A stretch of DNA of 64,000 nt, taken from the NCBI GenBank assembly GCA_012840965.1, contig DUVQ01000121.1, positions 14,907 through 78,906 of the forward strand, read 5' to 3'. This stretch comes from Oligoflexales bacterium. Lineage in GTDB: Bacteria; Myxococcota_A; UBA9042; DTJE01. Below the pieces are notes generated by a model. It was not told the origin of the DNA, did not search any database, and saw nothing but the letters and a program-made list of their open reading frames with translations. Position 1 is the stretch's first letter. Each line of letters opens with the position of its first letter. Made by a program: the position numbers and the translations under genes. Shown one piece after another: positions 1 to 64,000 of this stretch.

Positions 1-155
1 ACACGCGAGTTTATCTTTTAGCAAGATTGCGTCTGTCAAACAGTCCGTAATCACGAGGTTTATGCATTCAACTAATCAAGGTTGATTGACTTCTTTTTCG
101 GCTCGCTGATAATCAATCGGACGAAAGCGGGGGCCGTTTAACGGAGAAGGGACCG

Positions 156-635
156 ATGAACCAAGAGCAAGACACACTACAAGAAGGATTCTTTACGACA
201 AGTGTGCGAGCGGCCTTAAACTGGGGGCGCAAGTACTCCTTGTTTCAATATCCTTTTGTTACTGCCTGCTGTGGCATGGAATACATGTCTGTCAGTTGTG
301 CTCACCACGATGTGGCTCGTTTTGGTGCTGAAGTCCCAAGGTTTACCCCAAGGCAAAGTGATTTGCTGTGGGTTGTTGGCACCATTACCCACAAAAACGC
401 TCCGGTTTTGAAGCGGATCTATGATCAAATGTGTGAGCCAAAGTGGGTTATCGCATTTGGTGTGTGTGCTTCAAGTGGCGGATTTTATGACAATTATGCC
501 GCCGTGCCTGGGATCGATCACATAATCCCGGTTGATGTCTATCTCCCAGGCTGTCCCCCACGTCCAGAGCAGGTATTTGATGGACTGATGATGCTTCAAG
601 AGAAGATTCAGCGCGGTCCGATGATGTTGAAATAG
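156..635 (+). CDS. NADH-quinone oxidoreductase subunit B family protein (NuoB / hydrogenase small-subunit-like). The four cysteines for the N2-type [4Fe-4S] cluster are conserved.
   Basis: 159 aa. Motifs ACCGMEYM, GVCASSGG and PGCPP match the NuoB/PSST cluster N2 ligands. A GGAGAAGG ribosome-binding site (RBS) precedes the ATG. Confidence 0.75.
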   Translation: MNQEQDTLQEGFFTTSVRAALNWGRKYSLFQYPFVTACCGMEYMSVSCAHHDVARFGAEVPRFTPRQSDLLWVVGTITHKNAPVLKRIYDQMCEPKWVIAFGVCASSGGFYDNYAAVPGIDHIIPVDVYLPGCPPRPEQVFDGLMMLQEKIQRGPMMLK

Positions 636-648
636 CAGGAGGTAAGTC

Positions 649-1296
649 ATGTCTGAAGCGTTGGAACTTCGTGCTTACACCTTCATTGATAGCTTGCAAC
701 CCCAATTGGCCTCGTTTATTGCCACTGTTGCTCGCGGTTTTTTGCCACTTGAGGATCAAGCCGCCCTTTTTGTCGAGATATCACCGGGTTTACACATTAA
801 TGTCCTTACTGATTTGGTGGTAAAAAGGACGGCTGCCATTCCAGGGATGCAAATCGTCGAAAGAGCCTATGGGCTTCTTGAGGTTCACCACCAGGATCAG
901 GGCCAGATTCGAGAGGCTGGTAGAGTCATTTTTGAGAATCTGGGTTTAAAGGAAGAAGATCGACTAAAGCCACTTATCACATCAACTCAGATGATTACTG
1001 GCGTCGAGAACTACCACACCCATCTGATTAACACCATGCGCCACGGGCAGTTTTTGTTGAAGAACGAAACGCTGCTTGTGGTCGAGTGTCACCCTGCTGC
1101 TTATGCTGCCATTGCCGCTAATGAAGCTGAAAAGGTGGCCCCCATCAATCTCCTTGAGATGATTAGCTTTGGGGCCTTTGGGCGTCTTTACTTGGGTGGG
1201 CCTGAAGACAACATCCGTGAAGCGTCTGCCGCGATTGAAAAAACTTTGGCGGGCCTTGATGGGCGGCCAAATGCTGGTAAGTCCTTGGTGTACTAA
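649..1296 (+). CDS. Bacterial microcompartment shell protein, tandem permuted BMC domains (BMC-T, CcmP/CsoS1D-like)
   Basis: 215 aa with two internal repeats. Strings ELRAYTFIDSLQPQLASFIATVARGFLPL, ...AANEAEKVAPINLLEMISFGAFGRLYLGG resemble recalled CcmP/CsoS1D sequences. AGGAGG RBS. Lies 13 nt after the NuoB-like gene. Confidence 0.65.
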   Translation: MSEALELRAYTFIDSLQPQLASFIATVARGFLPLEDQAALFVEISPGLHINVLTDLVVKRTAAIPGMQIVERAYGLLEVHHQDQGQIREAGRVIFENLGLKEEDRLKPLITSTQMITGVENYHTHLINTMRHGQFLLKNETLLVVECHPAAYAAIAANEAEKVAPINLLEMISFGAFGRLYLGGPEDNIREASAAIEKTLAGLDGRPNAGKSLVY

Positions 1297-1349
1297 ACCA
1301 ACATTTTTGTTACCTGGATTTCTTGGATACAATTGGCTATCAAAAGTCA

Positions 1350-1379
1350 TTGCACTACAATGCGTTAATTTCGTATAAT
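1350..1379 (+). promoter_or_regulatory. Candidate sigma70-type promoter: -35 TTGCAC (1350-1355), 18 nt spacer, -10 TATAAT (1374-1379)
   Basis: Perfect -10 hexamer and near-consensus -35, about 23 nt upstream of the lipoprotein start at 1402. Confidence 0.45.
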
Positions 1380-1401
1380 CCCGCGAGCATCGGAGGTAGG
1401 T

Positions 1402-2973
1402 ATGCGAGAACTCAAGCTTGTGTTGATGGGGACTTTTCTGGCTGTGTTTGCCATGGGATGTGGGGGTTCAAAGACCACAGACCCAGACTTTAGTCCAGAC
1501 ACTCCGACAATGGATCTTAACTATGGCGAAGACACGCCTGATGATGACCAGGCTGAGCCAAGGGAGGATTTGGTTGCTGACGAAGCTGAGCCTGAGGTTG
1601 AAGACTCGGATGAGGCAGATACCTACGTCCCACCTGAACCTGGCACCTTCGGCTATCCATGCAAGGATGGTAATGACTGCCATTCAAACTTCTGTGTTGA
1701 CACCCCGACTGGAAGCGTTTGTACAACAACGTGTGTTGCCGATTGTCCACAGGATTGGGCTTGTAAGATGACTTCGGTTGCTGGTGACCCCATCTCAATC
1801 TGCATGCCAATATTTTTGACCCAATGCGATCCTTGCGTTGAGACGAGGGACTGCAACTCCGACATGGCTGGAGGTACGTCGCTGTGCCTGGACATGGGGA
1901 ATATTGGTAAGTTTTGCGCCGCAGATTGCTCAATCGATGGCTACTGTCCACAGGGATACTTCTGCAAGGATATAACGCTGCCAGGTGGCGCTATTGCAAA
2001 CCACTGTGTGCCAAAAGACGATGCAGAATGCGTGTGTTCAGTCCGAGCCATAAACTTGGGCGCGTCGACCGTTTGCCATGTGGAAAATGAGCACGGCAGA
2101 TGCCCTGGTGAGAGGCGATGTTCAATCCATGGATTGTCAGAATGTAACGCGAAAACACCTCGTCCAGAGGCTTGCAATGGTGTGGATGACAACTGTAATG
2201 GGCTGACCGATGAAGGACTTGAACGGTTCCCCTGCGAAAAGAAGAACGAGTTTGGTACTTGCGAGGGGTTTGGTTACTGTGCCAACGGCTCAATAGTTGA
2301 CTGTGACGCCCGAGAACCACAACCCGAGCTATGTAATGGAATCGACGATAACTGTAATGGTGAGACTGATGAGGATCTTTGCTACGACGGAAAGGATTGT
2401 ACAAGAGACACCTGTGTTCCTGGAGCAACCCCTGAAGAATATACATGTGTTTACACCCCAATTGCCGGTCCATGCGACGACCTGAATCCATGCACCATTG
2501 GGGACCGCTGTGACGACCAAGGGAACTGCATGCCTGGTAGTTTGAAGAATTGTGATGACTTAAACCCATGTACCGATGACTTTTGTGAGCCTGGTACTGG
2601 TAATTGTGTGCACACGTACAATTCAGCCCCATGTGAGGATGGCAATTTCTGTACACAAAACGATTACTGCCTAAATGGTGCTTGTAGATCTGGCACCATG
2701 AAGAGCTGCCTTGACGATAATCCATGCACAAAAAATGAGCGATGTAACCCTGCAACTGGCGAGTGCGACTGGGATCCTGCTGATGGAGTGTCCTGTGATG
2801 ATCAGGATCCGTGCACAGTAAATGACGTATGTTCCGGTGGAAAGTGTATTGGTCCCGATGACTTCTGTGAAGGTACTGTTTGTCAGCCTCAGGGGGACCA
2901 AGTTATTTGCACTTATTCTTGTGTTGTTGTTCCGTTCATAGGCAACGCAACATGCCCGTGCCTTTGTCTCTAG
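1402..2973 (+). CDS. Cysteine-rich secreted lipoprotein with MopE-like CNGxDDNCNG motifs and DDLNPCT repeats
   Basis: 523 aa. Signal peptide with lipobox (LAVFAMGC). About 70 Cys. Motifs CNGVDDNCNGLTDEG / CNGIDDNCNGETDED and repeated D-LNPCT-D-C units. Confidence 0.7.
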   Translation: MRELKLVLMGTFLAVFAMGCGGSKTTDPDFSPDTPTMDLNYGEDTPDDDQAEPREDLVADEAEPEVEDSDEADTYVPPEPGTFGYPCKDGNDCHSNFCVDTPTGSVCTTTCVADCPQDWACKMTSVAGDPISICMPIFLTQCDPCVETRDCNSDMAGGTSLCLDMGNIGKFCAADCSIDGYCPQGYFCKDITLPGGAIANHCVPKDDAECVCSVRAINLGASTVCHVENEHGRCPGERRCSIHGLSECNAKTPRPEACNGVDDNCNGLTDEGLERFPCEKKNEFGTCEGFGYCANGSIVDCDAREPQPELCNGIDDNCNGETDEDLCYDGKDCTRDTCVPGATPEEYTCVYTPIAGPCDDLNPCTIGDRCDDQGNCMPGSLKNCDDLNPCTDDFCEPGTGNCVHTYNSAPCEDGNFCTQNDYCLNGACRSGTMKSCLDDNPCTKNERCNPATGECDWDPADGVSCDDQDPCTVNDVCSGGKCIGPDDFCEGTVCQPQGDQVICTYSCVVVPFIGNATCPCLCL

Positions 2974-3063
2974 GCCTTTTTCAGAAAATCCCCAGGGATC
3001 CTTTTTGCTGTGCTGTGGAATAAAATCCAGCCGAAGTGCGTTCTTGCAAGCACTGGAGGTCGT

Positions 3064-3666
3064 ATGGCCATTTGGAAAAGTCGCAAGTCAAATTCAGAAA
3101 GATTTAAAAGGGAGGCGCTGCCTCACCTTGATGCCGTTTATCGTTTCGCGCTGACCATGACCCATGATGGAGCTTTGGCCGACGATTTGGTTCAAGAAAC
3201 CTACATGAAGGCGTTGGCAGCTTTTGATTCGTTTCAAGAGGGCACCAATTGTAAGGCTTGGCTGTTTCGTATTTTGCGCAATACCTTCGTGAACCAGGTT
3301 CGTGACAGGCGTAAAGAGGTGGTTGTTGAGGAGATTCCTGAAGGTTTAGGGGCTTTATGGGCTGATTCTTCCTCGTTTTCTGACCCAGAATCCGCTGTGA
3401 TCCTGGCTTCAACGCGCCAGCAATTGCAAAACGCCTTGAATGCATTACCAATCGACTTTAGAACAGCGGTTTCCTTATCTGATATTGAGGGGCTGACGTA
3501 CCAAGAAATCGCTGATGTCATGGCTACCCCCATTGGAACTGTTATGTCCAGGCTGTATCGCGGCAGGCGGATGATGAAGGAGTATTTGTTGAGACAAGGT
3601 CAGCAAAGCAACTCACAAGGAAAAGTACTGTCATTAGTTGGTTCAAAAACTGGAAGGGGAGGTTGA
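3064..3666 (+). CDS. ECF-type RNA polymerase sigma-70 factor (RpoE-like)
   Basis: Sigma region 2 (DLVQETYMKALAAFDSF...WLFRILRNTFVNQVRDRR) and region 4 (LTYQEIADVMATPIGTVMSRLYRGRRMM). Start chosen at the internal ATG with a GGAGG RBS; the ORF track extends it to 3010. Confidence 0.8.
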   Translation: MAIWKSRKSNSERFKREALPHLDAVYRFALTMTHDGALADDLVQETYMKALAAFDSFQEGTNCKAWLFRILRNTFVNQVRDRRKEVVVEEIPEGLGALWADSSSFSDPESAVILASTRQQLQNALNALPIDFRTAVSLSDIEGLTYQEIADVMATPIGTVMSRLYRGRRMMKEYLLRQGQQSNSQGKVLSLVGSKTGRGG

Positions 3667-3667
3667 T

Positions 3668-4384
3668 ATGGACTGTGAACACCTGCCCAAATATGTGGAT
3701 TTTTTCTTGGATGGTGAGTTGGCGGACGTGGAGCATGCCGCCATTGAGGCTCACTTGCAGCAGTGCGAATCTTGTCGCGAAGTGATTAGTCGCGAATCAC
3801 GCTTTAGAGCCGCATTACGCCAATCTTTGCGTACGGTTGTGGCACCTGGCAGCCTTAGGGACCAGATTGAGGCCAAGATCGACTCGGCTGGCAAGTCGAG
3901 ATACCTGCCGACGTTGGCGTATGCTGCTGGAATCGCACTTATAGCTGGCCTTGGTTATGCGGTGGTGGCAAACATCATTGCGAATCCAGGGTTTGAAGAG
4001 CAGGCAATAGCCTTTCACCAGCAAAACGAAAAGACCGAGATTGTGGGTAATAGATCTGAGGTTGATTCCTTTTTGAAGATCAGGGCTCCGTTTTCGTATC
4101 AGGTTCCGCTTGAGGATACTGGGGACATAAAGCTGGTTGGCGCACGGCTTGCCACGGTTGGTGGTAATCCTGCTGTGGTGTTCTTGTATGACGGTGGTGG
4201 ACGCAGATTTTCTGTGACTCAGTATAAGCCGCCCTCTGATTGGCAGCCTGGTCCCGCCAGGATTGGGCGCCAGGAAGGGTACACATACGCGACATATGGG
4301 GATGGTGCTTTGGTCCAAACGCTGGTGGGCGATATGCCTGAGGCTGAGCTGACCAAAATTGTTCCTGCTGCCTGGCAAAAGTAG
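3668..4384 (+). CDS. Zinc-finger (zf-HC2/ZAS-type) anti-sigma factor with a single transmembrane helix
   Basis: H-x3-C-x2-C motif (HLQQCESCRE). Transmembrane segment LAYAAGIALIAGLGYAVVANII. Starts 1 nt after the sigma stop with a GGGGAGG RBS. Confidence 0.7.
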   Translation: MDCEHLPKYVDFFLDGELADVEHAAIEAHLQQCESCREVISRESRFRAALRQSLRTVVAPGSLRDQIEAKIDSAGKSRYLPTLAYAAGIALIAGLGYAVVANIIANPGFEEQAIAFHQQNEKTEIVGNRSEVDSFLKIRAPFSYQVPLEDTGDIKLVGARLATVGGNPAVVFLYDGGGRRFSVTQYKPPSDWQPGPARIGRQEGYTYATYGDGALVQTLVGDMPEAELTKIVPAAWQK

Positions 4385-4403
4385 GGGCGTGGCTGGACGA
4401 GGA

Positions 4404-6092
4404 CTATTTAACAAGTAATGAATTTCCAATAAAACGCGTTTCGATGGGTTCGCTTGGATTAAGGCTTGAAAGTGCCAATTCCACTGCCTGAAGCGCATTT
4501 TGCATCCAATATTCCAGGTAAACGGCGTCGGCCTCGTCGGTAAGTCCCAGTTTTACAGGCTCTAACTCTTTTAATTTGGGGCGCAGTTGCTGTCCATCAA
4601 ACGCAGCCACCAATAGCCGTTTTACATCCTCGGAATCTAAGGGTTCAAGGGAGACGGCGCCATCAATAATATTTCTGGCCCAAGCAGTTGCCAGAATGTT
4701 TTCAAAGGTTGCTTTAACCAGTCCAGCTGTCGCTTGGTCCGTCCCAGGGGCATACCCTAGTTTATCCATGGCAAACCTGACCATGAAATCAGCCCGTGCT
4801 GTCAATTGCTTGGCCCAATCTGCATCCTGCGTCGTTTGAAAGTTTCGAACCTGGAAACCGCTACCAACGAATTGGCCAATCATTGGCAAAAAAGCTGCAA
4901 GTGCAGTAAGGCTGGCAGCAATCTCTTCACCAAACAGGCTGAGTTGCGAAGAGCCCAGGATTTTTCCAATGATGCTGCGAGCCTTTATGTGGGCAGGTCT
5001 AACTACCTGGACGCCAGCTTTAAAAAGCTCAGCTGGCCAAGCGACAATCAGGAGGTCTGCGGCTGTTTCCAGGTTATTTTGTGACAGTTCCTGAAGCCCC
5101 AAAGACATGAAGGACAGGGTGCGGTCTGAGGCATCCTTCCAAGCCTCAGAGTCCATCGGGTCTGTTTCAACTGCAGCAAAGACCCTGTTTACAAGCAAGG
5201 TCATTTCCTGGATGTATCCAGATATGTCAGCGCTTTCTTCGGCGATTGCAAGGGCCTTCCAAAAGAAAAGTTTCGAATCGCTTTTTAAAACTTGTAATCC
5301 AAGGGCCGTCCCTTCAGCTGTCCTGGCCGAGATTTTCCCAAGTTGCTTTTCAATTCGTTCAATCAGTGTTTGCTTTAGTTCGGCTAGGACTATCGGCTCG
5401 AAAAGCGAAAAACGGTCCAAACTACGTGGAAATCCAACGTCTTCAAGGCGGGCCTCTCGGAAATGTTCAGCTTGGTCTGCTATTGAAGCTATGGTGTCAC
5501 GACGGCCAGCTTGAATTAGCGAGTGAGCCTCTTCAACTCCGGATGCATAAAGCAATTCCATCAGTTGGCGCAGCGGTGCCACATCGTCCGGAGTGTTGCA
5601 CACTACCAAAAATACACCGTCAGGAGAGTTGAAAAAGACATCATCTGGAATTGAAACGTTTTCTGCCTCTTCCTGGGTGTATACCGTCGCTTTTGAAAAA
5701 ATTCGCAGCGCTATAGTTTCAGGACCAAGCTCGTTTACAAACTGGACAGCAAAATCCCAAGACTCCGCTAGGGCCAGTCCCATGACTTGGTCGAATTTTG
5801 CAGGCTCCAAAGCCGCGTCTCTCCAGATGGCCAGATCCACGAAAGTTTGGCGTTGCTCTTTTGTTGCAAAAGGTAAAAGTTCAAAAGCGTCCTCAATGCC
5901 GATGTCTCTAACTAAATGAAATACTTCGTCGTTTCGTAACGCCTTGAAAACAGCTGGTAAATCTTCTGTTTCAGTTAAAATTCTAAGCTTGTCGGTACCT
6001 GATAATCCGGCGAAATTTTTGGGTAGACTTACCGATTGTTGTGAGGCGCCTTGTGTGGCTAACATCTTGGTTTTATGTGGCTTTGGTTCCAT
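4404..6092 (-). CDS. Hypothetical protein (562 aa, no recognised domain)
   Basis: Long ORF with coding-like composition. No family recognised by eye. Confidence 0.4.
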   Translation of the reverse strand: MEPKPHKTKMLATQGASQQSVSLPKNFAGLSGTDKLRILTETEDLPAVFKALRNDEVFHLVRDIGIEDAFELLPFATKEQRQTFVDLAIWRDAALEPAKFDQVMGLALAESWDFAVQFVNELGPETIALRIFSKATVYTQEEAENVSIPDDVFFNSPDGVFLVVCNTPDDVAPLRQLMELLYASGVEEAHSLIQAGRRDTIASIADQAEHFREARLEDVGFPRSLDRFSLFEPIVLAELKQTLIERIEKQLGKISARTAEGTALGLQVLKSDSKLFFWKALAIAEESADISGYIQEMTLLVNRVFAAVETDPMDSEAWKDASDRTLSFMSLGLQELSQNNLETAADLLIVAWPAELFKAGVQVVRPAHIKARSIIGKILGSSQLSLFGEEIAASLTALAAFLPMIGQFVGSGFQVRNFQTTQDADWAKQLTARADFMVRFAMDKLGYAPGTDQATAGLVKATFENILATAWARNIIDGAVSLEPLDSEDVKRLLVAAFDGQQLRPKLKELEPVKLGLTDEADAVYLEYWMQNALQAVELALSSLNPSEPIETRFIGNSLLVK

Positions 6093-6234
6093 TTGTAATC
6101 CTTAAAAAGCAATCTTTGCTGGCTTTACCCAGCTTTTGTTGTTAAACAGACGCCAGCTTGCAAAAGCGCCGTTAGACAAGTAGTCTACCGCAGTTTTGGT
6201 TTGATACTTTGTTCAAGTTCGTAATCAAATACTA

Positions 6235-9138
6235 ATGGGGCTAAAAATGGCTTTATTAAAACAGTGGGGTGGGGTGGCCACGCTAGTTGTTGCTTCCATC
6301 ATTCTTATTGCTGGTGTTTGGGCGCCAGGTCTTTGGGAACCTTGGGAGATGGACCAATCCCAAGTCAGCCGACTTATGGCTGAGCCGCCTTTGGTTTTGG
6401 TGGCTGAGCCAGGTAATGGTGAAATAAAGGGCAAATTGGAAGCCGGGCTTGCAGATCGAGCGAAGATTGAAGCTTTGTCCGGGGGTTACGATGCGATAAG
6501 GACGGCTACCAGCGACAGGATTTTCGAAGCTGTTGTCATCGATATTGATGGGAGCATCAGCAGTAATGACGATGTCGAGGGCGTCAAGGCGTTGGCAAGC
6601 TTCCTTGCGTCTTCGGCTGTAAAAAACCGTTCGACTAAATTTATCATCTACTCTGGTGGCATGCTTGATTTGCAGGCTATTCACAGCGCAATAAAGGCCC
6701 AGTGGGCGCAGCAAGAAACGACCGATGAGCCACATGTAGCCAAGATGAATGGCTTGGCAGCCTCTTTGACTGAATTTGCCACTCCCGATGAGTTGGTTCC
6801 CAGCGTAAAGTCAGCGTTGGCTGGTCACTCGTGTATTGCCCAGTTTAAAGAGGGTGGATACACCGTATTTTTGGCGCCTTTGCACCCGTGGCTTGTATCT
6901 AAATCATTCAAGATTTTTGGGTTTAACGAGTTTGGCGCTCGTTTTCCATCAGCGCTGATGGGAATTCTTACCCTGATCGTCATCTTTTTCGGGGTTAGAC
7001 GTGCGTTTGATGAAAAAACAGCCATTTTATCGGTCATTATTCTTGCCTCAAGCAGCCTCTTTTTGATTGGTTCTCGTTTTGTACAACCAGGTGCATCGAT
7101 TCAATTTGCCTTGGTGCTAGCTGCCACTGCGTTTGGCGTGGCAGTAACAGGAGCTTTTCGAGTTTGGCCTCTGGTTGTGCTGGGACTGGCCACGATTTTG
7201 CTTTACTTTGCCGGTGGCATGACCGGTCTTGTCATCATCGTCAGTTTGGTGCTTGCTTATCCTCTGGTGGTTGGAAAGTTGTCGCGCCAGACCTTGATTG
7301 CGGCCGCGGTGGTAGTCGGCTTGCTGCTTGTTGGCACTATCCTGACTTTTGTACCTGATGCAGCCTACTTCCTCCAGTTTAGATTTACCAAGGCCCTGTT
7401 CAGCGACGGGATGCAGCCTGTGTATCACAACTACGCTTTTGCCATCAAGCAGATCGGTTTTGGGCTGTTTCCATGGTCTGCCTTTTTGCCCTTAGTATTG
7501 GCATATGCCGTTTCCTTCAAGGAGCCCAAGTCTACCAAAGTCCTTGTTCTTATAGGTGTTTTGGCGCCACTTGGCATGCTGATGATCTCCATTTTTGCCT
7601 TTGATCAGACTTTTTATTATGGAACTCCGTTTTTAGCTGTTCTGATCGCTCTTTATCTGCGTGATCGCGAGGATGATGCACTGGAATCGCGGTTGCTTGC
7701 CCTCTTTGGATTTGGACTGTTTTTGTTACTGGCCAGAAATCTTCTGAAATCACCAGACCCAATAATTTCATTTTTAACCACCGACCCAATGTTTGTCGCC
7801 CCCGGCAAGGGAGACCCCGCATTTCCTGAAAGCGTGTCATTACCTAGCTTGGCTAAGCTTGCTTTGGTGGTTATAGCAGGCCTACTTTTTGCGACCAGTA
7901 CCAAAGCCTTTTCGCTTTTGACCAAGTTGCCAGCCTTTTTGGCGAGGGGGCGCAACTTCTTGATCGTAATGCTGGTGATGGTCGGGGTTATTCTTATCGA
8001 TATCCTCGTTTTTGTAGCGTTGAAATGGGGGCTTTTGGTGAATGGACCTTATCGTGGCAAGGTCCTTTTAAGCATCTTGCTGACCGGTCCTGACATTGTG
8101 TTGCTGTATCTGGTGTGTCTGCTCCTGATTGCAGCTCGTTATGCCGAATCCATTGGAAAGTATGTCAAAAGCGATCTACCAAGGCGCTTTTGGGACGCTT
8201 TGTTGAAGCTGGAAAAGGCGTCTGTCTCTACAGTTGGCATTGCTATCGCAGCCATAGTGTTCGGGTTGACGGTGGCATTTCAGTTGGTTCCAGAACTGTC
8301 TTTGCATTTGTCCCAAAAGCATATAATTGAGGCTTACAAAGTGTCGAATGCCAAGTCGCCTGGAGAGCTTTTCAGGCATCAGCTTGGGCAAAGCAAATCG
8401 AATGTCTATGTTACTGATATCCCAGAGGTAACAGCACGAAATCAAGTCATTTCCAGATTGAAAGACAAATCCAAACGCTCGTTTTTCATCCTGCCAAAAA
8501 ATCAGTTTAGCGAAGTTAATCATGCAATTCGGGCGGCGGGAGGCTCTTTGGCAGTTCTGGATGATTCATCGTCGAGACTTGTTTTAGTCTCCAATACCTT
8601 GGCTGCTGGGGAAGTGGATTATAACTGGCTTGCTGACGCTACTTTGACTGAAGAAGAATTCGCCAAAATTCCCGGGATGCAGACAACATCTGTTGTCTTC
8701 GATGACAAGATCGAGTTAGTCGGTGTCAAGCTTGGAGCGCCAACCGCGAAACGTGGTAGGGAGACTGATATTAAGCTGTATTTCAAGGCTCTTGATAAGA
8801 TTCCGACCTCCTATAGGATGTTTATGCACGTCGACAGAGTTGGGTCGTCATCCCGAATTCATGGTGACCATTGGGTTTTGAACTTGGTAAAGGAAACTGA
8901 AGACCAAAATCAGTGCGTTGGATGTTACGCAACGACCCATTGGCTCAAGGGCGACATTGTGGTTGACACATACAACATCAAGGTCCCTATTGGTGCTCTT
9001 TCGGGGTTGTACAACGTTTGGATTGGCTTTTATCAACCTAGCGGCGGCAGACGCTTAACAGTGACTTCCTTTGACAAAGAAAAGGTCAGGCATGATGGCA
9101 ATAACCGGGTCAGCGTAAGCCCTGTAACCGTGGAATAG
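6235..9138 (+). CDS. Large polytopic membrane protein, PMT_2/ArnT-like GT-C glycosyltransferase fold, with a ~180 aa soluble insertion in the first loop
   Basis: 967 aa with more than 12 predicted transmembrane helices. The motif GYTVFLAPLHPWLVSKSFKIFGFNEFGARFPSALMGILTLIVIFFGVRRAF resembles the PMT_2 signature (...fGvnefaaRlpsal...). Confidence 0.5.
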   Translation: MGLKMALLKQWGGVATLVVASIILIAGVWAPGLWEPWEMDQSQVSRLMAEPPLVLVAEPGNGEIKGKLEAGLADRAKIEALSGGYDAIRTATSDRIFEAVVIDIDGSISSNDDVEGVKALASFLASSAVKNRSTKFIIYSGGMLDLQAIHSAIKAQWAQQETTDEPHVAKMNGLAASLTEFATPDELVPSVKSALAGHSCIAQFKEGGYTVFLAPLHPWLVSKSFKIFGFNEFGARFPSALMGILTLIVIFFGVRRAFDEKTAILSVIILASSSLFLIGSRFVQPGASIQFALVLAATAFGVAVTGAFRVWPLVVLGLATILLYFAGGMTGLVIIVSLVLAYPLVVGKLSRQTLIAAAVVVGLLLVGTILTFVPDAAYFLQFRFTKALFSDGMQPVYHNYAFAIKQIGFGLFPWSAFLPLVLAYAVSFKEPKSTKVLVLIGVLAPLGMLMISIFAFDQTFYYGTPFLAVLIALYLRDREDDALESRLLALFGFGLFLLLARNLLKSPDPIISFLTTDPMFVAPGKGDPAFPESVSLPSLAKLALVVIAGLLFATSTKAFSLLTKLPAFLARGRNFLIVMLVMVGVILIDILVFVALKWGLLVNGPYRGKVLLSILLTGPDIVLLYLVCLLLIAARYAESIGKYVKSDLPRRFWDALLKLEKASVSTVGIAIAAIVFGLTVAFQLVPELSLHLSQKHIIEAYKVSNAKSPGELFRHQLGQSKSNVYVTDIPEVTARNQVISRLKDKSKRSFFILPKNQFSEVNHAIRAAGGSLAVLDDSSSRLVLVSNTLAAGEVDYNWLADATLTEEEFAKIPGMQTTSVVFDDKIELVGVKLGAPTAKRGRETDIKLYFKALDKIPTSYRMFMHVDRVGSSSRIHGDHWVLNLVKETEDQNQCVGCYATTHWLKGDIVVDTYNIKVPIGALSGLYNVWIGFYQPSGGRRLTVTSFDKEKVRHDGNNRVSVSPVTVE

Positions 9139-9150
9139 TTTGGGGGAATC

Positions 9151-10029
9151 ATGCCCGATGCGTTTGACGGCGTGCCTTTATGGATTCTAAAAGCCACTGT
9201 ACTGGCTTTGGGGGCTACCTTTGGGTCTTTTGCGAACGTTGTGATTTACAGGTTGCCTCTAGGCAGATCGATTGTGTATCCCGGGTCGGCGTGTGCAAAA
9301 TGTGAAACGCCCATCAAGTGGTTCGACAACATTCCAGTCATCAGCTACATGCTGCTTTTGGGCAAGTGCAGGGTATGTAAGGACCCAATCTCGATAAGGT
9401 ATCCATTAATTGAGCTTTCAGGTGCTGTTCTATCGCTGGCCTGCCTTTTACTGGCCATAAATGTTGGGTTTGAAGTCGCTGATTTGGCAGGCTTGGCGGT
9501 CCTGTGGGCGTTTTTCTTCGCATTTTGCTTCCTGTTACTGGTCATCACCTTTATCGATCTTGAGCATTGGTGGATTCCACCCTCACTGGTTCTTCCGGGA
9601 ATAGCGATTGGGTTGCTGACCAATATTTTGCTTGGAGATTTGACTAGGGTAAGTTGGCTTGACGCATTGATTGGAATGGTCGCCGGAGCCTTGCCCATAT
9701 GGCTGATTCGAGTCTTGTATTTCAAGATTCGAGGCCATGAAGGTATGGGGCTTGGCGACGTTTTTCTGATGGCAATGGTCGGAGCGATGCTTGGCTATGT
9801 CGCCTTACCTTTTGTGCTACTTGCAGCATCGATTCAAGGCTTGATAGTTGCGATTCCCTTGTCGCTAAAAAAGAAGATATCGGACCCACCATGGGAACCT
9901 GAAGAAGGCCATGAACACCAGGAAACAATGGGCAAAACAGCTGTCCCATTTGGTCCTTTCATAGCGTTAGGTGCTCTTCAGTGGCTGTTCTTTGGCGATG
10001 CAATAGCCGCACTGCTGTTTCAGTTCTAA
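9151..10029 (+). CDS. pilD: Type IV prepilin leader peptidase / N-methyltransferase (A24 family, PilD)
   Basis: N-terminal Zn tetra-Cys motif (CAKC...CRVC). The family's conserved residues are present (FIDLEHWWIP, GLGDVFLMAMVGAMLG). Membrane protein of 292 aa. Confidence 0.8.
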   Translation: MPDAFDGVPLWILKATVLALGATFGSFANVVIYRLPLGRSIVYPGSACAKCETPIKWFDNIPVISYMLLLGKCRVCKDPISIRYPLIELSGAVLSLACLLLAINVGFEVADLAGLAVLWAFFFAFCFLLLVITFIDLEHWWIPPSLVLPGIAIGLLTNILLGDLTRVSWLDALIGMVAGALPIWLIRVLYFKIRGHEGMGLGDVFLMAMVGAMLGYVALPFVLLAASIQGLIVAIPLSLKKKISDPPWEPEEGHEHQETMGKTAVPFGPFIALGALQWLFFGDAIAALLFQF

Positions 10030-10056
10030 AAGTCTCTGAGACTAATCGGACAATTT

Positions 10057-10109
10057 GGGGGAAGGGGAAGGGGCAGGGACAGGGGAAGGGGCAGGGACGG
10101 GGACGGGAA
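10057..10109. repeat. G-rich hexamer tract (GGGGAA/GGGGCA/GGGACA)n, G-quadruplex-capable, intergenic
   Basis: Direct reading: gggggaaggggaaggggcagggacaggggaaggggcagggacggggacggg. Confidence 0.8.
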
Positions 10110-10116
10110 GACGTTT

Positions 10117-10182
10117 GTGCTGATCTGCAGGATTTGGAGCTAAAAGAAGGTCGAGAGGGCACCCAGCAACATGGTCCGGGGG
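10117..10182. repeat. Copy A of a ~65 nt conserved intergenic element (GTGCTGATCTGCAGGATTTGGAGCTAAAAGAAGGTCGAGAGGGCACCCAGCAACATGGTCCGGGG)
   Basis: About 95% identical to 18419-18484. Both copies directly abut G-rich hexamer tracts. Confidence 0.75.
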
Positions 10183-10477
10183 CAATCCTGGAGGGCGCTA
10201 TCGGGAGTTGCCGGGACCCGACGTCTTTTGGTTGACATGAAGGCCGCGAAGCGGCCCGTCCGGGCCAAAAGGATAAACGTGCACGTTAGCAATCGTATAT
10301 TTCGCCCGGACGATGTCACCAAGAGACAGTCGGGATGGCTACGGGAGATTTTGGGTCCGGAAGGATGCCCCCGGACATGTTTTAAAACTCTAACGAAGAG
10401 ATAAAACGCCAAAAAGAACAAACAATCAGGAGTCATAACAAGCTAGTTAGCAGGATCTGCAACAGGGTCAGTATCAG

Positions 10478-10502
10478 AGGCGGGGACAGGGGATGTGGGG
10501 GG
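10478..10502. repeat. G-rich tract (GGCGGGGACAGGGGATGTGGGGGG), intergenic
   Basis: Direct reading. Lies just downstream of the minus-strand HEAT gene stop. Confidence 0.6.
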
Positions 10503-10508
10503 ATTGCG

Positions 10509-12125
10509 TTAGCGGCGCTGGAGTGCGAAGAGTAGGGGTTCGAGTTCGTCGACCCAGAAGCTGCCGCCCTTTGCTTCCTTGTCAGCCTGGATCAAGCGCT
10601 CGACGTCCTTGACGGTAGATTTGTCACCGAGACGCCAAATCCCAATGATCAGGAAGCGTCGCAGGTCGGTCTCTTTTGGGTTCACAGTTGGATAGAAGGT
10701 CAACAGCGCTTCCAGCGCCTTCCTACTGTGATCACCCTTCACGTTACTAAGCAAAATGGCCGCCTTCTGGGAAGCAACGATATCTTCACCCTTAAGCACG
10801 CCAATCAGGCAATCAACGTCGTTCTTAGCGCACTTTTGAAGTACCGAGATCATTGACTGGAACTCGCCAGACTCTTCACCAGTGGTTCGCGCTACAACCA
10901 GCTCACTCTTGTCAGCCTTCAGCATCTTTTCCAGGGCAGGCAGTTCATCCCATGAAATCCCCATAGCGACCGGTTTCAGCAATGGGGCGCGGAAGGTCTG
11001 CAGCTTGGAGGTTTTGTAGATATCCAAAAGGGCAGGCATTCCAGCATAACCTGGGAGCATACCCAGAGCAGTAGCCGTATCGAGGCGAAGCTTAGCGTCA
11101 TTATCTGGGTTAACGATGATCTCTTTAAGCTGAGGGATAATCTCAGGAGAACCAACGTTCCACAGCGCCAGCATGGCCATCGTGATGCGGTTTTGCTGAG
11201 TAATCTGCCAGGAACGAGTGACACGGTCATCAACACCAACAGGTGGGTTCAAAGGCTTTGCAAGGCTCTTTGCGATGGCCGGCGCAGCTGAAATCTCACG
11301 AAGATCACCCAAAACCTGATAAATCTCGGGGCCATCTTGCCATTCCCATTCATTCATCCCAAGGCGACTAGCCGTATTCGCCAGTTCCTCGATCATTGGA
11401 CCGTATTTGGAACGGTCATTAGCCTGCACCGCAACCAAAGGCTCCACAACCTTCGGCCCGATCCTCGCAAGAGCCTTCCTGGCGGCGGTGTACATCTTTT
11501 CACCACGCTGGGTCTTTATAAACATCCCCATGATCAGGTGAGGGATTGCCTCTTCAGAACCAATCTCTCCAAGAAGTCTGGCAGCAGCAGCATTGACCTG
11601 GATACCCTGCAGGTTCGGGTCATTACGCAGTAACTGAATAAACAGTTTTTCGTGCTGCTTCAGGTTATCCTTATCAATCTTGGCCAGAGCATTGATTGCA
11701 TTATGTCTGGCCTTCGGTGCATCACTGGTTGTCAACACCTCGATCAGCGGTTTGCGCAGCTCAGGGATTGCAAAATCCTCTGCGACGGCTGCAGCCTGAG
11801 GCGCAGAATCCGGATCCCGCAGTGCAGCGGTCAGCAGTTCCACTGAGGCAAGAGGCTCATTGATGTTCTTTACAGCGGCAAGGATGTCATCCTTGAACTG
11901 GCTGGTTGGGAAAAGCTCTAATAGAATCGGTAAGCTGTCAACACAGTGCAGCTCACCGGATTCTTTAATCGCCTTTTTGCCATTGACGGGGCTACGCAGC
12001 AATTTAGCCCAGCCATTACACGTGGTCGGAGTGCCTTTGACGCATGCAGTTTCAAGCGTAAGGGCAAACGCCACTGTCACGGTTAACAGAACGACTAGCG
12101 GTTTTCTATCCACGGTGTCCTCCAC
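10509..12125 (-). CDS. HEAT/PBS-lyase-like repeat protein, secreted
   Basis: 538 aa. Repeated helical A-rich units (AAARLLGEIGSEEAIPHLI...). N-terminal hydrophobic signal. Confidence 0.55.
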   Translation of the reverse strand: MEDTVDRKPLVVLLTVTVAFALTLETACVKGTPTTCNGWAKLLRSPVNGKKAIKESGELHCVDSLPILLELFPTSQFKDDILAAVKNINEPLASVELLTAALRDPDSAPQAAAVAEDFAIPELRKPLIEVLTTSDAPKARHNAINALAKIDKDNLKQHEKLFIQLLRNDPNLQGIQVNAAAARLLGEIGSEEAIPHLIMGMFIKTQRGEKMYTAARKALARIGPKVVEPLVAVQANDRSKYGPMIEELANTASRLGMNEWEWQDGPEIYQVLGDLREISAAPAIAKSLAKPLNPPVGVDDRVTRSWQITQQNRITMAMLALWNVGSPEIIPQLKEIIVNPDNDAKLRLDTATALGMLPGYAGMPALLDIYKTSKLQTFRAPLLKPVAMGISWDELPALEKMLKADKSELVVARTTGEESGEFQSMISVLQKCAKNDVDCLIGVLKGEDIVASQKAAILLSNVKGDHSRKALEALLTFYPTVNPKETDLRRFLIIGIWRLGDKSTVKDVERLIQADKEAKGGSFWVDELEPLLFALQRR

Positions 12126-12236
12126 AAGTGATTTGTTGTCACTGAAAGTACCTTATGGAGTATAGTTTGACCGTTGCCACAAGGTCAAGAGGGTTGGCCA
12201 CGTCTATTGACCTTTATTTTTGCGTTGAGGGGGAGA

Positions 12237-12788
12237 ATGAGCCCAAAAAACATGTGGAGAAAGGCCGTTCCGGGCATTTTATTCCTGTCGCTGCTTTCTT
12301 GTGGCGGCGGTCAGACTGCTGGACTGGATGTCGACAGCCTTCTGTTTGGTCTTGAAAAATGCCAGGAAAATTCGGATTGCCAGACAAATATGTGCTCTAT
12401 GGGAATGTGTTTGGGGTTTTTAACCGTAAGTTCCGACCTGCAGCGTGCCGAAATAGGGGCCGTTTTTGGTAAAGCGGCGCCAAGAGCACGAGAGCGCTTG
12501 ATTGACGCTTTGGCTGTGGTGCTTGAAGACGGGGATACATCAAGTGTAATCAGGGCCAGAGCCGCGGATGGGTTGGGTTATTTAGGTGGTGACAGGGTAG
12601 AACAGATGTTGCAGCCAGCCTTGGCTGAACACTCGGAAATTATAAGATTTTTTGCAGCGCGTTCCCTGCATGCCTTGGGTAATTCAGTTGGTACCGAGAC
12701 TCTGCTGACCTTCAAAGACCATGAATCTGAGGCCGTAAGGATAATGACCGAGTTAGCACTGGCTGATCACGGCGAAAACAGGAAGTAA
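12237..12788 (+). CDS. HEAT-repeat lipoprotein
   Basis: Lipobox LLSCGGG after the internal ATG with a GGGGGAG RBS. HEAT-like units (ADGLGYLGGDRVEQMLQPAL, RFFAARSLHALGN). The ORF track start at 12174 is probably too early. Confidence 0.5.
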   Translation: MSPKNMWRKAVPGILFLSLLSCGGGQTAGLDVDSLLFGLEKCQENSDCQTNMCSMGMCLGFLTVSSDLQRAEIGAVFGKAAPRARERLIDALAVVLEDGDTSSVIRARAADGLGYLGGDRVEQMLQPALAEHSEIIRFFAARSLHALGNSVGTETLLTFKDHESEAVRIMTELALADHGENRK

Positions 12789-15685
12789 AACGTGTCTTTA
12801 CCCTTGTCTGCGAATCCGTGCGCGTAGCCTATTTTTAAAGTTGCATCTCTGGCCAAGAACAGATTTATTCCCAAAGATAGTTCAGCCCCAATTCCCCAGT
12901 TAAATCCGCTTGAGCTGTCATTTGTCCAGGTCCTACCCAGATCCGCGAAGACGGCTCCATGGAGGTAGCGTGCAGACAGTGGAATTGTGCCCAAGCTGCG
13001 AAAGATTGGAAAAATTGGGAAGCGATACTCAAGATTGCCAAGAAAGTAAGAGTTTCCCACGAAGGCGTTGTGACCGTAGCCACGTAAGTAACGCCCAGAT
13101 AGTGGCTGATTGTTAATAATTGCCATCACCATGTCTTGTACTGGAAAACCGCCTTGTCCGTAGACTTCTATCGTTCCTATGTCCCCAATAGAAGTCGCTC
13201 CAGATGTAAGCAGGGCCAGCACATGACCATGTCCCCAGGGCATTGGTACATATCCGTCAAGGGTGCCAGTGATTGTTAAGGATTTTCCATCACTTCCAAG
13301 CCATTTGTGGCGCCCTCCAACAGATATGCCACCAGAGAGGCCGCGCTCGGTTGATACAGATTTCGCCCAGGAACGCAGCCAAGAAAAAGACGCAGAAGCG
13401 GTAAGGCCAGCCAGTCTGCGGCTTTCTGGACGAGAAGGTGTGGTAGATGCCGGTTCGTGGGCTTTAGGTATTTCGCCAATCATTTTCCAGCGTATGGAGT
13501 AGCCCAAAGAAACCCTGAATGAAACCACCCGACCAGGAATTGGTAAGGAAGCTCCGGCGTTTATCATCCAGTTCCTGGCGTCCACTTCCTTGATTTGATC
13601 ATCAATTATGGCGCGGTCTGTTCCATTCCAGGTCACAACATCAAGGGATAAATTAGGAAAAAGGCCAAAGTACTTGTACTGTAAAGCCCCGTAGGGTGTA
13701 ATCCTCGTCAAATCAGCATCAAAAGCGGCCAAAAAATAGTGACGGTCTAAAACATCAGAACCAGTAAATTCAAAGCCAAGCCTGTTATTACCCCCGCTTG
13801 AAAAAGCCCACCTTGGTATTATGGAGCGCGGCTTTAACGATGTCGCTCGATAAGGAGTGGCGTCGCCATCGAAGTCAGTTTCCATTGGGAAAGGTGGTGG
13901 AGTTTGGGCTGATTCTAAAGGGCTGTCCGCATGGGGAGCCTTGGTGTCATCTATGGCGATCCAATTCTGTGGCTCCAAGGGTAACATCGCCAAATCATAG
14001 CCTTTTGGGCCATATGCACTGTAAACAATCGAAGTGCCAGCTGGAGAAACGGCCGGCCAAAAGGCGCCTCCAGGTTCCCTTGTAATTCTAAATAGTTGTC
14101 CCGTTGCTAATTCAAGCGCGAAAAGGTCAAAAACACCTTCATGGTCGGAAGAGAAAACTATGAACCTTCCATCAGGCGTGGGCACTGGGTCGCGATCAAG
14201 AAATTTATCGTTTGTTAACTGTTGCAATTGGCCAGTTTCAAGGTTTACTGACCATAAGTCCCATTGGCCGTCTTTTGCACCTGTAAAAACGAGATGCTCT
14301 GATCCTGGCAAAACAACTGGGTCACCCAAATCGCTGAATAATCCAGGTTGGATGATGACTTTCTCACTTTCTGAAGGTTTGTCTTCGCCCACCGCAAATG
14401 AGACTAGCGATGCTTGATCATAGTCTGCCCGAACGTATGCAATGGTCGTGGCATTAAACTTGTCATCAAAGACGGCCAAATCCCTGGCCCTGCTTCTGGA
14501 GGTCAGCTTTTTGAGACCATCTTTTAATTCAAAGATCTCGCCATATTGATAAACCAGACGATTCCAACTGGTTGATGTTGAAAAGATGCGACCACGGTAT
14601 GCAGCAACTGAATGACATCCCCCATCGCAGTCGACCAAGCGCTGTGGCTTTTTATTAGGCCTTTCAATGTCGAGCTGGAACAAACCAGACATGGAACGCC
14701 CGTCGGATTTTACCCACACTACATGTCTTGGGTCCTTGAACACGGCTCGCCCATTGAATTCGCCGCCTTTAGTAAGTCTTTCACCTTGGATTAGACCCAG
14801 TTGCGTTAATTCGGCCAAGTGCTTTTCACTGTCTGCGATAACCTGCGCGTGAAATTCACTCCACAACGAGTAAAAAGTGGTTCCAAAGTGACGTTTTGCC
14901 ACTGTGTTCAGCAAAAACGGTATCACGTTCGCGCCGTAGTTTTTAATGAATTTGGTAATCGTCTCTAGCCCAAACTTTTGTGCCAAAAATTCAAAGAAGA
15001 AGCCTCCAAACAGGTATGGGGAAGTGCCTCTTGGCCAGATGATGGGAGTTACTGTAAGTTGTGATAATTGTGGAAAGGTCCCACCCAAGGCTGCCTGGCG
15101 AAGCATCATTTTGTACTGGCTGGAGCCAAGTCTGCCTCCATCTGGAAGTTGGGACTCCATAAATACTGCCAAGCCTTCGATGAACCATTTCTGGATTGCC
15201 CCGTTTGGCAGAAATGTTTTTCCGATGACCTTGTTGACAAATCCTGGGATCTTGGACACTTCGTCCATGTGCACGATGTGGGTGTATTCGTGGACAACTA
15301 GTGATGAAAGATAATCTGAAAAAACGCCCAACTCTGAGTCTGGCCCGGGTGGCGCAGCAAAAAGTCGAATCTTGTCGTATGGATGAACTGAGGCCCAACC
15401 ATTAGCCGAATCAACATCATCCCAAAGTGATATTTCGACGAGCTGACTTGGGTACAGTCCCAAGAGTTCGCCAACCCACTGGTGCGAGGAATTGGCAATG
15501 CTCATCACCCTGCGAGCCATAAGTTCGCCACCTTGATAAAAGTGAACTTTAAAGTGCTCTGAACTCAGGGTTTTCCAACGTATATTTGGGTCAGTGCCGG
15601 CAAAAGCTTTGGCTGGTGCCAGCAAGAGGATTACCGCCAATATGGCAAGTAAGGCAAAACTGCGTGGTGATGCGATGTTGCTCAC
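12767..15685 (-). CDS. Large secreted protein with an HExxH motif, TolB-like beta-propeller repeats and a C-terminal beta-rich domain
   Basis: 972 aa. Signal peptide. HEYTHIVHMDE. Repeats of the form DG-x-IVFSSD...DLF. C-terminus ends in aromatic-rich beta strands. Confidence 0.45.
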   Translation of the reverse strand: MSNIASPRSFALLAILAVILLLAPAKAFAGTDPNIRWKTLSSEHFKVHFYQGGELMARRVMSIANSSHQWVGELLGLYPSQLVEISLWDDVDSANGWASVHPYDKIRLFAAPPGPDSELGVFSDYLSSLVVHEYTHIVHMDEVSKIPGFVNKVIGKTFLPNGAIQKWFIEGLAVFMESQLPDGGRLGSSQYKMMLRQAALGGTFPQLSQLTVTPIIWPRGTSPYLFGGFFFEFLAQKFGLETITKFIKNYGANVIPFLLNTVAKRHFGTTFYSLWSEFHAQVIADSEKHLAELTQLGLIQGERLTKGGEFNGRAVFKDPRHVVWVKSDGRSMSGLFQLDIERPNKKPQRLVDCDGGCHSVAAYRGRIFSTSTSWNRLVYQYGEIFELKDGLKKLTSRSRARDLAVFDDKFNATTIAYVRADYDQASLVSFAVGEDKPSESEKVIIQPGLFSDLGDPVVLPGSEHLVFTGAKDGQWDLWSVNLETGQLQQLTNDKFLDRDPVPTPDGRFIVFSSDHEGVFDLFALELATGQLFRITREPGGAFWPAVSPAGTSIVYSAYGPKGYDLAMLPLEPQNWIAIDDTKAPHADSPLESAQTPPPFPMETDFDGDATPYRATSLKPRSIIPRWAFSSGGNNRLGFEFTGSDVLDRHYFLAAFDADLTRITPYGALQYKYFGLFPNLSLDVVTWNGTDRAIIDDQIKEVDARNWMINAGASLPIPGRVVSFRVSLGYSIRWKMIGEIPKAHEPASTTPSRPESRRLAGLTASASFSWLRSWAKSVSTERGLSGGISVGGRHKWLGSDGKSLTITGTLDGYVPMPWGHGHVLALLTSGATSIGDIGTIEVYGQGGFPVQDMVMAIINNQPLSGRYLRGYGHNAFVGNSYFLGNLEYRFPIFPIFRSLGTIPLSARYLHGAVFADLGRTWTNDSSSGFNWGIGAELSLGINLFLARDATLKIGYAHGFADKGKDTFYFLFSP

Positions 15686-15753
15686 GCGATAAAGATATCA
15701 CATGGCTCGTGGATCAACGTGCTCAAATTGAGCATTGCCAGGAATAACGTGGC

Positions 15754-16152
15754 TTATTCCTGTGCGGCCTCAGGTGCGGCTTCCTTTGCAGGTTCGGCAG
15801 CAGGTTCGGCAGCAGGTTCGGCAGCAGGCTCTGCGGCAGGCTCTGCAGCTGGTTCGGCAGCAGGCTCAGCGGCTGGTTCGGCAGCTGGTTGTTCCTCGGC
15901 TTTAGGGGCCTCTGCTGGCGGCTGAACCCCTGGTTCCTCGACCACAACGTTGGACAGTTCTATGAACTTGTCTAAATTAGCCAAGTAGTTAGCGCATTCG
16001 TCTCTGGCAGTCAGTTGCCCTGCTTTTTCACAGGCCAGACTTGCTGCATCCTTATCACATACCGCTTTCTTAAGCTCGTTACATTCGTTTTTGCCACACC
16101 CAGTCGCAAAACCTATTGCAACAACACCAGCCAGGATCAATAACCTTTTCAT
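15754..16152 (-). CDS. Small lipoprotein with a C-terminal (AAEP)n low-complexity tail
   Basis: MKRLLILAGVVAIGFATGC lipobox. GGAG RBS 9 nt upstream of the internal ATG. Tail is PAAEPAAEPAAEP... Confidence 0.55.
   Translation of the reverse strand: MKRLLILAGVVAIGFATGCGKNECNELKKAVCDKDAASLACEKAGQLTARDECANYLANLDKFIELSNVVVEEPGVQPPAEAPKAEEQPAAEPAAEPAAEPAAEPAAEPAAEPAAEPAAEPAKEAAPEAAQE
15788..15895. repeat. 12 bp tandem repeat (GCAGGTTCGGCA and variants, about 9 units) inside the lipoprotein gene
   Basis: Direct reading. Encodes the (AAEP)n tail on the minus strand. Confidence 0.8.
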
Positions 16153-16393
16153 CACGATGTACTCCAAAGAAGACGTTCCATCGTATCACAACCGCCCGAA
16201 CTTAAAAGTCCCTTATCTCTGTAGTTTCAAGCGAAAAATACCCCATTTGAGGTTCTTTGTAAGGTTTTTTTCGGGCCCTCGCTTCCATACCAAGTGACCA
16301 CCAAGTAAAACAAAAGTAGACATGAGGACGTATTTGTTCGTTCTATTTAGGGCTATCCACGTCATCTGATGGCGTGCTAGTATCGCGTAAGTT

Positions 16394-17800
16394 TTGGCGG
16401 AGCCTAAGGTGGATCTGGTTGAACTGATCAAGGCTGCAGGTGTTGTTGGTGCTGGTGGGGCTGGATTTCCTACCCATGTCAAGGCCGCTGCAAGGGCGGA
16501 AATATTGATTGCCAACGGTGCTGAGTGCGAGCCTTTACTTGTTACTGACCAATGGACTGTGATTAGTCACGCCAAGTTGATTGCTGAAGGCATGAGAGCC
16601 CTTGGTAATAGGGTGGGTGCGAAACGCCTGATTTTTGGCGTGAAATCCCATTATACCGACGTGATACAGGCGATGACTCCCTTTTTGGATGGGGAATATC
16701 CCATCGAAATAGGTCTGATCGGGGATTTTTATCCTGCCGGTGACGAGCAGGTTTTGGTACACGAACTGACTGGGCGCGTGGTGCCCGAGGGTGGAATTCC
16801 TTTGGATGTGGGGGTGGTAGTTAGCAATGTGGCAACCCTTGCGAACATCAGGCGTTCCATTGACGGCCAGCCTGTTATTCGCAAGGAAGTGACTGTAACA
16901 GGGCTGGTCCGTAACCCAGGTGTCTATGAAGTCCCAATTGGTATTTCAACTGCGGAAGTCGTGGCAGCCGCGGGAGGGGTAACTGACGAAAACGTCGCAA
17001 TCATCGAAGGTGGCCCCATGATGGGCATGCTGATTGAAGACTGGTCCAAACCTGTAACAAAAACCACTGGCGCTTTTTTGGTGTTGCCTGCTGACAACGA
17101 GGTGGTGATTACCAGACGGCGTCCTCATGCTGCTACTTTTCGCCAGGCCCTTGCTGTCTGCTGTCAGTGCCGCATGTGTACTGACCAGTGTTCAAGGTTC
17201 TTGCTTGGGCATCGTATCGCGCCTCACCTTGCGATGAGGGCCTTGCTAGCTGGTGGGGCTTATGATTTGGATGGGGTTGATGCTGAGGGCAGGCGTTTTG
17301 GTCAGCCCAGCGGAGACGACATCCCATTTGAAGTCAGGGCGATGGGCTACTTGTGTTCCCAGTGTGGAATCTGTGAGGTCTGGTCTTGTCCCCTTGGTTT
17401 ATCTCCAAGGTACGTTTTTGGGGACTATAAAGCTGGGATGATTGCAAGAAAACAGCCAAATCCCTTGAAAAATCGACCAGAAACCGCGCTAGAACAGCAA
17501 GCTTGGCTCAGGCTGCCCAAGCCAAGACTCGTAGAGAGGCTTGGACTGAAAGACTATCTATTGCCATACAAGGGCACTACCGTTCCAGTTGCAGATCCTT
17601 GGGAAGTTAACATCAGGCTAAAACAGCATGTCGGAGCCCCAGCCATTCCCATTGTAAAAGTGGGCCAAGCAGTTTCAGCAGGTCAATGCATTGCTGAGAT
17701 TCCGACGGGAGCGCTTGGGGCCAGAGTTCATGCATCCATGACAGGAACGGTTGCAGCGATAACTGACCAGCACATAAAGATTGTTAGGCAAGGTGTCTGA
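16394..17800 (+). CDS. pduS: PduS-like BMC-associated flavo-FeS oxidoreductase (RnfC/NqrA-type NADH-binding domain plus two ferredoxin-type 4Fe-4S motifs; cobalamin-reductase family)
   Basis: Gly-rich nucleotide motif GVVGAGGAGFP. Motifs CCQCRMCTDQC and CSQCGICEVWSCP. Lies immediately upstream of the PduT-like gene. The true start may be the GTG at 16409 (GGAG RBS). Confidence 0.7.
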   Translation: MAEPKVDLVELIKAAGVVGAGGAGFPTHVKAAARAEILIANGAECEPLLVTDQWTVISHAKLIAEGMRALGNRVGAKRLIFGVKSHYTDVIQAMTPFLDGEYPIEIGLIGDFYPAGDEQVLVHELTGRVVPEGGIPLDVGVVVSNVATLANIRRSIDGQPVIRKEVTVTGLVRNPGVYEVPIGISTAEVVAAAGGVTDENVAIIEGGPMMGMLIEDWSKPVTKTTGAFLVLPADNEVVITRRRPHAATFRQALAVCCQCRMCTDQCSRFLLGHRIAPHLAMRALLAGGAYDLDGVDAEGRRFGQPSGDDIPFEVRAMGYLCSQCGICEVWSCPLGLSPRYVFGDYKAGMIARKQPNPLKNRPETALEQQAWLRLPKPRLVERLGLKDYLLPYKGTTVPVADPWEVNIRLKQHVGAPAIPIVKVGQAVSAGQCIAEIPTGALGARVHASMTGTVAAITDQHIKIVRQGV

Positions 17801-17826
17801 TCATTTAATTAAGAGAGGTCCTACAT

Positions 17827-18378
17827 ATGACTTCACTACCGGCGATTGCTTTGATTGAGCTGACTTCCATTGCTCGTGGCGTAGTAGCCTCAGATGCCAT
17901 GGCTAAAACGGCCCCAGTCAAGCTACTTCAGTCCCAGACGATATGTCCAGGCAAATACCTGATAGTCGTAGGCGGCGGCGAAGACCCTGTAAGAGAGGCT
18001 TTTCAGGTCGGCCTACACTACGCTGGCCAGTATCTAGTCGACCACCTTGTAATTCCAAACTTACATCCCCAAGTGCTACCAGCTCTGGCAGCGATGCAGC
18101 CTCTCCAAAAGCTGGAGTCAGTCGGAATCATAGAGACATTCTCTGCAGCAGCAACCGTTTTAGCCGCCGACGCAGCCTGCAAGGCCGCAGAGATCACCCT
18201 AATCGAGCTGCGCCTAGGCAACGGACTAGGCGGAAAAGCCTACCTGACCCTATCAGGCGAACAGTTCTCAGTAGAAGCCGCCCTAAGCGCCGGAGTCGAT
18301 GCAATAGCATCCGGCCTGTTGCTAAGGTCCGAGCTAATCCCAGCCCCCCACCAAGACATGGGCAGGGCTTTGTTGTAG
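17827..18378 (+). CDS. pduT: PduT-like tandem-BMC-domain shell protein (BMC-T) with a conserved cluster-binding Cys
   Basis: Two canonical BMC domains (IALIELTSIARGVVASDAMAKTAPVKLL...; VGIIETFSAAATVLAADAACKAAEITLIEL). The Cys in TICPGKY aligns with the Salmonella PduT [4Fe-4S] ligand (TICPGKF). Confidence 0.8.
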   Translation: MTSLPAIALIELTSIARGVVASDAMAKTAPVKLLQSQTICPGKYLIVVGGGEDPVREAFQVGLHYAGQYLVDHLVIPNLHPQVLPALAAMQPLQKLESVGIIETFSAAATVLAADAACKAAEITLIELRLGNGLGGKAYLTLSGEQFSVEAALSAGVDAIASGLLLRSELIPAPHQDMGRALL

Positions 18379-18412
18379 AGGCGGGGACAGAGGCAGGGAC
18401 AGGGACAGGGAG
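18379..18412. repeat. G-rich hexamer tract (GGCGGGGACAGAGGCAGGGACAGGGACAGGGAG)
   Basis: Direct reading. Adjacent to conserved element copy B. Confidence 0.75.
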
Positions 18413-18418
18413 ATGATC

Positions 18419-18484
18419 GTGGTGATCTGCAGGATTTGGAGCTAAAAAGAGGTCGAGAGGGCACCCAGCAACATGGTCCGGGGC
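18419..18484. repeat. Copy B of the ~65 nt conserved intergenic element
   Basis: GTGGTGATCTGCAGGATTTGGAGCTAAAAAGAGGTCGAGAGGGCACCCAGCAACATGGTCCGGGG, compared with 10117-10182. Confidence 0.75.
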
Positions 18485-18623
18485 AGGGCCAGGGAGACGT
18501 TTCTACAGGTTTTGAACATAAGCTCTGCATTTATGAACGAATCGTTGACAAGCTAGCCGATATGATGCATCATACTCGGCCCGGACTACTTTTCCGCCGG
18601 GAATCAGCCGAAAAAAAAAGAGG

Positions 18624-18651
18624 TTGACATTTACCTTCATGGGTATAGAAT
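18624..18651 (+). promoter_or_regulatory. Candidate sigma70 promoter of the str operon: -35 TTGACA (18624-18629), 16 nt spacer, -10 TAGAAT (18646-18651), preceded by an A9 tract
   Basis: Consensus -35, good -10, about 58 nt upstream of rpsL. Confidence 0.5.
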
Positions 18652-18708
18652 ATCGTGCCCTTTGGTTTGAGTAACCAAAAGGCTTGGGTTTTGGGAATTT
18701 AGGAGTCC

Positions 18709-19092
18709 TTGATGCCGACTATCAATCAACTGGTAAGAAAAGGGCGGACGATCCGCAGACTTAAAACTAAGTCGCCAGCTTTGCAGTCTTGCCCAATGCG
18801 CCGAGGTGTCTGCACGCGTGTCTACACAACCACGCCAAAGAAACCAAACTCGGCTATGCGAAAGGTTGCTAAGGTTCGTCTGACTAACGGTTTTGAAGTC
18901 ATCGCCTATATTCCAGGCGAAGGTCATAACCTTAGTGAACACTCCCAGGTGATGGTCCGTGGCGGTAGGGTCAAGGACCTTCCTGGTGTTCGTTATCACA
19001 TTATTCGTGGAACGATGGATGCGAAGGGTGTGGATAAGCGTCGTCGTAGTCGTTCTAAGTATGGCGCCAAGCAGCCCAAGGGCGTGAAGTAG
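18709..19092 (+). CDS. rpsL: 30S ribosomal protein S12
   Basis: [12 protein letters not shown]... with the conserved PKKPNSA motif. Confidence 0.95.
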
Positions 19093-19108
19093 TCAAGGGA
19101 GGCGATTA

Positions 19109-19579
19109 ATGCCCAGGCGTAGAGAAGTCCCAGTTCGTGAGGTTTTGCCAGATTCGCGGTACAACGACTGGTTGGTGGCAAAGTTTGTAAATCACTTGAT
19201 GTACAAAGGCAAAAAGGCCGTTGCGGAAAAGTTGTTTTACGACTCCATGGACCTGATTGCGCGTAAGACAAAAGAAGATCCCTTGAAAATCTTCAAACGC
19301 GCCGTTGAAAACGTGAAGCCGCAGGTGGAGGTCAAGTCAAGGCGCGTCGGTGGTGCGACCTATCAGGTACCCGTCGAAATTCGCCCTGAAAGAAAGACTG
19401 CCCTTGCAATCCGTTGGTTGCTGTCTTTTTCTCGCAAGCGTTCGGAGAAGGGCATGATCAACAAGCTGTCATCGGAAATCATCGACGCCTTCAACGGTCG
19501 TGGAAACGCGATCAAGAAGCGTGACGATACCCACCGTATGGCAGAGGCAAACAAGGCTTTCGCTCATTATCGTTGGTAG
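19109..19579 (+). CDS. rpsG: 30S ribosomal protein S7
   Basis: [20 protein letters not shown]... 156 aa. Confidence 0.95.
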
Positions 19580-19599
19580 TATTGTAAGGAGTGCCTTTC

Positions 19600-21693
19600 G
19601 TGGCCAAGAAGGTGGATATAAGTTTGGTTCGTAATATCGGCATCATGGCCCACATTGATGCTGGTAAGACGACTACAACCGAACGAATCCTGTTTTTCAC
19701 AGGAGTGTCTCATCGTTTAGGCAACGTAGACTCCGGCGATACCCAGATGGATTGGATGGACCAGGAGCAGGAGCGAGGAATTACCATCACCTCTGCAGCT
19801 AACACCTGTTTCTGGGATGGACGTCAGATCAATGTCATCGACACTCCCGGCCACGTTGATTTCACCGTTGAAGTCGAGCGTTCTTTGCGTGTGCTGGATG
19901 GTGGCGTCGTTGTTTTCTGTTCCGTCGGCGGAGTTCAGCCGCAGTCCGAAACTGTCTGGCGTCAAGCGAATCGTTACAAGGTCCCCAGAGTCGTCTTTGT
20001 CAACAAGATGGACCGCACGGGGGCCGATTTTAATAAAGTGGTAGGTCAGGTTCGAAGCAGACTGCGTGCCAGGGCTGTCCCAATCCAGATACCCATTGGT
20101 AAAGAGTCCGCTTTCAAGGGTGTTGTCGACTTGATTACGATGAAAGCCCTTGTCTGGGGTGATGGACTGGATCATACATTCGTCGAGACCGAAATACCTG
20201 AAGACTACTTAGCCAGTGCTAAAGCTGCCAGGTCCGAAATGTTGGAAGTGGCCGTTGAATTCGACGAAGCGGTCATGGAGAGATACCTTGAAGGGATCCT
20301 GCCAACAAACGAGGAAATCGTCGAGGGACTGCGCAAGGGCACATTGGCGAACCAAATAGTTCCAGTTTTGTGTGGCTCAGCCTTCCGCAACAAGGGAATT
20401 CAGCCCCTGTTGGACGCAGTTGTTCAATATCTGCCTTCCCCCTTGGATATGCCACCAGTTTCGGGAATTGATCCCATCAAATCTAACGGGGAGCTTGTTC
20501 ATGCAGAGCGAAAGCCGACCACGTCAGAGCCGTTGGCCGCTATCGCATTTAAGCTGATGAACGACCCTTATGTCGGGCAGCTTACCTTTGTTCGGGTTTA
20601 TTCTGGTGTGTTCCAGGCAGGCAGTTATGTCCTTAATGCCGGGCAAAATCAGCGTGAACGTGCGGTTAGGCTTTATCGGATTCATGCGAACAAACGTGAA
20701 GAGGTAAGCGAGGTATATGCTGGGGATATCGTCGGTGTGGTTGGATTCAAGACCACTGTAACTGGTGATACGATCTGCGATCCGGAAGCGCCCATTTTGC
20801 TTGAATCTGTAGATTTCCCAGATCCGGTCGTAGAAGTGGCCTTAGAAGCGGCATCCAAGAGCGATACTGAAAAGCTGTTTGCGTCGCTGCGACGTTTAGC
20901 GCTGGAAGATCCAACATTTAAGTTCAAGATTCATGAAGAGACTGGTCAGACAATAGTTGCAGGCATGGGTGAATTGCATCTGGAGATTTTGGTCACCAGA
21001 ATGCAAAGGGAGTTCAATGTTGATGCGCGTGTCGGTCGTCCACAGGTCGCTTACCGTGAGACGGTTACCAGGCCTAGTGAATCCACTATTAAGTACGTTA
21101 AACAAACCGGTGGGCATGGTCAGTATGCTCATGTGGTAATGAAGATTGAGCCTTTACCTCGCAATTCTGGGATTCAGTTTGAAGACGCTACAGTTGGTGG
21201 CAGTGTGCCAAAGGAGTACATTCCTGCGGTAGAACGGGGCGTGCGTGATGCGGCTTCCAACGGTGTTTTGGCTGGATTTCCAGTTGTTGATTGCAAGGTA
21301 ACACTGGTCGATGGCTCGTATCATGAGGTTGACTCCTCTGAAATGGCTTTTCGGGCCGCGGGAACAATGGCCCTAAAGGATCTGGTCGCCCGTGGCCAGC
21401 CTATTTTATTAGAGCCTGTAATGTTGCTCGAAGTCCTGGTCCCAAGTGAATACATTGGGGATGTGTTGGGTAATCTATCGACCAGACGCGCTCGCGTGGT
21501 GAAGATGGAAACCCAAGAAGACGGGACTCAAGCGGTCGGGGCCGAGGCTCCGTTAGGTGAGATGTTTGGGTACGTGACTGACCTTCGGTCGTTGTCGCAG
21601 GGTAGGGGAATCCAGACGATGGAGTTCCTGCACTATGCCCCAGCACCGCAGGCTATCCAGACACGCGTGATCAACGCTGGGAGGATGATCTAG
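19600..21693 (+). CDS. fusA: Elongation factor G
   Basis: GTPase motifs [21 protein letters not shown]; EF-G domains II-V. GTG start with an AAGGAG RBS (the ORF track starts at 19591). Confidence 0.95.
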
Positions 21694-21694
21694 C

Positions 21695-22003
21695 ATGGCA
21701 ACTCAGAGGATTCGTATCCGGCTGAAGGCCTATGACCACAAGATCCTCGACCAATCGGTTGGGGAGATTATCGCTACGGTCAAAAAGACTGATGCGAAGG
21801 TGGCAGGGCCTATTCCATTGCCGACCAAAATTAGTCGTTATACCGTGCTGCGTTCGCCGCACGTGGATAAAAAGAGCAGGGAACAGTTCGAAATCCGCAC
21901 TCACAAGCGGTTGATCGATATTCTGGACCCAACTTTGCAGACGCTGGACGCTTTGACAAAACTCGACCTTAGTCCTGGTGTGGACGTCGAGATCAAGGCT
22001 TGA
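21695..22003 (+). CDS. rpsJ: 30S ribosomal protein S10
   Basis: [16 protein letters not shown]...VDVEIKA. Confidence 0.95.
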
Positions 22004-22020
22004 TTCGAGGCGAGGGGGAC

Positions 22021-22641
22021 ATGCCTAATTTGGATGTTTTTGACCTCGGGCGTAAGAAGGTCGGTTCAATCGACCTTTCTGACGCTGTGTTTGGAGCGGA
22101 ATCACGACCGCATCTTTATCACCAGGTGGTGAGAGCTCAGCTGCTTTCAAAGCGAGCTGGCACCTCCAAGACGAAGAAGCGCGGTGAAGTGTCCGGTTCA
22201 ACCAGGAAGGTTTATCGGCAAAAGGGAACTGGGCGTGCACGTCACGGCGACAGCCGCTCACCACTGTTTAAGCGTGGTGGAACCGTATTCGGCCCAATTC
22301 CAAAGGAATGGGACGTCAAGGTGCCCAAGAAGGTTAAGAGAGCAGCTCTTGTTTCTGCTTTGTCAGATCGTGTTCGCGAAGGACACGTCTGGATTTTGGA
22401 CAAAGCCGAGCTAGAGCAGGCCAAAACCAAACGCATTGCCGAGCTGATGGCCCGCTTTGAGGTTGGTAGTGTTTTATTCGTCGATGTTGACAACAGGAAC
22501 CTGTCGCTGTCTTGCAGAAATCTGCCAACAGCCAAGTACCTGTCAAGTCGCGGATTGAACCTGTTTGACGTGTTGAAGTACGACCACCTCATCTTAACGA
22601 AGGGTGCCGTCGAGGCAATCGAAGGAGCGCTGACGACATGA
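22021..22641 (+). CDS. rplD: 50S ribosomal protein L4
   Basis: [10 protein letters not shown] signature. Follows rpsJ directly with no rplC between. Confidence 0.9.
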
Positions 22642-22928
22642 AGAGCCCTTATGATGTGATTCGTCGCCCTCTCATCACCGAGAAGGCGAATTTGGACAAG
22701 GAGCGTCGTAACACCTACCACTTTGAGGTGCCGGTGGTCGCTGATCGCCAGGAAATCAAAGAGGCTGTTGAACGTGTTTTCAACGTAAAGGTGGACACTG
22801 TTAGGACCCTTATCGTTCGCGGTAAGTTGGTTCGCAGAGGACGCACTTTTGGAAGACGACCCAGTTGGAAAAAGGCGATTGTAACCCTTCGAGAAGGGGA
22901 TTACATCGATCTTTTCGAAGGGATGTAA
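22638..22928 (+). CDS. rplW: 50S ribosomal protein L23
   Basis: Position in operon and L23-like sequence (YDVIRRPLITEKA). Confidence 0.9.
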   Translation: MKSPYDVIRRPLITEKANLDKERRNTYHFEVPVVADRQEIKEAVERVFNVKVDTVRTLIVRGKLVRRGRTFGRRPSWKKAIVTLREGDYIDLFEGM

Positions 22929-22952
22929 CCGCGTATTCGCAGGGAGCGGACG

Positions 22953-23777
22953 ATGGGTATCATCAAGTACAAGCCAACTTCGCCAGGCCGTCGGGCCATG
23001 TATGGGGCGGATTTCTCCGATATTACGAGGGGAACTCCTGAAAAATCCCTGACGACCCACACGACCGGCAAGGCTGGACGAAATAGTGCTGGACGCATAA
23101 CCTCTCGCCATCGTGGCGGTGGGCATAAGCGTCGCTATCGTATTATCGATTTCAAGCGCGACAAGGTTGGGATTCCAGCCAAGATTGCACAGATCGAATA
23201 CGATCCTTATCGCAGCGCCAGAATTGCACTTTTGCACTATGTTGATGGCGAGAAACGCTACATCTTGGCGCCTCGTGAGTGCAAGGTTGGTGACACTGTG
23301 GTGGCGTCGCCACACGCAGACATTCTGCCTGGCAACTGTCTTCCTTTGAAGGCTATTCCCCAGGGGACCCTGATTCACAACATCGAGTTAAAAATCGGTG
23401 GCGGTGGCAAGATGGTTCGAGCCGCTGGTGGATCTGCAAACCTGATGGCCCTTGAGGGTGGATATGCTCTTTTGAGGCTCCCCTCTGGTGAGCTTCGAAA
23501 GGTCAGGGAAGAGTGTCGTGCCACTATCGGCGACCTGTCCAATGGCGATCACGAGAATATGTCGATCGGTAAGGCTGGAAGGAATCGCTGGAAAGGTATC
23601 CGGCCTCAGTCCCGTGGCGTTGTCATGAACCCAGTTGATCACCCAATGGGTGGTGGTGAGGGTAAGACGTCGGGTGGGCGCCACCCAGTTACGCCTTGGG
23701 GTAAGCCGACCAAGGGCTATCGTACGCGCCAAAACAAGCGTACGGATAAATTGATTGTTAAACGGCGCAAAAAGTGA
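22953..23777 (+). CDS. rplB: 50S ribosomal protein L2
   Basis: 274 aa; [15 protein letters not shown]; [11 protein letters not shown]. Confidence 0.95.
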
Positions 23778-23792
23778 CGGACGGAGTGAATA

Positions 23793-24083
23793 ATGCCTAG
23801 GTCAGTAAAAAAAGGACCGTTTATAGACAGCCATTTGGTTGAAAAGATCGAGCAGCAGCTTCGGTCTGGTCAGAAGAAATCGATTAAGACGTGGTCGCGT
23901 CGGTCGGTTATCTTGCCAGAAATGGTGGGGTTAAATTTTGCGGTACACAACGGTAAGAAATTTATACCTGTTTTCGTATCGGAAAATATGGTCGGACATA
24001 AGTTAGGTGAATTTGCTCCTACGCGCACTTTCCACAGCCACGCTGGCGATAAGAAAGGCAAGATGGCGAAGGGTAAGAAGTAA
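23793..24083 (+). CDS. rpsS: 30S ribosomal protein S19
   Basis: [12 protein letters not shown]... Confidence 0.95.
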
Positions 24084-24095
24084 GAGGTGGGACCG

Positions 24096-24440
24096 ATGGA
24101 AGGGCATGTCGTTAAAGCCACCGCTCGTTGGGTCAGGATGGCGCCTAGAAAGGTTCGCCACGTGGCCGATGTGATTCGCGGCAAGCGCGTTGATGAAGCT
24201 AGTGCAATCCTGTCGTTCGTGCCACGGCGAGCAGTTCTGCCAGTAAAGAAGGTTTTGAACTCGGCTGTGGATCAGGCAAGGCAGGCCGGTAATTTTGATT
24301 TGGATAACCTGTACGTAAAGGAAATTTACGTTGATAAGGGGCCTTCCATCAAGAGGACCTTAAGCAGAGCACGCGGAATGGTTAACCGAATTGATAAGTT
24401 TACGAGCCACATAACTGTGGTTCTGGGCGAGTTGGACTAG
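24096..24440 (+). CDS. rplV: 50S ribosomal protein L22
   Basis: L22-like sequence. ATG with a GAGGTGG RBS (the ORF track uses a GTG at 24087). Confidence 0.9.
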   Translation: MEGHVVKATARWVRMAPRKVRHVADVIRGKRVDEASAILSFVPRRAVLPVKKVLNSAVDQARQAGNFDLDNLYVKEIYVDKGPSIKRTLSRARGMVNRIDKFTSHITVVLGELD

Positions 24441-24449
24441 GAGGGTACC

Positions 24450-25079
24450 TTGGGCCAGAAAACTCATCCGGTGGGATTTCGGATCCCCTACATCAAGACT
24501 TGGAACTCGCGTTGGTATGCAGATAAGCACTACGGGGCGTGGGCTGGCGAGGACAAGAAGATCCGTGAAACCGTCCGGAAAAGGATGGGCTTGGCTGGGA
24601 TCTCATCTGTTCAGATTGAGCGCACCGCCAATCGTGTGAAGGTCTATATATTTACCGCTCGGCCTGGCATTGCCATTGGTCAGAAAGGTAAAAATATTGA
24701 GGATTTGAAGCGTGAGCTGACTCGCCTTACTTCTTTGGAAGTTGTGCCCTTTATTCAAGAGGTGCGAAAGGCAGAGCTTGATGCTCAGCTGGTTGCCGAA
24801 TCGATTTCGCAGCAGTTGGAGCGGCGCGTTTCTTTCAGGCGTGCTACCAAGCGGGCCATATCTCAGGCCATGAAAGTTGGGGCAAAGGGTATTAGAGTTC
24901 GTTGCTCAGGTCGGCTTGGCGGAGCTGAAATGGCCCGAGTGCTGACTGATCGTGAGGGGCAGGTCCCATTGCATACCCTGAGGGCAGACATCGATTACGG
25001 TTTGGCAGAAGCCAACACGACTTATGGTGTGATTGGTGTCAAGGTCTGGGTTTACAAGGGCGATATCCTTAAGAAATAA
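24450..25079 (+). CDS. rpsC: 30S ribosomal protein S3
   Basis: [12 protein letters not shown]...; KH domain; TTG start with a GGAGGG RBS. Confidence 0.9.
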
Positions 25080-25143
25080 GTAAGGCCGCGGCCAGCAGGC
25101 TGCGGAACCGAGCGTCCGTTGGGATGCGAAATGGAGGCGGAAG

Positions 25144-25560
25144 ATGCTTTCCCCCAAACGAGTAAAACATCGTAAGGTCCAAAAGGGCAGGATGACTGGG
25201 ATGGCCTATCGCGGGTCAGATGTCTCTTTTGGTGACTACGGCCTGCAGGCTACCGAATGTGGTTGGGTGACTGCACGCCAGATTGAGGCGGCGCGTGTCG
25301 CTATTAACCGATATGTCAGGCGTGGTGGAAAACTGTGGATCCGCGTTTTCCCCGATAAGCCAATCCCGAAGAAGCCGCTTGAAACCAGAATGGGGCGTGG
25401 TAAGGGAGCACCCGACCAATGGGTAGTGGTTATTAGGCCCGGTCGCGTCCTTTATGAAATTGAGGGTGTTGATGAGGCGACGGCGAGGGAAGCCTTTAGG
25501 CTGGCCAGCCATAAGTTGCCCATTCAGACCACGTTTTTGAAGCGGGGAGAGATTCGATGA
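25144..25560 (+). CDS. rplP: 50S ribosomal protein L16
   Basis: [19 protein letters not shown]... Confidence 0.95.
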
Positions 25561-25766
25561 AGGCCTATAAGACTGAAGAGCTTCGCAGCTTGACGGATGA
25601 AGAGTTGATCAGACGCGAGCAGTCACTTAGGAAGACTCTGTTTGACTTCCGGATGAAACTCGCGGTTGGCCAGTTGACCAAGTTTGCAGACATTACTGCT
25701 ACGAAGCGCAACCTGGCCCGCGTTTTGACTGAGTTACAACACCGGCGTGCCGGGCTTTCAGGTTAA
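25557..25766 (+). CDS. rpmC: 50S ribosomal protein L29
   Basis: 69 aa, overlapping start; L29-like. Confidence 0.85.
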
Positions 25767-25777
25767 TGAGGTAAGAG

Positions 25778-26047
25778 ATGGAAGATAACACCATCGTAAA
25801 GACCCAGCGGACCTTTACTGGTAAGGTTAGCAGCGTGTCTGGTGAAAAATCCGTACTGGTTGAAGTCGCAAGACGTTTTCAACATGCGCGGTACCATAAA
25901 GTTATTACCAGGAAAACCCGGTATATGGCTCATGATGAGAGCAGCAGCTGCGCAGTTGGCGACGTTGTGGAAATCGAGGAATGCCGTCCTTTGTCCGCGA
26001 GGAAGCGTTGGCGCGTTGTTAGGACCCTGACAAAGGCCGCTATTTAG
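25778..26047 (+). CDS. rpsQ: 30S ribosomal protein S17
   Basis: 89 aa, OB-fold S17 sequence. Confidence 0.9.
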   Translation: MEDNTIVKTQRTFTGKVSSVSGEKSVLVEVARRFQHARYHKVITRKTRYMAHDESSSCAVGDVVEIEECRPLSARKRWRVVRTLTKAAI

Positions 26048-26093
26048 GTGGCGGTAGTTTTGGGTTGATTTGGAACGCTAGTAGAGGTGGGTG

Positions 26094-26462
26094 ATGATCC
26101 AGACTGAATCCTCTTTGATATCGGCTGACAACTCTGGCGCGAAGCGCTTGAAGGTTATCCGAGTGCTTGGTGGAACTAGGCGGCGCTACGCGACGGTTGG
26201 TGACGTTGTTGTCGCATCGGTCAAAGAAGCAATGCCAAGATCCAAGGTAAAAAAAGGCGACGTCGTTAAGTGCGTTATTGTCCGTACTGCCAAAGAGGTT
26301 GGGCGACCGGACGGGACATACATTCGCTTCGACCAGAATGCGGCTGTCGTTATCAATGCCGCGTTTGAGCCAATTGGTACTCGAATCTTTGGGCCAGTTG
26401 CCCGAGAGTTGAGGGCGAAGCGGTTTATGAAAATCGTATCGCTGGCACCGGAGGTAATTTAA
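26094..26462 (+). CDS. rplN: 50S ribosomal protein L14
   Basis: [18 protein letters not shown]... Confidence 0.95.
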
Positions 26463-26463
26463 C

Positions 26464-26781
26464 ATGCAAAAGATTCGCAAAGGCGATGAAGTAATTGTAT
26501 TGCGTGGCCGCGATCATGGTCGTAAGGGCAAGGTGCTTAGCGTCGATGGCGACAAGGCTATCGTTGACAACATCAACGTAGTCAAGCGACACAGCCGGCG
26601 TCAAGCTAATAACCTGCATGGTGGGATCACCGATAAATCAGCTCCTGTGCCGTTATCAGCTCTGGCTTTGGTCAGCAAAAAAGATGGCAAGGCAGTTCGT
26701 GTTCGGTTTGAGACCCGCGAAACTGCAGGTAAAGTTCGCAAGGTTCGCGTAGCAACACGCACAAACGAAGTTTTCGAATAG
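26464..26781 (+). CDS. rplX: 50S ribosomal protein L24
   Basis: [22 protein letters not shown]; KOW domain. Confidence 0.9.
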
Positions 26782-26806
26782 GCGTAAGGGCCGCAGGTGG
26801 CATGAC

Positions 26807-27361
26807 ATGACCAGATTAAAGAAAAAATACGATGCTGAAATCGTGCCGGAACTGATGAAGCAGTTCAACTATGCAAACCCAATGCAGGTTCCAAGGGTGC
26901 TGAAGGTATCGGTAAACATGGGGATGGGTGAGGCCACTCAAAACCCCAAAATGATTGATACTGCCGTGGCGGAGCTGACCGCGATTACGGGTCAGAAGCC
27001 AGTGATCACTAAAAGTCGGAAGTCTATCGCCGCTTTTAAGGTCAGGGCTGGTATGAATGTAGGCGTGTCAGTGACACTTCGAGGTGATCGGATGTACGAA
27101 TTCCTGGATCGCCTTTTGAACGTCGCGCTGCCTCGTGTTCGAGACTTTAGGGGTGTTTCCACCAAGGCCTTTGATGGGCATGGTGACTACACTTTGGGTA
27201 TTCGCGAACAGATCATTTTCCCTGAAATTGACTACGACAAGGTCGAAAAGCTAAAGGGGATGAATGTCACGATTTGTACTAGTGCAAAAACTGATGAAGA
27301 GGCATTCGCTTTGCTGAAGGGCTTTGGCATGCCTTTTAGAAAGACGGGCTCTGCTAGTTAA
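26807..27361 (+). CDS. rplE: 50S ribosomal protein L5
   Basis: 184 aa; L5 sequence. Confidence 0.95.
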
Positions 27362-27373
27362 GGAGGATAGAGC

Positions 27374-27559
27374 GTGGCGAAAACATCGCTAAGAAACAAG
27401 GCAATTCGCAAGCCGAAATTCAAGGTTCGGGCGTATTCACGCTGCCCGCTCTGTGGAAGGCCCAGAGGCTATCTGCGCAAGTTCAATATGTGTAGAATCT
27501 GCTTTCGCAGTCTGGCTTTGAAGGGCGACCTTCCAGGTGTGATTAAGGCGAGCTGGTAG
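27374..27559 (+). CDS. rpsN: 30S ribosomal protein S14, zinc-binding type Z (61 aa)
   Basis: [22 protein letters not shown]. Confidence 0.9.
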
Positions 27560-27569
27560 GAGGCGGACC

Positions 27570-27965
27570 ATGGTAAACGATCCTATTGGAGATATGCTGG
27601 CGCGCATCAAGAACGCGATTAATGCGGGCTTTGATTCGGTTGAGATACCTAATTCCAAGATGAAGCAGCGCATTGCCGAGATCTTAAAGGAGCAGGGCTA
27701 TATTGAGGATTTCTCAGTAATTGATGACCGGCTTCAGGGAATTTTGAAGCTGTATCTGCGCTATCAATACCAGCGGCGTAATGTGATTGTAGGGCTGAAA
27801 CGAATCAGTAAACCTGGTCGACGGGTGTATGTTGATAAAAACAACATCCCGTTGGTCCAAAGGGGCCTTGGTATAGCCATTCTTTCCACGTCCAGTGGGG
27901 TTATGGCTGATTCTGAAGCCAGGAAGCTAGGCGTTGGCGGCGAAGTGCTGCTATCGGTCTGGTAA
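27570..27965 (+). CDS. rpsH: 30S ribosomal protein S8
   Basis: MVNDPIGDMLARIKNA... Confidence 0.95.
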   Translation: MVNDPIGDMLARIKNAINAGFDSVEIPNSKMKQRIAEILKEQGYIEDFSVIDDRLQGILKLYLRYQYQRRNVIVGLKRISKPGRRVYVDKNNIPLVQRGLGIAILSTSSGVMADSEARKLGVGGEVLLSVW

Positions 27966-28046
27966 TACATTGAGTAGGGCTGCGGCCCGATGGGGTGGCG
28001 GAACCCCCGTGATGAGCGGGTGCGGAGACGTCGCTAGGAGGTCCAA

Positions 28047-28592
28047 GTGTCTAGGATTGGCAAAAAGCCGATTCAGATCCCTGCTGGGGTCGAAGTTAAG
28101 CTGTCGGGTGACGTGGTCAGCGTCAAGGGGCCGCTAGGGTCTTTGTCGCGGACTGTCGAAGGCGTTATCGTCGAGGTGAATTCCGGCGTAGTTAAGGTCA
28201 CTGCTGACGACGGTCATGCAAACGGCCGTGCTATGTGGGGGCTGATGCGCACCCTGATCGATAACATGGTTACTGGTGTAAGTACCGGGTTTTCTAAGAC
28301 ATTGACTATTTCTGGAACCGGTTATAAGGCTGAGGCTGCTGGCGATGGTAAGGCCTTGACCTTGTATTTGGGATATTCCAAGCCTGTTGAATATCCATTG
28401 CCGGCGGATGTCACCGGTGCAGTCGAAGATAGGAATCTGAAGATTGTTTTGCGCAGTATCAACAAGGAATCTCTTGGCGATACAGCCGCAAAGATTCGAG
28501 CATTACGACCTGTCGAGCCTTATAAGGGCAAGGGCGTAGCCTATCTTGGTGAGAAGGTTAGACGTAAAGCTGGTAAGGCCGGCATCAAGTAA
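28047..28592 (+). CDS. rplF: 50S ribosomal protein L6
   Basis: SRIGKKPIQIPAGVEV...; GTG start with a GGAGG RBS. Confidence 0.95.
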   Translation: MSRIGKKPIQIPAGVEVKLSGDVVSVKGPLGSLSRTVEGVIVEVNSGVVKVTADDGHANGRAMWGLMRTLIDNMVTGVSTGFSKTLTISGTGYKAEAAGDGKALTLYLGYSKPVEYPLPADVTGAVEDRNLKIVLRSINKESLGDTAAKIRALRPVEPYKGKGVAYLGEKVRRKAGKAGIK

Positions 28593-28607
28593 CCTCGGAG
28601 GCGCAAC

Positions 28608-28982
28608 GTGGAAGTTAGAGTAGCAAAACGTCGTAGACTGGCGCGTCTGAGCCGGAAGATTCGAATCCGCAAAAAGATTCGAGGGACCGAAGCGCGGCCG
28701 CGTTTAGTGATCTTCAGAAGTGCACGCCATATCGACGTGCAGGTTATCAATGATGATGCTGGCCACACGCTTGTAGCGGCATCTTCGCTATCTCCTGAGA
28801 TTAGAGATAGCTTAAAAGGTTTGAAAAAGATGGAAGTCGCGAAGAAAGTCGGCGCTTTGATTGCTGAACGCTGCAAGGCTAAAGGCATCGAAACGGTCGT
28901 CTTTGATCGAAACGGTTTCCTGTACCACGGCCGAGTAGCGGCCCTGGCCGATGCTGCCCGGGAAGCCGGCCTACAGTTCTGA
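28608..28982 (+). CDS. rplR: 50S ribosomal protein L18
   Basis: 124 aa; L18-like; GTG start. Confidence 0.9.
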
Positions 28983-28998
28983 TGACGGGGGAAAAGTC

Positions 28999-29499
28999 AT
29001 GGCCGATGCGCTCGTGCACGAGAAATTAGAGTTTACAGAGCATGTGGTTCACATGGGACGTGTTGCCAAGGTCGTCAAGGGCGGGCGTCGTTTTTCGTTC
29101 GCAGCTCTTGTTGTGATTGGTAACGGTGAGGGACTTGTCGGTTTTGGCCTTGGTAAGGCTCAAGAAGTGTCCGAGGCTATCCGCAAGGGTGGCGAACGTG
29201 CGCGTAAAAACCTGATTCGCGTACCGATTACTGGCACAACTCTGCCCCATGAAGTTAATGGCCGTTATGGTGCCGGTAACGTTATGATACGCCCAGCGTC
29301 TCCAGGTACTGGAGTTATTGCAGGCGGAGCCGTACGTGCAATTTTGGAAGCTGCTGGTGTTAAAGACGTTTTGACTAAATGCGTGGGATCTCGCAATCCT
29401 CATAACGTTGTCAGAGCAACCATTGATGGCCTGCGGCAGTTGACCACCCGCGATGAGGTGCTGGAAAAGCGCGGGCTTATCCAGAGTGAGGTGGAGTAA
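28999..29499 (+). CDS. rpsE: 30S ribosomal protein S5
   Basis: [19 protein letters not shown]...; internal ATG with RBS (the ORF track starts at 28951). Confidence 0.9.
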
Positions 29500-29960
29500 T
29501 GAAGGAACTGTCTTCACTTAAGCCAATTCCTGGCTCAGTCAAACAACGCAAGCGCGTCGGGCGTGGTCCTGGATCCGGAACCGGTAAAACTGCGGCTCGC
29601 GGTCACAAAGGTACAGGTGCGAGGACTGGTAAAGGCCGGCCCGCTCACTTTGAAGGTGGCCAGATGCCTTTGCAGCGCCGCGTACCAAAACGTGGCTTTA
29701 GACCGCTGGATCATAAGGAATTTGCGGTTGTTAACGTTGGGGAATTGGATATTTTTGAAAACGGAACAAAAGTGGATGTTGCTATGTTGGTAACAACTGG
29801 ATTGGTCCGTAAGATTGGATATGGTGTTAAGCTTTTGGGTAATGGAGACATCACTCGCAAGCTGGACATCGTTGTACATGCCTGCAGCGCTACCGCCAGA
29901 GAAAAGGTCGTAGCCGCTGGTGGCACCGTAAGTGTATTAACCGAGGAGACCGGCGCCTAA
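29499..29960 (+). CDS. rplO: 50S ribosomal protein L15 (no L30 gene precedes it)
   Basis: [21 protein letters not shown]. Confidence 0.9.
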
Positions 29961-29982
29961 GGCGCATGGCGGAGGGAGTTTC

Positions 29983-31317
29983 GTGGCCCACAGCCTGCAA
30001 GGACTTGGAAAAATCCCGGAACTGCGAAAGCGTCTGCTCTATACCTTGGGCATGTTGGCGGTATACCGACTTGGTATTTTCGTCACTGTACCTGGAATAG
30101 ACCGCGAGATTATGTCTAATTTCATCAGATATGGTGAAACTGGCCTGTTAGGCTTGGCAGACATGTTCAGCGGTGGCGCTGTTTCGCAGATGTCAGTTTT
30201 CGCTTTGGGTGTCATGCCCTACATCAGCGCGTCCATCATCTTTCAGCTTTTGGGCGTGGTCATTCCTGCATTGGAACGGCTGCAAAAGGAAGGTGATCAG
30301 GGACGACGCAAGATTAACCAGTACACCAGGTACGCGACGGTTGCACTTTCAATCATCCAGGGTTTTGGTATATCGGTCTGGCTTCAGAGCCTTAACGCTC
30401 AGGCCGGAACGGAACACCTTGTCAGATTGACTGGCTTTACCTTCAAATTCTTGACGGTATTATCCCTTACCTCTGGAACACTTCTGTTGATGTGGATGGG
30501 TGAGCAGATTAGTGATCGTGGAATCGGAAACGGTATCTCCATGATCATTTTTGCCGGTATCGTAGCTCAGCTACCAACCGCTGTGGTTAGGACCTTCGAG
30601 CTTTCCACACTGGCGGGTGGTAAGCTTGCTCCGTTGACCCTGCTTATGATCCTGATCCTCATCATTGTAACCATCGGGATTATCGTGTTCTTTGAAAGGG
30701 CGCAGCGTCGAATCCCAGTGCAGTATGCAAAAAAGGTGGTTGGCAGAAAGCTTTACGGCGGACAGACGACTAGTTTGCCTTTGAAGATCAATACTTCTGG
30801 AGTTATTCCTCCAATTTTTGCATCTTCAATCCTAATGTTCCCGGCCACCATTTCCAACCTGTTTCCTGGAGCTACCTGGGTTATGTGGCTGCAAAGTGCG
30901 CTCATTCCAGGGGAGATGCTCTATAACGTTGTTTATGTTGCGCTGATTGTGTTCTTCACCTTCTTCTACACAGCTGTCACCTTCAACCCAGTTGATGTGG
31001 CTGACAATCTGAAAAAGAACGGTGGATTTGTACCTGGAATCAGGGCAGGTAAGGCTACTGCAGACTATATCGACCGAGTCCTTTCAAGGATTACAGTTGG
31101 TGGTGCAATTTACATTTCCGCCGTCTGCGTGCTGCCAACGATCCTTCAGCAGCAGTTTGGCGTTCCGTTTTATTTCGGTGGAACCTCCTTGTTGATCGTT
31201 GTTGGTGTTGCCCTTGATTTGGTAGCCCAGATCGAGTCCCACCTCATCAGCAGAAACTATGAAGGTTTTGCCGGAGCCCACGGTCCTCGTATGCGCGGGC
31301 GTCGAGACGGTGGTTAG
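29983..31317 (+). CDS. secY: Preprotein translocase subunit SecY
   Basis: 444 aa, 10 transmembrane helices; SecY motifs; GTG start. Confidence 0.95.
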
Positions 31318-31384
31318 ACTGAAATTGTTTCTAGGTGTAAAAAAGAGCTTGCATTATTCGACTAAAAGAGTAAACTAACGGACT

Positions 31385-31410
31385 CGCTAAACTAGGGCGT
31401 TTAGCGTTTG
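31385..31410 (+). terminator. Perfect 8 bp hairpin (CGCTAAAC-TAGGGC-GTTTAGCG) followed by TTTG. Possible weak terminator or attenuator between secY and infA.
   Basis: Direct reading. The T-run is short. Confidence 0.3.
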
Positions 31411-31434
31411 CAAGATGTTTGAAAAAAAGGGGGA

Positions 31435-31656
31435 TTGATGCCGAAGGAAGAGGCCATAGAGGTAGAAGGCGTTGTTGTTGAGTCATTGCCAAATGCTACT
31501 TTTAGAGTGGAACTCCAAAACGGGCACCGAGTGCTCGCGACTGTCTGTGGGAAGATGAGGATGAACTTCATCAAAATTCTCCCAGGGGACAAGGTTAAGT
31601 TGGAGCTTACACCGTATGACCTTACCCGGGGCAGAATCACCTTTAGGGTGCGTTGA
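31435..31656 (+). CDS. infA: Translation initiation factor IF-1
   Basis: 73 aa; S1-like IF-1 sequence. Confidence 0.95.
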
Positions 31657-31667
31657 GGGAGGCTAAC

Positions 31668-31781
31668 GTGAAGGTAAAAGCGTCGGTCCGAAGGATTTGC
31701 GATAAGTGCAAAATTATTAAACGCCACGGCGTAATTCGAGTGATTTGTGAAAATCCTCGACATAAGCAGCGGCAAGGTTAG
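31668..31781 (+). CDS. rpmJ: 50S ribosomal protein L36 (37 aa). Not in the ORF track because of the length cutoff.
   Basis: GTG start. Translates to [37 protein letters not shown], with a C-x2-C...C-x4-H zinc ribbon. Confidence 0.85.
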
Positions 31782-31792
31782 TTGGAGGCGTC

Positions 31793-32164
31793 ATGGCTCG
31801 AATTGCTGGGGTAGACCTTCCTCGAAGGAAGCAGATTGGCATCGCCCTGCGTTACATCTACGGCCTAGGACCAAAGAATTCTCTTGTGGTCTTGGCTCAG
31901 GCCGGTGTTGATGCACGAACCAAAACAGATGATTTGACCGAGGGCGAGGTTGCACGTATTCGTGAAGTGCTCGACAGCGGTGAATTTAAGGTGGAAGGTG
32001 ACCTGCGTCGTGAGGTTTCAGGTAACATCAAGGCTTTGATGGACATGGGATGCTACCGTGGTCTACGTCATCGTCGTGGATTGCCTGTGCGCGGTCAACG
32101 CACCCATACGAACGCCCGGACCCGTAAGGGCCGAAAGGGCACTGCAATCAAGAAGAAGAAGTAA
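31793..32164 (+). CDS. rpsM: 30S ribosomal protein S13
   Basis: [11 protein letters not shown]... Confidence 0.95.
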
Positions 32165-32179
32165 ATAGGAGCTCGATCT

Positions 32180-32569
32180 ATGGCCAGAGCCAAGGTAGTA
32201 GGAAAGAAGAGGGTGCGTAAGGATGTTCCACTGGGGATCGCCTTTATCACATCTTCCTTTAACAACACTATTGTGACCATCACCGACCCGAACGGGAATG
32301 TCGTTTCCTGGTCGTCGGCTGGGCGCCGTGGGTTTAAAGGCTCCCGGAAATCCACACCATTTGCCGCGCAGATGGCCGCTGAAGACGCAGCTAAGAAGGC
32401 GCAAGATAGTGGCATGAGATCCGTCCAGGTCATGGTCCGTGGTCCAGGACAGGGACGCGAGTCTGCAATTAGAGCATTGGCTGCCGCAGGGCTGCGAGTG
32501 AGCTACATCAGAGATGTGACCGCAGTGCCTCATAACGGTTGTCGTCCGCCTAAACGGCGACGGGTCTGA
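32180..32569 (+). CDS. rpsK: 30S ribosomal protein S11
   Basis: 129 aa; S11 sequence. Confidence 0.95.
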
Positions 32570-32583
32570 CGGGAGGTTGTCGC

Positions 32584-33243
32584 GTGGCTAGGTACACCGA
32601 TGCATCATGCCGAATTTGTCGGCGAGAAGGCGTTAAGCTTTATCTTAAAGGCGTACGCTGTGATACAGATAAGTGCTCATTTAACCGGCGTGCTTATGCA
32701 CCTGGCCAGCATGGTCAGGCGCGTAAAAAGGCGACTCCATACAGCATGCAGTTGCGTGAAAAGCAGAAAGTACGTCGTATGTATGGGATGTTAGAACGCC
32801 AGTTTAGGCTGTTTTACGAACGGGCCAATCGGATGAAAGGCCCGACCGGCGACAACCTGCTGCGTCTGTTGGAAACTAGGCTAGACTCCGTGACCTACAA
32901 TGCTGGATTTGGTGTCAGTAGGGCGGAATCGCGGCAGCTGGTTCGCCACGGCCACATCAATGTGAATGGCCAGCGTGTTACCATCCCATCCTATATTGTG
33001 AGGGTTGGTGACGTTATTGAGGTACGCGAGCGCAGCGCCAAGTTACAGCGCGTCATAGATGCTGGGAATTTTGCGGAGCAAAAACGGACGGTGCGGTGGC
33101 TGGAAGTGGATAGAGCCAAGTTCAAGGCCACCGTTTCAGCGCTACCTGAACGCGACGATTTTGACCAGATCCTGCCTGGATCTGAGGATGGAGATCGTCG
33201 TGGGATCAGGGACGAGCTGATCGTTGAATTATATTCCAAGTAG
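32584..33243 (+). CDS. rpsD: 30S ribosomal protein S4
   Basis: MARYTDASCRICRREG...; GTG start. Confidence 0.9.
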   Translation: MARYTDASCRICRREGVKLYLKGVRCDTDKCSFNRRAYAPGQHGQARKKATPYSMQLREKQKVRRMYGMLERQFRLFYERANRMKGPTGDNLLRLLETRLDSVTYNAGFGVSRAESRQLVRHGHINVNGQRVTIPSYIVRVGDVIEVRERSAKLQRVIDAGNFAEQKRTVRWLEVDRAKFKATVSALPERDDFDQILPGSEDGDRRGIRDELIVELYSK

Positions 33244-33279
33244 TACTGCGTTCGTCTCTTTTATGCGGGAGGGTTCAAT

Positions 33280-34335
33280 ATGCATAAGAACTGGCGAGAA
33301 TTGATCCGCCCCAGAGCAATTCTTGTCGATCAGGAATCTCTGACCGATAAGTATGGAAAGTTTACCTGCGAGCCACTTGAGCGCGGTTTTGGTCTGACAC
33401 TTGGTAATGGGCTGCGCCGTGTTTTGTTGTCCAGTATTCGAGGGGCAGCTGTTACCGCGGTTAGAATCGATGGCGTGCTGCACGAGTTTTCCACAGTTCC
33501 TGAAATTGAGGAAGATGTTGCTGAGATTATTTTGAATTTGAAGGCGGTTGACCTGCGGCTTGAGGTTGACGGGCCCAAGACTATTCACGTCAGGCTCGAA
33601 GGTGAACGTGACGTGAAGGCCAAGGATCTTTTCCAGAATCCGGCCGTCACCATTTTTAATCCCGACCTGCATATCTGCTCTATGGGGCCTGGTGCGGTCT
33701 TGGATATCGAGCTTACAATTGCGGCTGGTTTTGGTTATAAGGCCGCTGAAAAGACTGATGAAGACGTGGTGGGAACCATCCCGATGGACGCTATTTACAC
33801 TCCTATTCGGAAGGTAAACTACCGAGTTTCCAACGCTCGTGTTGGTCAGATGACCGACTATGACAAGCTAACCATTGAAGTTTGGACCAATGGTGCTGTA
33901 TCTCCCAGGGATTCAGTGGCTTTGGCCGCAAAGATCCTTAAGGAACAGCTGCAGGTCTTCATTAACTTCCCGGAAGTTGACGAGCCTGTCGAGGTTTATC
34001 CTGCTGTTGCGGTTGAGGATGAAGTTGTGGATTCGCCTGTTCAGACAGCCGAAAACACCCTTCATGAGTCGCTTTATCGTTTGGTCGAGGAATTAGACCT
34101 TTCCGTTAGGGCTCAAAACTGCCTGCAAAGTGCCGGTGTTCGTTACGTCGGTGATCTGGTCCAAAAGACCGAGCAAGAAATGTTGAAGATCAGGAACTTT
34201 GGTCGAAAGTCGTTAAAGGAAATCAAGGATGCTCTTGGCGGTATGGGACTGTCTTTGGGTATGAGAATCGAGGGATTTGCCCCAGAAAAGCGCGTACTTA
34301 GCGAGGCTGCCTTGGCTGAAAAGCGTGGCCAGTAG
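33280..34335 (+). CDS. rpoA: DNA-directed RNA polymerase alpha subunit
   Basis: 351 aa; N-terminal and C-terminal domains recognisable. Confidence 0.95.
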
Positions 34336-34362
34336 GTTACCTGCTGTTGTGAGGAAATTGGA

Positions 34363-34743
34363 ATGCGTCACAATAAAAGAACTTTGAAGCTTGGCAGAAC
34401 AGCTGCTCATAGAAGAGCGTTATTTCGCAACCTTCTGTCTTCGCTTTTTGTACATGGGCATGTCACCACTACCGACGTCAAGGCGAAGGAAGTGAAGCGT
34501 CGTGCTGACATTTTGATTGGCTGGGCTCGTAAAGGCGATTTGCACCATCGTAGGCTTGCTGCCAGGCAGTTGTTTGGTGCTGACGCAGTGCAGCAGTTGT
34601 TTGACCATTGGGGCAAAAGCTTTCCCGACCGTATCAGCGGCTTTACTAGATCCGTTAAGATTGGACAGCGTTCAGGCGATGGCGCTCCCATGAGTTTGGT
34701 CGAGATTATTGTTGATTCACCTGCGAAATCTGCTGGTGAATAA
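34363..34743 (+). CDS. rplQ: 50S ribosomal protein L17
   Basis: MRHNKRTLKLGRTAAHRRALFRNL... Confidence 0.95.
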   Translation: MRHNKRTLKLGRTAAHRRALFRNLLSSLFVHGHVTTTDVKAKEVKRRADILIGWARKGDLHHRRLAARQLFGADAVQQLFDHWGKSFPDRISGFTRSVKIGQRSGDGAPMSLVEIIVDSPAKSAGE

Positions 34744-34785
34744 AAGATTCTTTGGTATATAATTCGTCGCCTTTGTTCTTTAGAT

Positions 34786-34859
34786 TCGGGGATCGTCTAA
34801 CGGTAGGACTGCAGACTCTGGATCTGCCTGTCGGGGTTCGAATCCCTGTCCCCGAACCA
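34786..34859 (+). tRNA. tRNA-Gln (anticodon CTG)
   Basis: Cloverleaf folded by hand: acceptor TCGGGGA/TCCCCGA, anticodon stem GCAGA/TCTGC with loop CTCTGGA, T-loop TTCGAAT, encoded CCA. Confidence 0.7.
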
Positions 34860-34890
34860 AGGCCTATTCGGCCTGTTCGTTTTGCTCTTT

Positions 34891-34966
34891 GGTCCATTAG
34901 TCTAATCGGTTAGGACACAGGCCTCTCAAGCCTGGAGCACGGGTTCGAATCCCGTATGGACCACCA
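34891..34966 (+). tRNA. tRNA-Glu (anticodon CTC)
   Basis: Acceptor GGTCCAT/ATGGACC, anticodon stem CAGGC/GCCTG with loop CTCTCAA, T-loop GGTTCGAATCC, encoded CCA. Confidence 0.7.
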
Positions 34967-34977
34967 TGCCCTTTAGT

Positions 34978-36039
34978 TTAGCTGGCCGTTTTCGTCGAAG
35001 TGTCGGGATTTTCCAAGAAATGATAGCCGTCGTCGTCTGGGCGATGAACACCCTTTTCCGTAATTATTGCGGTAATCAACTGCCATGGGGTGACATCAAA
35101 GGAAGGGTTGATGACCTTTACTCCATCAGCCGCGATTCTATGAGACCCATAATGGGTGACCTCTTCTGACATTCGCTGTTCAATCGGGATTTTGCTGCCA
35201 TCTTCAATGCTTAAGTCTAATGTCGACGATGGTGCGGCTACGTAAAAGGGGATGTTGTGACGCTTTGCCAGCACCGCATGCGTGTAGGTGCCGATTTTAT
35301 TGGCGGTGTCACCGTTTGCTGCTATTCGATCCGCCCCAACAACGATTGCGTCAATCACCCCATTGGCCATCAAGTGGCCTGCTGCGTTATCGGTGATTAA
35401 CGTGGTATCAAACCCATCATGGACCAATTCCCAGACAGTCAAGCGGGCGCCTTGCAGGTACGGCCTTGTCTCGCAGGAAATCACCTTGATTGAGCGGCCT
35501 GCCTCCCTAGCACCACGAATGACTCCAAGTGCGGTTCCAAAGCCGCCTGTGGCAAGGGCTCCAGCGTTGCAGTGGGTCATTACAGTGGCACCGTCAGGTA
35601 TAAGCACACCGCCGTGGGTGCCGATTGCTCGGTTCATCGCAATGTCTTCGTCTAGGATGGCCTCGGCCTCTCGATAAAGGCGTTTGCGCATCGATTCAGC
35701 CGTGTAATCGCTAGGCCAGTTTTCAGCCACCTGAAGCATTCGATCAACGGCCCATTTCAGGTTGACAGCCGTTGGGCGTGATGCCACCAGAATGTCTGCA
35801 ACCTTGTGTAATTCCTTTAAAAAGTCTTCCTTGTTGTCAGGGCAAAGGCTGGAATGAACTGCCAAACCCATAGCAGCCGCAATTCCAATGGCCGGAGCAC
35901 CTCGTACAACCATGTCTTTGATGGCTTTTGCGACCGCTGGCCCGTCATTGAACTTAAGATAAGTTTCGCTAGCTGGCAAAAGACGCTGATCAAGTAAAAC
36001 TACTCGATGTCCCTTCATTGAAACTGGCTTTATGGCCAT
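34978..36039 (-). CDS. mtnA: S-methyl-5-thioribose-1-phosphate isomerase (MtnA, eIF-2B-like family)
   Basis: ETRPYLQGARLTVWEL...GADRIAANGDTANKIGTY...PFYVAAPSST. Confidence 0.75.
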   Translation of the reverse strand: MAIKPVSMKGHRVVLLDQRLLPASETYLKFNDGPAVAKAIKDMVVRGAPAIGIAAAMGLAVHSSLCPDNKEDFLKELHKVADILVASRPTAVNLKWAVDRMLQVAENWPSDYTAESMRKRLYREAEAILDEDIAMNRAIGTHGGVLIPDGATVMTHCNAGALATGGFGTALGVIRGAREAGRSIKVISCETRPYLQGARLTVWELVHDGFDTTLITDNAAGHLMANGVIDAIVVGADRIAANGDTANKIGTYTHAVLAKRHNIPFYVAAPSSTLDLSIEDGSKIPIEQRMSEEVTHYGSHRIAADGVKVINPSFDVTPWQLITAIITEKGVHRPDDDGYHFLENPDTSTKTAS

Positions 36040-36047
36040 TAGCCCCC

Positions 36048-37964
36048 CTAGTCGACCTTTTGAATCTTGCGTTGCAACAGCTGTAGTTCCTCTTCGGAGT
36101 ATGGAATTTTTCCTGCAAAGTAGTCTTTGTCGTAGCTATAGACATCGGCAAAAAACATGCCTCGCCCCTTGTCGTCAACCCCAGCGGAGTTGTATTCAAT
36201 GAAGATCGGAACAGGTGTTTTTAGTCTGATGTCTTTTGGTTCTTCCTTAGCCAGAAAGTGGTTTACCCTCGCCTCAGAGACATCATTTAAGCGCTCAAGC
36301 AGGAAATTGGCGACCTTGAAGGGGTCTTGAAGGCGGATGCATCCATGCGAAAATGCGCGAATCTCACGGTCAAAGATTCTTTTATTGTTGGTATCGTGCA
36401 TGAAAATCCCAAACGAGTTTGGAAACACGAATTTGACCCTACCAAGCGCATTACTATCACCAGAGTCCTGGTACATGACTTCTCGACCATCTGGCAAAAC
36501 CTTGACTACAAAGTTTTGCTTCTGGAAGTAGGTGGGATCGTTTAAAAGCTCATAGTCGAGCTCCAATTTCTTAATCCTTGCGGGCACATGCCATCTTGGG
36601 TTGATGGAAATAACTGTCAACTCAGCTGTAAACAACTTGGTCCTGTTCAAACGGCCTTCAATCTGGTTGTCAGGATCGACGTCCCAACGGTTATTTCCGA
36701 CGATGACACGATTTTTCAGCACCATTTCCTGGTCGGCCCAAACCTCCATCTTAAACTCTGGAATGTTGATCCTTATGTAGGTTGGCTCTTCATGGCGGAT
36801 CTCTGTTTCACGCCATCTTTGCAGTGAAAGTTCAAGCTGCTGGATTCTGGTCTCTACTGGGACGTTCAACGAGGCAAGGTGCCTAGCCTCAACCAAGCCG
36901 TCTTCATTGAAACCGTGGGTGCCTTGATAGGCCTTTACAGCATCCACAACCTCTTGATTAAACACCTCAACTATTTCACCTTCCCAGTAACCTTCCTGTG
37001 CTAGGCGCTGCACCAACTCTTCAACGGCCTGTCCTTTAGCCCCCTTTTTAAGCTCTCTTTTACCAAGGGTTAAAAAACCGCCGTTTGCCTGGATTTGTCG
37101 ATAAAAAGCAAGTGCTTCCACCGTCTTAGCATAGTTCGGGTGCACAGGAAGCAACGCCTTTAACCCAGCTTCAGGCTCTGCCCCAAAATCTGCAAAGGCC
37201 TGTACCAAAGGTTCATGCTGCCTACGTACTGCTGCCCAGAAACTGGGGTGGGCCTTGAATGGCTGAGCCTTAATCCAGAACTTCATGTCCATGGCATATC
37301 TAAAGAAGGCCTCGGATGCAGCTACATCTAGGTTAATCCTGGCTTCCAACAGGGCCTTTTTCTTGGCGGCATATTCTTGAAGGCTGGTCGCAAGTTCATC
37401 TGCTTTTGGCTCGGTGAATTTCTTTAACTCGCCATCATCCGCCAAAGCTTCGACCTGTTCTAAAGTAGGCGCCTCTTTTTGAGTTATCAGCCTTTCTAGG
37501 GCCTTCCATTCAGGAATGGCGAAAAGTTCAGCCTTTGCAGCCTCGAAATCACGGTTGAGGTCGCCGATAGTACCAACGATTTCATCCATTGTTTCAAAGG
37601 GATACTCATCTTTTGATATGGCGTGGGCATCTAAAGTATTCAAAACCTCACGCAGTACTTTGAAAGCATTGGATGGGCCATCTGGCAAGGAAAACAAAAA
37701 TTCGCCACCCCTAGCCTCAACTGTGGCCGCCATGGCAGTCTTGTATCGTTCAACCTTGCCTGCCTTGGCAATAAAAGTTTCCTTGTCGCTGTCATCAATC
37801 CACGAATACTTGCTGTGTAAGGGCAAAAGGACCGAAAGCAATGCCTCGGGTTCCATTTTTGGTGCCTTTGGTTGCTTTTGGACTCCATCTTCCGTTGGTT
37901 TTGTTGTAAAGGAACAGCCGGCAAGGCTAATCACAAATAGAATTAAAAAAGACCGTTTAATCAC
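36048..37964 (-). CDS. L,D-transpeptidase (YkuD catalytic domain; YcbB/LdtD-like with a PG-binding domain), lipoprotein
   Basis: 638 aa. Lipobox LAGCS. Catalytic SHGCIRL. PG_binding-like segment AYQGTHGFNEDG. Confidence 0.7.
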   Translation of the reverse strand: MIKRSFLILFVISLAGCSFTTKPTEDGVQKQPKAPKMEPEALLSVLLPLHSKYSWIDDSDKETFIAKAGKVERYKTAMAATVEARGGEFLFSLPDGPSNAFKVLREVLNTLDAHAISKDEYPFETMDEIVGTIGDLNRDFEAAKAELFAIPEWKALERLITQKEAPTLEQVEALADDGELKKFTEPKADELATSLQEYAAKKKALLEARINLDVAASEAFFRYAMDMKFWIKAQPFKAHPSFWAAVRRQHEPLVQAFADFGAEPEAGLKALLPVHPNYAKTVEALAFYRQIQANGGFLTLGKRELKKGAKGQAVEELVQRLAQEGYWEGEIVEVFNQEVVDAVKAYQGTHGFNEDGLVEARHLASLNVPVETRIQQLELSLQRWRETEIRHEEPTYIRINIPEFKMEVWADQEMVLKNRVIVGNNRWDVDPDNQIEGRLNRTKLFTAELTVISINPRWHVPARIKKLELDYELLNDPTYFQKQNFVVKVLPDGREVMYQDSGDSNALGRVKFVFPNSFGIFMHDTNNKRIFDREIRAFSHGCIRLQDPFKVANFLLERLNDVSEARVNHFLAKEEPKDIRLKTPVPIFIEYNSAGVDDKGRGMFFADVYSYDKDYFAGKIPYSEEELQLLQRKIQKVD

Positions 37965-38180
37965 CCTTTAACCCTCGTCGTCAGGGACAAGGATTCTATA
38001 GTCACAGCGCTAGTTGGTCAAACGCGGGCGAGTGCACCAGGATTATGTATGGTTAAATAGGGTGTTAAGCTTGATTGACAAAGATTCGCCGAGTCGCTAG
38101 CCTTCGCTGTATTTGTTTTTCTTTACCACATGGTAACAGCGCTTTTGAGCCGGAGTTTTGCCGTAACAAGGGGAAAGATA

Positions 38181-40721
38181 ATGCAAGATAAACTAAAAAG
38201 GGGCTTGGTGCCAGTGCTTGTGCTGGTGGGTGCACTGATTGCGTTGGGTTGCGGTGGCGGTAACGACGATGCAGTGTTTGGCAATGGCGAGATCGAGGGT
38301 GACGAGCGGTGTGACGGAGCTGAATTGAACGGTCAGACTTGCATTACCCAGGGCTTTGCTGGGGGCGAGCTTGCTTGTACTGCTGCCTGTCAGTTCGACG
38401 CTAGCGGCTGCACTGCGCCTTCGGCCGACTGCGGCAACGGCAAGATTGACGATGGCGAGCAGTGTGATGGCGAGGAATTGAACGGTCAGACTTGCATTAC
38501 CCAGGGCTTTGCTGGTGGTGATCTTGCTTGTACTGCTGCCTGCCAGTTCGACACCAGCGGCTGTACTGCGCCGCCAGTCGACTGTGGCAACGGCAAGATT
38601 GACGATGGCGAGCAGTGTGACGGCGAGGCATTGAACGGTCATTACTGCACGGATCTCGGCTTCGCTGGCGGTGATCTTGGCTGTTCTGCTGCCTGCCAGT
38701 TCGATACCAGTGGTTGCATCTTGGAGCCGGTCGATTGTGGTAACGGCAAGATCGACGATGGCGAGCAATGCGATGGCGAGGCATTGAACGGTTATTCCTG
38801 CGGGGATTACGGCTTCGCTGGCGGTGATCTTGGCTGTACTGCTGACTGTCGGTTCGATACCAGTGGTTGCACCTTGGAGCCGGTCGACTGTGGTAACGGC
38901 GAGATCGACGATGGCGAGCAGTGTGATGGCGAGGCATTGAACGGTCAGACCTGTGCGGATCACGGTTTCGCTGGCGGTGATCTTGGCTGTACTGCTGCCT
39001 GCCAGTTCGATACCAGTGGTTGCACTGTGCCGTTGGAGGACTGTGGTAACGGCGAGATCGACGATGGCGAGCTGTGCGATGGCGAGGAATTTGACGGTAA
39101 GACCTGCGCGACCCAAGGCTTCGACGGCGGTGATCTTGGCTGCACTTCGACTTGTCAATTCGATACAAGCGCCTGTTTCGTCTGTGGTGACGGTGAGGTT
39201 GGCGGTAACGAGAGGTGCGATGGTGACGATTTGAACAATCAGACTTGTACGTCCCAAGGCTTCGACGGGGGCCAGCTTCGTTGCACCATTGACTGCCAGT
39301 TCGATACAAGCGCCTGTGTCGTCTGCGGCGACGGTAGGGTCGGCGCTGGAGAAGAATGCGACAGCGCGAACTTGAATGGCCATGATTGTGTTAGCCAGGG
39401 CTTTGATGGGGGAAGGCTCGCCTGCACCGCCGACTGTGAGTTTGATACCAGCAATTGTAGCACCTGTGGTGACGGCGTTATCGGGATTGGCGAGCAGTGC
39501 GACGGTGTGGAATTGAACGGTCAGACCTGTGTATCGCAGGGCTTTGTCGACGGCAAGCTTGGCTGTACCGACACTTGCCAGTTCGACACCACTGCCTGCA
39601 GCGAGATTCCACCCGAGTGTGGTAACGGTAGGGTCGACGGTTTCGAGCAGTGCGACGGTGAAGATTTGAATGGTGAGACTTGCGAGACGCTGGACCTCAT
39701 TGATGGCAACCTTAGGTGTACCGATGATTGCCGGTATGACACTAGCCGCTGCGCCTTCGACTGCACCGCGGTATCGCTTGGGATGTTTGATGGCACGCCC
39801 ATCACGCTCACAAATCAAGACAGCTGCTCATCAGGCACTACGCTCTACGATGCAAAAGGCACTGGCAGGACCTGTACGGGCTGGGAGACCGCCGGCTCCG
39901 AGATCGTCTACAGCGTGAGCATTCCGCCAGGCGAGGGGATTTTCGTAGTCATGGATGCCATTGATAGTTTCAACGAGGCGCTTTGGGTGACGATGTCGTG
40001 TCGCGATACCATCGGCTTGCATTGTATCGTAGGGTCAGATGTCCAAGTCAGAGAACCTGAGGAGGTTTCTGTCAGGAACACCTCGAACAAAGCCTTGACC
40101 TACCACATCGTGGCCGACGCCCGCGACGGCTGCGGCAAGTTCAACCTGTCCATCTCAAGGCTTGGTGACTGCGGTGATGGTGTTCGCGAAGGTCCCGAAC
40201 AGTGCGACGGCCGCGACTTTGGGGTACATACTTGTGAGAGCATAGGCTTTGCTCCCGGTACTTTGAGATGCAACTCGGATTGCGAGTTCGATTTTAGCCG
40301 CTGTGGCTGCAAGGCTATCGACCTGGGGGTGTTTGACGGCACGACCATCGCACTGCAAGACCAGGGTGGCTGCCCAGGCTCCAAGCTTTACGATGTGGGC
40401 GGTGACGGCGGAAGCTGCCTTGATGCGCTATTTAGAACGCCCGGTGCAGAGGTCCTATACAAGCTGACACTTCCGGCCGGCGACACGGTCAAAATCGTTT
40501 CGACGTCCCACGGATTCGACGAGACGCTTTGGGTGACTACGTCGTGCTTGGATATCGGCGGCTCGCAGTGTGTTGTTGGTGCTGCGAAGTGGAATCAGCG
40601 TCCTGAGGAGGCCATTCTTTCGAACAACACAGGCAATGCCGCGACATACTACATCGTGGTCGACGCTAAACAACCCAGTGGTTGCGGTAAGTTTGATCTT
40701 AACATTTCAAGGCATCCGTAA
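38181..40721 (+). CDS. Lipoprotein with ~11 tandem Myxococcus-type cysteine-rich repeats (CGNGxIDDGEQCDGEELNGQTC...C-x-FD-SGC) and two C-terminal PPC-like beta domains
   Basis: Lipobox LIALGCGGG. The ~48 aa repeat units carry 6 Cys each, and the first units are nearly identical at DNA level. Start taken at the internal ATG with a GGGGAAAG RBS. Confidence 0.7.
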   Translation: MQDKLKRGLVPVLVLVGALIALGCGGGNDDAVFGNGEIEGDERCDGAELNGQTCITQGFAGGELACTAACQFDASGCTAPSADCGNGKIDDGEQCDGEELNGQTCITQGFAGGDLACTAACQFDTSGCTAPPVDCGNGKIDDGEQCDGEALNGHYCTDLGFAGGDLGCSAACQFDTSGCILEPVDCGNGKIDDGEQCDGEALNGYSCGDYGFAGGDLGCTADCRFDTSGCTLEPVDCGNGEIDDGEQCDGEALNGQTCADHGFAGGDLGCTAACQFDTSGCTVPLEDCGNGEIDDGELCDGEEFDGKTCATQGFDGGDLGCTSTCQFDTSACFVCGDGEVGGNERCDGDDLNNQTCTSQGFDGGQLRCTIDCQFDTSACVVCGDGRVGAGEECDSANLNGHDCVSQGFDGGRLACTADCEFDTSNCSTCGDGVIGIGEQCDGVELNGQTCVSQGFVDGKLGCTDTCQFDTTACSEIPPECGNGRVDGFEQCDGEDLNGETCETLDLIDGNLRCTDDCRYDTSRCAFDCTAVSLGMFDGTPITLTNQDSCSSGTTLYDAKGTGRTCTGWETAGSEIVYSVSIPPGEGIFVVMDAIDSFNEALWVTMSCRDTIGLHCIVGSDVQVREPEEVSVRNTSNKALTYHIVADARDGCGKFNLSISRLGDCGDGVREGPEQCDGRDFGVHTCESIGFAPGTLRCNSDCEFDFSRCGCKAIDLGVFDGTTIALQDQGGCPGSKLYDVGGDGGSCLDALFRTPGAEVLYKLTLPAGDTVKIVSTSHGFDETLWVTTSCLDIGGSQCVVGAAKWNQRPEEAILSNNTGNAATYYIVVDAKQPSGCGKFDLNISRHP

Positions 40722-40755
40722 GTGTCAGCCGTAATTCGATATTGTTGATTAGCAA

Positions 40756-41688
40756 ATGATTCGTCATGTAGACATAAAGCTGCATTATGCTTGTAATAAC
40801 CGCTGTATTCATTGTGTGATCGCAGATCAACGTGATGCGGCAATGGCCAAGAGGGGTAGGGACTTTCGGACTACATCCGAGGTCGTAGCCGAGTTGGTAG
40901 ATGCCGCCACTAAGGGATTCGATGTGGTTACCTTTACCGGTGGTGAGCCAACCTTAAGGCGTGACTTGCCTGAGCTAGTCCAGGCAGCGCACCAGCTTGG
41001 TTTAAAGGTTGGCCTTCAAACCAACGGTCGCGCCCTTTCCTATGCCGAACGGCGAAAGCGGTTGTCTGGTATGGGCGTTGTTTTTGTTGTGGCCATACAC
41101 GGCCCAGATCCAGAGATTCACGATTTGGTCACAGCATCTCCAGGGGCCTTTGAACAAACAATGCAAGCGATTAGGGGGCTTGTTGAAGCGGGTGAAAAAG
41201 TAACAGCCAAGATCGTTATATCCCAAGTAAACATGCGGCATCTACCTGCTTTAGCACAGCTCATGGTTGATACTGGGGTCAAAAGAATGAACCTGACCTT
41301 TCCACATGCGCTGGGTTTGGCTAGGCGTGGATTTGATTTTGTCGTGCCAAGATACTTCGAGGTTATGCCATTTGTACATGAAGCCATTGATATCTTTCAT
41401 GCGGATGGTAGAAATATTGTAACCGAGGCGATTCCGTTGTGCCTGCTTGGTCAACATAAGGACCTGGCATCTGAAAACCTTTATAGGGTGGCAATCAAAA
41501 GTGAAGTGCGACAGCTTGATCAAGACCCCAGAAACTGGAGCGATGACCGGACAGGGGATGGCAAGGCAAAGGGACCCCAGTGTGTCGATTGTGCGCTTAA
41601 CCAAGAGTGTGAGGGTGTCTGGAAGGAATACTACGATGCCTTTGGTGGTGATGAATTGATCCCGGTTACTTTGCATCCAAAGTCGTAG
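40756..41688 (+). CDS. Radical SAM enzyme with a C-terminal auxiliary Cys cluster (SPASM/twitch-like)
   Basis: CNNRCIHC (C-x3-C-x2-C). FTGGEPTLR glycine-rich SAM motif. C-terminal CVDCALNQEC. 310 aa. Confidence 0.7.
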   Translation: MIRHVDIKLHYACNNRCIHCVIADQRDAAMAKRGRDFRTTSEVVAELVDAATKGFDVVTFTGGEPTLRRDLPELVQAAHQLGLKVGLQTNGRALSYAERRKRLSGMGVVFVVAIHGPDPEIHDLVTASPGAFEQTMQAIRGLVEAGEKVTAKIVISQVNMRHLPALAQLMVDTGVKRMNLTFPHALGLARRGFDFVVPRYFEVMPFVHEAIDIFHADGRNIVTEAIPLCLLGQHKDLASENLYRVAIKSEVRQLDQDPRNWSDDRTGDGKAKGPQCVDCALNQECEGVWKEYYDAFGGDELIPVTLHPKS

Positions 41689-41748
41689 ACGCCAATCAAT
41701 TTTCCAACTATCATTGACCTTGGCTTTTTTAAAGTTTGGGGGATTACC

Positions 41749-42357
41749 ATGCGAGTTCTAATTATCGGATTAGTGGCCCTGTTGGTTCTTTTAGTCGCGA
41801 TATTTTGGAAAAGCGTTCCTTTAGAGGGTGCGGAAGGTATCAAAAATGAACTGCAGGCGCTGGAGATGAGTGGTGCCCAAAAATGGGCGCCAGAGTCTTT
41901 TTCTGAGGCGCAGCAGGCTGTGGAAAAGGCATTGGCTGAATTCAAAAAGCAGGATGACAGGATTCCCGTTTTTCGAAGTCTTGGTCAGCTTGATGATGAC
42001 GTTAGTGCAGCTAGGGAACTTATGACGAAAACAGTTGAGGCTGTATCCAAAGCTAAAGAGGCTAGAGCTGCAGAGATATTGAAGGAAATCGCGGTTATTG
42101 AAGAGGGGCTTGGTAAGGCTTTCGAGATGCTAAAACAAGCTCCAAAAGAAGGCAGTGACAGACCTCTCCACACCATCAGAGGCGACCTTGAGTCAATAGG
42201 TCGCACAGTTGGAGATCTGCGTTCAAAAGTCGAAAGGGGTGAAGTTCCTGAAGAGACACCAGACTTTGCAGGAATGTCAGAGCAAGTCAAGAATCTGAGC
42301 GACAAAATTCCGGAAGAATTCGAGAAGATGAAAGCCTCAGCGGGACAGTGCTCGTAG
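41749..42357 (+). CDS. Membrane-anchored coiled-coil protein (hypothetical)
   Basis: N-terminal transmembrane helix, then a long helical A/E/K-rich region. Confidence 0.4.
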   Translation: MRVLIIGLVALLVLLVAIFWKSVPLEGAEGIKNELQALEMSGAQKWAPESFSEAQQAVEKALAEFKKQDDRIPVFRSLGQLDDDVSAARELMTKTVEAVSKAKEARAAEILKEIAVIEEGLGKAFEMLKQAPKEGSDRPLHTIRGDLESIGRTVGDLRSKVERGEVPEETPDFAGMSEQVKNLSDKIPEEFEKMKASAGQCS

Positions 42358-42366
42358 TTACTGGGC

Positions 42367-42450
42367 TGGTGCGAGAGGTGGGACTTGAACCCACACGGTG
42401 TTGCCACCAGAACCTAAATCTGGCGCGTCTGCCAATTCCGCCACTCTCGC
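42367..42450 (-). tRNA. tRNA-Leu (anticodon TAG), long variable arm
   Basis: Reverse complement: GCGAGAGTGGCGGAATTGGCAGACGCGCCAGATTTAGGTTCTGGTGGCAACACCGTGTGGGTTCAAGTCCCACCTCTCGCACCA. Confidence 0.75.
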
Positions 42451-42614
42451 AGACAAATGCAGCGAAAAGGTACATTAATTCAGGTAAAAGTCAATCTGAA
42501 ATTTTAAAACTGGGCATTTTTGCGTCCTTCATAATTTGACTAGACTTTGACTTAAACATGTGCGGTAATCACCAAAGTTGCTTGAATAGGTTATTGGTTC
42601 CGAAGGGGTGGCCA

Positions 42615-44660
42615 ATGAAAGTCTTGAAGTTCTTAGGCGCTTTGTCGTTAATGGTTGCCATTAGCGCAATGATTAGTTGTAGCGGCTCAGACCTGCCGCC
42701 CGACGTATCACCGGATGATTCCCCAGCCTTGGACGATGGTTCGCAGGATGATGGTTCTGATACTGCAGATCCACGTCCAGACTTGGATGACGACGCTGAC
42801 ACTGACACCGAAACTGACAGCGACGCGCCATGCGAGCAAAAGTGCGGTACTCGCGTCTGCGGCCCCGATCCGGTGTGTAAAGAGTCATGCGGGACGTGTG
42901 ATGCCCCATATGCCTGCAATGCTGACGGCCAATGTGAGTGCAAGCCACAGTGTGGTGACCGTCTCTGTGGCCCCGATCCGGTTTGCGAGAAGTCGTGCGG
43001 CGAGTGCGCACCTGGTCATAGTTGCGACTTAAATGGTCGGTGCCAGAAAGATGGCTGTGAAAAGGTATGTGGTAATCGCGTCTGTGGTCCCGATCCAGTT
43101 TGTCATCAGTCCTGCGGGTCCTGTGAGGCGCATGAAAAATGCAATGCTGATGGCCAATGCGAGTGCGTACCCCAGTGTGGTGAACGTAAGTGTGGCATTG
43201 AGCCAGTTTGTCAAACGTCTTGTGGCGTTTGTGAAGCTCCAAACAAATGCAATGAGCAAGGCCAATGTGAGTGCATCCCAGAGTGCGGCGAGCGCAAGTG
43301 CGGTGTTGACCCAGTTTGTGGAACGAAATCCTGTGGTATTTGCGGATTCTACGAAAAATGCAACGACCAATTTCTATGTGAGTGTGTGCCAGATTGCACC
43401 GGCCGCCAGTGCGGCCTTGACCCGATTTGTGGCACTGAGACCTGTGGTTACTGTGAGGCGCATGAGAAATGCAATTTGGTAGGTATATGTGAGTGCGTGC
43501 CCCAGTGTGGCGACCGTAAGTGTGGTATTGAGCCGGTTTGTCAAACGTCTTGTGGCAATTGTACCCCTCCAAACGAATGCAATGAGCAAGGCCAGTGTGA
43601 GTGCTCTCCAGACTGCCGCGGGCGCGATTGCGGCGTAGATCCAGTGTGTGGGCAATCCTGCGGCACTTGTCCTGAAAACTCCATTTGCAATCTTGATGGA
43701 CAATGTTTTGCACCATCGATTGTCTGCTCGGATGACTGGTGCTTGATTCCAGCAGGCACATTCGAGATGGGGGCTCCACAAGGCGAACCTGAATACCGTT
43801 TTGATGAGGGGCCAGTTCATTCAGTGACGATTAGCCGCTCTTTTTACATCAAACAGACTGAAGTAACTCAAGGGGAATGGCAGTCATTGATGGGAAATAA
43901 TCCATCAAATTTTCAGTCCTGTGGCAATAAGTGCCCAGTTGAGATGGTGTATTGGTACGACGCTGTCGCATACGCTAATGCCCTTTCTGAAACGCAAAGC
44001 CTTGAAAGTTGTTACACGTTAAGCAATTGCACAGGTGCACCTGGTACCGTCGGCTATAAATGTACGGTCGAGTTTAATGGTCTTGGCTGCACAGGTTATC
44101 GTTTACCTACCGAAGCTGAGTGGGAATATGCAGCGCGTGCAGGCGTTACTGGCCCAAGGTATGGCGACATTGATGCCATCGCTTGGCACAGTGGTAACAG
44201 TTTGAATAAGACTCGTGTAGTGGCTACAAGGACTGCTAACGCCTGGGGATTAAACGATGTGCTTGGCAATGTCTGGGAGTGGGTAAATGACTGGTATGGG
44301 CCAAACTACTACAGCAGCTGTTCATCGGGTTGTTCTGACCCAATAGGAATCGACGGTGGCAGTATGCGGGGGTATCGTGGCGGATCTTGGATGTCAAGCT
44401 GGAGGCAATTACGCCTGATGATGGCTCAGATACGACTCGCCCAGACATTGAGCCAATGTGTGAGCAAAACTGTGGTAATCGTGAGTGTGGTCCAGATCCG
44501 GTGTGTAAAGAGTCTTGTGGGACGTGTGATGCCCCATATTCCTGCAATGCTGATGGCCAATGTGAGTGCGAGCAAGAGTGCGGTGATCGCGTCTGTGGTC
44601 CTGACCCAGTTTGCGAAAAGTCCTGTGGCACCTGCGAAGCTGGTCATAGTTGTGACTTAA
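42615..44660 (+). CDS. Paralog 1: lipoprotein with acidic linker, 8 octa-Cys repeats (CG-R-CG-DPVC...CG-C...C-x3-GQCEC) and an FGE/SUMF1-like domain. The C-terminus is truncated or frameshifted into paralog 2.
   Basis: Signal/lipobox MISCSGS. FGE-domain motifs (WCLIPAGTFEMG, RLPTEAEWEYAARAG, RGGSW). After RGGSW the reading frame runs out-of-frame through the paralog 2 N-terminal region to a stop at 44660. Confidence 0.55.
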   Translation: MKVLKFLGALSLMVAISAMISCSGSDLPPDVSPDDSPALDDGSQDDGSDTADPRPDLDDDADTDTETDSDAPCEQKCGTRVCGPDPVCKESCGTCDAPYACNADGQCECKPQCGDRLCGPDPVCEKSCGECAPGHSCDLNGRCQKDGCEKVCGNRVCGPDPVCHQSCGSCEAHEKCNADGQCECVPQCGERKCGIEPVCQTSCGVCEAPNKCNEQGQCECIPECGERKCGVDPVCGTKSCGICGFYEKCNDQFLCECVPDCTGRQCGLDPICGTETCGYCEAHEKCNLVGICECVPQCGDRKCGIEPVCQTSCGNCTPPNECNEQGQCECSPDCRGRDCGVDPVCGQSCGTCPENSICNLDGQCFAPSIVCSDDWCLIPAGTFEMGAPQGEPEYRFDEGPVHSVTISRSFYIKQTEVTQGEWQSLMGNNPSNFQSCGNKCPVEMVYWYDAVAYANALSETQSLESCYTLSNCTGAPGTVGYKCTVEFNGLGCTGYRLPTEAEWEYAARAGVTGPRYGDIDAIAWHSGNSLNKTRVVATRTANAWGLNDVLGNVWEWVNDWYGPNYYSSCSSGCSDPIGIDGGSMRGYRGGSWMSSWRQLRLMMAQIRLAQTLSQCVSKTVVIVSVVQIRCVKSLVGRVMPHIPAMLMANVSASKSAVIASVVLTQFAKSPVAPAKLVIVVT

Positions 44661-46120
44661 ATGGCCAGTGTCAGGAAGACGGCTGTGAAAAGGCGTGCGG
44701 TGAACGCGTCTGTGGTCCCGATCCGGTCTGTGGGCAGCCTTGCGGCGACGATTGTCCAGCTCATCACAAATGCAACGACGAAGGCCAATGCGAGTGCGTG
44801 CCTCAGTGTGGCAACCGTAAGTGCGGTGATGATCCGGTCTGTGGGCAGCCTTGCGGCGACGATTGCCCAGCTCATCACAAATGCAACGATGATGGACAAT
44901 GCGAGTGCCAGCCTGAGTGTGGCGGGCGTGAGTGCGGCTATGATCCGGTCTGTGGGCAGCCTTGCGGCGACGATTGCCCAGCTCATCACGAATGCAACGA
45001 TGATGGCCAATGCGAGTGCCAGCCTGAGTGTGGCACCCGTGAGTGCGGCGATGACCCGGTTTGTGGGCAGCCTTGCGGCGATTGCCCAGCTCATCACGAA
45101 TGCAATGATGGCCAATGTCAGTGCGTACCCGACTGTTTGGGCCGTGAGTGCGGCCTAGATCCGGTCTGTGGTGTGCGGCCTTGTGGTATATGCACTGCTC
45201 CAGAGACCTGCTCATCCCAAGGAGTGTGTTGTGAACGAAACTGCACCGGTCGCCAGTGTGGTCCCGATCCTTCTTGCGGTGACTCCTGCGGTAGTTGTCC
45301 AATGTACTTGGTTTGCGAACCTAACAGTGGCCAGTGCGTTCCCCCGTATGTTGATTGCAATTCAGGATGGTGTTTTATCCCAGCAGGTACCTTTTTGATG
45401 GGTTCTCCTGAAGATGATCCAGAGCGTTATAACAATGAAGGTCCGACTTACATAGCGACGATTACCCGCGATTTTTATATGAGTCAGACGGAAGTAACTC
45501 AGGAACAGTGGGAGTCGGTGTTTCAGAACAATCCGTCTAGCACAACTGAATGTGGAGTAGATTGTCCTGTTGAGACTGTAAATTGGTTTGAAGCTGTTGC
45601 TTACGCGAATGCTCTTTCCGACAAGGAAGGTCGTGAAAAGTGTTACACGATAGAGGGTTGTTCTGGTAGTCCTGGAACGGGCCTCAAAAACTGTACAGTA
45701 ACCTATTCTAATCTGCTTGACTGCAAAGGTTATCGTTTGCCAACTGAGACAGAGTGGGAGTATGCAGCACGTGCAGGTACCTCTGAGCCTAGGTACGGCG
45801 AGGTGGACAGGATAGCTTGGCATGTAGGCAACAGTCAACGCACCTATCATCCAGTAGCTAAACTGTTACCTAATGCTTGGGGATTATATGACATGCTTGG
45901 CAACGTTTGGGAGTGGGTGCATGACTACTATGATTTCTACAATACCAGTATTTCCGGTGGGATAGACCCGTTAGGACCCTCGTGGGGCGCTGGCCGGGTT
46001 AGACGTGGCGGTGGTTGGATCTTCGATGCCAGGAACTCGCGGGCAGCTGACCGCAGCTACGACACGCCTGATACACGTAGAAGTTACATTGGCTTGCGCA
46101 TTGTAAGGACTGCGCCGTAG
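44387..46120 (+). CDS. Paralog 2: octa-Cys repeats plus FGE/SUMF1-like domain. It lacks its own signal peptide, and a TTG start is inferred.
   Basis: Its N-terminus DDGSDTTRPDIEPMCEQNCG aligns with the post-signal acidic region of paralog 1. Complete FGE-like domain ending GLRIVRTAP. Confidence 0.55.
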   Translation: MDVKLEAITPDDGSDTTRPDIEPMCEQNCGNRECGPDPVCKESCGTCDAPYSCNADGQCECEQECGDRVCGPDPVCEKSCGTCEAGHSCDLNGQCQEDGCEKACGERVCGPDPVCGQPCGDDCPAHHKCNDEGQCECVPQCGNRKCGDDPVCGQPCGDDCPAHHKCNDDGQCECQPECGGRECGYDPVCGQPCGDDCPAHHECNDDGQCECQPECGTRECGDDPVCGQPCGDCPAHHECNDGQCQCVPDCLGRECGLDPVCGVRPCGICTAPETCSSQGVCCERNCTGRQCGPDPSCGDSCGSCPMYLVCEPNSGQCVPPYVDCNSGWCFIPAGTFLMGSPEDDPERYNNEGPTYIATITRDFYMSQTEVTQEQWESVFQNNPSSTTECGVDCPVETVNWFEAVAYANALSDKEGREKCYTIEGCSGSPGTGLKNCTVTYSNLLDCKGYRLPTETEWEYAARAGTSEPRYGEVDRIAWHVGNSQRTYHPVAKLLPNAWGLYDMLGNVWEWVHDYYDFYNTSISGGIDPLGPSWGAGRVRRGGGWIFDARNSRAADRSYDTPDTRRSYIGLRIVRTAP

Positions 46121-46161
46121 TTTCTTGTGGAGAAGACCATAGTTTTGTTAAGGAGTATTAA

Positions 46162-48159
46162 ATGCGAGTCATGAAGTTTTTAGGCACGCTAGCGCTAGTT
46201 TTTGCAGTCAGCGCAATGACCAGTTGTAAGGGCTCAGACCAGCCTACCGACGTATTTCAGGAAATTCCCGCTGCTACTGACGATTCAGTGCAGGACGAAG
46301 GCGTGGCGGACGAAGGCGTGGCGGACGAAGGTGCGGCGGACGAAGGTGCGGCGGACGAAGGTGCGGCGGACGAAGGTGCGGCGGACGAAGGTTTGGCCGA
46401 CGATACTCCTGTTGACGATGGTTCAGATGTCACAGATTCAGGGGAAGACGCTGACGCAGAGGTGTCTTGCGAGCCAAAGTGCGAAGACCGAGTCTGCGGT
46501 CCTGACCCTGTTTGCAAAGAGTCCTGTGGTACCTGCGAGGCTGGTCACAGTTGTGACTCGAATGGCCAATGCCAGCAAGATGGCTGTGAAAAGGTTTGTG
46601 GTGATCGCGTCTGTGGACCCGATCCAGTTTGTGGCCAGTCTTGCGGCGGTTGTGATGCTCCATACGAATGCAATGACGCGGGCCAATGTGAGTGCGAGCC
46701 AAATTGCCATGGCCTTGATTGCGGCCCAGATCCGAAATGTGGTCAGTCCTGCGGCGGTTGTGATGCCCCATACGAATGCAATGACGCGGGCCAATGCGAG
46801 TGCGAGCCAAATTGCCATGGCCGTGAGTGCGGCAACGATCCGAAATGTGGCCTGTCCTGTGGCGGTTGTGATGCCCCATACGAATGCAATGACGCGGGCC
46901 AATGCGAGTGCAGGCCAAATTGCGAAGGCCTTGAGTGCGGCAACGACCCGAAATGTGGCCTGTCCTGTGGGACATGTACCACCCCAGCATTTTGCAATCC
47001 CCAAGGCTTGTGCGAGTGTACTCAAGAATGTGGCCTCCGCCGCTGCGGCCCTGATCCCATTTGTGGTCAGTCGTGCGGTACTTGTAGCTCTGGTTTTAGT
47101 TGTGATTTAAACGGGCTGTGTTCGCCAGATGAATGTGCAAAACAGTGTGGTACCCGCATCTGTGGTCCCGATCCAGTCTGCGGTGCATCTTGCGGTACTT
47201 GCGACTTTGGTTATAGGTGTGATGCAGATGGTCAATGTCAGCCAGATGGATGCCTGAAACAGTGTGATGGCCGTGTTTGTGGCCCTGACCCAGTATGCGG
47301 TCAAGCCTGCGGTAATTGTGTTGGAAGCCTAGTTTGCGACCTCAAAGGTAAGTGCATCCCCAACACTGCTAGGTGTGATGGTGATTGGTGCTTTATTCAA
47401 GCAGGTACTTTCCAGATGGGCTCTCCCAGTGGCGAGCTTGGCCGTTTTCGTAATGAAGGGCCAGTTCACACAGTCACCATTACACGTCCCTTTTACATAA
47501 AACAGTACGAAGTTACCCAGGGAGAGTGGAAGTCGATGTTTCACAACAATCCGTCTCGTTTCAGCACGTGTGGTGATGAGTGCCCAGTTGATCAAGTAAA
47601 CTGGTTCGAAGCCGTTGCCTACGCGAATGCTCTTTCCGAGAAGGAAGGTCTTGAAAAGTGCTACACGATAAGCGATTGTTCAGGAATCCTTGGTTCTGGA
47701 AATCCTGATTACGACCGCTATCAATGTACAGTGACTTATCCCAATCTGCTTGACTGCAAAGGTTATCGCTTGCCAACTGAGGCTGAGTGGGAGTATGCAG
47801 CACGTGCCGGTGTTCACGGGCCCAGATATGGTGAAATTTATTCCACGACGTGGTTTTCGGGAAACAGTTCCTGGCTTACTCATCCTGCAGGCGAAAAGAG
47901 TCCCAATAACTGGGGACTATATGATGTGCTTGGCAATGTTGAGGAGTGGGTGAATGACTTGTACGACGAATACTACTACTCTTCCTGTAATACCGGTTGC
48001 CAAGATCCTTTAGGGCCTGACAATAGTGATCTTCGCGTTCAACGTGGCGGCTGTTGGGCTAATAGCATCGACTCGGTGCGGTTGGCGGTTCGTGACGGTC
48101 TCTATCCTAGATTTCGTAATGATTACAGTGGGTTCCGTCTTGCAAGGACGGTTCCCTAG
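46162..48159 (+). CDS. Paralog 3: lipoprotein with (ADEG)n acidic linker, about 9 octa-Cys repeats and an FGE/SUMF1-like domain
   Basis: Lipobox AMTSCKGS, AAGGAG RBS, complete domain ending GFRLARTVP. The repeat DNA is nearly identical between units. Confidence 0.7.
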   Translation: MRVMKFLGTLALVFAVSAMTSCKGSDQPTDVFQEIPAATDDSVQDEGVADEGVADEGAADEGAADEGAADEGAADEGLADDTPVDDGSDVTDSGEDADAEVSCEPKCEDRVCGPDPVCKESCGTCEAGHSCDSNGQCQQDGCEKVCGDRVCGPDPVCGQSCGGCDAPYECNDAGQCECEPNCHGLDCGPDPKCGQSCGGCDAPYECNDAGQCECEPNCHGRECGNDPKCGLSCGGCDAPYECNDAGQCECRPNCEGLECGNDPKCGLSCGTCTTPAFCNPQGLCECTQECGLRRCGPDPICGQSCGTCSSGFSCDLNGLCSPDECAKQCGTRICGPDPVCGASCGTCDFGYRCDADGQCQPDGCLKQCDGRVCGPDPVCGQACGNCVGSLVCDLKGKCIPNTARCDGDWCFIQAGTFQMGSPSGELGRFRNEGPVHTVTITRPFYIKQYEVTQGEWKSMFHNNPSRFSTCGDECPVDQVNWFEAVAYANALSEKEGLEKCYTISDCSGILGSGNPDYDRYQCTVTYPNLLDCKGYRLPTEAEWEYAARAGVHGPRYGEIYSTTWFSGNSSWLTHPAGEKSPNNWGLYDVLGNVEEWVNDLYDEYYYSSCNTGCQDPLGPDNSDLRVQRGGCWANSIDSVRLAVRDGLYPRFRNDYSGFRLARTVP

Positions 48160-48261
48160 TCGTTTGGCCCAAAGCCTCCCTTTGCCCCAAAACACCCTAA
48201 TATTCACCATATTTGCAGCCTTGTAGTTGGAATTCCCCTTGTTAACGAGTATCCTTCGCGC

Positions 48262-48648
48262 ATGAAACCGACGCCTTTTACAATTTTTTGCGGTTATTAC
48301 TTGGGATTGGATAAAGAATTCAATTACCGGTTTTTTAACCAGGACCAGTTGGCGCGTCATCTTGGGATCGACCCATCTGAGCTGCGCCACCTGATGGAAG
48401 AATACTATTTGACGCCTGAAATTGTGCGCCACGTGGACTACAATCTGGTAAAGGCTCATGCCACAGCCCAGGAAATAGTGACCTTTGGTGGTGGTGAAGA
48501 CATCAGGGTGTTTGCCAGGCGTACCTTTGAAGAATTCATCCAGGCGTTACAAAAGTACGACCCTACCAAAGACTTCGAAGGTGTGGATTATGACAACCTG
48601 TTTCCAGGTGATCCGCCTCCTGATGAAGACGATGATGTTGTTTTGTGA
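48262..48648 (+). CDS. Hypothetical protein (128 aa), acidic C-terminus, immediately upstream of the NifH-like gene
   Basis: ORF only. Confidence 0.3.
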   Translation: MKPTPFTIFCGYYLGLDKEFNYRFFNQDQLARHLGIDPSELRHLMEEYYLTPEIVRHVDYNLVKAHATAQEIVTFGGGEDIRVFARRTFEEFIQALQKYDPTKDFEGVDYDNLFPGDPPPDEDDDVVL

Positions 48649-48680
48649 CCCTGCATATTGATGGATCCAAGGAGGCAGTG

Positions 48681-49514
48681 ATGTCGCGTCCCAAAGCTAG
48701 GATGTTTGCGATGTATGGAAAGGGTGGGATTGGTAAATCCACCGTTTCATCCAACATATCGGCGGTACTGGCCAAGCAGGGTAAAAAGGTTTTGCATGTT
48801 GGCTGCGATCCCAAAGCAGATTCAACCCTTACTTTGCTGGATGGCCAACCAGTTAAGACAGTCATCCAAAAAATCGCTGGGCGCATCAGTTCCCCGGACG
48901 ACATCATCATGCCTGGGATATTGGGACTTTCTTGCATCGAGTGTGGTGGTCCTGAACCTGGGGTTGGGTGCGGAGGTCGCGGTGTTTCAAGGATGTTCGA
49001 GGTTTTGGATGACCTGGAATTGATTGAAGATGGCGAATATGACGTGGCCGTTTTTGACGTGCTGGGTGACGTCGTGTGTGGTGGCTTTGCGGCACCGCTT
49101 CGCCAGGGGCGAGCAGAACTGGTCTACATCGTTGTAAGCGAAAGCGTGATGGCGCTGTTTGCGGCAAATAACATCGCCAGGGCCATGAAACGTTTCGCTT
49201 CAAATGGAATTGCGCTTGGTGGATTAATAGTCAACCAAGCGGATGAGCACACCCCAATCGAAGGCCTACACAAGTTTGCCAAAGCTCTTGGGACCAGGAT
49301 TATTGGGGTGGTTCCGAGGGACCCTGCAATCAGAAAGGCAGAGGTGATGAAGCGCCCAGTTGTTGACATCGCGCCAGAATCAAAGGCCGCAGCTGTGTTT
49401 GCTGAACTTGCAAACGCCATAATGCAGGATTCTGTTGAAGCGCATCAGGTGCCAACGCCTTTTGACGATGCCGGTTTTGACGCCTTCATAGAACAGACGT
49501 TTGGACAGTCATGA
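48681..49514 (+). CDS. NifH/BchL-family ATPase (nitrogenase iron-protein-like); both [4Fe-4S] bridging Cys conserved
   Basis: YGKGGIGKST Walker A. CGGPEPGVGCGGRGV and DVLGDVVCGGFA match the NifH Cys97/Cys132 contexts. AAGGAGG RBS at the internal ATG. Confidence 0.8.
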   Translation: MSRPKARMFAMYGKGGIGKSTVSSNISAVLAKQGKKVLHVGCDPKADSTLTLLDGQPVKTVIQKIAGRISSPDDIIMPGILGLSCIECGGPEPGVGCGGRGVSRMFEVLDDLELIEDGEYDVAVFDVLGDVVCGGFAAPLRQGRAELVYIVVSESVMALFAANNIARAMKRFASNGIALGGLIVNQADEHTPIEGLHKFAKALGTRIIGVVPRDPAIRKAEVMKRPVVDIAPESKAAAVFAELANAIMQDSVEAHQVPTPFDDAGFDAFIEQTFGQS

Positions 49515-50581
49515 TGGACAGGCCTGGATTTGTGACTGGGGTGGCCTTGGTGGCCAACGCCGTAGCTCGGGAAATCTTCAAGGTGGATGCTTCACCTGAG
49601 GCTATTGAGGCGGTTCAGGCTGTTGTTGAACAGCATGACAGTAAAGGCTGGTGGGGCCAGATAGTTGGTGCTGACGCTTCGGGGCCTGGTTTTGACCTTT
49701 CGCGGTGTGAAAGTTCTGGAAATGATTGGGTGGACGGTTACCAAGAGGCCTTGACAGCTTTGGCCGCGGCTATTGAAGCTGTGCCCCTAGAACCAAATTC
49801 CATCGCTGTGGTTGGGATGCTCCTTGATCGGCGTGAAGCTGATCGTCGTGCTGATTATGATGAGTTGGCAGGCTACTTGGCCGCTCTTGGGTTGGATTTT
49901 TGCGGTTTTTTTCCCGCTTTTGATGTTGTGGATAGCTCCCAACTAAAGGACATCGCGCCTGCTTCAACCATTATTTCACTTCCTTACGGACGCAAAGCGG
50001 CGCACGCCATCTCAAAAAAAACTGGTGCCAAGCTCATCGAGCTGGACCTGCCAATTGGATTTGCCGGGACGAGCGATTGGATTAGCGAGGTGGCCCTTGC
50101 ATGTGGGCGTCAGCAGGCGGCTGAACAGTTGATCAAATCCAAACTTGGCTCAGCAGTACCAAAACTTGAATGGGTAGTCCCTTTTTGGTTGCTGCATCGC
50201 CGAATCTTGCTGGTTGGTGATGTCTACAAAGTTAAAGGTTGGGCCGAAGCCTTGCACGAATTTGGATGCAATGTCTTGGGCGCGATTTGCACCGGTGGAA
50301 ATCCAGCCAGCGCCCCAGATATCAACTGGATTGATAATATTCCTGATGACTTGGAAGTCGATTTAGTCATCGGAAGTCAAGTCGCCGAGGCCAAAGGCCT
50401 GCCATTTTTAGAAATGGGATTTCCAAATTTTGGTGAACATTTCATTTATTCCAGGCCAGAACTTGGTTTCGCAGGCACTCTTGCTACGGTGGAGGCGATC
50501 ATCAACAGGCTGGCCTTGACATCCGTGATGCGCCACTGGCCAGGCGGCAGGGTCAAGTTTGACCTTAGAAAAGATCCCTGA
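49511..50581 (+). CDS. Nitrogenase component-1-like (NifD/K/BchB family) protein of only 356 aa, lacking the N-terminal cluster-Cys domain
   Basis: The C-terminal DLVIGSQVAEAKGLPFLEMGFPNFGEHFIYSRPELGFAGT resembles the conserved NifD/K/E/N/BchB C-terminal Rossmann segment. ATGA overlap with the upstream stop. Confidence 0.5.
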   Translation: MMDRPGFVTGVALVANAVAREIFKVDASPEAIEAVQAVVEQHDSKGWWGQIVGADASGPGFDLSRCESSGNDWVDGYQEALTALAAAIEAVPLEPNSIAVVGMLLDRREADRRADYDELAGYLAALGLDFCGFFPAFDVVDSSQLKDIAPASTIISLPYGRKAAHAISKKTGAKLIELDLPIGFAGTSDWISEVALACGRQQAAEQLIKSKLGSAVPKLEWVVPFWLLHRRILLVGDVYKVKGWAEALHEFGCNVLGAICTGGNPASAPDINWIDNIPDDLEVDLVIGSQVAEAKGLPFLEMGFPNFGEHFIYSRPELGFAGTLATVEAIINRLALTSVMRHWPGGRVKFDLRKDP

Positions 50582-51326
50582 CTGAATAAAGTCCTGGTTT
50601 TTTAAGGACTAATTTTTCGCCCAAAGTTAGAGCTCCTTGTGCGAAGGCCATTCTCGATGAGGCCCTGTGAGTAATCTCGATTCGATCATGTGGCCCCAGG
50701 AAATAGATGGTGTGATCCCCGACTACTTCACCCCCTCGGACTGATAACAAGCCAAGTTCGTTGTCCTTTCTGGCTCCGGCGCCCCTGTTTGTGACTACCT
50801 GCAGGCCATTGCCAAGGGTTGAAGCCAAGGACAAGGCCGTCCCAGATGGGGCATCCTTTTTGTGGCGATGGTGTATCTCAACTATTTCCACGTCATACGT
50901 TGGACCCAGGATCTCCTTAGCCTTGGTGGCCAATTCATGCATGGCAAGGACGCCAATGCTGGTGTTCGCAGCCCACAAGACTGGGATTTTTTGGCTGGCG
51001 ATTTTGATCCTTTCATGGTCTTGCTCGGACAAACCTGTAGTCCCGCTTACCACTGGAATATTCAGGTCCGCCATGGTTTCGATGAAGCTAACTGACGCTT
51101 CGGGGGCGCTGAAATCAATGGCTAGATTTCCATTTAAGGACTTCCAGGAACTTGCATCTGAAGAACTCAAAATAGTTGTGGGGCCAAGTGGGGTGTTTTG
51201 GATAGTGCCAACATCTGGATGATTTGGTGCCTCTATAGCAGCTGCCAACTGGAATTTTCCTGCGGCGGCCTCCATAATCATTTGCCCCATCCGCCCCATT
51301 GCACCGTTTATTATTAATTTCAACAC
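50565..51326 (-). CDS. dapB: 4-hydroxy-tetrahydrodipicolinate reductase
   Basis: MLKLIINGAMGRMGQMI...; DapB N- and C-terminal domains. Confidence 0.8.
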   Translation of the reverse strand: MLKLIINGAMGRMGQMIMEAAAGKFQLAAAIEAPNHPDVGTIQNTPLGPTTILSSSDASSWKSLNGNLAIDFSAPEASVSFIETMADLNIPVVSGTTGLSEQDHERIKIASQKIPVLWAANTSIGVLAMHELATKAKEILGPTYDVEIVEIHHRHKKDAPSGTALSLASTLGNGLQVVTNRGAGARKDNELGLLSVRGGEVVGDHTIYFLGPHDRIEITHRASSRMAFAQGALTLGEKLVLKKPGLYSVRDLF

Positions 51327-51353
51327 CTTTTTACTCCTGTCAGTGGCGTCAAT

Positions 51354-52382
51354 TTACTGGGCCCTAGCTTTAAATATTGCTTCAGCTTCAGCTACTGTCC
51401 TTTCGACTAGCTCTGAAACTGTTGGTAAATCCTGGATCAACCCAGCGATTTGCCCAATGGGCAGTGCCCCCTTGTCCAAGTTGCCATCAGCACACGCTAA
51501 TTCAAACCCTTTAAAGGCATTAGCCATGAAGGCCATCTTTTCGATGTTTTTTGGGCCTGATGCTGCCACACCCAAAGCTAGTTTCAAGTATGGAACATCC
51601 ATCATTTCAGCTATTTGTCGCGAATTTAGGAAGGCCCTTGGCAGATCTAGGCCTCGTTTGACCGCCTTTTGCGCACCTGGGGCCTTCAAAATCCTGCAGG
51701 GCTGACCATCGAACCTTGATGAATAGATCGTGTCATAGGGGCTAGCCTTTAATGCGGCATCTTTGGCGGCTTGGGCAACTGGGCTTTCTTTGGTCAGCAT
51801 CAGCCTAGTTCCCATCGCCACACCTTGGGCACCAAGGGCTAAAGCCGCAGCAAGTCCTCGACCATCGGCAATTCCACCAGCAGCGACCACCGGGATGGAA
51901 ACAGCATCGACCAGAGTTGGCACCAAAACCATGGTGGTGACATCGCCACCGTGAGCGGCGGCCTCGTGGCCTGTCACCAGCAAGGCATGGGCACCCCAGC
52001 TTTCGGCAGCCTTAGCATGTTTTGCATTGACAACGGTGGCAATAACCCTGCCGCCATACGATTTTGCAGCATCAACAATCCAATCACCCTTTCCCATGGA
52101 CACGTTTATTATCGGGACTTGTTCATCCAGCAGGACCTGTGCGTTTTCGCGAGCCCCCGGGAAATAGAGGGTGGCATTTGCACCAAAGGGTTTGTCGGTC
52201 AGTTGCCGAATTTTGCGAACCGCCTCTCTGGTTTGCTTGGCCCCATAAACACCAGTAGCCAAGATTCCAAGGCCACCAGCGTTGCTTACTGCAGCCACCA
52301 TTTCTGGGGTGCTGACCCAGCTCATTCCAGACAGCAGAATTGGATGTTTGATACCGAATAGTTCAGTGATTTCTGTTTTCAC
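51354..52382 (-). CDS. Nitronate monooxygenase / FabK-like FMN enoyl reductase family protein
   Basis: NMO family patterns GIKHPILLSGMSWVS, AAGGIADGRGLAAALALGAQGVAMGTR. Confidence 0.7.
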   Translation of the reverse strand: MKTEITELFGIKHPILLSGMSWVSTPEMVAAVSNAGGLGILATGVYGAKQTREAVRKIRQLTDKPFGANATLYFPGARENAQVLLDEQVPIINVSMGKGDWIVDAAKSYGGRVIATVVNAKHAKAAESWGAHALLVTGHEAAAHGGDVTTMVLVPTLVDAVSIPVVAAGGIADGRGLAAALALGAQGVAMGTRLMLTKESPVAQAAKDAALKASPYDTIYSSRFDGQPCRILKAPGAQKAVKRGLDLPRAFLNSRQIAEMMDVPYLKLALGVAASGPKNIEKMAFMANAFKGFELACADGNLDKGALPIGQIAGLIQDLPTVSELVERTVAEAEAIFKARAQ

Positions 52383-52450
52383 AGGAGCCTCCAGGCAGGG
52401 TTCCAGGGCCTAGGCTAAATGTTTAGCGCTGTGTTGTAAATGGAATTGTG

Positions 52451-52500
52451 CGGGGCGGGGTGGGGGAGGCGGGGCCGGGAGCGGGGGCAGGGGCGGGGGC
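52451..52500. repeat. G-rich tract (GGGGCGGGGTGGGGGAGGCGGGGCCGGGAGCGGGGGCAGGGGCGGGGGC)
   Basis: Direct reading. Intergenic, 3' of the MopE-like gene. Confidence 0.75.
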
Positions 52501-54512
52501 TATTGGCAGGGCTGTACTTGGCTTCTTCTTACCGGCCTACATTCGTTGCCAACCTTGCTACAGGCGATAACGACAGTGCCAGTTTCCCCGCATTCTGGAA
52601 GGGGCTCTAGCCAGCCTTCAAGGTGAAGACATACAATTGTCCCCTCCAAACCGGTTTCTTTCCTGCAGTAGCCAGGTGAATACAACTCCTGCATCGTTTC
52701 TTTGCCGTCACAGTCGTAGTCGAAGTTGTTGCAGTTGTTTTTTGTGGCAAAGAAATCGGTGACGCCCCTATGTACCCTTGAGTCAAGGTCACAGCAATCA
52801 GTTGAGCTGGCCACGTACCCCGCTGGAGGTGTGTCTCTGCATTCACAAGCACTTGGCTCATTAAGTGCTCCGTATCCATCGCCGTCTCTATCTCGGTAGT
52901 AGGTTTTACATTTGAGCGAGCCCGGTTCGTCCGTCTCTCCGTCACAGTCGAGGTCTAGGCCAGAGCACATTTCAGGTCTTGCCTCATATTTCTGGGCGCA
53001 GTTGAGTGCACCGTCTATACAGGTCCACGTGCCCCATTGGCAAATACCAGGCTTACCAGTCTCACAATCTCTGCCATCTTGTGAAAAACTCTCGTCCGTT
53101 TCCCCATCGCAGTCGTTATCTAGGCCATCGCATTCTTCTGTCTCGACATCTTTTATCGGCCAACACCAAAGTTTACCACCTGAACAGTACTGCCTGCCGT
53201 ATTTACAAACACCAAGCATACCTGTGTCACAGTTTTGGCCATCATCAGAGCTATCTTCGTCTGTCTCCCCATCACAGTCGTTGTCTAGGCCATCACAGAC
53301 TTCATGGGACGATGGTGTTTTCGGTTCGCAAGCCAGTGATCCGTTTCTACACACCCGCTTGCCGTCTTTGCAAACACCATCCAAGCGTGTGTCACAATCT
53401 TGGCCATCTTCTGGAAAACTTTCGTCCGTCTCCCCATCACAGTCGTTGTCTAGGCCATCACAGATTTCATGGGACGATGGCGTTTTCTGTTCGCAAGCCA
53501 GTGCTCCGTTTCTACAGACCCACTTGCCGTCTTTGCAAACACCCAGTTTACCGGTGTCACAATTCTGGCCATCTTCAGGAACATCTTCATCAGTCTCGCC
53601 ATCACAGTCGTCGTCCAAGCCATTGCACTTTTCCACAGATGCCTGCGTTGTCTGGGTACAGACGAATGCCCCCCTAATACAGACCATGGTAGCCGCGCTA
53701 CAAACACCCAACTTGTCAGGAACTAGAACACAATCTTGACCACCCCCAGGGTTGTCTTCGTCAATTCGACCATCGCAGTTGTTGTCTTTACCATCGCAGA
53801 TTTCTTCAGTCGGTTGCTTAGTTTGGTTGCAAACAAGAGTTCCATCTTTACAAGTAGTTGTGCCAATTGCGCAGACCCCCTGCAATTCTGTGTCACAATC
53901 CTGACCACTCTCAGGATTGTCTTCGTCGGTCTGGCCATCGCAGTCATTGTCTTTGCCGTCACAAATTTCATCAGTTGGGTCGCCAGGAATGCATTCATTT
54001 AGCACACCATCGGTACATTTCGCGACTTCCCTGAAACATTCTCCGATGCCACAAGTTATGGTCTCACCATTGTCGGCCGGGGTGTTGGTACAGCCTGATT
54101 CGGGCTTGCAACTATCAGCCGTGCAAGGGTTTTTATCGTCACAATCAATAGCCGGGCCACTTATGCACTCACCATCCAAGCAAGTGTCCGGGCCGGTGCA
54201 CCGATCTCCATCAGAGCATGGCGCATCATTTTCCAGCAAGACTTCCGTGCATTCCTTATCAAGGCATTTGAACACGTGGCACTGCTTTGGCTGTTTGTCG
54301 CAGTCTTGATCAAGCTCACACGCGACAGGCTCGGTACTGTCATCATCTTCAAACGCGCCATCATCTCCGTGCTGGCCGCGGTCGTGTTTTGCATCTGTGG
54401 CCGATTTTGAGTCCAGGTCCAGGGCATCCGAATTATTCAAGTCACCACCCCCCTTACATCCCAAGGCCAAAGTGGCGACTATCAAAGGCAACAATGCTAA
54501 GCGCGGCTTCAT
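52500..54512 (-). CDS. Secreted lipoprotein with 7 or more MopE-type putative metal-binding repeats (CDGxDNDCDGxTDE) and Cys-rich C-terminal modules
   Basis: Lipobox LALGCKGG after the internal ATG (GAGGAA RBS). Repeated CDGKDNDCDGQTDED / CDGLDNDCDGETDES. Confidence 0.7.
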   Translation of the reverse strand: MKPRLALLPLIVATLALGCKGGGDLNNSDALDLDSKSATDAKHDRGQHGDDGAFEDDDSTEPVACELDQDCDKQPKQCHVFKCLDKECTEVLLENDAPCSDGDRCTGPDTCLDGECISGPAIDCDDKNPCTADSCKPESGCTNTPADNGETITCGIGECFREVAKCTDGVLNECIPGDPTDEICDGKDNDCDGQTDEDNPESGQDCDTELQGVCAIGTTTCKDGTLVCNQTKQPTEEICDGKDNNCDGRIDEDNPGGGQDCVLVPDKLGVCSAATMVCIRGAFVCTQTTQASVEKCNGLDDDCDGETDEDVPEDGQNCDTGKLGVCKDGKWVCRNGALACEQKTPSSHEICDGLDNDCDGETDESFPEDGQDCDTRLDGVCKDGKRVCRNGSLACEPKTPSSHEVCDGLDNDCDGETDEDSSDDGQNCDTGMLGVCKYGRQYCSGGKLWCWPIKDVETEECDGLDNDCDGETDESFSQDGRDCETGKPGICQWGTWTCIDGALNCAQKYEARPEMCSGLDLDCDGETDEPGSLKCKTYYRDRDGDGYGALNEPSACECRDTPPAGYVASSTDCCDLDSRVHRGVTDFFATKNNCNNFDYDCDGKETMQELYSPGYCRKETGLEGTIVCLHLEGWLEPLPECGETGTVVIACSKVGNECRPVRRSQVQPCQ

Positions 54513-54602
54513 CGCGGTTCCTCGGAACATGATGCTGGCGATTTTATAATCCATCCTTCGAGGATGCAATAAATCGGGGTGGTTAATAGCGAAAATTTTG
54601 TG

Positions 54603-54690
54603 AGGCGGAGCGGGGTGAAGGGGGCAGGGACAGGGGCAGGGATGGGGACAGGATCAGGAACAGGAACAGGAGACAGGGCCAGGAAAGGCT
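54603..54690. repeat. G-rich hexamer tract (GGCGGAGCGGGGTGAAGGGGGCAGGGACAGGGGCAGGGATGGGGACAGGATCAGGAACAGGAACAGGAGACAGGG)
   Basis: Direct reading. Lies in the divergent promoter region between the MopE-like gene and ord. Confidence 0.75.
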
Positions 54691-54836
54691 CAAGCTCAGT
54701 TTCACCTTTTTGCACTTTTGTGCAGTTTGTTAGCTTCATTTGCTGTTGGGTGTGGTAGAGTCTGGCTACACCACTGTTCCTGCCATCCCGGCGGTTCGAA
54801 CGGGTTCCGCTTTTAAACACATTTTGGGGGTTTTCA

Positions 54837-55871
54837 ATGATTCGAGTCATTCAATGGGGACTTGGCGCCATGGGTAGTGGCATGGCCAAATTGATTTTGG
54901 AAAAGGATGGCTTGCAGCTGGTTGGCGCCATCGACACCAGACCTGAATATGCCGGCAAAGACGTCGGCAGTGTCTTGGGGCTTGGACGTGAACTCGGGGT
55001 CGAGGTCCAAGCCACCCCAGACGGCCTGCTTGATCCCGATGTGGCCGATATAGTCGTCATTGCAACCACTTCTTGGACTGCCCAGCAAATGCCCCAGCTA
55101 CGCCAGATTCTAGGCAGTGGCCTCAATTGCATCTCAATCGCCGAAGAAATGGCCTCACCTGAAGCTCAAAGTCCAGAATTGGCCACCGAACTTGACCAAC
55201 TGGCAAAAGCAAACAACGTTTCAGTTTTGGGAACTGGCGTCAACCCTGGTTTCGTCTTGGATCTACTTGTGGTCACTCTCTCCGGAGTTTGCCACAAGGT
55301 TGATCGCATCGAGGCCAGCCGCGTCAACGATTTAAGCCCTTATGGGCCAACAGTTATGGCGACCCAAGGAGTCGGAATCACCCCTGAGGCTTTTAAAGAA
55401 GGCGTCGCCAACGGCACCATCGTCGGCCACGTCGGCTTCCCCGAAAGCATCAGGATGATCTCGGACGCCCTTGGCCTAGGTGTTGATCGCGTTGTTGAAA
55501 CTCGTGAACCCATCGTGTCCAAGGTCCTGCGTGAAGCCGCCCACGTGACGGTTCAGCCCGGGATGGTCGCTGGATGCAAGCATATCGCGGTCGGATACGC
55601 AGGTGATAAGGCGGTTGTCAAACTGGTTCACCCCCAGCAGGTCCATCCGCATCTGGAAGGGCAAAGCACTGGTGACTACATCAACATCTATGGAACGCCA
55701 GATATTGTGATGTCCACCGGACCTGAAATTGCCGGTGGAATTGCAACCCAGGGGCTTGCAGTAAACATGGTTCCACATGTAGTCCAAGCAAGCCCAGGTT
55801 TAAAGAATATGTTGGACCTGCCGGCCCCAGCGGCGTTGATGGGGGCAAGCGCGTACAGGCGCAGAGTTTGA
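54837..55871 (+). CDS. ord: 2,4-diaminopentanoate dehydrogenase (DapB-like NAD(P) fold)
   Basis: 344 aa. N-terminal Rossmann VIQWGLGAMGSGMAK. Size and context match the Clostridium sticklandii ord-ortAB-oraSE cluster. Confidence 0.7.
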   Translation: MIRVIQWGLGAMGSGMAKLILEKDGLQLVGAIDTRPEYAGKDVGSVLGLGRELGVEVQATPDGLLDPDVADIVVIATTSWTAQQMPQLRQILGSGLNCISIAEEMASPEAQSPELATELDQLAKANNVSVLGTGVNPGFVLDLLVVTLSGVCHKVDRIEASRVNDLSPYGPTVMATQGVGITPEAFKEGVANGTIVGHVGFPESIRMISDALGLGVDRVVETREPIVSKVLREAAHVTVQPGMVAGCKHIAVGYAGDKAVVKLVHPQQVHPHLEGQSTGDYINIYGTPDIVMSTGPEIAGGIATQGLAVNMVPHVVQASPGLKNMLDLPAPAALMGASAYRRRV

Positions 55872-55885
55872 ACAAGGAGGGCGAC

Positions 55886-56197
55886 GTGGCTGTAGTCAAT
55901 AAAGGAACTTGGGTTGAGATTGAATCGGTGGTTTTAACGCCTGAAGAAAGGGCGCCTGGGATTCCGCCAGAAACTGCAAAGTGCCCCTTGGTTATGAAGG
56001 TTTCCGGGTTTTTGGCCAATGATGCCTCGCTGGGTGACGAAGTTCGCGTTTACACCATGATCGGGCGCCAAGTTAAGGGACGTTTGGCCACGATTAATCC
56101 TGGATATGACCACAGCTTTGGGTCCACGGTGTCAGAACTGCTGCAAATTGGACGGACACCTGATGTGCCTGCACAACAAGGAGGCCAAAATGACTGA
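55886..56197 (+). CDS. ortA: 2-amino-4-ketopentanoate thiolase alpha subunit
   Basis: About 103 aa. VAVVNKGTWVEIE aligns with the OrtA N-terminus (MKAKKGDWVQI). GTG start after an AAGGAGG RBS. Confidence 0.7.
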   Translation: MAVVNKGTWVEIESVVLTPEERAPGIPPETAKCPLVMKVSGFLANDASLGDEVRVYTMIGRQVKGRLATINPGYDHSFGSTVSELLQIGRTPDVPAQQGGQND

Positions 56198-57605
56198 TCA
56201 CAGCTACCAAGCGGTTTTAAAACGAAAAAACCAGATCATGAAGGCCAGCCTTGGAATCGACTTTGATTCCTATGAAACCAGCCCAATCGCCTTTGATTAT
56301 GAAAAACTGATGCTTGACACTGGCTATTCAATTGAAGAAATCGCCGCAATTCAGGCCAGATCAAAGGTTGGAAACACCCCCCTTTATGAATTGACTAGGC
56401 TGACTGAACTTGTGCGCCAAACTACCGCCCCTGGTAAAGGTGCAAGGATCCTGCTTAAAGATGAGGCCGCAAATGCATCTGGGTCTTTCAAGGCTCGCAG
56501 GGCAAGTATCAGCATTCACGAAGCCAAAAGACTTGGGTTTAAAGGCGTTATCGCCGCAACTTCTGGAAACTATGGAGCGGCTGTAGCCAGCCAAGCGGCT
56601 ATGCATGGTCTAAAGTGCATCGTAATTCAGGAAGTGTTTGACAGTAAAGGGGTTTGTCAGCCTGAAATCATTGAAAAATCCAGGGCTTGTGAGGCATATG
56701 GCGCGGAAGTTCAAAGGCTTTCTGTCGGGCCAGAACTGTTTTATGTCCTTTTAAAGACCTTGGAAGAAACAGGCTTTTTTAACGCCAGCCTTTACACTCC
56801 GTTTGGGATCAGGGGGGTCGAAACTCTGGGCTATGAAATCGCCCAGCAGGTTCGGGCCAGGTACGGCAAGGCGCCTGAAGCCGTAGTTGTTACACACGCA
56901 GGTGGAGGCAATCTGACTGGTACAGCAAGGGGGCTGTTGGCGGCCGGGTGCAAGGACACCAAGGTAGTCGCCTGCTCAGTCGATCTAAAAGGCCTGCACA
57001 TGGCATCGGACATCGACTTCAACAAAAAGAGCTTCACCACCGGCCACACTGGCTTTGGGGTTCCTTTCGCCACATGGCCAGATCGGGTTGACGTCCCAAG
57101 AAACGCCGCCAGAAGCCTGCGCTATATGGATGAATACCAGCTGGTCAGCCAAGGTGAGGTGTTTTATGTCACCGAACTGCTGGCAAAGCTAGAGGGGCTT
57201 GAGCGCGGACCCGCCGGGAACACCAGTCTGACCGCGGCAATTACCTTGGCAAGGCAGATGGACCAGGATGAGATAGTTGTAGTTCAGGAAACCGAGTACA
57301 CGGGCGCTGGAAAGCACCACAACAGCCAGTTGTCCTTTGCCAAGCAAAACGGAATCGAGATCCTGGTTGGTGACCCGTCCCAGAACATCCCAGGCAAAAA
57401 CATCATCCTGCCCAGAAGTCTGGATGATGTCAGAGGGCGACCTCAGGACATGGATCGCCTGAGGCTGTCTTATCTGAAAAACGCCGACAAGGTTCACAGT
57501 TCGAACAATTGGAACGCAGGTGATATCGAGTTTCTGGCATCTGACCTGAAAACAAGTTCCAGTTGGGTAAGGGACGCAATAAGAAACGGCTTTAAGGGGA
57601 CATAG
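56190..57605 (+). CDS. ortB: 2-amino-4-ketopentanoate thiolase beta subunit (PLP-dependent, Trp-synthase-beta fold)
   Basis: 471 aa. PLP-lysine region ANASGSFKARRA. AAGGAGG RBS. Confidence 0.75.
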   Translation: MTDHSYQAVLKRKNQIMKASLGIDFDSYETSPIAFDYEKLMLDTGYSIEEIAAIQARSKVGNTPLYELTRLTELVRQTTAPGKGARILLKDEAANASGSFKARRASISIHEAKRLGFKGVIAATSGNYGAAVASQAAMHGLKCIVIQEVFDSKGVCQPEIIEKSRACEAYGAEVQRLSVGPELFYVLLKTLEETGFFNASLYTPFGIRGVETLGYEIAQQVRARYGKAPEAVVVTHAGGGNLTGTARGLLAAGCKDTKVVACSVDLKGLHMASDIDFNKKSFTTGHTGFGVPFATWPDRVDVPRNAARSLRYMDEYQLVSQGEVFYVTELLAKLEGLERGPAGNTSLTAAITLARQMDQDEIVVVQETEYTGAGKHHNSQLSFAKQNGIEILVGDPSQNIPGKNIILPRSLDDVRGRPQDMDRLRLSYLKNADKVHSSNNWNAGDIEFLASDLKTSSSWVRDAIRNGFKGT

Positions 57606-57614
57606 GGGGCTTGG

Positions 57615-57965
57615 ATGAGTAGCGACAGGCAGCAGACGTTTAAGCAGCGACAGCTTGATAAGCTGACAGATGAGCAGCTAAAGGAACGCTTTTGGCAGCT
57701 TACCAATCAGATTGTTAAACCAATTGTTGAGCTTGCAAAAACTCACACAAGCCCATCCATTGAGCGGTCGATCTTGCTTCGAATGGGCATTGATTCGGTG
57801 TCAAGTCACGGCGTGGTGCAAAGGATTTTGGATGCTGGGCTGCTTGGAAAGGGGGCTGGGCACGTCCTTTTGAAACTGGCTCAAAGGCAAAACATCGACG
57901 TGCGAGCCGCAGCCCAACTTATTCTGGATGATGCCAGTGTTTTAACAGGGCTTTTTAAATCGTAG
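57615..57965 (+). CDS. oraS: D-ornithine 4,5-aminomutase subunit alpha
   Basis: 116 aa small subunit immediately upstream of the B12 subunit. Confidence 0.65.
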   Translation: MSSDRQQTFKQRQLDKLTDEQLKERFWQLTNQIVKPIVELAKTHTSPSIERSILLRMGIDSVSSHGVVQRILDAGLLGKGAGHVLLKLAQRQNIDVRAAAQLILDDASVLTGLFKS

Positions 57966-57974
57966 GGGGCCGTT

Positions 57975-60173
57975 GTGAAAAAACCGATAAAGCCCGAAGA
58001 AAAACTAGATATAGAGGACCTGGTTCATGGGCTTGAAAACTACCACCCACCTAGAAAGGGATGGACTTGGCGAATAAAACCTGCTGATGGCGTGGAAATG
58101 GGCCCCTTTCACTTTAAGGATATGTCCACTCCTTTAAAGAAATCAATAGGTTTGCCGGCATCTAAGTACTTTGATTTTATCGATCCTCAGCCCTCCTGCG
58201 TGGTTACAACCGAGATTGCCTCGGGACGATTTGAAGACGACATTCGTAGGATGCGCATGGCGGCTTGGCATGGTGCTGACCATCTGATGGTGATTAGAAC
58301 CACTGGCCAAAGCCACATCGATGGGCTGTTGGAAGGGACCCCAGAGGGGATTGGCGGTGTGCCAATAACTAGGAAGCAGATTCGAGCCAGCAGAAAGGCG
58401 TGCGATCTGATCGAAGAAGAGGTGGGGCGTCCGATAAATTTCCACAGCTATGTGTCAGGGGTGGCAGGCCCTGAAGTCGCGGTTTTATTTGCTGAAGAGG
58501 GTATAAACGGCGCCCATCAGGACCCTCAGTACAACGTTTTGTATCGAAACGTGAACATGTATCGCTCGTTTGTGGATGCAGCCGAGGCCAAGCATGTGAT
58601 GGCTGGGGCCAGGATCTTCCAAATTGACGGCGCCCACAACGCAAATGCGACTGCTAAGGCTGGCTGGTTGGTGATGCCAGAGTTGATGGTCCAGCATGGC
58701 ATTAACTGCGCTTTTTCAGTGGCCGCTGGAATGGATAAGCAGTTGATTGGCCTTTCAACGGTGCCTCCAAATTCGCCGCCTGCCCCCAAGTTGTGGTACG
58801 ACCTGCCATATGCTGTGGCGCTTCGGGACTTCTTTTCCGAGTACAAGATGAGGGCCCAGCAAAATACCAGGTACATCGAGGCCGATATTGAAGAGGCCAT
58901 TAGAACCCACACGGTGGACACCCTGATTTCGATGCTTACCAGGGCAGACGTGCAAAGCACCATCACCCCTGATGAAGGGCGAAATGTGCCGTGGCACTAC
59001 AACAACATCCGCGGGGTCCAGACCGTGAAGCAGACTTGGGCCGCTTTGGATGGGATAAACGAACTGCTGACGCTGCGCTATGACGGTCCCCTTGGGGAAA
59101 TGGCAAGGGACATCAAGGAAAGGGCAGTTGGCTTTTTGGAGGAAATCATTGAGGTTGGCGGCTATTTTGCGGCGGTTGAAAGGGGCTTTTTCGTTGATTC
59201 AGCCAAGTATCCAGACCGAAATGGCGATGGGATAGCCCGCGATGGGGCAGGTGGGGTGGGGGCCGACACCTTGGTGCCAAGGGACCCAGACTACATGGCC
59301 CCAGTGTGTGACCACTTTGGCAATAATGCGTTGCCCGACGGTTTGAACAAGCCATGTGACCTGATAGGCGGCTGCACGTTGTGCGACCCATCTAAGATCG
59401 TTTTCATCGATGAACTGGACCCTGACGACAACTGCCACAAACGCCTGGAAACCACCCGCCCATATCGTACTGGAGGCAAGATCAAGCCTGAGGTAGAGTG
59501 GGCTGGTGATGGGATCGTTTTGGTACAGTTGTTTGTCCCTGAAAATGAAGATATCGCCCCAGTTTATGCTGTGGAAATGGCCAAAAAGATGGGGCTTGGC
59601 GACCCAGAGGTCATCAATATCCAGGTCATGCATCCCAGTGAAGGCTGCTTTGTGGAAGTAAAGGGCAGGGTCGATTTTGAGATAGACAGAAGCAGCCTGA
59701 AGATCCCTGAAAAAGAGGTCATGCTGCCCGAAGATGAACTGCGGCGGGTGGTAAAAGAAGTTGGCCTCAAAGTCGTTGCTGGCACTGTTGGCGAAGATGA
59801 ACACAGCGTTGGCTTAAGGGAAATCTTGGACATCAAGCACGGTGGAATCGAAAAATATGGCGTGAAGTACCACTACCTGGGGACGTCGGTGCCTGTGGAC
59901 AAGCTTGTGGATGCAGCCATCGAAACTGGCGCTCATGCGATTTTGATATCCACGATTATCAGCCACAACGATGTCCACCGCGCCCAGATGAGGAAGCTTG
60001 CAGAACTCTGTATTGAAAAGGGAATTCGAGATAAAGTAATCCTGATTGCAGGTGGCACTCAGGTGAACCGGGAAATGGCAAAGGAAACTGGCCTTGATGC
60101 AACCTTTGGACGAGGCACAAAGGGTGTGCACGTGGTGAACGCCATGGTAAAAGCATTACGCTCGATGCGGTGA
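57975..60173 (+). CDS. oraE: D-ornithine 4,5-aminomutase subunit beta (PLP TIM-barrel plus C-terminal B12-binding domain)
   Basis: 732 aa. C-terminal DxHxxG cobalamin motif (GEDEHSVG) and ILISTII...GG Rossmann segment. Confidence 0.8.
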   Translation: MKKPIKPEEKLDIEDLVHGLENYHPPRKGWTWRIKPADGVEMGPFHFKDMSTPLKKSIGLPASKYFDFIDPQPSCVVTTEIASGRFEDDIRRMRMAAWHGADHLMVIRTTGQSHIDGLLEGTPEGIGGVPITRKQIRASRKACDLIEEEVGRPINFHSYVSGVAGPEVAVLFAEEGINGAHQDPQYNVLYRNVNMYRSFVDAAEAKHVMAGARIFQIDGAHNANATAKAGWLVMPELMVQHGINCAFSVAAGMDKQLIGLSTVPPNSPPAPKLWYDLPYAVALRDFFSEYKMRAQQNTRYIEADIEEAIRTHTVDTLISMLTRADVQSTITPDEGRNVPWHYNNIRGVQTVKQTWAALDGINELLTLRYDGPLGEMARDIKERAVGFLEEIIEVGGYFAAVERGFFVDSAKYPDRNGDGIARDGAGGVGADTLVPRDPDYMAPVCDHFGNNALPDGLNKPCDLIGGCTLCDPSKIVFIDELDPDDNCHKRLETTRPYRTGGKIKPEVEWAGDGIVLVQLFVPENEDIAPVYAVEMAKKMGLGDPEVINIQVMHPSEGCFVEVKGRVDFEIDRSSLKIPEKEVMLPEDELRRVVKEVGLKVVAGTVGEDEHSVGLREILDIKHGGIEKYGVKYHYLGTSVPVDKLVDAAIETGAHAILISTIISHNDVHRAQMRKLAELCIEKGIRDKVILIAGGTQVNREMAKETGLDATFGRGTKGVHVVNAMVKALRSMR

Positions 60174-60189
60174 ACTTGGTGGGGGTTTT

Positions 60190-61491
60190 GTGGCTATTGA
60201 GGTCCTGACCATCGAAGTCGGATCTACCATCACAAAGGTGATTGGGTTTGCACGCCTGCCAGGCGGCGGTTTTTCGGCGATTGCCAGGGGATTTGCACCG
60301 ACGTCCTTGGCGGATGTTGGGATTGGGGTTGATCAGGCGCTGGCTGACTTGAAGCAGCCTTGGGATCAGGCCGAGATTTTTATAAACAGCTCTGCTGCTG
60401 GTGGCCTGCGGATGACTGTTCATGGGCTGACCGCGTCAATGACCGCCAGAGCCGCCAAGGAAGCGGCCCTAGGTGCTGGTGCAATCGTCAAGCTTGTAAC
60501 AGTTGGACCACTAGATAATTATCAACTTGATGATATTAAACGCATTTCTCCAAATCTAATCTTGCTTGCCGGTGGGGTTGACCACGGTGAAAGGCATACC
60601 GTCCTTGAAAATGCCCATAAATTGGCAGACATGCGCTTAAACATTCCAGTTTTGTATGCTGGTAACATTGATTTACAGCGTCCCGTGGTCGAAATCTTTG
60701 GGGCGGGCCGCGTTGAAATCGCTGAAAACATCTTTCCAGAAGTCGATGTGCTGAATATAGAGCCGCTAAGGCGCTTAATTCATGAGGCTTTTAATAGGCA
60801 CATAATCCACGCACCTGGAATGGAGCGTCTTGGTCAGATAACGAAACATCCAGTGTTGCCTACGCCTGGGGCTGTGTTGCTTGGTGCGGAACTGTTTGCC
60901 AAAGTGGCTGGTGACTGCATGGTGTTTGATGTTGGTGGCGCCACCACGGATGTTCATTCAGTAACACAGGGCGATCCCAAGTGGTACTCCAGTCAGGTGC
61001 AACCAGAGCCGCTGGCAAAACGCACGGTGGAAGGCGACCTTGGAGTCTTTGTAAACGCTGCCAACTTGGCAAAGCTGGCGCTGCCAAACCAGCCTTTGCC
61101 GGCGCTTGAGCATTTGGCCGCGGTGCCTAAAACCAAAGAGCAGATCGAATTGACCAGGTGGCTTTGTTGTCAAGCCGTTGAAATTGCAGCAAAACGTCAT
61201 GCTGGGACCGTGTCGCAGATATATACCCCAACCGGTCGCCGTACCATCGTCAAGGGCAAGGATCTGACAGCGGTATCGTTCATCATTGCAACAGGTGGGG
61301 CGTTGACCCAAGTCCCAGGCGCTGTCGACTGCATTAGACGCGTCTGCACCGGGGCCAAAGACAGCTTGTTACCAGAACCTGGGACAACCGTGTTGGTCGA
61401 CGAGCAGTATATTTTCAGTGCCCTTGGGACTTTGGCCCAGTTTTATCCGGATGATGTGGCAAAAAGCTTTAACAATTTCCAACGTCACTGA
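60190..61491 (+). CDS. GlmL/MutL-like actin-fold ATPase, putative B12-enzyme reactivase/chaperone
   Basis: 433 aa. N-terminal VLTIEVGSTITKV (ASKHA phosphate-1 motif). Context between oraE and orr matches clostridial clusters. Confidence 0.55.
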   Translation: MAIEVLTIEVGSTITKVIGFARLPGGGFSAIARGFAPTSLADVGIGVDQALADLKQPWDQAEIFINSSAAGGLRMTVHGLTASMTARAAKEAALGAGAIVKLVTVGPLDNYQLDDIKRISPNLILLAGGVDHGERHTVLENAHKLADMRLNIPVLYAGNIDLQRPVVEIFGAGRVEIAENIFPEVDVLNIEPLRRLIHEAFNRHIIHAPGMERLGQITKHPVLPTPGAVLLGAELFAKVAGDCMVFDVGGATTDVHSVTQGDPKWYSSQVQPEPLAKRTVEGDLGVFVNAANLAKLALPNQPLPALEHLAAVPKTKEQIELTRWLCCQAVEIAAKRHAGTVSQIYTPTGRRTIVKGKDLTAVSFIIATGGALTQVPGAVDCIRRVCTGAKDSLLPEPGTTVLVDEQYIFSALGTLAQFYPDDVAKSFNNFQRH

Positions 61492-61505
61492 ATAAGGAGA
61501 CTGAC

Positions 61506-62585
61506 ATGCCAGTAAACACACCGCGCCTGGAAATTTACACCGAGCGGATTGCGATGAACGCCAAAGCTGTAATTGGAATGTGTCATAGTCACGGGATCCA
61601 AGTGGCGGCAGCGACAAAGGTGGTGTGTGGCCATTCGGCTGTAACCCACGCACTTGAAGCAGGTGGGGCAGACATGCTGGCCGATAGCCGCGTTCGCAAT
61701 CTGCGCAGAATTGTGGAGGCAGGCATCAGTCGCCCCTTGATGATGCTGCGAATTCCAGCCCCTAGTTGGGTTGCTGATGTGGTTAATTATGCGGAGATAT
61801 CGTTAAACAGCAGTGTCGACACCATTGAGATGCTGTCTGATGCAGCTGAGTTAAGGGGGCTTCGTCATCAAGTCATCGTCATGGTTGACGTGGGTGATCT
61901 GCGAGAGGGTGTGCCGCCTGAGCGTGCTATTGATGTGGTCAAGGAAACGGCACATCTGCCAGGCGTTGAAATAGTTGGATTTGGCGCGAATCTGGCCTGT
62001 TTTGGGGGTGTAATCCCAACACGCAAAAACATGCAGACTTTGGTTGATGTCCGCAACGAATGTCGACGCGTGTGCGGCCTGGAACTGCCCATTTTATCAG
62101 GTGGAAACAGTGCAAACCTGCCGTTGGTTGTCCAAGGTGAAATGCCAAAAGAGATAAACCATCTGCGCGTTGGTGAGGCCATTGTCCTTGGCAGAAATGT
62201 GATCGACCGCTCGCCATGGGAGGGTACCAGGCAGGATACCTTCAGCATGGTTGCAGAAGTGCTGGAAGTTGAAAAGAAGGCCTCCTATCCGATTGGTGAT
62301 AGAGGGCAGGACGCATTTGGGGGCACCCCGGATTTTATCGATTACGGGATGCGCCTGAGGGCAATATGTAACATCGGTCGCCAAGATGTTATTGTCGACG
62401 GGATTCAGCCTGAGATGCCTGGCATTAAGGTACTTGGTGGCAGCAGCGACCATCTGATTTTGGATGTTGAAGATGCCGCCGTTCCTGTTAATGTCGGTGA
62501 TGAGCTTGGGTTTACACCAACATACGGCGCCTTATTGGCATTAAGTACTAGCCCTTATGTACAAAAAGTGGTGGTGCGTGGATGA
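61506..62585 (+). CDS. orr: Ornithine racemase (alanine-racemase-fold PLP enzyme)
   Basis: 359 aa. Alr-N-like barrel (AATKVVCGH). Position in the cluster. Confidence 0.65.
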   Translation: MPVNTPRLEIYTERIAMNAKAVIGMCHSHGIQVAAATKVVCGHSAVTHALEAGGADMLADSRVRNLRRIVEAGISRPLMMLRIPAPSWVADVVNYAEISLNSSVDTIEMLSDAAELRGLRHQVIVMVDVGDLREGVPPERAIDVVKETAHLPGVEIVGFGANLACFGGVIPTRKNMQTLVDVRNECRRVCGLELPILSGGNSANLPLVVQGEMPKEINHLRVGEAIVLGRNVIDRSPWEGTRQDTFSMVAEVLEVEKKASYPIGDRGQDAFGGTPDFIDYGMRLRAICNIGRQDVIVDGIQPEMPGIKVLGGSSDHLILDVEDAAVPVNVGDELGFTPTYGALLALSTSPYVQKVVVRG

Positions 62586-63724
62586 CACAAGAACACCTGA
62601 ATTTAGTCCGTATTGATCTGGGTGCCATAAAGTCAAACTTGGAGGCCATCAAAGAAGCCATAGGTCCAGAAAGGCAGATTTTGGCTATGGTTAAAGGCAA
62701 CGCCTATGGTCATGGCGATTTGCAAGTGGCGCAAATGATTGAAGATACTGGGTGTGCCCAGGTGTTGGGTGTCGCTTGCCCCAGCGAGGCCCAGGGGCTG
62801 AGGGCAGGTGGAATCAAGATGCCAATACTGATTCTGACGCCAACTATTCCCGCAAATCTTGAAACTGCGATTAAAGCCGACGTTATTTTGAGCGTTTGTG
62901 GCCAAAGGGAGGCCTTGGCTGCAGGCCAAGTCGCTGCAAAGTTGGGCAAGTGTGTCTCAGTTCACATTAAGGTCGACACTGGAATGGGGCGAGTTGGAGT
63001 GCCCCCAGAAGGGGCGGTAGAACTTGCCAACCTGATTGAGCAACAACCAAGCCTTAAGCTTGAAGGAATAATGACCCATCTTCCGTCCAGCGATTCGATT
63101 GCTGGCGACGAAATTTCGTGGACTAAAAAGCAGATTGCGCGATTTGCACAAGTGGTGGCAGACGTCAACAACGCGATTGGGCGCAAGATTATTGCCCACT
63201 GTGCCAACTCGGCCGCCGTCTTGGCCCACCCAGACGCGTGGTTTGATATGGTTCGTCCAGGAGTCATGATTTATGGCTACAAACCTGACCCGGCTTGCCC
63301 TTCAACTATCGCGCTAAAACCAGCCATGTCCATGTTTAGCAAGGTCATTTTTATCAAAAAGATTCCAGGTGGCCAATCGGTAAGCTATGGCAGGACTTGG
63401 AAGGCAGATTTTCCAACCACTGTGGCCACCATCGGAGTTGGTTACGCAGATGGATACAACCGACTGTTTTCAAACAAGGGACGTGTTTTGATTAAGGGGC
63501 GCAGCTATCCGGTGATTGGGCGAGTCTGCATGAATATGATCATGGCGGATGTTGGTGCAGACCCCGACATATCCATCGGAGATGACGTCGTTTTGATGGG
63601 GCGCGACGGCGATCAAGAGATCACCTGTGAGGAATGGGCGGCAAAACTCGGCAGCATCCCCTATGAAGTTACCTGTCGAATTGATGCCAGAATACCGAGG
63701 CAGTTTTTGGGGCTGAACGATTGA
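62582..63724 (+). CDS. alr: Alanine racemase
   Basis: MVKGNAYGHG PLP-Lys motif; 380 aa; C-terminal beta domain. Confidence 0.8.
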   Translation: MTQEHLNLVRIDLGAIKSNLEAIKEAIGPERQILAMVKGNAYGHGDLQVAQMIEDTGCAQVLGVACPSEAQGLRAGGIKMPILILTPTIPANLETAIKADVILSVCGQREALAAGQVAAKLGKCVSVHIKVDTGMGRVGVPPEGAVELANLIEQQPSLKLEGIMTHLPSSDSIAGDEISWTKKQIARFAQVVADVNNAIGRKIIAHCANSAAVLAHPDAWFDMVRPGVMIYGYKPDPACPSTIALKPAMSMFSKVIFIKKIPGGQSVSYGRTWKADFPTTVATIGVGYADGYNRLFSNKGRVLIKGRSYPVIGRVCMNMIMADVGADPDISIGDDVVLMGRDGDQEITCEEWAAKLGSIPYEVTCRIDARIPRQFLGLND

Positions 63725-63782
63725 TTCAAAACCTCCAATGGCGTACTCTAACGGCGGAATTTTGGCTTGCCAGGTGGATTCA

Positions 63783-64000
63783 TTGGTAAAAAACCTGACA
63801 TTTTTGGCGATTGTCGCGCTTGGTCTTGCTAGCTGGAGCTGTAAACCTGAGCGCCCGACTGGGGTGTCTGTCGCTCCTGTCGAGACCAAGCGTGAGGACC
63901 CTGCCGCTGAAGTGGTGGTAGCCAGGATCAATGATCGTCTGATCAAGTTTGGCGAGATTGAAGAGCGGCTTGAATCCTTACCAGTGTTTGTAAGGGTCAG
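63783..64000 (+). CDS. Partial (5' end only) secreted protein. The N-terminus resembles SurA/PpiC-type chaperone starts.
   Basis: TTG/GTG start region. Signal-like LTFLAIVALGLASWSC, then ...VARINDRLIKFGEIEERL. Runs off the window end. Confidence 0.3.
   Translation, partial: MVKNLTFLAIVALGLASWSCKPERPTGVSVAPVETKREDPAAEVVVARINDRLIKFGEIEERLESLPVFVRV

Follow-up and report, generated by a model that had tools for sequence, protein, structure and literature searches.

A three-gene nitrogenase-like module of Myxococcota, pairing an intact NifH-type protein with a truncated component-1 homologue, as a probable reduced offshoot of Group VI

The module described here, in which an intact nitrogenase-type Fe protein stands beside a component-1 homologue that has lost its cluster cysteines, is very probably a reduced, conserved and vertically inherited branch of the Group VI nitrogenase-like (NFL) family, found in one anaerobic Myxococcota lineage. 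Group VI paralogues (NflH/NflD/NflK) are present in Elusimicrobia, Myxococcales, and Gracilibacteria (Méheust et al. 2020, doi 10.1101/765248; reviewed in PMC13474568). They co-occur with radical-SAM (rSAM) genes and carry a D + K pair in about two-thirds of the genomes (Méheust et al. 2020, doi 10.1101/765248). In the lineage studied here, the Fe protein has been kept intact under strong purifying selection, lineage-wide, beside a partner that lacks an alpha subunit and has none of the known means of binding such a cluster. The outcome may be a new use of the ATP-driven electron pump, a non-redox job for a NifH-type protein, or a distant partner, and any of the three would be informative on enzyme evolution and on Group VI chemistry.

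Results

Gene content and synteny of the module

The window, i.e., the whole 64-kb stretch of DNA that was analyzed, contains a module of three genes in about 2.3 kb. The ORF check recovered all three reading frames (128, 277, and 356 aa) at the coordinates given below, together with the borders of the module.

42367 to 42450, minus strand: tRNA-Leu(TAG), at the ancestral left edge of the module (ARAGORN and Rfam).
48262 to 48648, plus strand: small acidic protein of 128 aa, a conserved companion of the pair (ORF; homologues adjoining the pair in relatives).
48669 to 48675, plus strand: AAGGAGG, a Shine-Dalgarno-like site placed 5 nt ahead of the start codon of the NifH-like gene (read from the sequence).
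48681 to 49514, plus strand: NifH-family ATPase of 277 aa, hereafter H (Pfam Fer4_NifH, NCBIfam, PDB sequence, and clade HMM scores).
49511 to 50581, plus strand: truncated beta-type nitrogenase component-1 homologue of 356 aa, hereafter the partner or short beta (Pfam Oxidored_nitro, AlphaFold2 with Foldseek, and alignments with long forms).
50565 to 51326, minus strand: dapB, convergent, the right border (Pfam DapB_N and DapB_C).

The order tRNA-Leu, small helix-turn-helix (HTH)-like protein, H, short beta, dapB is fixed, and the short-form module is embedded in a housekeeping synteny, tRNA-Leu ... dapB-metK. In relatives, the tRNA-Leu lies directly upstream of the small ORF (ARAGORN/Rfam on the window, L002, L004, L006, and L009). 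The dapB gene overlaps the 3' end of the short beta gene by 17 nt, an arrangement that was the same in all short-form loci, and it is a synteny marker rather than a functional part of the module. A search for conserved neighbors, which the initial annotation of this DNA had recommended, showed that the small gene, H, short beta, and dapB are kept together in related loci. The genes for H and its partner were overlapping or adjacent in every lineage; in the window they overlap as ATGA (49511 to 49514), in keeping with the translational coupling noticed at first. The description of the pair as an orphan, as regards nif, bch, and cfb genes, was also right, and nifB, nifE, nifN, or nifD was not found among the annotated ORFs of the window.

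Homologues of the 128 aa protein adjoin the pair with identities of 83% (L002), 70% (L004), and 46-49% (L006 and L009). They lie on the same or the opposite strand and are divergently transcribed in several relatives. The protein has a possible HTH at about residues 25-55, and its invariant residues include C10, H33, H57, and H66. Matches to HTH_19, MerR_1, and HTH_8 were all sub-threshold (E 0.017-0.1), its profile had no match among PDB sequences, and the single-sequence AlphaFold2 (AF2) model was unusable (pLDDT 50.7). Divergent transcription is typical of regulators. Given this arrangement in several relatives, the small ORF is probably an HTH-type regulator of the operon. Its earlier reading as a possible third component holds in that the gene is conserved beside the pair, but a catalytic subunit is less likely than an HTH-like regulator.

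An Rfam scan of the window and five related loci returned tRNAs only, with no riboswitch or regulatory RNA near the module, and a promoter/terminator scan gave nothing above shuffled expectation. No conserved tetrapyrrole or radical-SAM gene adjoining the module was found across the short-form loci. The window has an HxsC4-like radical-SAM gene 7 kb upstream of the module (40756 to 41688). It was rejected as a part of the system, having 29% identity to the rSAM of a Group VI locus and 134 bits on the HxsC4 model (cut-off 500), and not being conserved beside the module in relatives. L002 and L004 have B12-rSAM genes a few kb from the module, and these differ in type. In L004 only, two NikD/NikE-like ABC ATPases with scores under the cut-offs (209 and 174 bits) separate the small gene from H. 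As evidence of a nickel substrate they were set aside, being a hint at most, from one lineage and with scores below the cut-offs.

The NifH-like protein

The most likely start of the H gene is the ATG at 48681, giving 277 aa, because AAGGAGG stands 5 nt upstream of it. An alternative GTG start, which would give a protein of 289 aa, is less likely, as there is no Shine-Dalgarno-like site there. H matched Pfam Fer4_NifH (PF00142) with 287 bits (E 1.9e-85) over profile positions 2-267 of 271, above the cut-off of 25 bits over the full domain. It contains the Walker A motif YGKGGIGKST and the segments GCDPKADST, GVGCGGRG, CGGPEPGVGCGGRG, and DVLGDVVCGGF. The Walker A motif, the switch regions, and the cluster-Cys segments were invariant among 11 clade members. 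The equivalents of Cys97 and Cys132, predicted ligands of the [4Fe-4S] cluster, are kept, and so is the equivalent of Arg100 (CGGRG). Judged by these motifs, H belongs to the NifH/BchL/CfbC Fe-protein superfamily (PF00142). The initial annotation had recognized a NifH-like protein with Walker A and both cluster cysteines, which agrees with these results, and a grouping with ParA/MinD, which it had named as an argument against this reading, was not seen.

H did not reach the family-specific models. On the NCBIfam nifH equivalog (TIGR01287) it scored 289.7 bits, below the curated cut-off of 394.35, and on the NCBIfam CfbC model (NF033200) 282.5 bits, below the cut-off of 402. Scores on the BchL and BchX models were 209 bits (cut-off 345) and 178 bits (cut-off 331), respectively. 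Against PDB sequences, NifH gave about 230 bits and BchL/ChlL 160-165 bits. The identity of H was 42-46% to NifH, 37-39% to BchL, and 48-54% to Group VI H.

The truncated partner

The 356 aa protein matched Pfam Oxidored_nitro (PF00148) with 106 bits (E 2e-30; cut-off 28.6), so that the HMM searches proposed at the outset found the families in both proteins. The match was partial, residues 66-334 covering only profile positions 114-398 of 399. The sequence profile of the partner matched BchB (E 6e-12). Its AF2 model (pLDDT 84.6, pTM 0.88) retrieved NifK, AnfK, VnfK, NifN, and BchB chains in Foldseek with a probability of 1.0 and TM scores of 0.67-0.75; a lack of similarity to component 1, which would have spoken against the first reading, was not observed. 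Domains II and III are intact, whereas domain I is vestigial (pLDDT 48-78). The protein belongs to the nitrogenase component-1 type oxidoreductases (PF00148), with this vestigial domain I.

The N-terminal domain had been described as absent. The Cys-bearing segments and a block of about 55-60 residues of the nearest full-length homologues are indeed missing, but about 70 residues of the domain are left, namely a GV.LVANAV strand-helix and an 'HD' helix. In the alignment, the DGPDC Cys and the TS.P..S.TG block were present in 0/17 short forms, and no Cys was invariant across the 17; C253 of 'ELGC' is replaced by Ala, Met, or Leu in 5/17. The description as a cluster-Cys-less component-1 homologue is borne out by these counts. 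Cluster ligation by residues other than Cys (Asp, His, Ser) is compatible with the sequence of the partner. A misannotated start or a frameshift was considered for the short N-terminus and rejected, since the DNA ahead of the gene is taken up by H in another frame and at least eight lineages share this architecture.

Short beta keeps the family-wide motifs HD, DW.DGY, DR.E.D, SLPYGR, LP.G, LEWVVP, GD, GFPS..H, and P.LGF.G. LEWVVP is the most conserved motif of the family and aligns with BchB segment 267-278 (PWWSASVDSTYL). We take this segment to include Asp274, the proton donor proposed for the Pchlide site from DPOR structures.

Relationship to Group VI

A phmmer search with the single sequence of the partner against 1.84 billion representatives returned 426 proteins only, and the matches whose genomic context was examined were beta-type subunits of H/alpha/beta systems. 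Such three-component systems occur in Elusimicrobia and Myxococcota. For both proteins, the nearest relatives were found among Group VI paralogues of Elusimicrobia and Myxococcales, which speaks against the initial assignment to the group-IV nitrogenase-like reductases. For the partner, these relatives include beta-type subunits in the B64_G9 MAG (L015) and in Elusimicrobia RBG_16_66_12 (L023), both of which are Group VI genomes in Méheust et al. An HMM was built of H from Group VI-listed genomes and relatives; the window H scored 384 bits on it, the members 347-452 bits, and the references 291-313 bits (NifH) and 223 bits (BchL). In a simple NJ tree of H, computed without CfbC and BchX references, the short-clade H formed its own clade with 100% support, and short-clade H and Group VI H grouped to the exclusion of NifH with a bootstrap of only 44%. 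A GTDB genome scan with the 356 aa protein as a single query gave no match; a pattern search with the short-form alignment worked.

In the long forms, the alpha-like subunit has about 600 aa with two Cys conserved in 16/16 sequences, the beta-like subunit has about 420-470 aa with the 'DGPDC' Cys, and the alpha-like gene is always beside beta. Their tetrapyrrole context consists of hemA/hemC beside L001 and a TP_methylase with two rSAM genes in L033, and a B12-rSAM gene is found in L026. In the short-form loci (the window and at least eight related loci), no alpha-like gene was found within 8-10 kb on either side, the scope being the 64-kb window and 8-10 kb flanks of the loci of relatives, for a genome of roughly 3.2 Mb. 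The 356 aa protein represents the beta-type (NifK/BchB/NifN-like) half of an ancestral alpha/beta pair, the alpha gene of which is absent from these loci. A reading as the subunit of a CfbD-like primordial homodimer has to be given up.

The component-1 homologue shares with Group VI that it is highly divergent and has no P-cluster Cys and no NifB/EN. The Group VI traits of rSAM co-occurrence and a D/K pair were not found, as the short-form loci have neither an alpha-like gene nor a conserved rSAM gene. Group VI systems resemble the module further in an H with Cys97, Cys132, and the nucleotide motifs, and in the host phylum Myxococcota. They differ in that the short-form module lacks an alpha-like subunit, its beta, which is some 70-110 residues shorter, carries no Cys ligand at all, and its operon has a dedicated small HTH-like gene instead of radical-SAM/tetrapyrrole genes. 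The H of the short clade is also separate from Group VI H.

Selection on the short subunit

Across at least eight lineages, with identities as low as 34%, the short-form reading frames were intact, and an identical 356 aa protein was found on dozens of independent contigs. Among 56 family members, 16 residues were invariant, and four short forms had 63 invariant residues. Compared within identical genome pairs, dN of the partner was 1.1-1.6 times that of dapB. Its omega was 0.22-0.37, and that of H, the slowest-evolving gene of the module, 0.08-0.18; these values are rough, as the synonymous sites are saturated. The partner evolves 2-3 times faster than H. Between close strains, there were 3 non-synonymous versus 3 synonymous changes in the partner and 0 versus 6 in H, which are too few to be informative. 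The short beta gene evolves about as fast as dapB, indicating that it is not a pseudogene, and it is under purifying selection.

Discussion

To our knowledge, the Fe protein passes its electrons to an iron-sulfur cluster of component 1 in all characterized members of the superfamily (Nif/Vnf/Anf, NifEN, DPOR, COR, CfbCD, Mar, and Isr). The module may work in a different way. The ancestral system very probably consisted of H, an alpha subunit (~600 aa, two Cys), and a beta subunit (~420-470 aa), usually flanked by radical-SAM/tetrapyrrole genes; in the short-form lineage, the alpha gene then disappeared, and beta lost its Cys and most of domain I. The H dimer is predicted to bind and hydrolyze ATP and, like its counterparts in nitrogenase, DPOR, and CfbCD, to donate low-potential electrons from its bridging [4Fe-4S] cluster. 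It would dock on the short beta protein, which is probably homodimeric and whose domain II/III cleft would hold the substrate. Because no relay cluster could be bound in the usual way on short beta, which presumably carries no cluster at all, the H cluster would hand its electron straight to the substrate, which would have to be redox-active in its own right; judged by family context, a tetrapyrrole or corrinoid-type molecule is the most plausible candidate. Regulation of the operon would probably fall to the small protein.

We put forward this scheme, ATP-driven reduction by H of a substrate held on a cluster-less short beta, tentatively, and it may well be wrong. A Group VI-derived module combined with direct reduction is the best overall explanation that we can offer, with somewhat less than an even chance of being right. 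We know of no nitrogenase-like enzyme that works without an acceptor cluster on component 1, so that direct transfer from H to the substrate would be unprecedented. Domain I normally forms much of the docking surface for the Fe protein; it is largely gone here, and the docking of H on short beta is a prediction. The link to tetrapyrroles comes from the long forms and applies to the module by analogy, and other parts of the genome could encode an alpha-like partner or further Oxidored_nitro proteins. A minimal reductase devoid of a component-1 relay cluster, whose Fe protein feeds a redox-active cofactor-type substrate (e.g., a corrinoid or tetrapyrrole) directly, is improbable on our estimate. 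If it exists, it would make up a new mechanistic class in the nitrogenase superfamily, derived reductively from an enzyme of Group VI with three components.

The better known systems each share some features with the module. DPOR (BchL/BchN/BchB, Group V) comes close in the fold and profile match of the partner to BchB (E 6e-12, TM about 0.7), and the Cys of the long-form relatives, two in alpha and one in beta, are reminiscent of the asymmetric 3Cys+Asp NB-cluster. However, the module lacks a counterpart of BchN, the ligands of the NB-cluster, and photosynthesis genes. The partner scored 33 bits on the BchN model (cut-off 324), and a second component-1 subunit, as in DPOR/COR-type pairs, was found at none of the short-form loci, which argues against a DPOR or COR. 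NifH with NifEN/NifDK is resembled in the 42-46% identity of H to NifH, its Arg100-equivalent, and the structural likeness of the partner to NifK and NifN, but ligands of the P-cluster, L-cluster, and FeMo-co are absent. A nitrogenase has D and K with 3+3 P-cluster Cys and the cofactor ligands Cys275/His442, along with nifB/E/N, whereas the module has a single 356 aa subunit with no conserved Cys. The sulfur-compound reductases MarBHDK and IsrBHDK (Groups IV-C and IV-F) are of the same superfamily, and they illustrate that NFL enzymes can act on non-tetrapyrrole substrates. Their D and K carry P-cluster-type Cys and an adjacent NifB-like radical-SAM gene accompanies them (PMC13474568); the Cys, the D/K pair, and the NifB-like gene are all absent here.

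The real redox partner of H could instead be a full-size alpha/beta protein encoded elsewhere in the genome, an explanation that we consider unlikely but serious. Short beta would then be a cluster-less paralogue acting as a substrate or cofactor carrier, an assembly chaperone, or a docking modulator, much as NifEN, NifX, and NafY serve nitrogenase in assembly/chaperone-type roles. In Elusimicrobiota L026, a full Oxidored_nitro protein (439 aa) and a B12-rSAM adjoin a Cys-less short form of 308 aa. In P0179 (748 aa), a long beta is fused to a domain-I-less beta, beside H, a 734 aa alpha-like gene, and rSAM genes. Both fit such an accessory role, and the view taken here (64 kb plus 8-10 kb flanks) covers a small part of the genome only. 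However, H is coupled specifically to the short gene, as overlapping or adjacent ORFs, in every short-form Myxococcota locus, with the flanks of these loci free of alpha-like genes, and the short-clade H, a fully supported clade of its own, co-diverges with the short partner.

Rather improbable is a non-catalytic, ATP- and redox-dependent switch, in which H and short beta sense the redox/energy state or a bound ligand and either signal via the small HTH-like protein or insert a cofactor without net substrate reduction. It would suit a partner without the usual redox center, and the only other conserved member of the module is a small protein with recurrent sub-threshold HTH matches, whose gene is divergently transcribed in several lineages. 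Yet we know of no precedent for pure signaling in the NifH family, the substrate-cleft motifs of the catalytic long forms are retained in the partner, and the HTH assignment is weak, the structure model of the small protein having failed.

A match to CfbC/CfbD had been suggested at first from the sizes of the two proteins, and a Ni-tetrapyrrole reductive cyclase of this type in an F430-like cofactor pathway of a bacterium is now highly improbable. CfbCD (Group IV-B) likewise has two genes, for an Fe protein and one ~360 aa component-1 homologue, and, if the direct-reduction scheme holds, would share an ATP-dependent, Fe-protein-driven reduction on a homomeric partner. The score of H on the CfbC model is nearly that on the nifH model, and the NikD/NikE-like ATPases of L004 would also fit. 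The resemblance is one of size only: H stays under the CfbC cut-off, and the partner had no match to CfbD-named NCBIfam models at E<=1. The CfbD homodimer of M. barkeri holds an inter-subunit [4Fe-4S] cluster via Cys39 and Cys94 of each monomer (PMC13474568), whereas 17/17 short forms have no Cys at the corresponding N-terminal positions. Moreover, the nearest relatives of the partner are beta subunits of heteromeric Group VI systems, so the phylogenetic neighborhood is another one and the two-gene state is secondary, by loss of alpha, and not ancestral; cfbA, cfbB, or cfbE-like genes were not found among the annotated ORFs of the window.

A short gene that merely decays, left over from a Group VI beta and without a function of its own, is scarcely credible: its companion subunit, its cysteines, and the greater part of a domain are gone, and it changes faster than H (in very small numbers between close strains), but its frame is intact down to 34% identity, its invariant residues, dN, and omega speak for constraint, and its synteny and coupling to H are conserved.

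For the Group VI-derived reading preferred here, a small three-gene module from abundant organisms should be easy to express, which would make the function of Group VI more tractable. Some of the host organisms, which are abundant, come from an anaerobic digester and activated sludge.

A NifH-like ATPase coupled to a short component 1 homologue

The initial annotation described a NifH-like ATPase (H) with a short component 1 homologue (the partner, or short beta), and this was borne out by profile matches and gene arrangement. Three co-directional ORFs were read in the window:

48262-48648, same direction as the other two, small protein of 128 aa
48645/48681-49514 (two possible starts), co-directional, H of 277 aa
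49511-50581, co-directional, partner of 356 aa

ATG 48681 is most likely the start of H, since AAGGAGG lies 5 nt 5' of it and the homologues equal the 277 aa version in length. The stop of H overlaps the partner start in ATGA. H scored 287 bits on Pfam Fer4_NifH, and the partner scored 106 bits on Oxidored_nitro, with the match confined to profile positions 114-398 of 399. All the Fe-protein hallmarks claimed for H were present, as YGKGGIGKST, CGGPEPGVGCGGRG and DVLGDVVCGGF, and were invariant in 11 members of its own clade. As an Fe protein, H has therefore kept all its catalytic and cluster motifs.

The AlphaFold2 model of the partner had a pLDDT of 84.6 and a pTM of 0.88, with low confidence restricted to residues 1-70 and the C-terminus. 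Foldseek matched it to solved NifK, AnfK, VnfK, NifN and BchB chains with a probability of 1.0 and query-normalised TM scores of 0.67-0.75. By Pfam and Foldseek, therefore, the partner model resembles component 1 and H groups with NifH-type proteins; neither outcome that the initial annotation had named as refuting it was seen.

The partner has lost the usual cluster cysteines

The partner family, searched by word-indexed and exhaustive methods, is small: 12 proteins in the first search, 57 in a profile search, and only 426 (E <= 1e-3) in a single-sequence phmmer search of 1.84 billion representatives. The majority of relatives are 413-473 aa long. Near the N-terminus, these long forms carry an almost invariant 'VDGPDC..K..F..G.HD..STL'; next comes a block of ~55-60 residues with 'TS.P..S.TG.DY.R' at its end. 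In the window partner and 16 further short forms (308-411 aa), the first strand-helix (GV.LVANAV) survives, as does the 'HD' helix, which runs directly into the invariant 'DW.DGY' helix; the DGPDC cysteine and the block are absent from all 17. No cysteine is invariant among the short forms, and Cys253 of the window partner ('ELGC') is Ala, Met or Leu in five. An annotation artefact was rejected as the cause of the shortening, because the H gene fills the upstream DNA in another frame and many independent assemblies agree.

The partner had been thought to lack the N-terminal domain with the cluster cysteines. The cysteines are indeed gone; however, because the strand-helix and 'HD' helix remain, the domain is vestigial rather than absent, with the usual ligands missing. 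Judged from sequence, the partner has none of the conventional cluster sites; a cluster might still be held by residues other than cysteine. It retains every family-wide invariant residue (D43, W73, G76, G102, D106, R107, E109, D111, L157, P158, A163, P181, G183, G303, H310 and G322). The family signature LEWVVP aligns with BchB 267-278, which we take to contain Asp274, the proposed proton donor at the protochlorophyllide site.

A beta-type partner left over from an alpha/beta pair

We compared 21 loci from named GTDB genomes and 23 metagenomic loci, plus the contexts of individual proteins, with genes mapped by phmmer. Long-form and short-form loci split cleanly. In all long-form loci with enough upstream sequence, a second component 1 homologue (alpha, ~600-730 aa) lay directly upstream of beta, usually in the order H-alpha-beta. 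The best curated matches of alpha were nifE, nitrogenase alpha and BchB/BchN models, and two of its cysteines ('ECHC', 'TNTCLP..IG') were conserved in 16/16 sequences. Together with the beta 'DGPDC' cysteine, these would resemble the asymmetric 3Cys(+Asp) NB-cluster site of DPOR.

In every short-form Myxococcota locus (the window, also L034-L038; L002/L003/L008; L004/L005; L006/L007/L011/L044/L045; L009; L012; L039; L040; L041/L042), H is followed by the short gene, and phmmer mapping of the 8-10 kb to each side found nothing alpha-like. The window partner is beta-type: beta chains topped the Foldseek ranking, and a PDB profile search concurred (NifK 3e-12 and BchB 6e-12 versus BchN 4e-6 and NifE 1e-3). 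Of what was once an alpha/beta pair, it represents the beta member.

Three other loci showed unusual arrangements. At L033 (Elusimicrobiota, 49-3755), an 803 aa fusion of a NifH-like and an alpha-like Oxidored_nitro domain, an unusual joining of Fe protein and component 1, precedes a long beta-like gene (P0139), with TP_methylase (tetrapyrrole methylase) and two radical-SAM genes a few kb downstream. At L060 (8001-10247), the 748 aa P0179 joins a full-length beta-like module ('EAPDC' cysteine) to a second one without domain I, so domain-I-less beta modules arose more than once in the family; its gene comes after H and a 734 aa alpha-like gene, with radical-SAM genes on the flanks. At L026 (Elusimicrobiota, 5203-10918), a 308 aa Cys-less short beta-like gene, with 'LPGRRTEF' replacing 'DGPDC', adjoins two others, an oppositely oriented full-length Oxidored_nitro gene (439 aa) and a B12-binding radical-SAM gene (706 aa), and no NifH-like gene was found in the 12.9 kb of sequence examined.

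Probable affiliation with Group VI

H missed the curated equivalog cut-offs of the nifH (289.7 bits, cut-off 394), CfbC (282.5, 402), BchL (209, 345) and BchX (178, 331) models. It was 42-46% identical to annotated NifH, 37-39% to BchL and 48-54% to H of long-form loci. Group VI nitrogenase paralogues were defined in Elusimicrobia, where they co-occur with radical-SAM genes, and 14 genomes of Myxococcales and 2 of Gracilibacteria also carried Group VI nifH (Méheust et al. 2020, doi 10.1101/765248). Among our loci, L015 ('Deltaproteobacteria bacterium isolate B64_G9') is in Supplementary Dataset 2 of that study, and L023 (Elusimicrobia RBG_16_66_12) is Group VI paralogue-positive in its metabolic table. 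A Group VI-type HMM, built from 21 H proteins of L015, L023 and related long-form loci with the short clade left out, gave 384 bits for the window H, 347-452 for training members, 291-313 for NifH references and 223 for BchL. In a simple neighbour-joining tree with few outgroups and without CfbC or BchX references, short-clade H was monophyletic (100% support) and joined Group VI-type H, not NifH, with only 44% bootstrap.

On these scores, identities and tree, we assigned the pair to Group VI as a derived offshoot, either a member or a sister. The earlier placement in Group IV was not sustained, H being closest to Group VI-type H, nor was the likeness to CfbC/CfbD, given the missed CfbC cut-off; a CfbCD-like enzyme is highly improbable.

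About one third of Group VI genomes carry NflH and NflD only, with highly variable cysteines (2026 NFL review, PMC13474568). A cluster-Cys-less, domain-I-truncated, alpha-less form with the present synteny was not described in that review or other literature found. Very probably, the pair arose by reductive evolution from the uncharacterised Group VI family, retaining of component 1 only a beta subunit without cluster cysteines, and became fixed in a Myxococcota lineage alongside a small HTH-like gene.

Conserved synteny and the small protein

Relatives in which H is 62-82% and the partner 34-52% identical share one gene order: tRNA-Leu(TAG) on the minus strand, then the small protein, H, short beta, a convergent dapB, metK, yebC and ruvCAB. 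The window has a counterpart of the tRNA:

42367-42450, tRNA-Leu(TAG)

Relative to these loci, an insertion of three cysteine-rich FGE-sulfatase genes (42558-48159, +) separates it from the small gene. They are tandem, secreted-looking paralogues with many 'CG.R.CGPDP.CG.SCG.C' repeats, and each ends in an FGE-sulfatase (SUMF1-like) domain. There is an overlap between the first ORF (42558-44660), whose end looks out of frame, and the second (44387-46120), and the region is divided otherwise in other same-species assemblies (L034-L036), which suggests recombination or assembly instability among the repeats.

The suspicion that the small acidic ORF belongs with the pair proved right: copies in relatives are 83%, 70% and 46-49% identical. 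It lies on the strand of H in the window, L002 and L004, and is opposite and divergent in L006, L009, L039, L042 and L044. C10, H33, H57 and H66 are invariant, and HTH matches around residues 25-55 are all sub-threshold; the protein is probably an operon regulator. At L004 (6261-7881; also L005), the small and NifH-like genes are separated by two inserted ABC-transporter ATPase genes, best matching NikD and NikE (nickel import) at 209 and 174 bits, which is below their cut-offs. Still further upstream come a TonB-dependent receptor and a radical-SAM gene of the B12-binding type. The arrangement hints weakly at metal or metallo-cofactor handling.

Possible roles of the pair

The partner, which is coupled to H, folds like component 1 and lacks a conventional cluster site; its locus encodes no alpha subunit. 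Tentatively, an H dimer would dock ATP-dependently on homomeric short beta, and an electron would go from H straight to a substrate that is itself redox-active and sits in the cleft of domains II/III. Our best guess for this substrate is a tetrapyrrole or corrinoid, because hemA/hemC, a TP_methylase and (B12-)radical-SAM genes neighbour the long forms and the host, apparently an anaerobe, has genes for B12-dependent ornithine fermentation within the window. An accessory or carrier role beside a full-size partner encoded elsewhere is slightly less probable; it is supported by L026, where a Cys-less short form co-occurs with a full-size subunit, and by the P0179 fusion. That the pair is a non-catalytic switch or sensor is doubtful. 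The pair either breaks the rule that component 1 needs a relay cluster or shows another use of NifH-type ATPases.

Selection was assessed by codon-based comparison of six genome pairs, in which partner dN was 0.30-0.60, 1.1-1.6 times that of dapB.

Omega where dS was estimable (rough values, synonymous sites near saturation)
Partner (short beta): 0.22-0.37
dapB: 0.18-0.23
H: 0.08-0.18

Proteins identical to those of the window were found on 46-118 public contigs (Myxococcota MAGs), annotated solely as 'hypothetical', 'AAA family ATPase/NifH' or 'nitrogenase component 1'. The anaerobic-digester bin ADurb.Bin058 has a partial H, identical over the aligned region (73% of query). Because its dN is near that of dapB, its omega is 0.22-0.37 and the exact proteins recur on many contigs, the partner gene appears functional, and a relic is very unlikely.

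Other genes in the window

A methylthioribose-1-phosphate isomerase family gene (IF-2B/MtnA; 34978-36039, -) follows the ribosomal-protein/SecY/rpoA cluster and adjoins tRNA-Gln and tRNA-Glu. In relatives' loci, metK comes after dapB. Nothing was found to connect this gene with the module. At 38130-42357 (+), genes encode an 863 aa protein without Pfam or NCBIfam match, a 310 aa radical-SAM protein best matching HxsC4/HxsC-type maturases (134 bits, far below cut-off) and a 202 aa protein without match. This possible uncharacterised maturation cassette, ~7 kb upstream of the module, is kept in same-species strains (L034-L036), whereas the modules observed in other lineages had no such neighbour.

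A nitronate monooxygenase (NMO) family gene (51354-52382, -) adjoins that of a protein of 689 aa, rich in cysteine, in which MopE-type metal-binding and Dicty_CTDC repeats were recognised (52500-54569, -). The Group VI-type cluster of L060 is likewise near Dicty_CTDC, MopE-like and NMO genes, which may be coincidence. A complete-looking oxidative ornithine (Stickland-type) fermentation cluster (54837-63724, +) encodes 2,4-diaminopentanoate dehydrogenase, an OrtA/OrtB-like thiolase (PALP), B12-dependent D-ornithine 4,5-aminomutase, a MutL-like reactivase and two racemases, indicating an anaerobic, B12-using lifestyle of the host Myxococcota bacterium.
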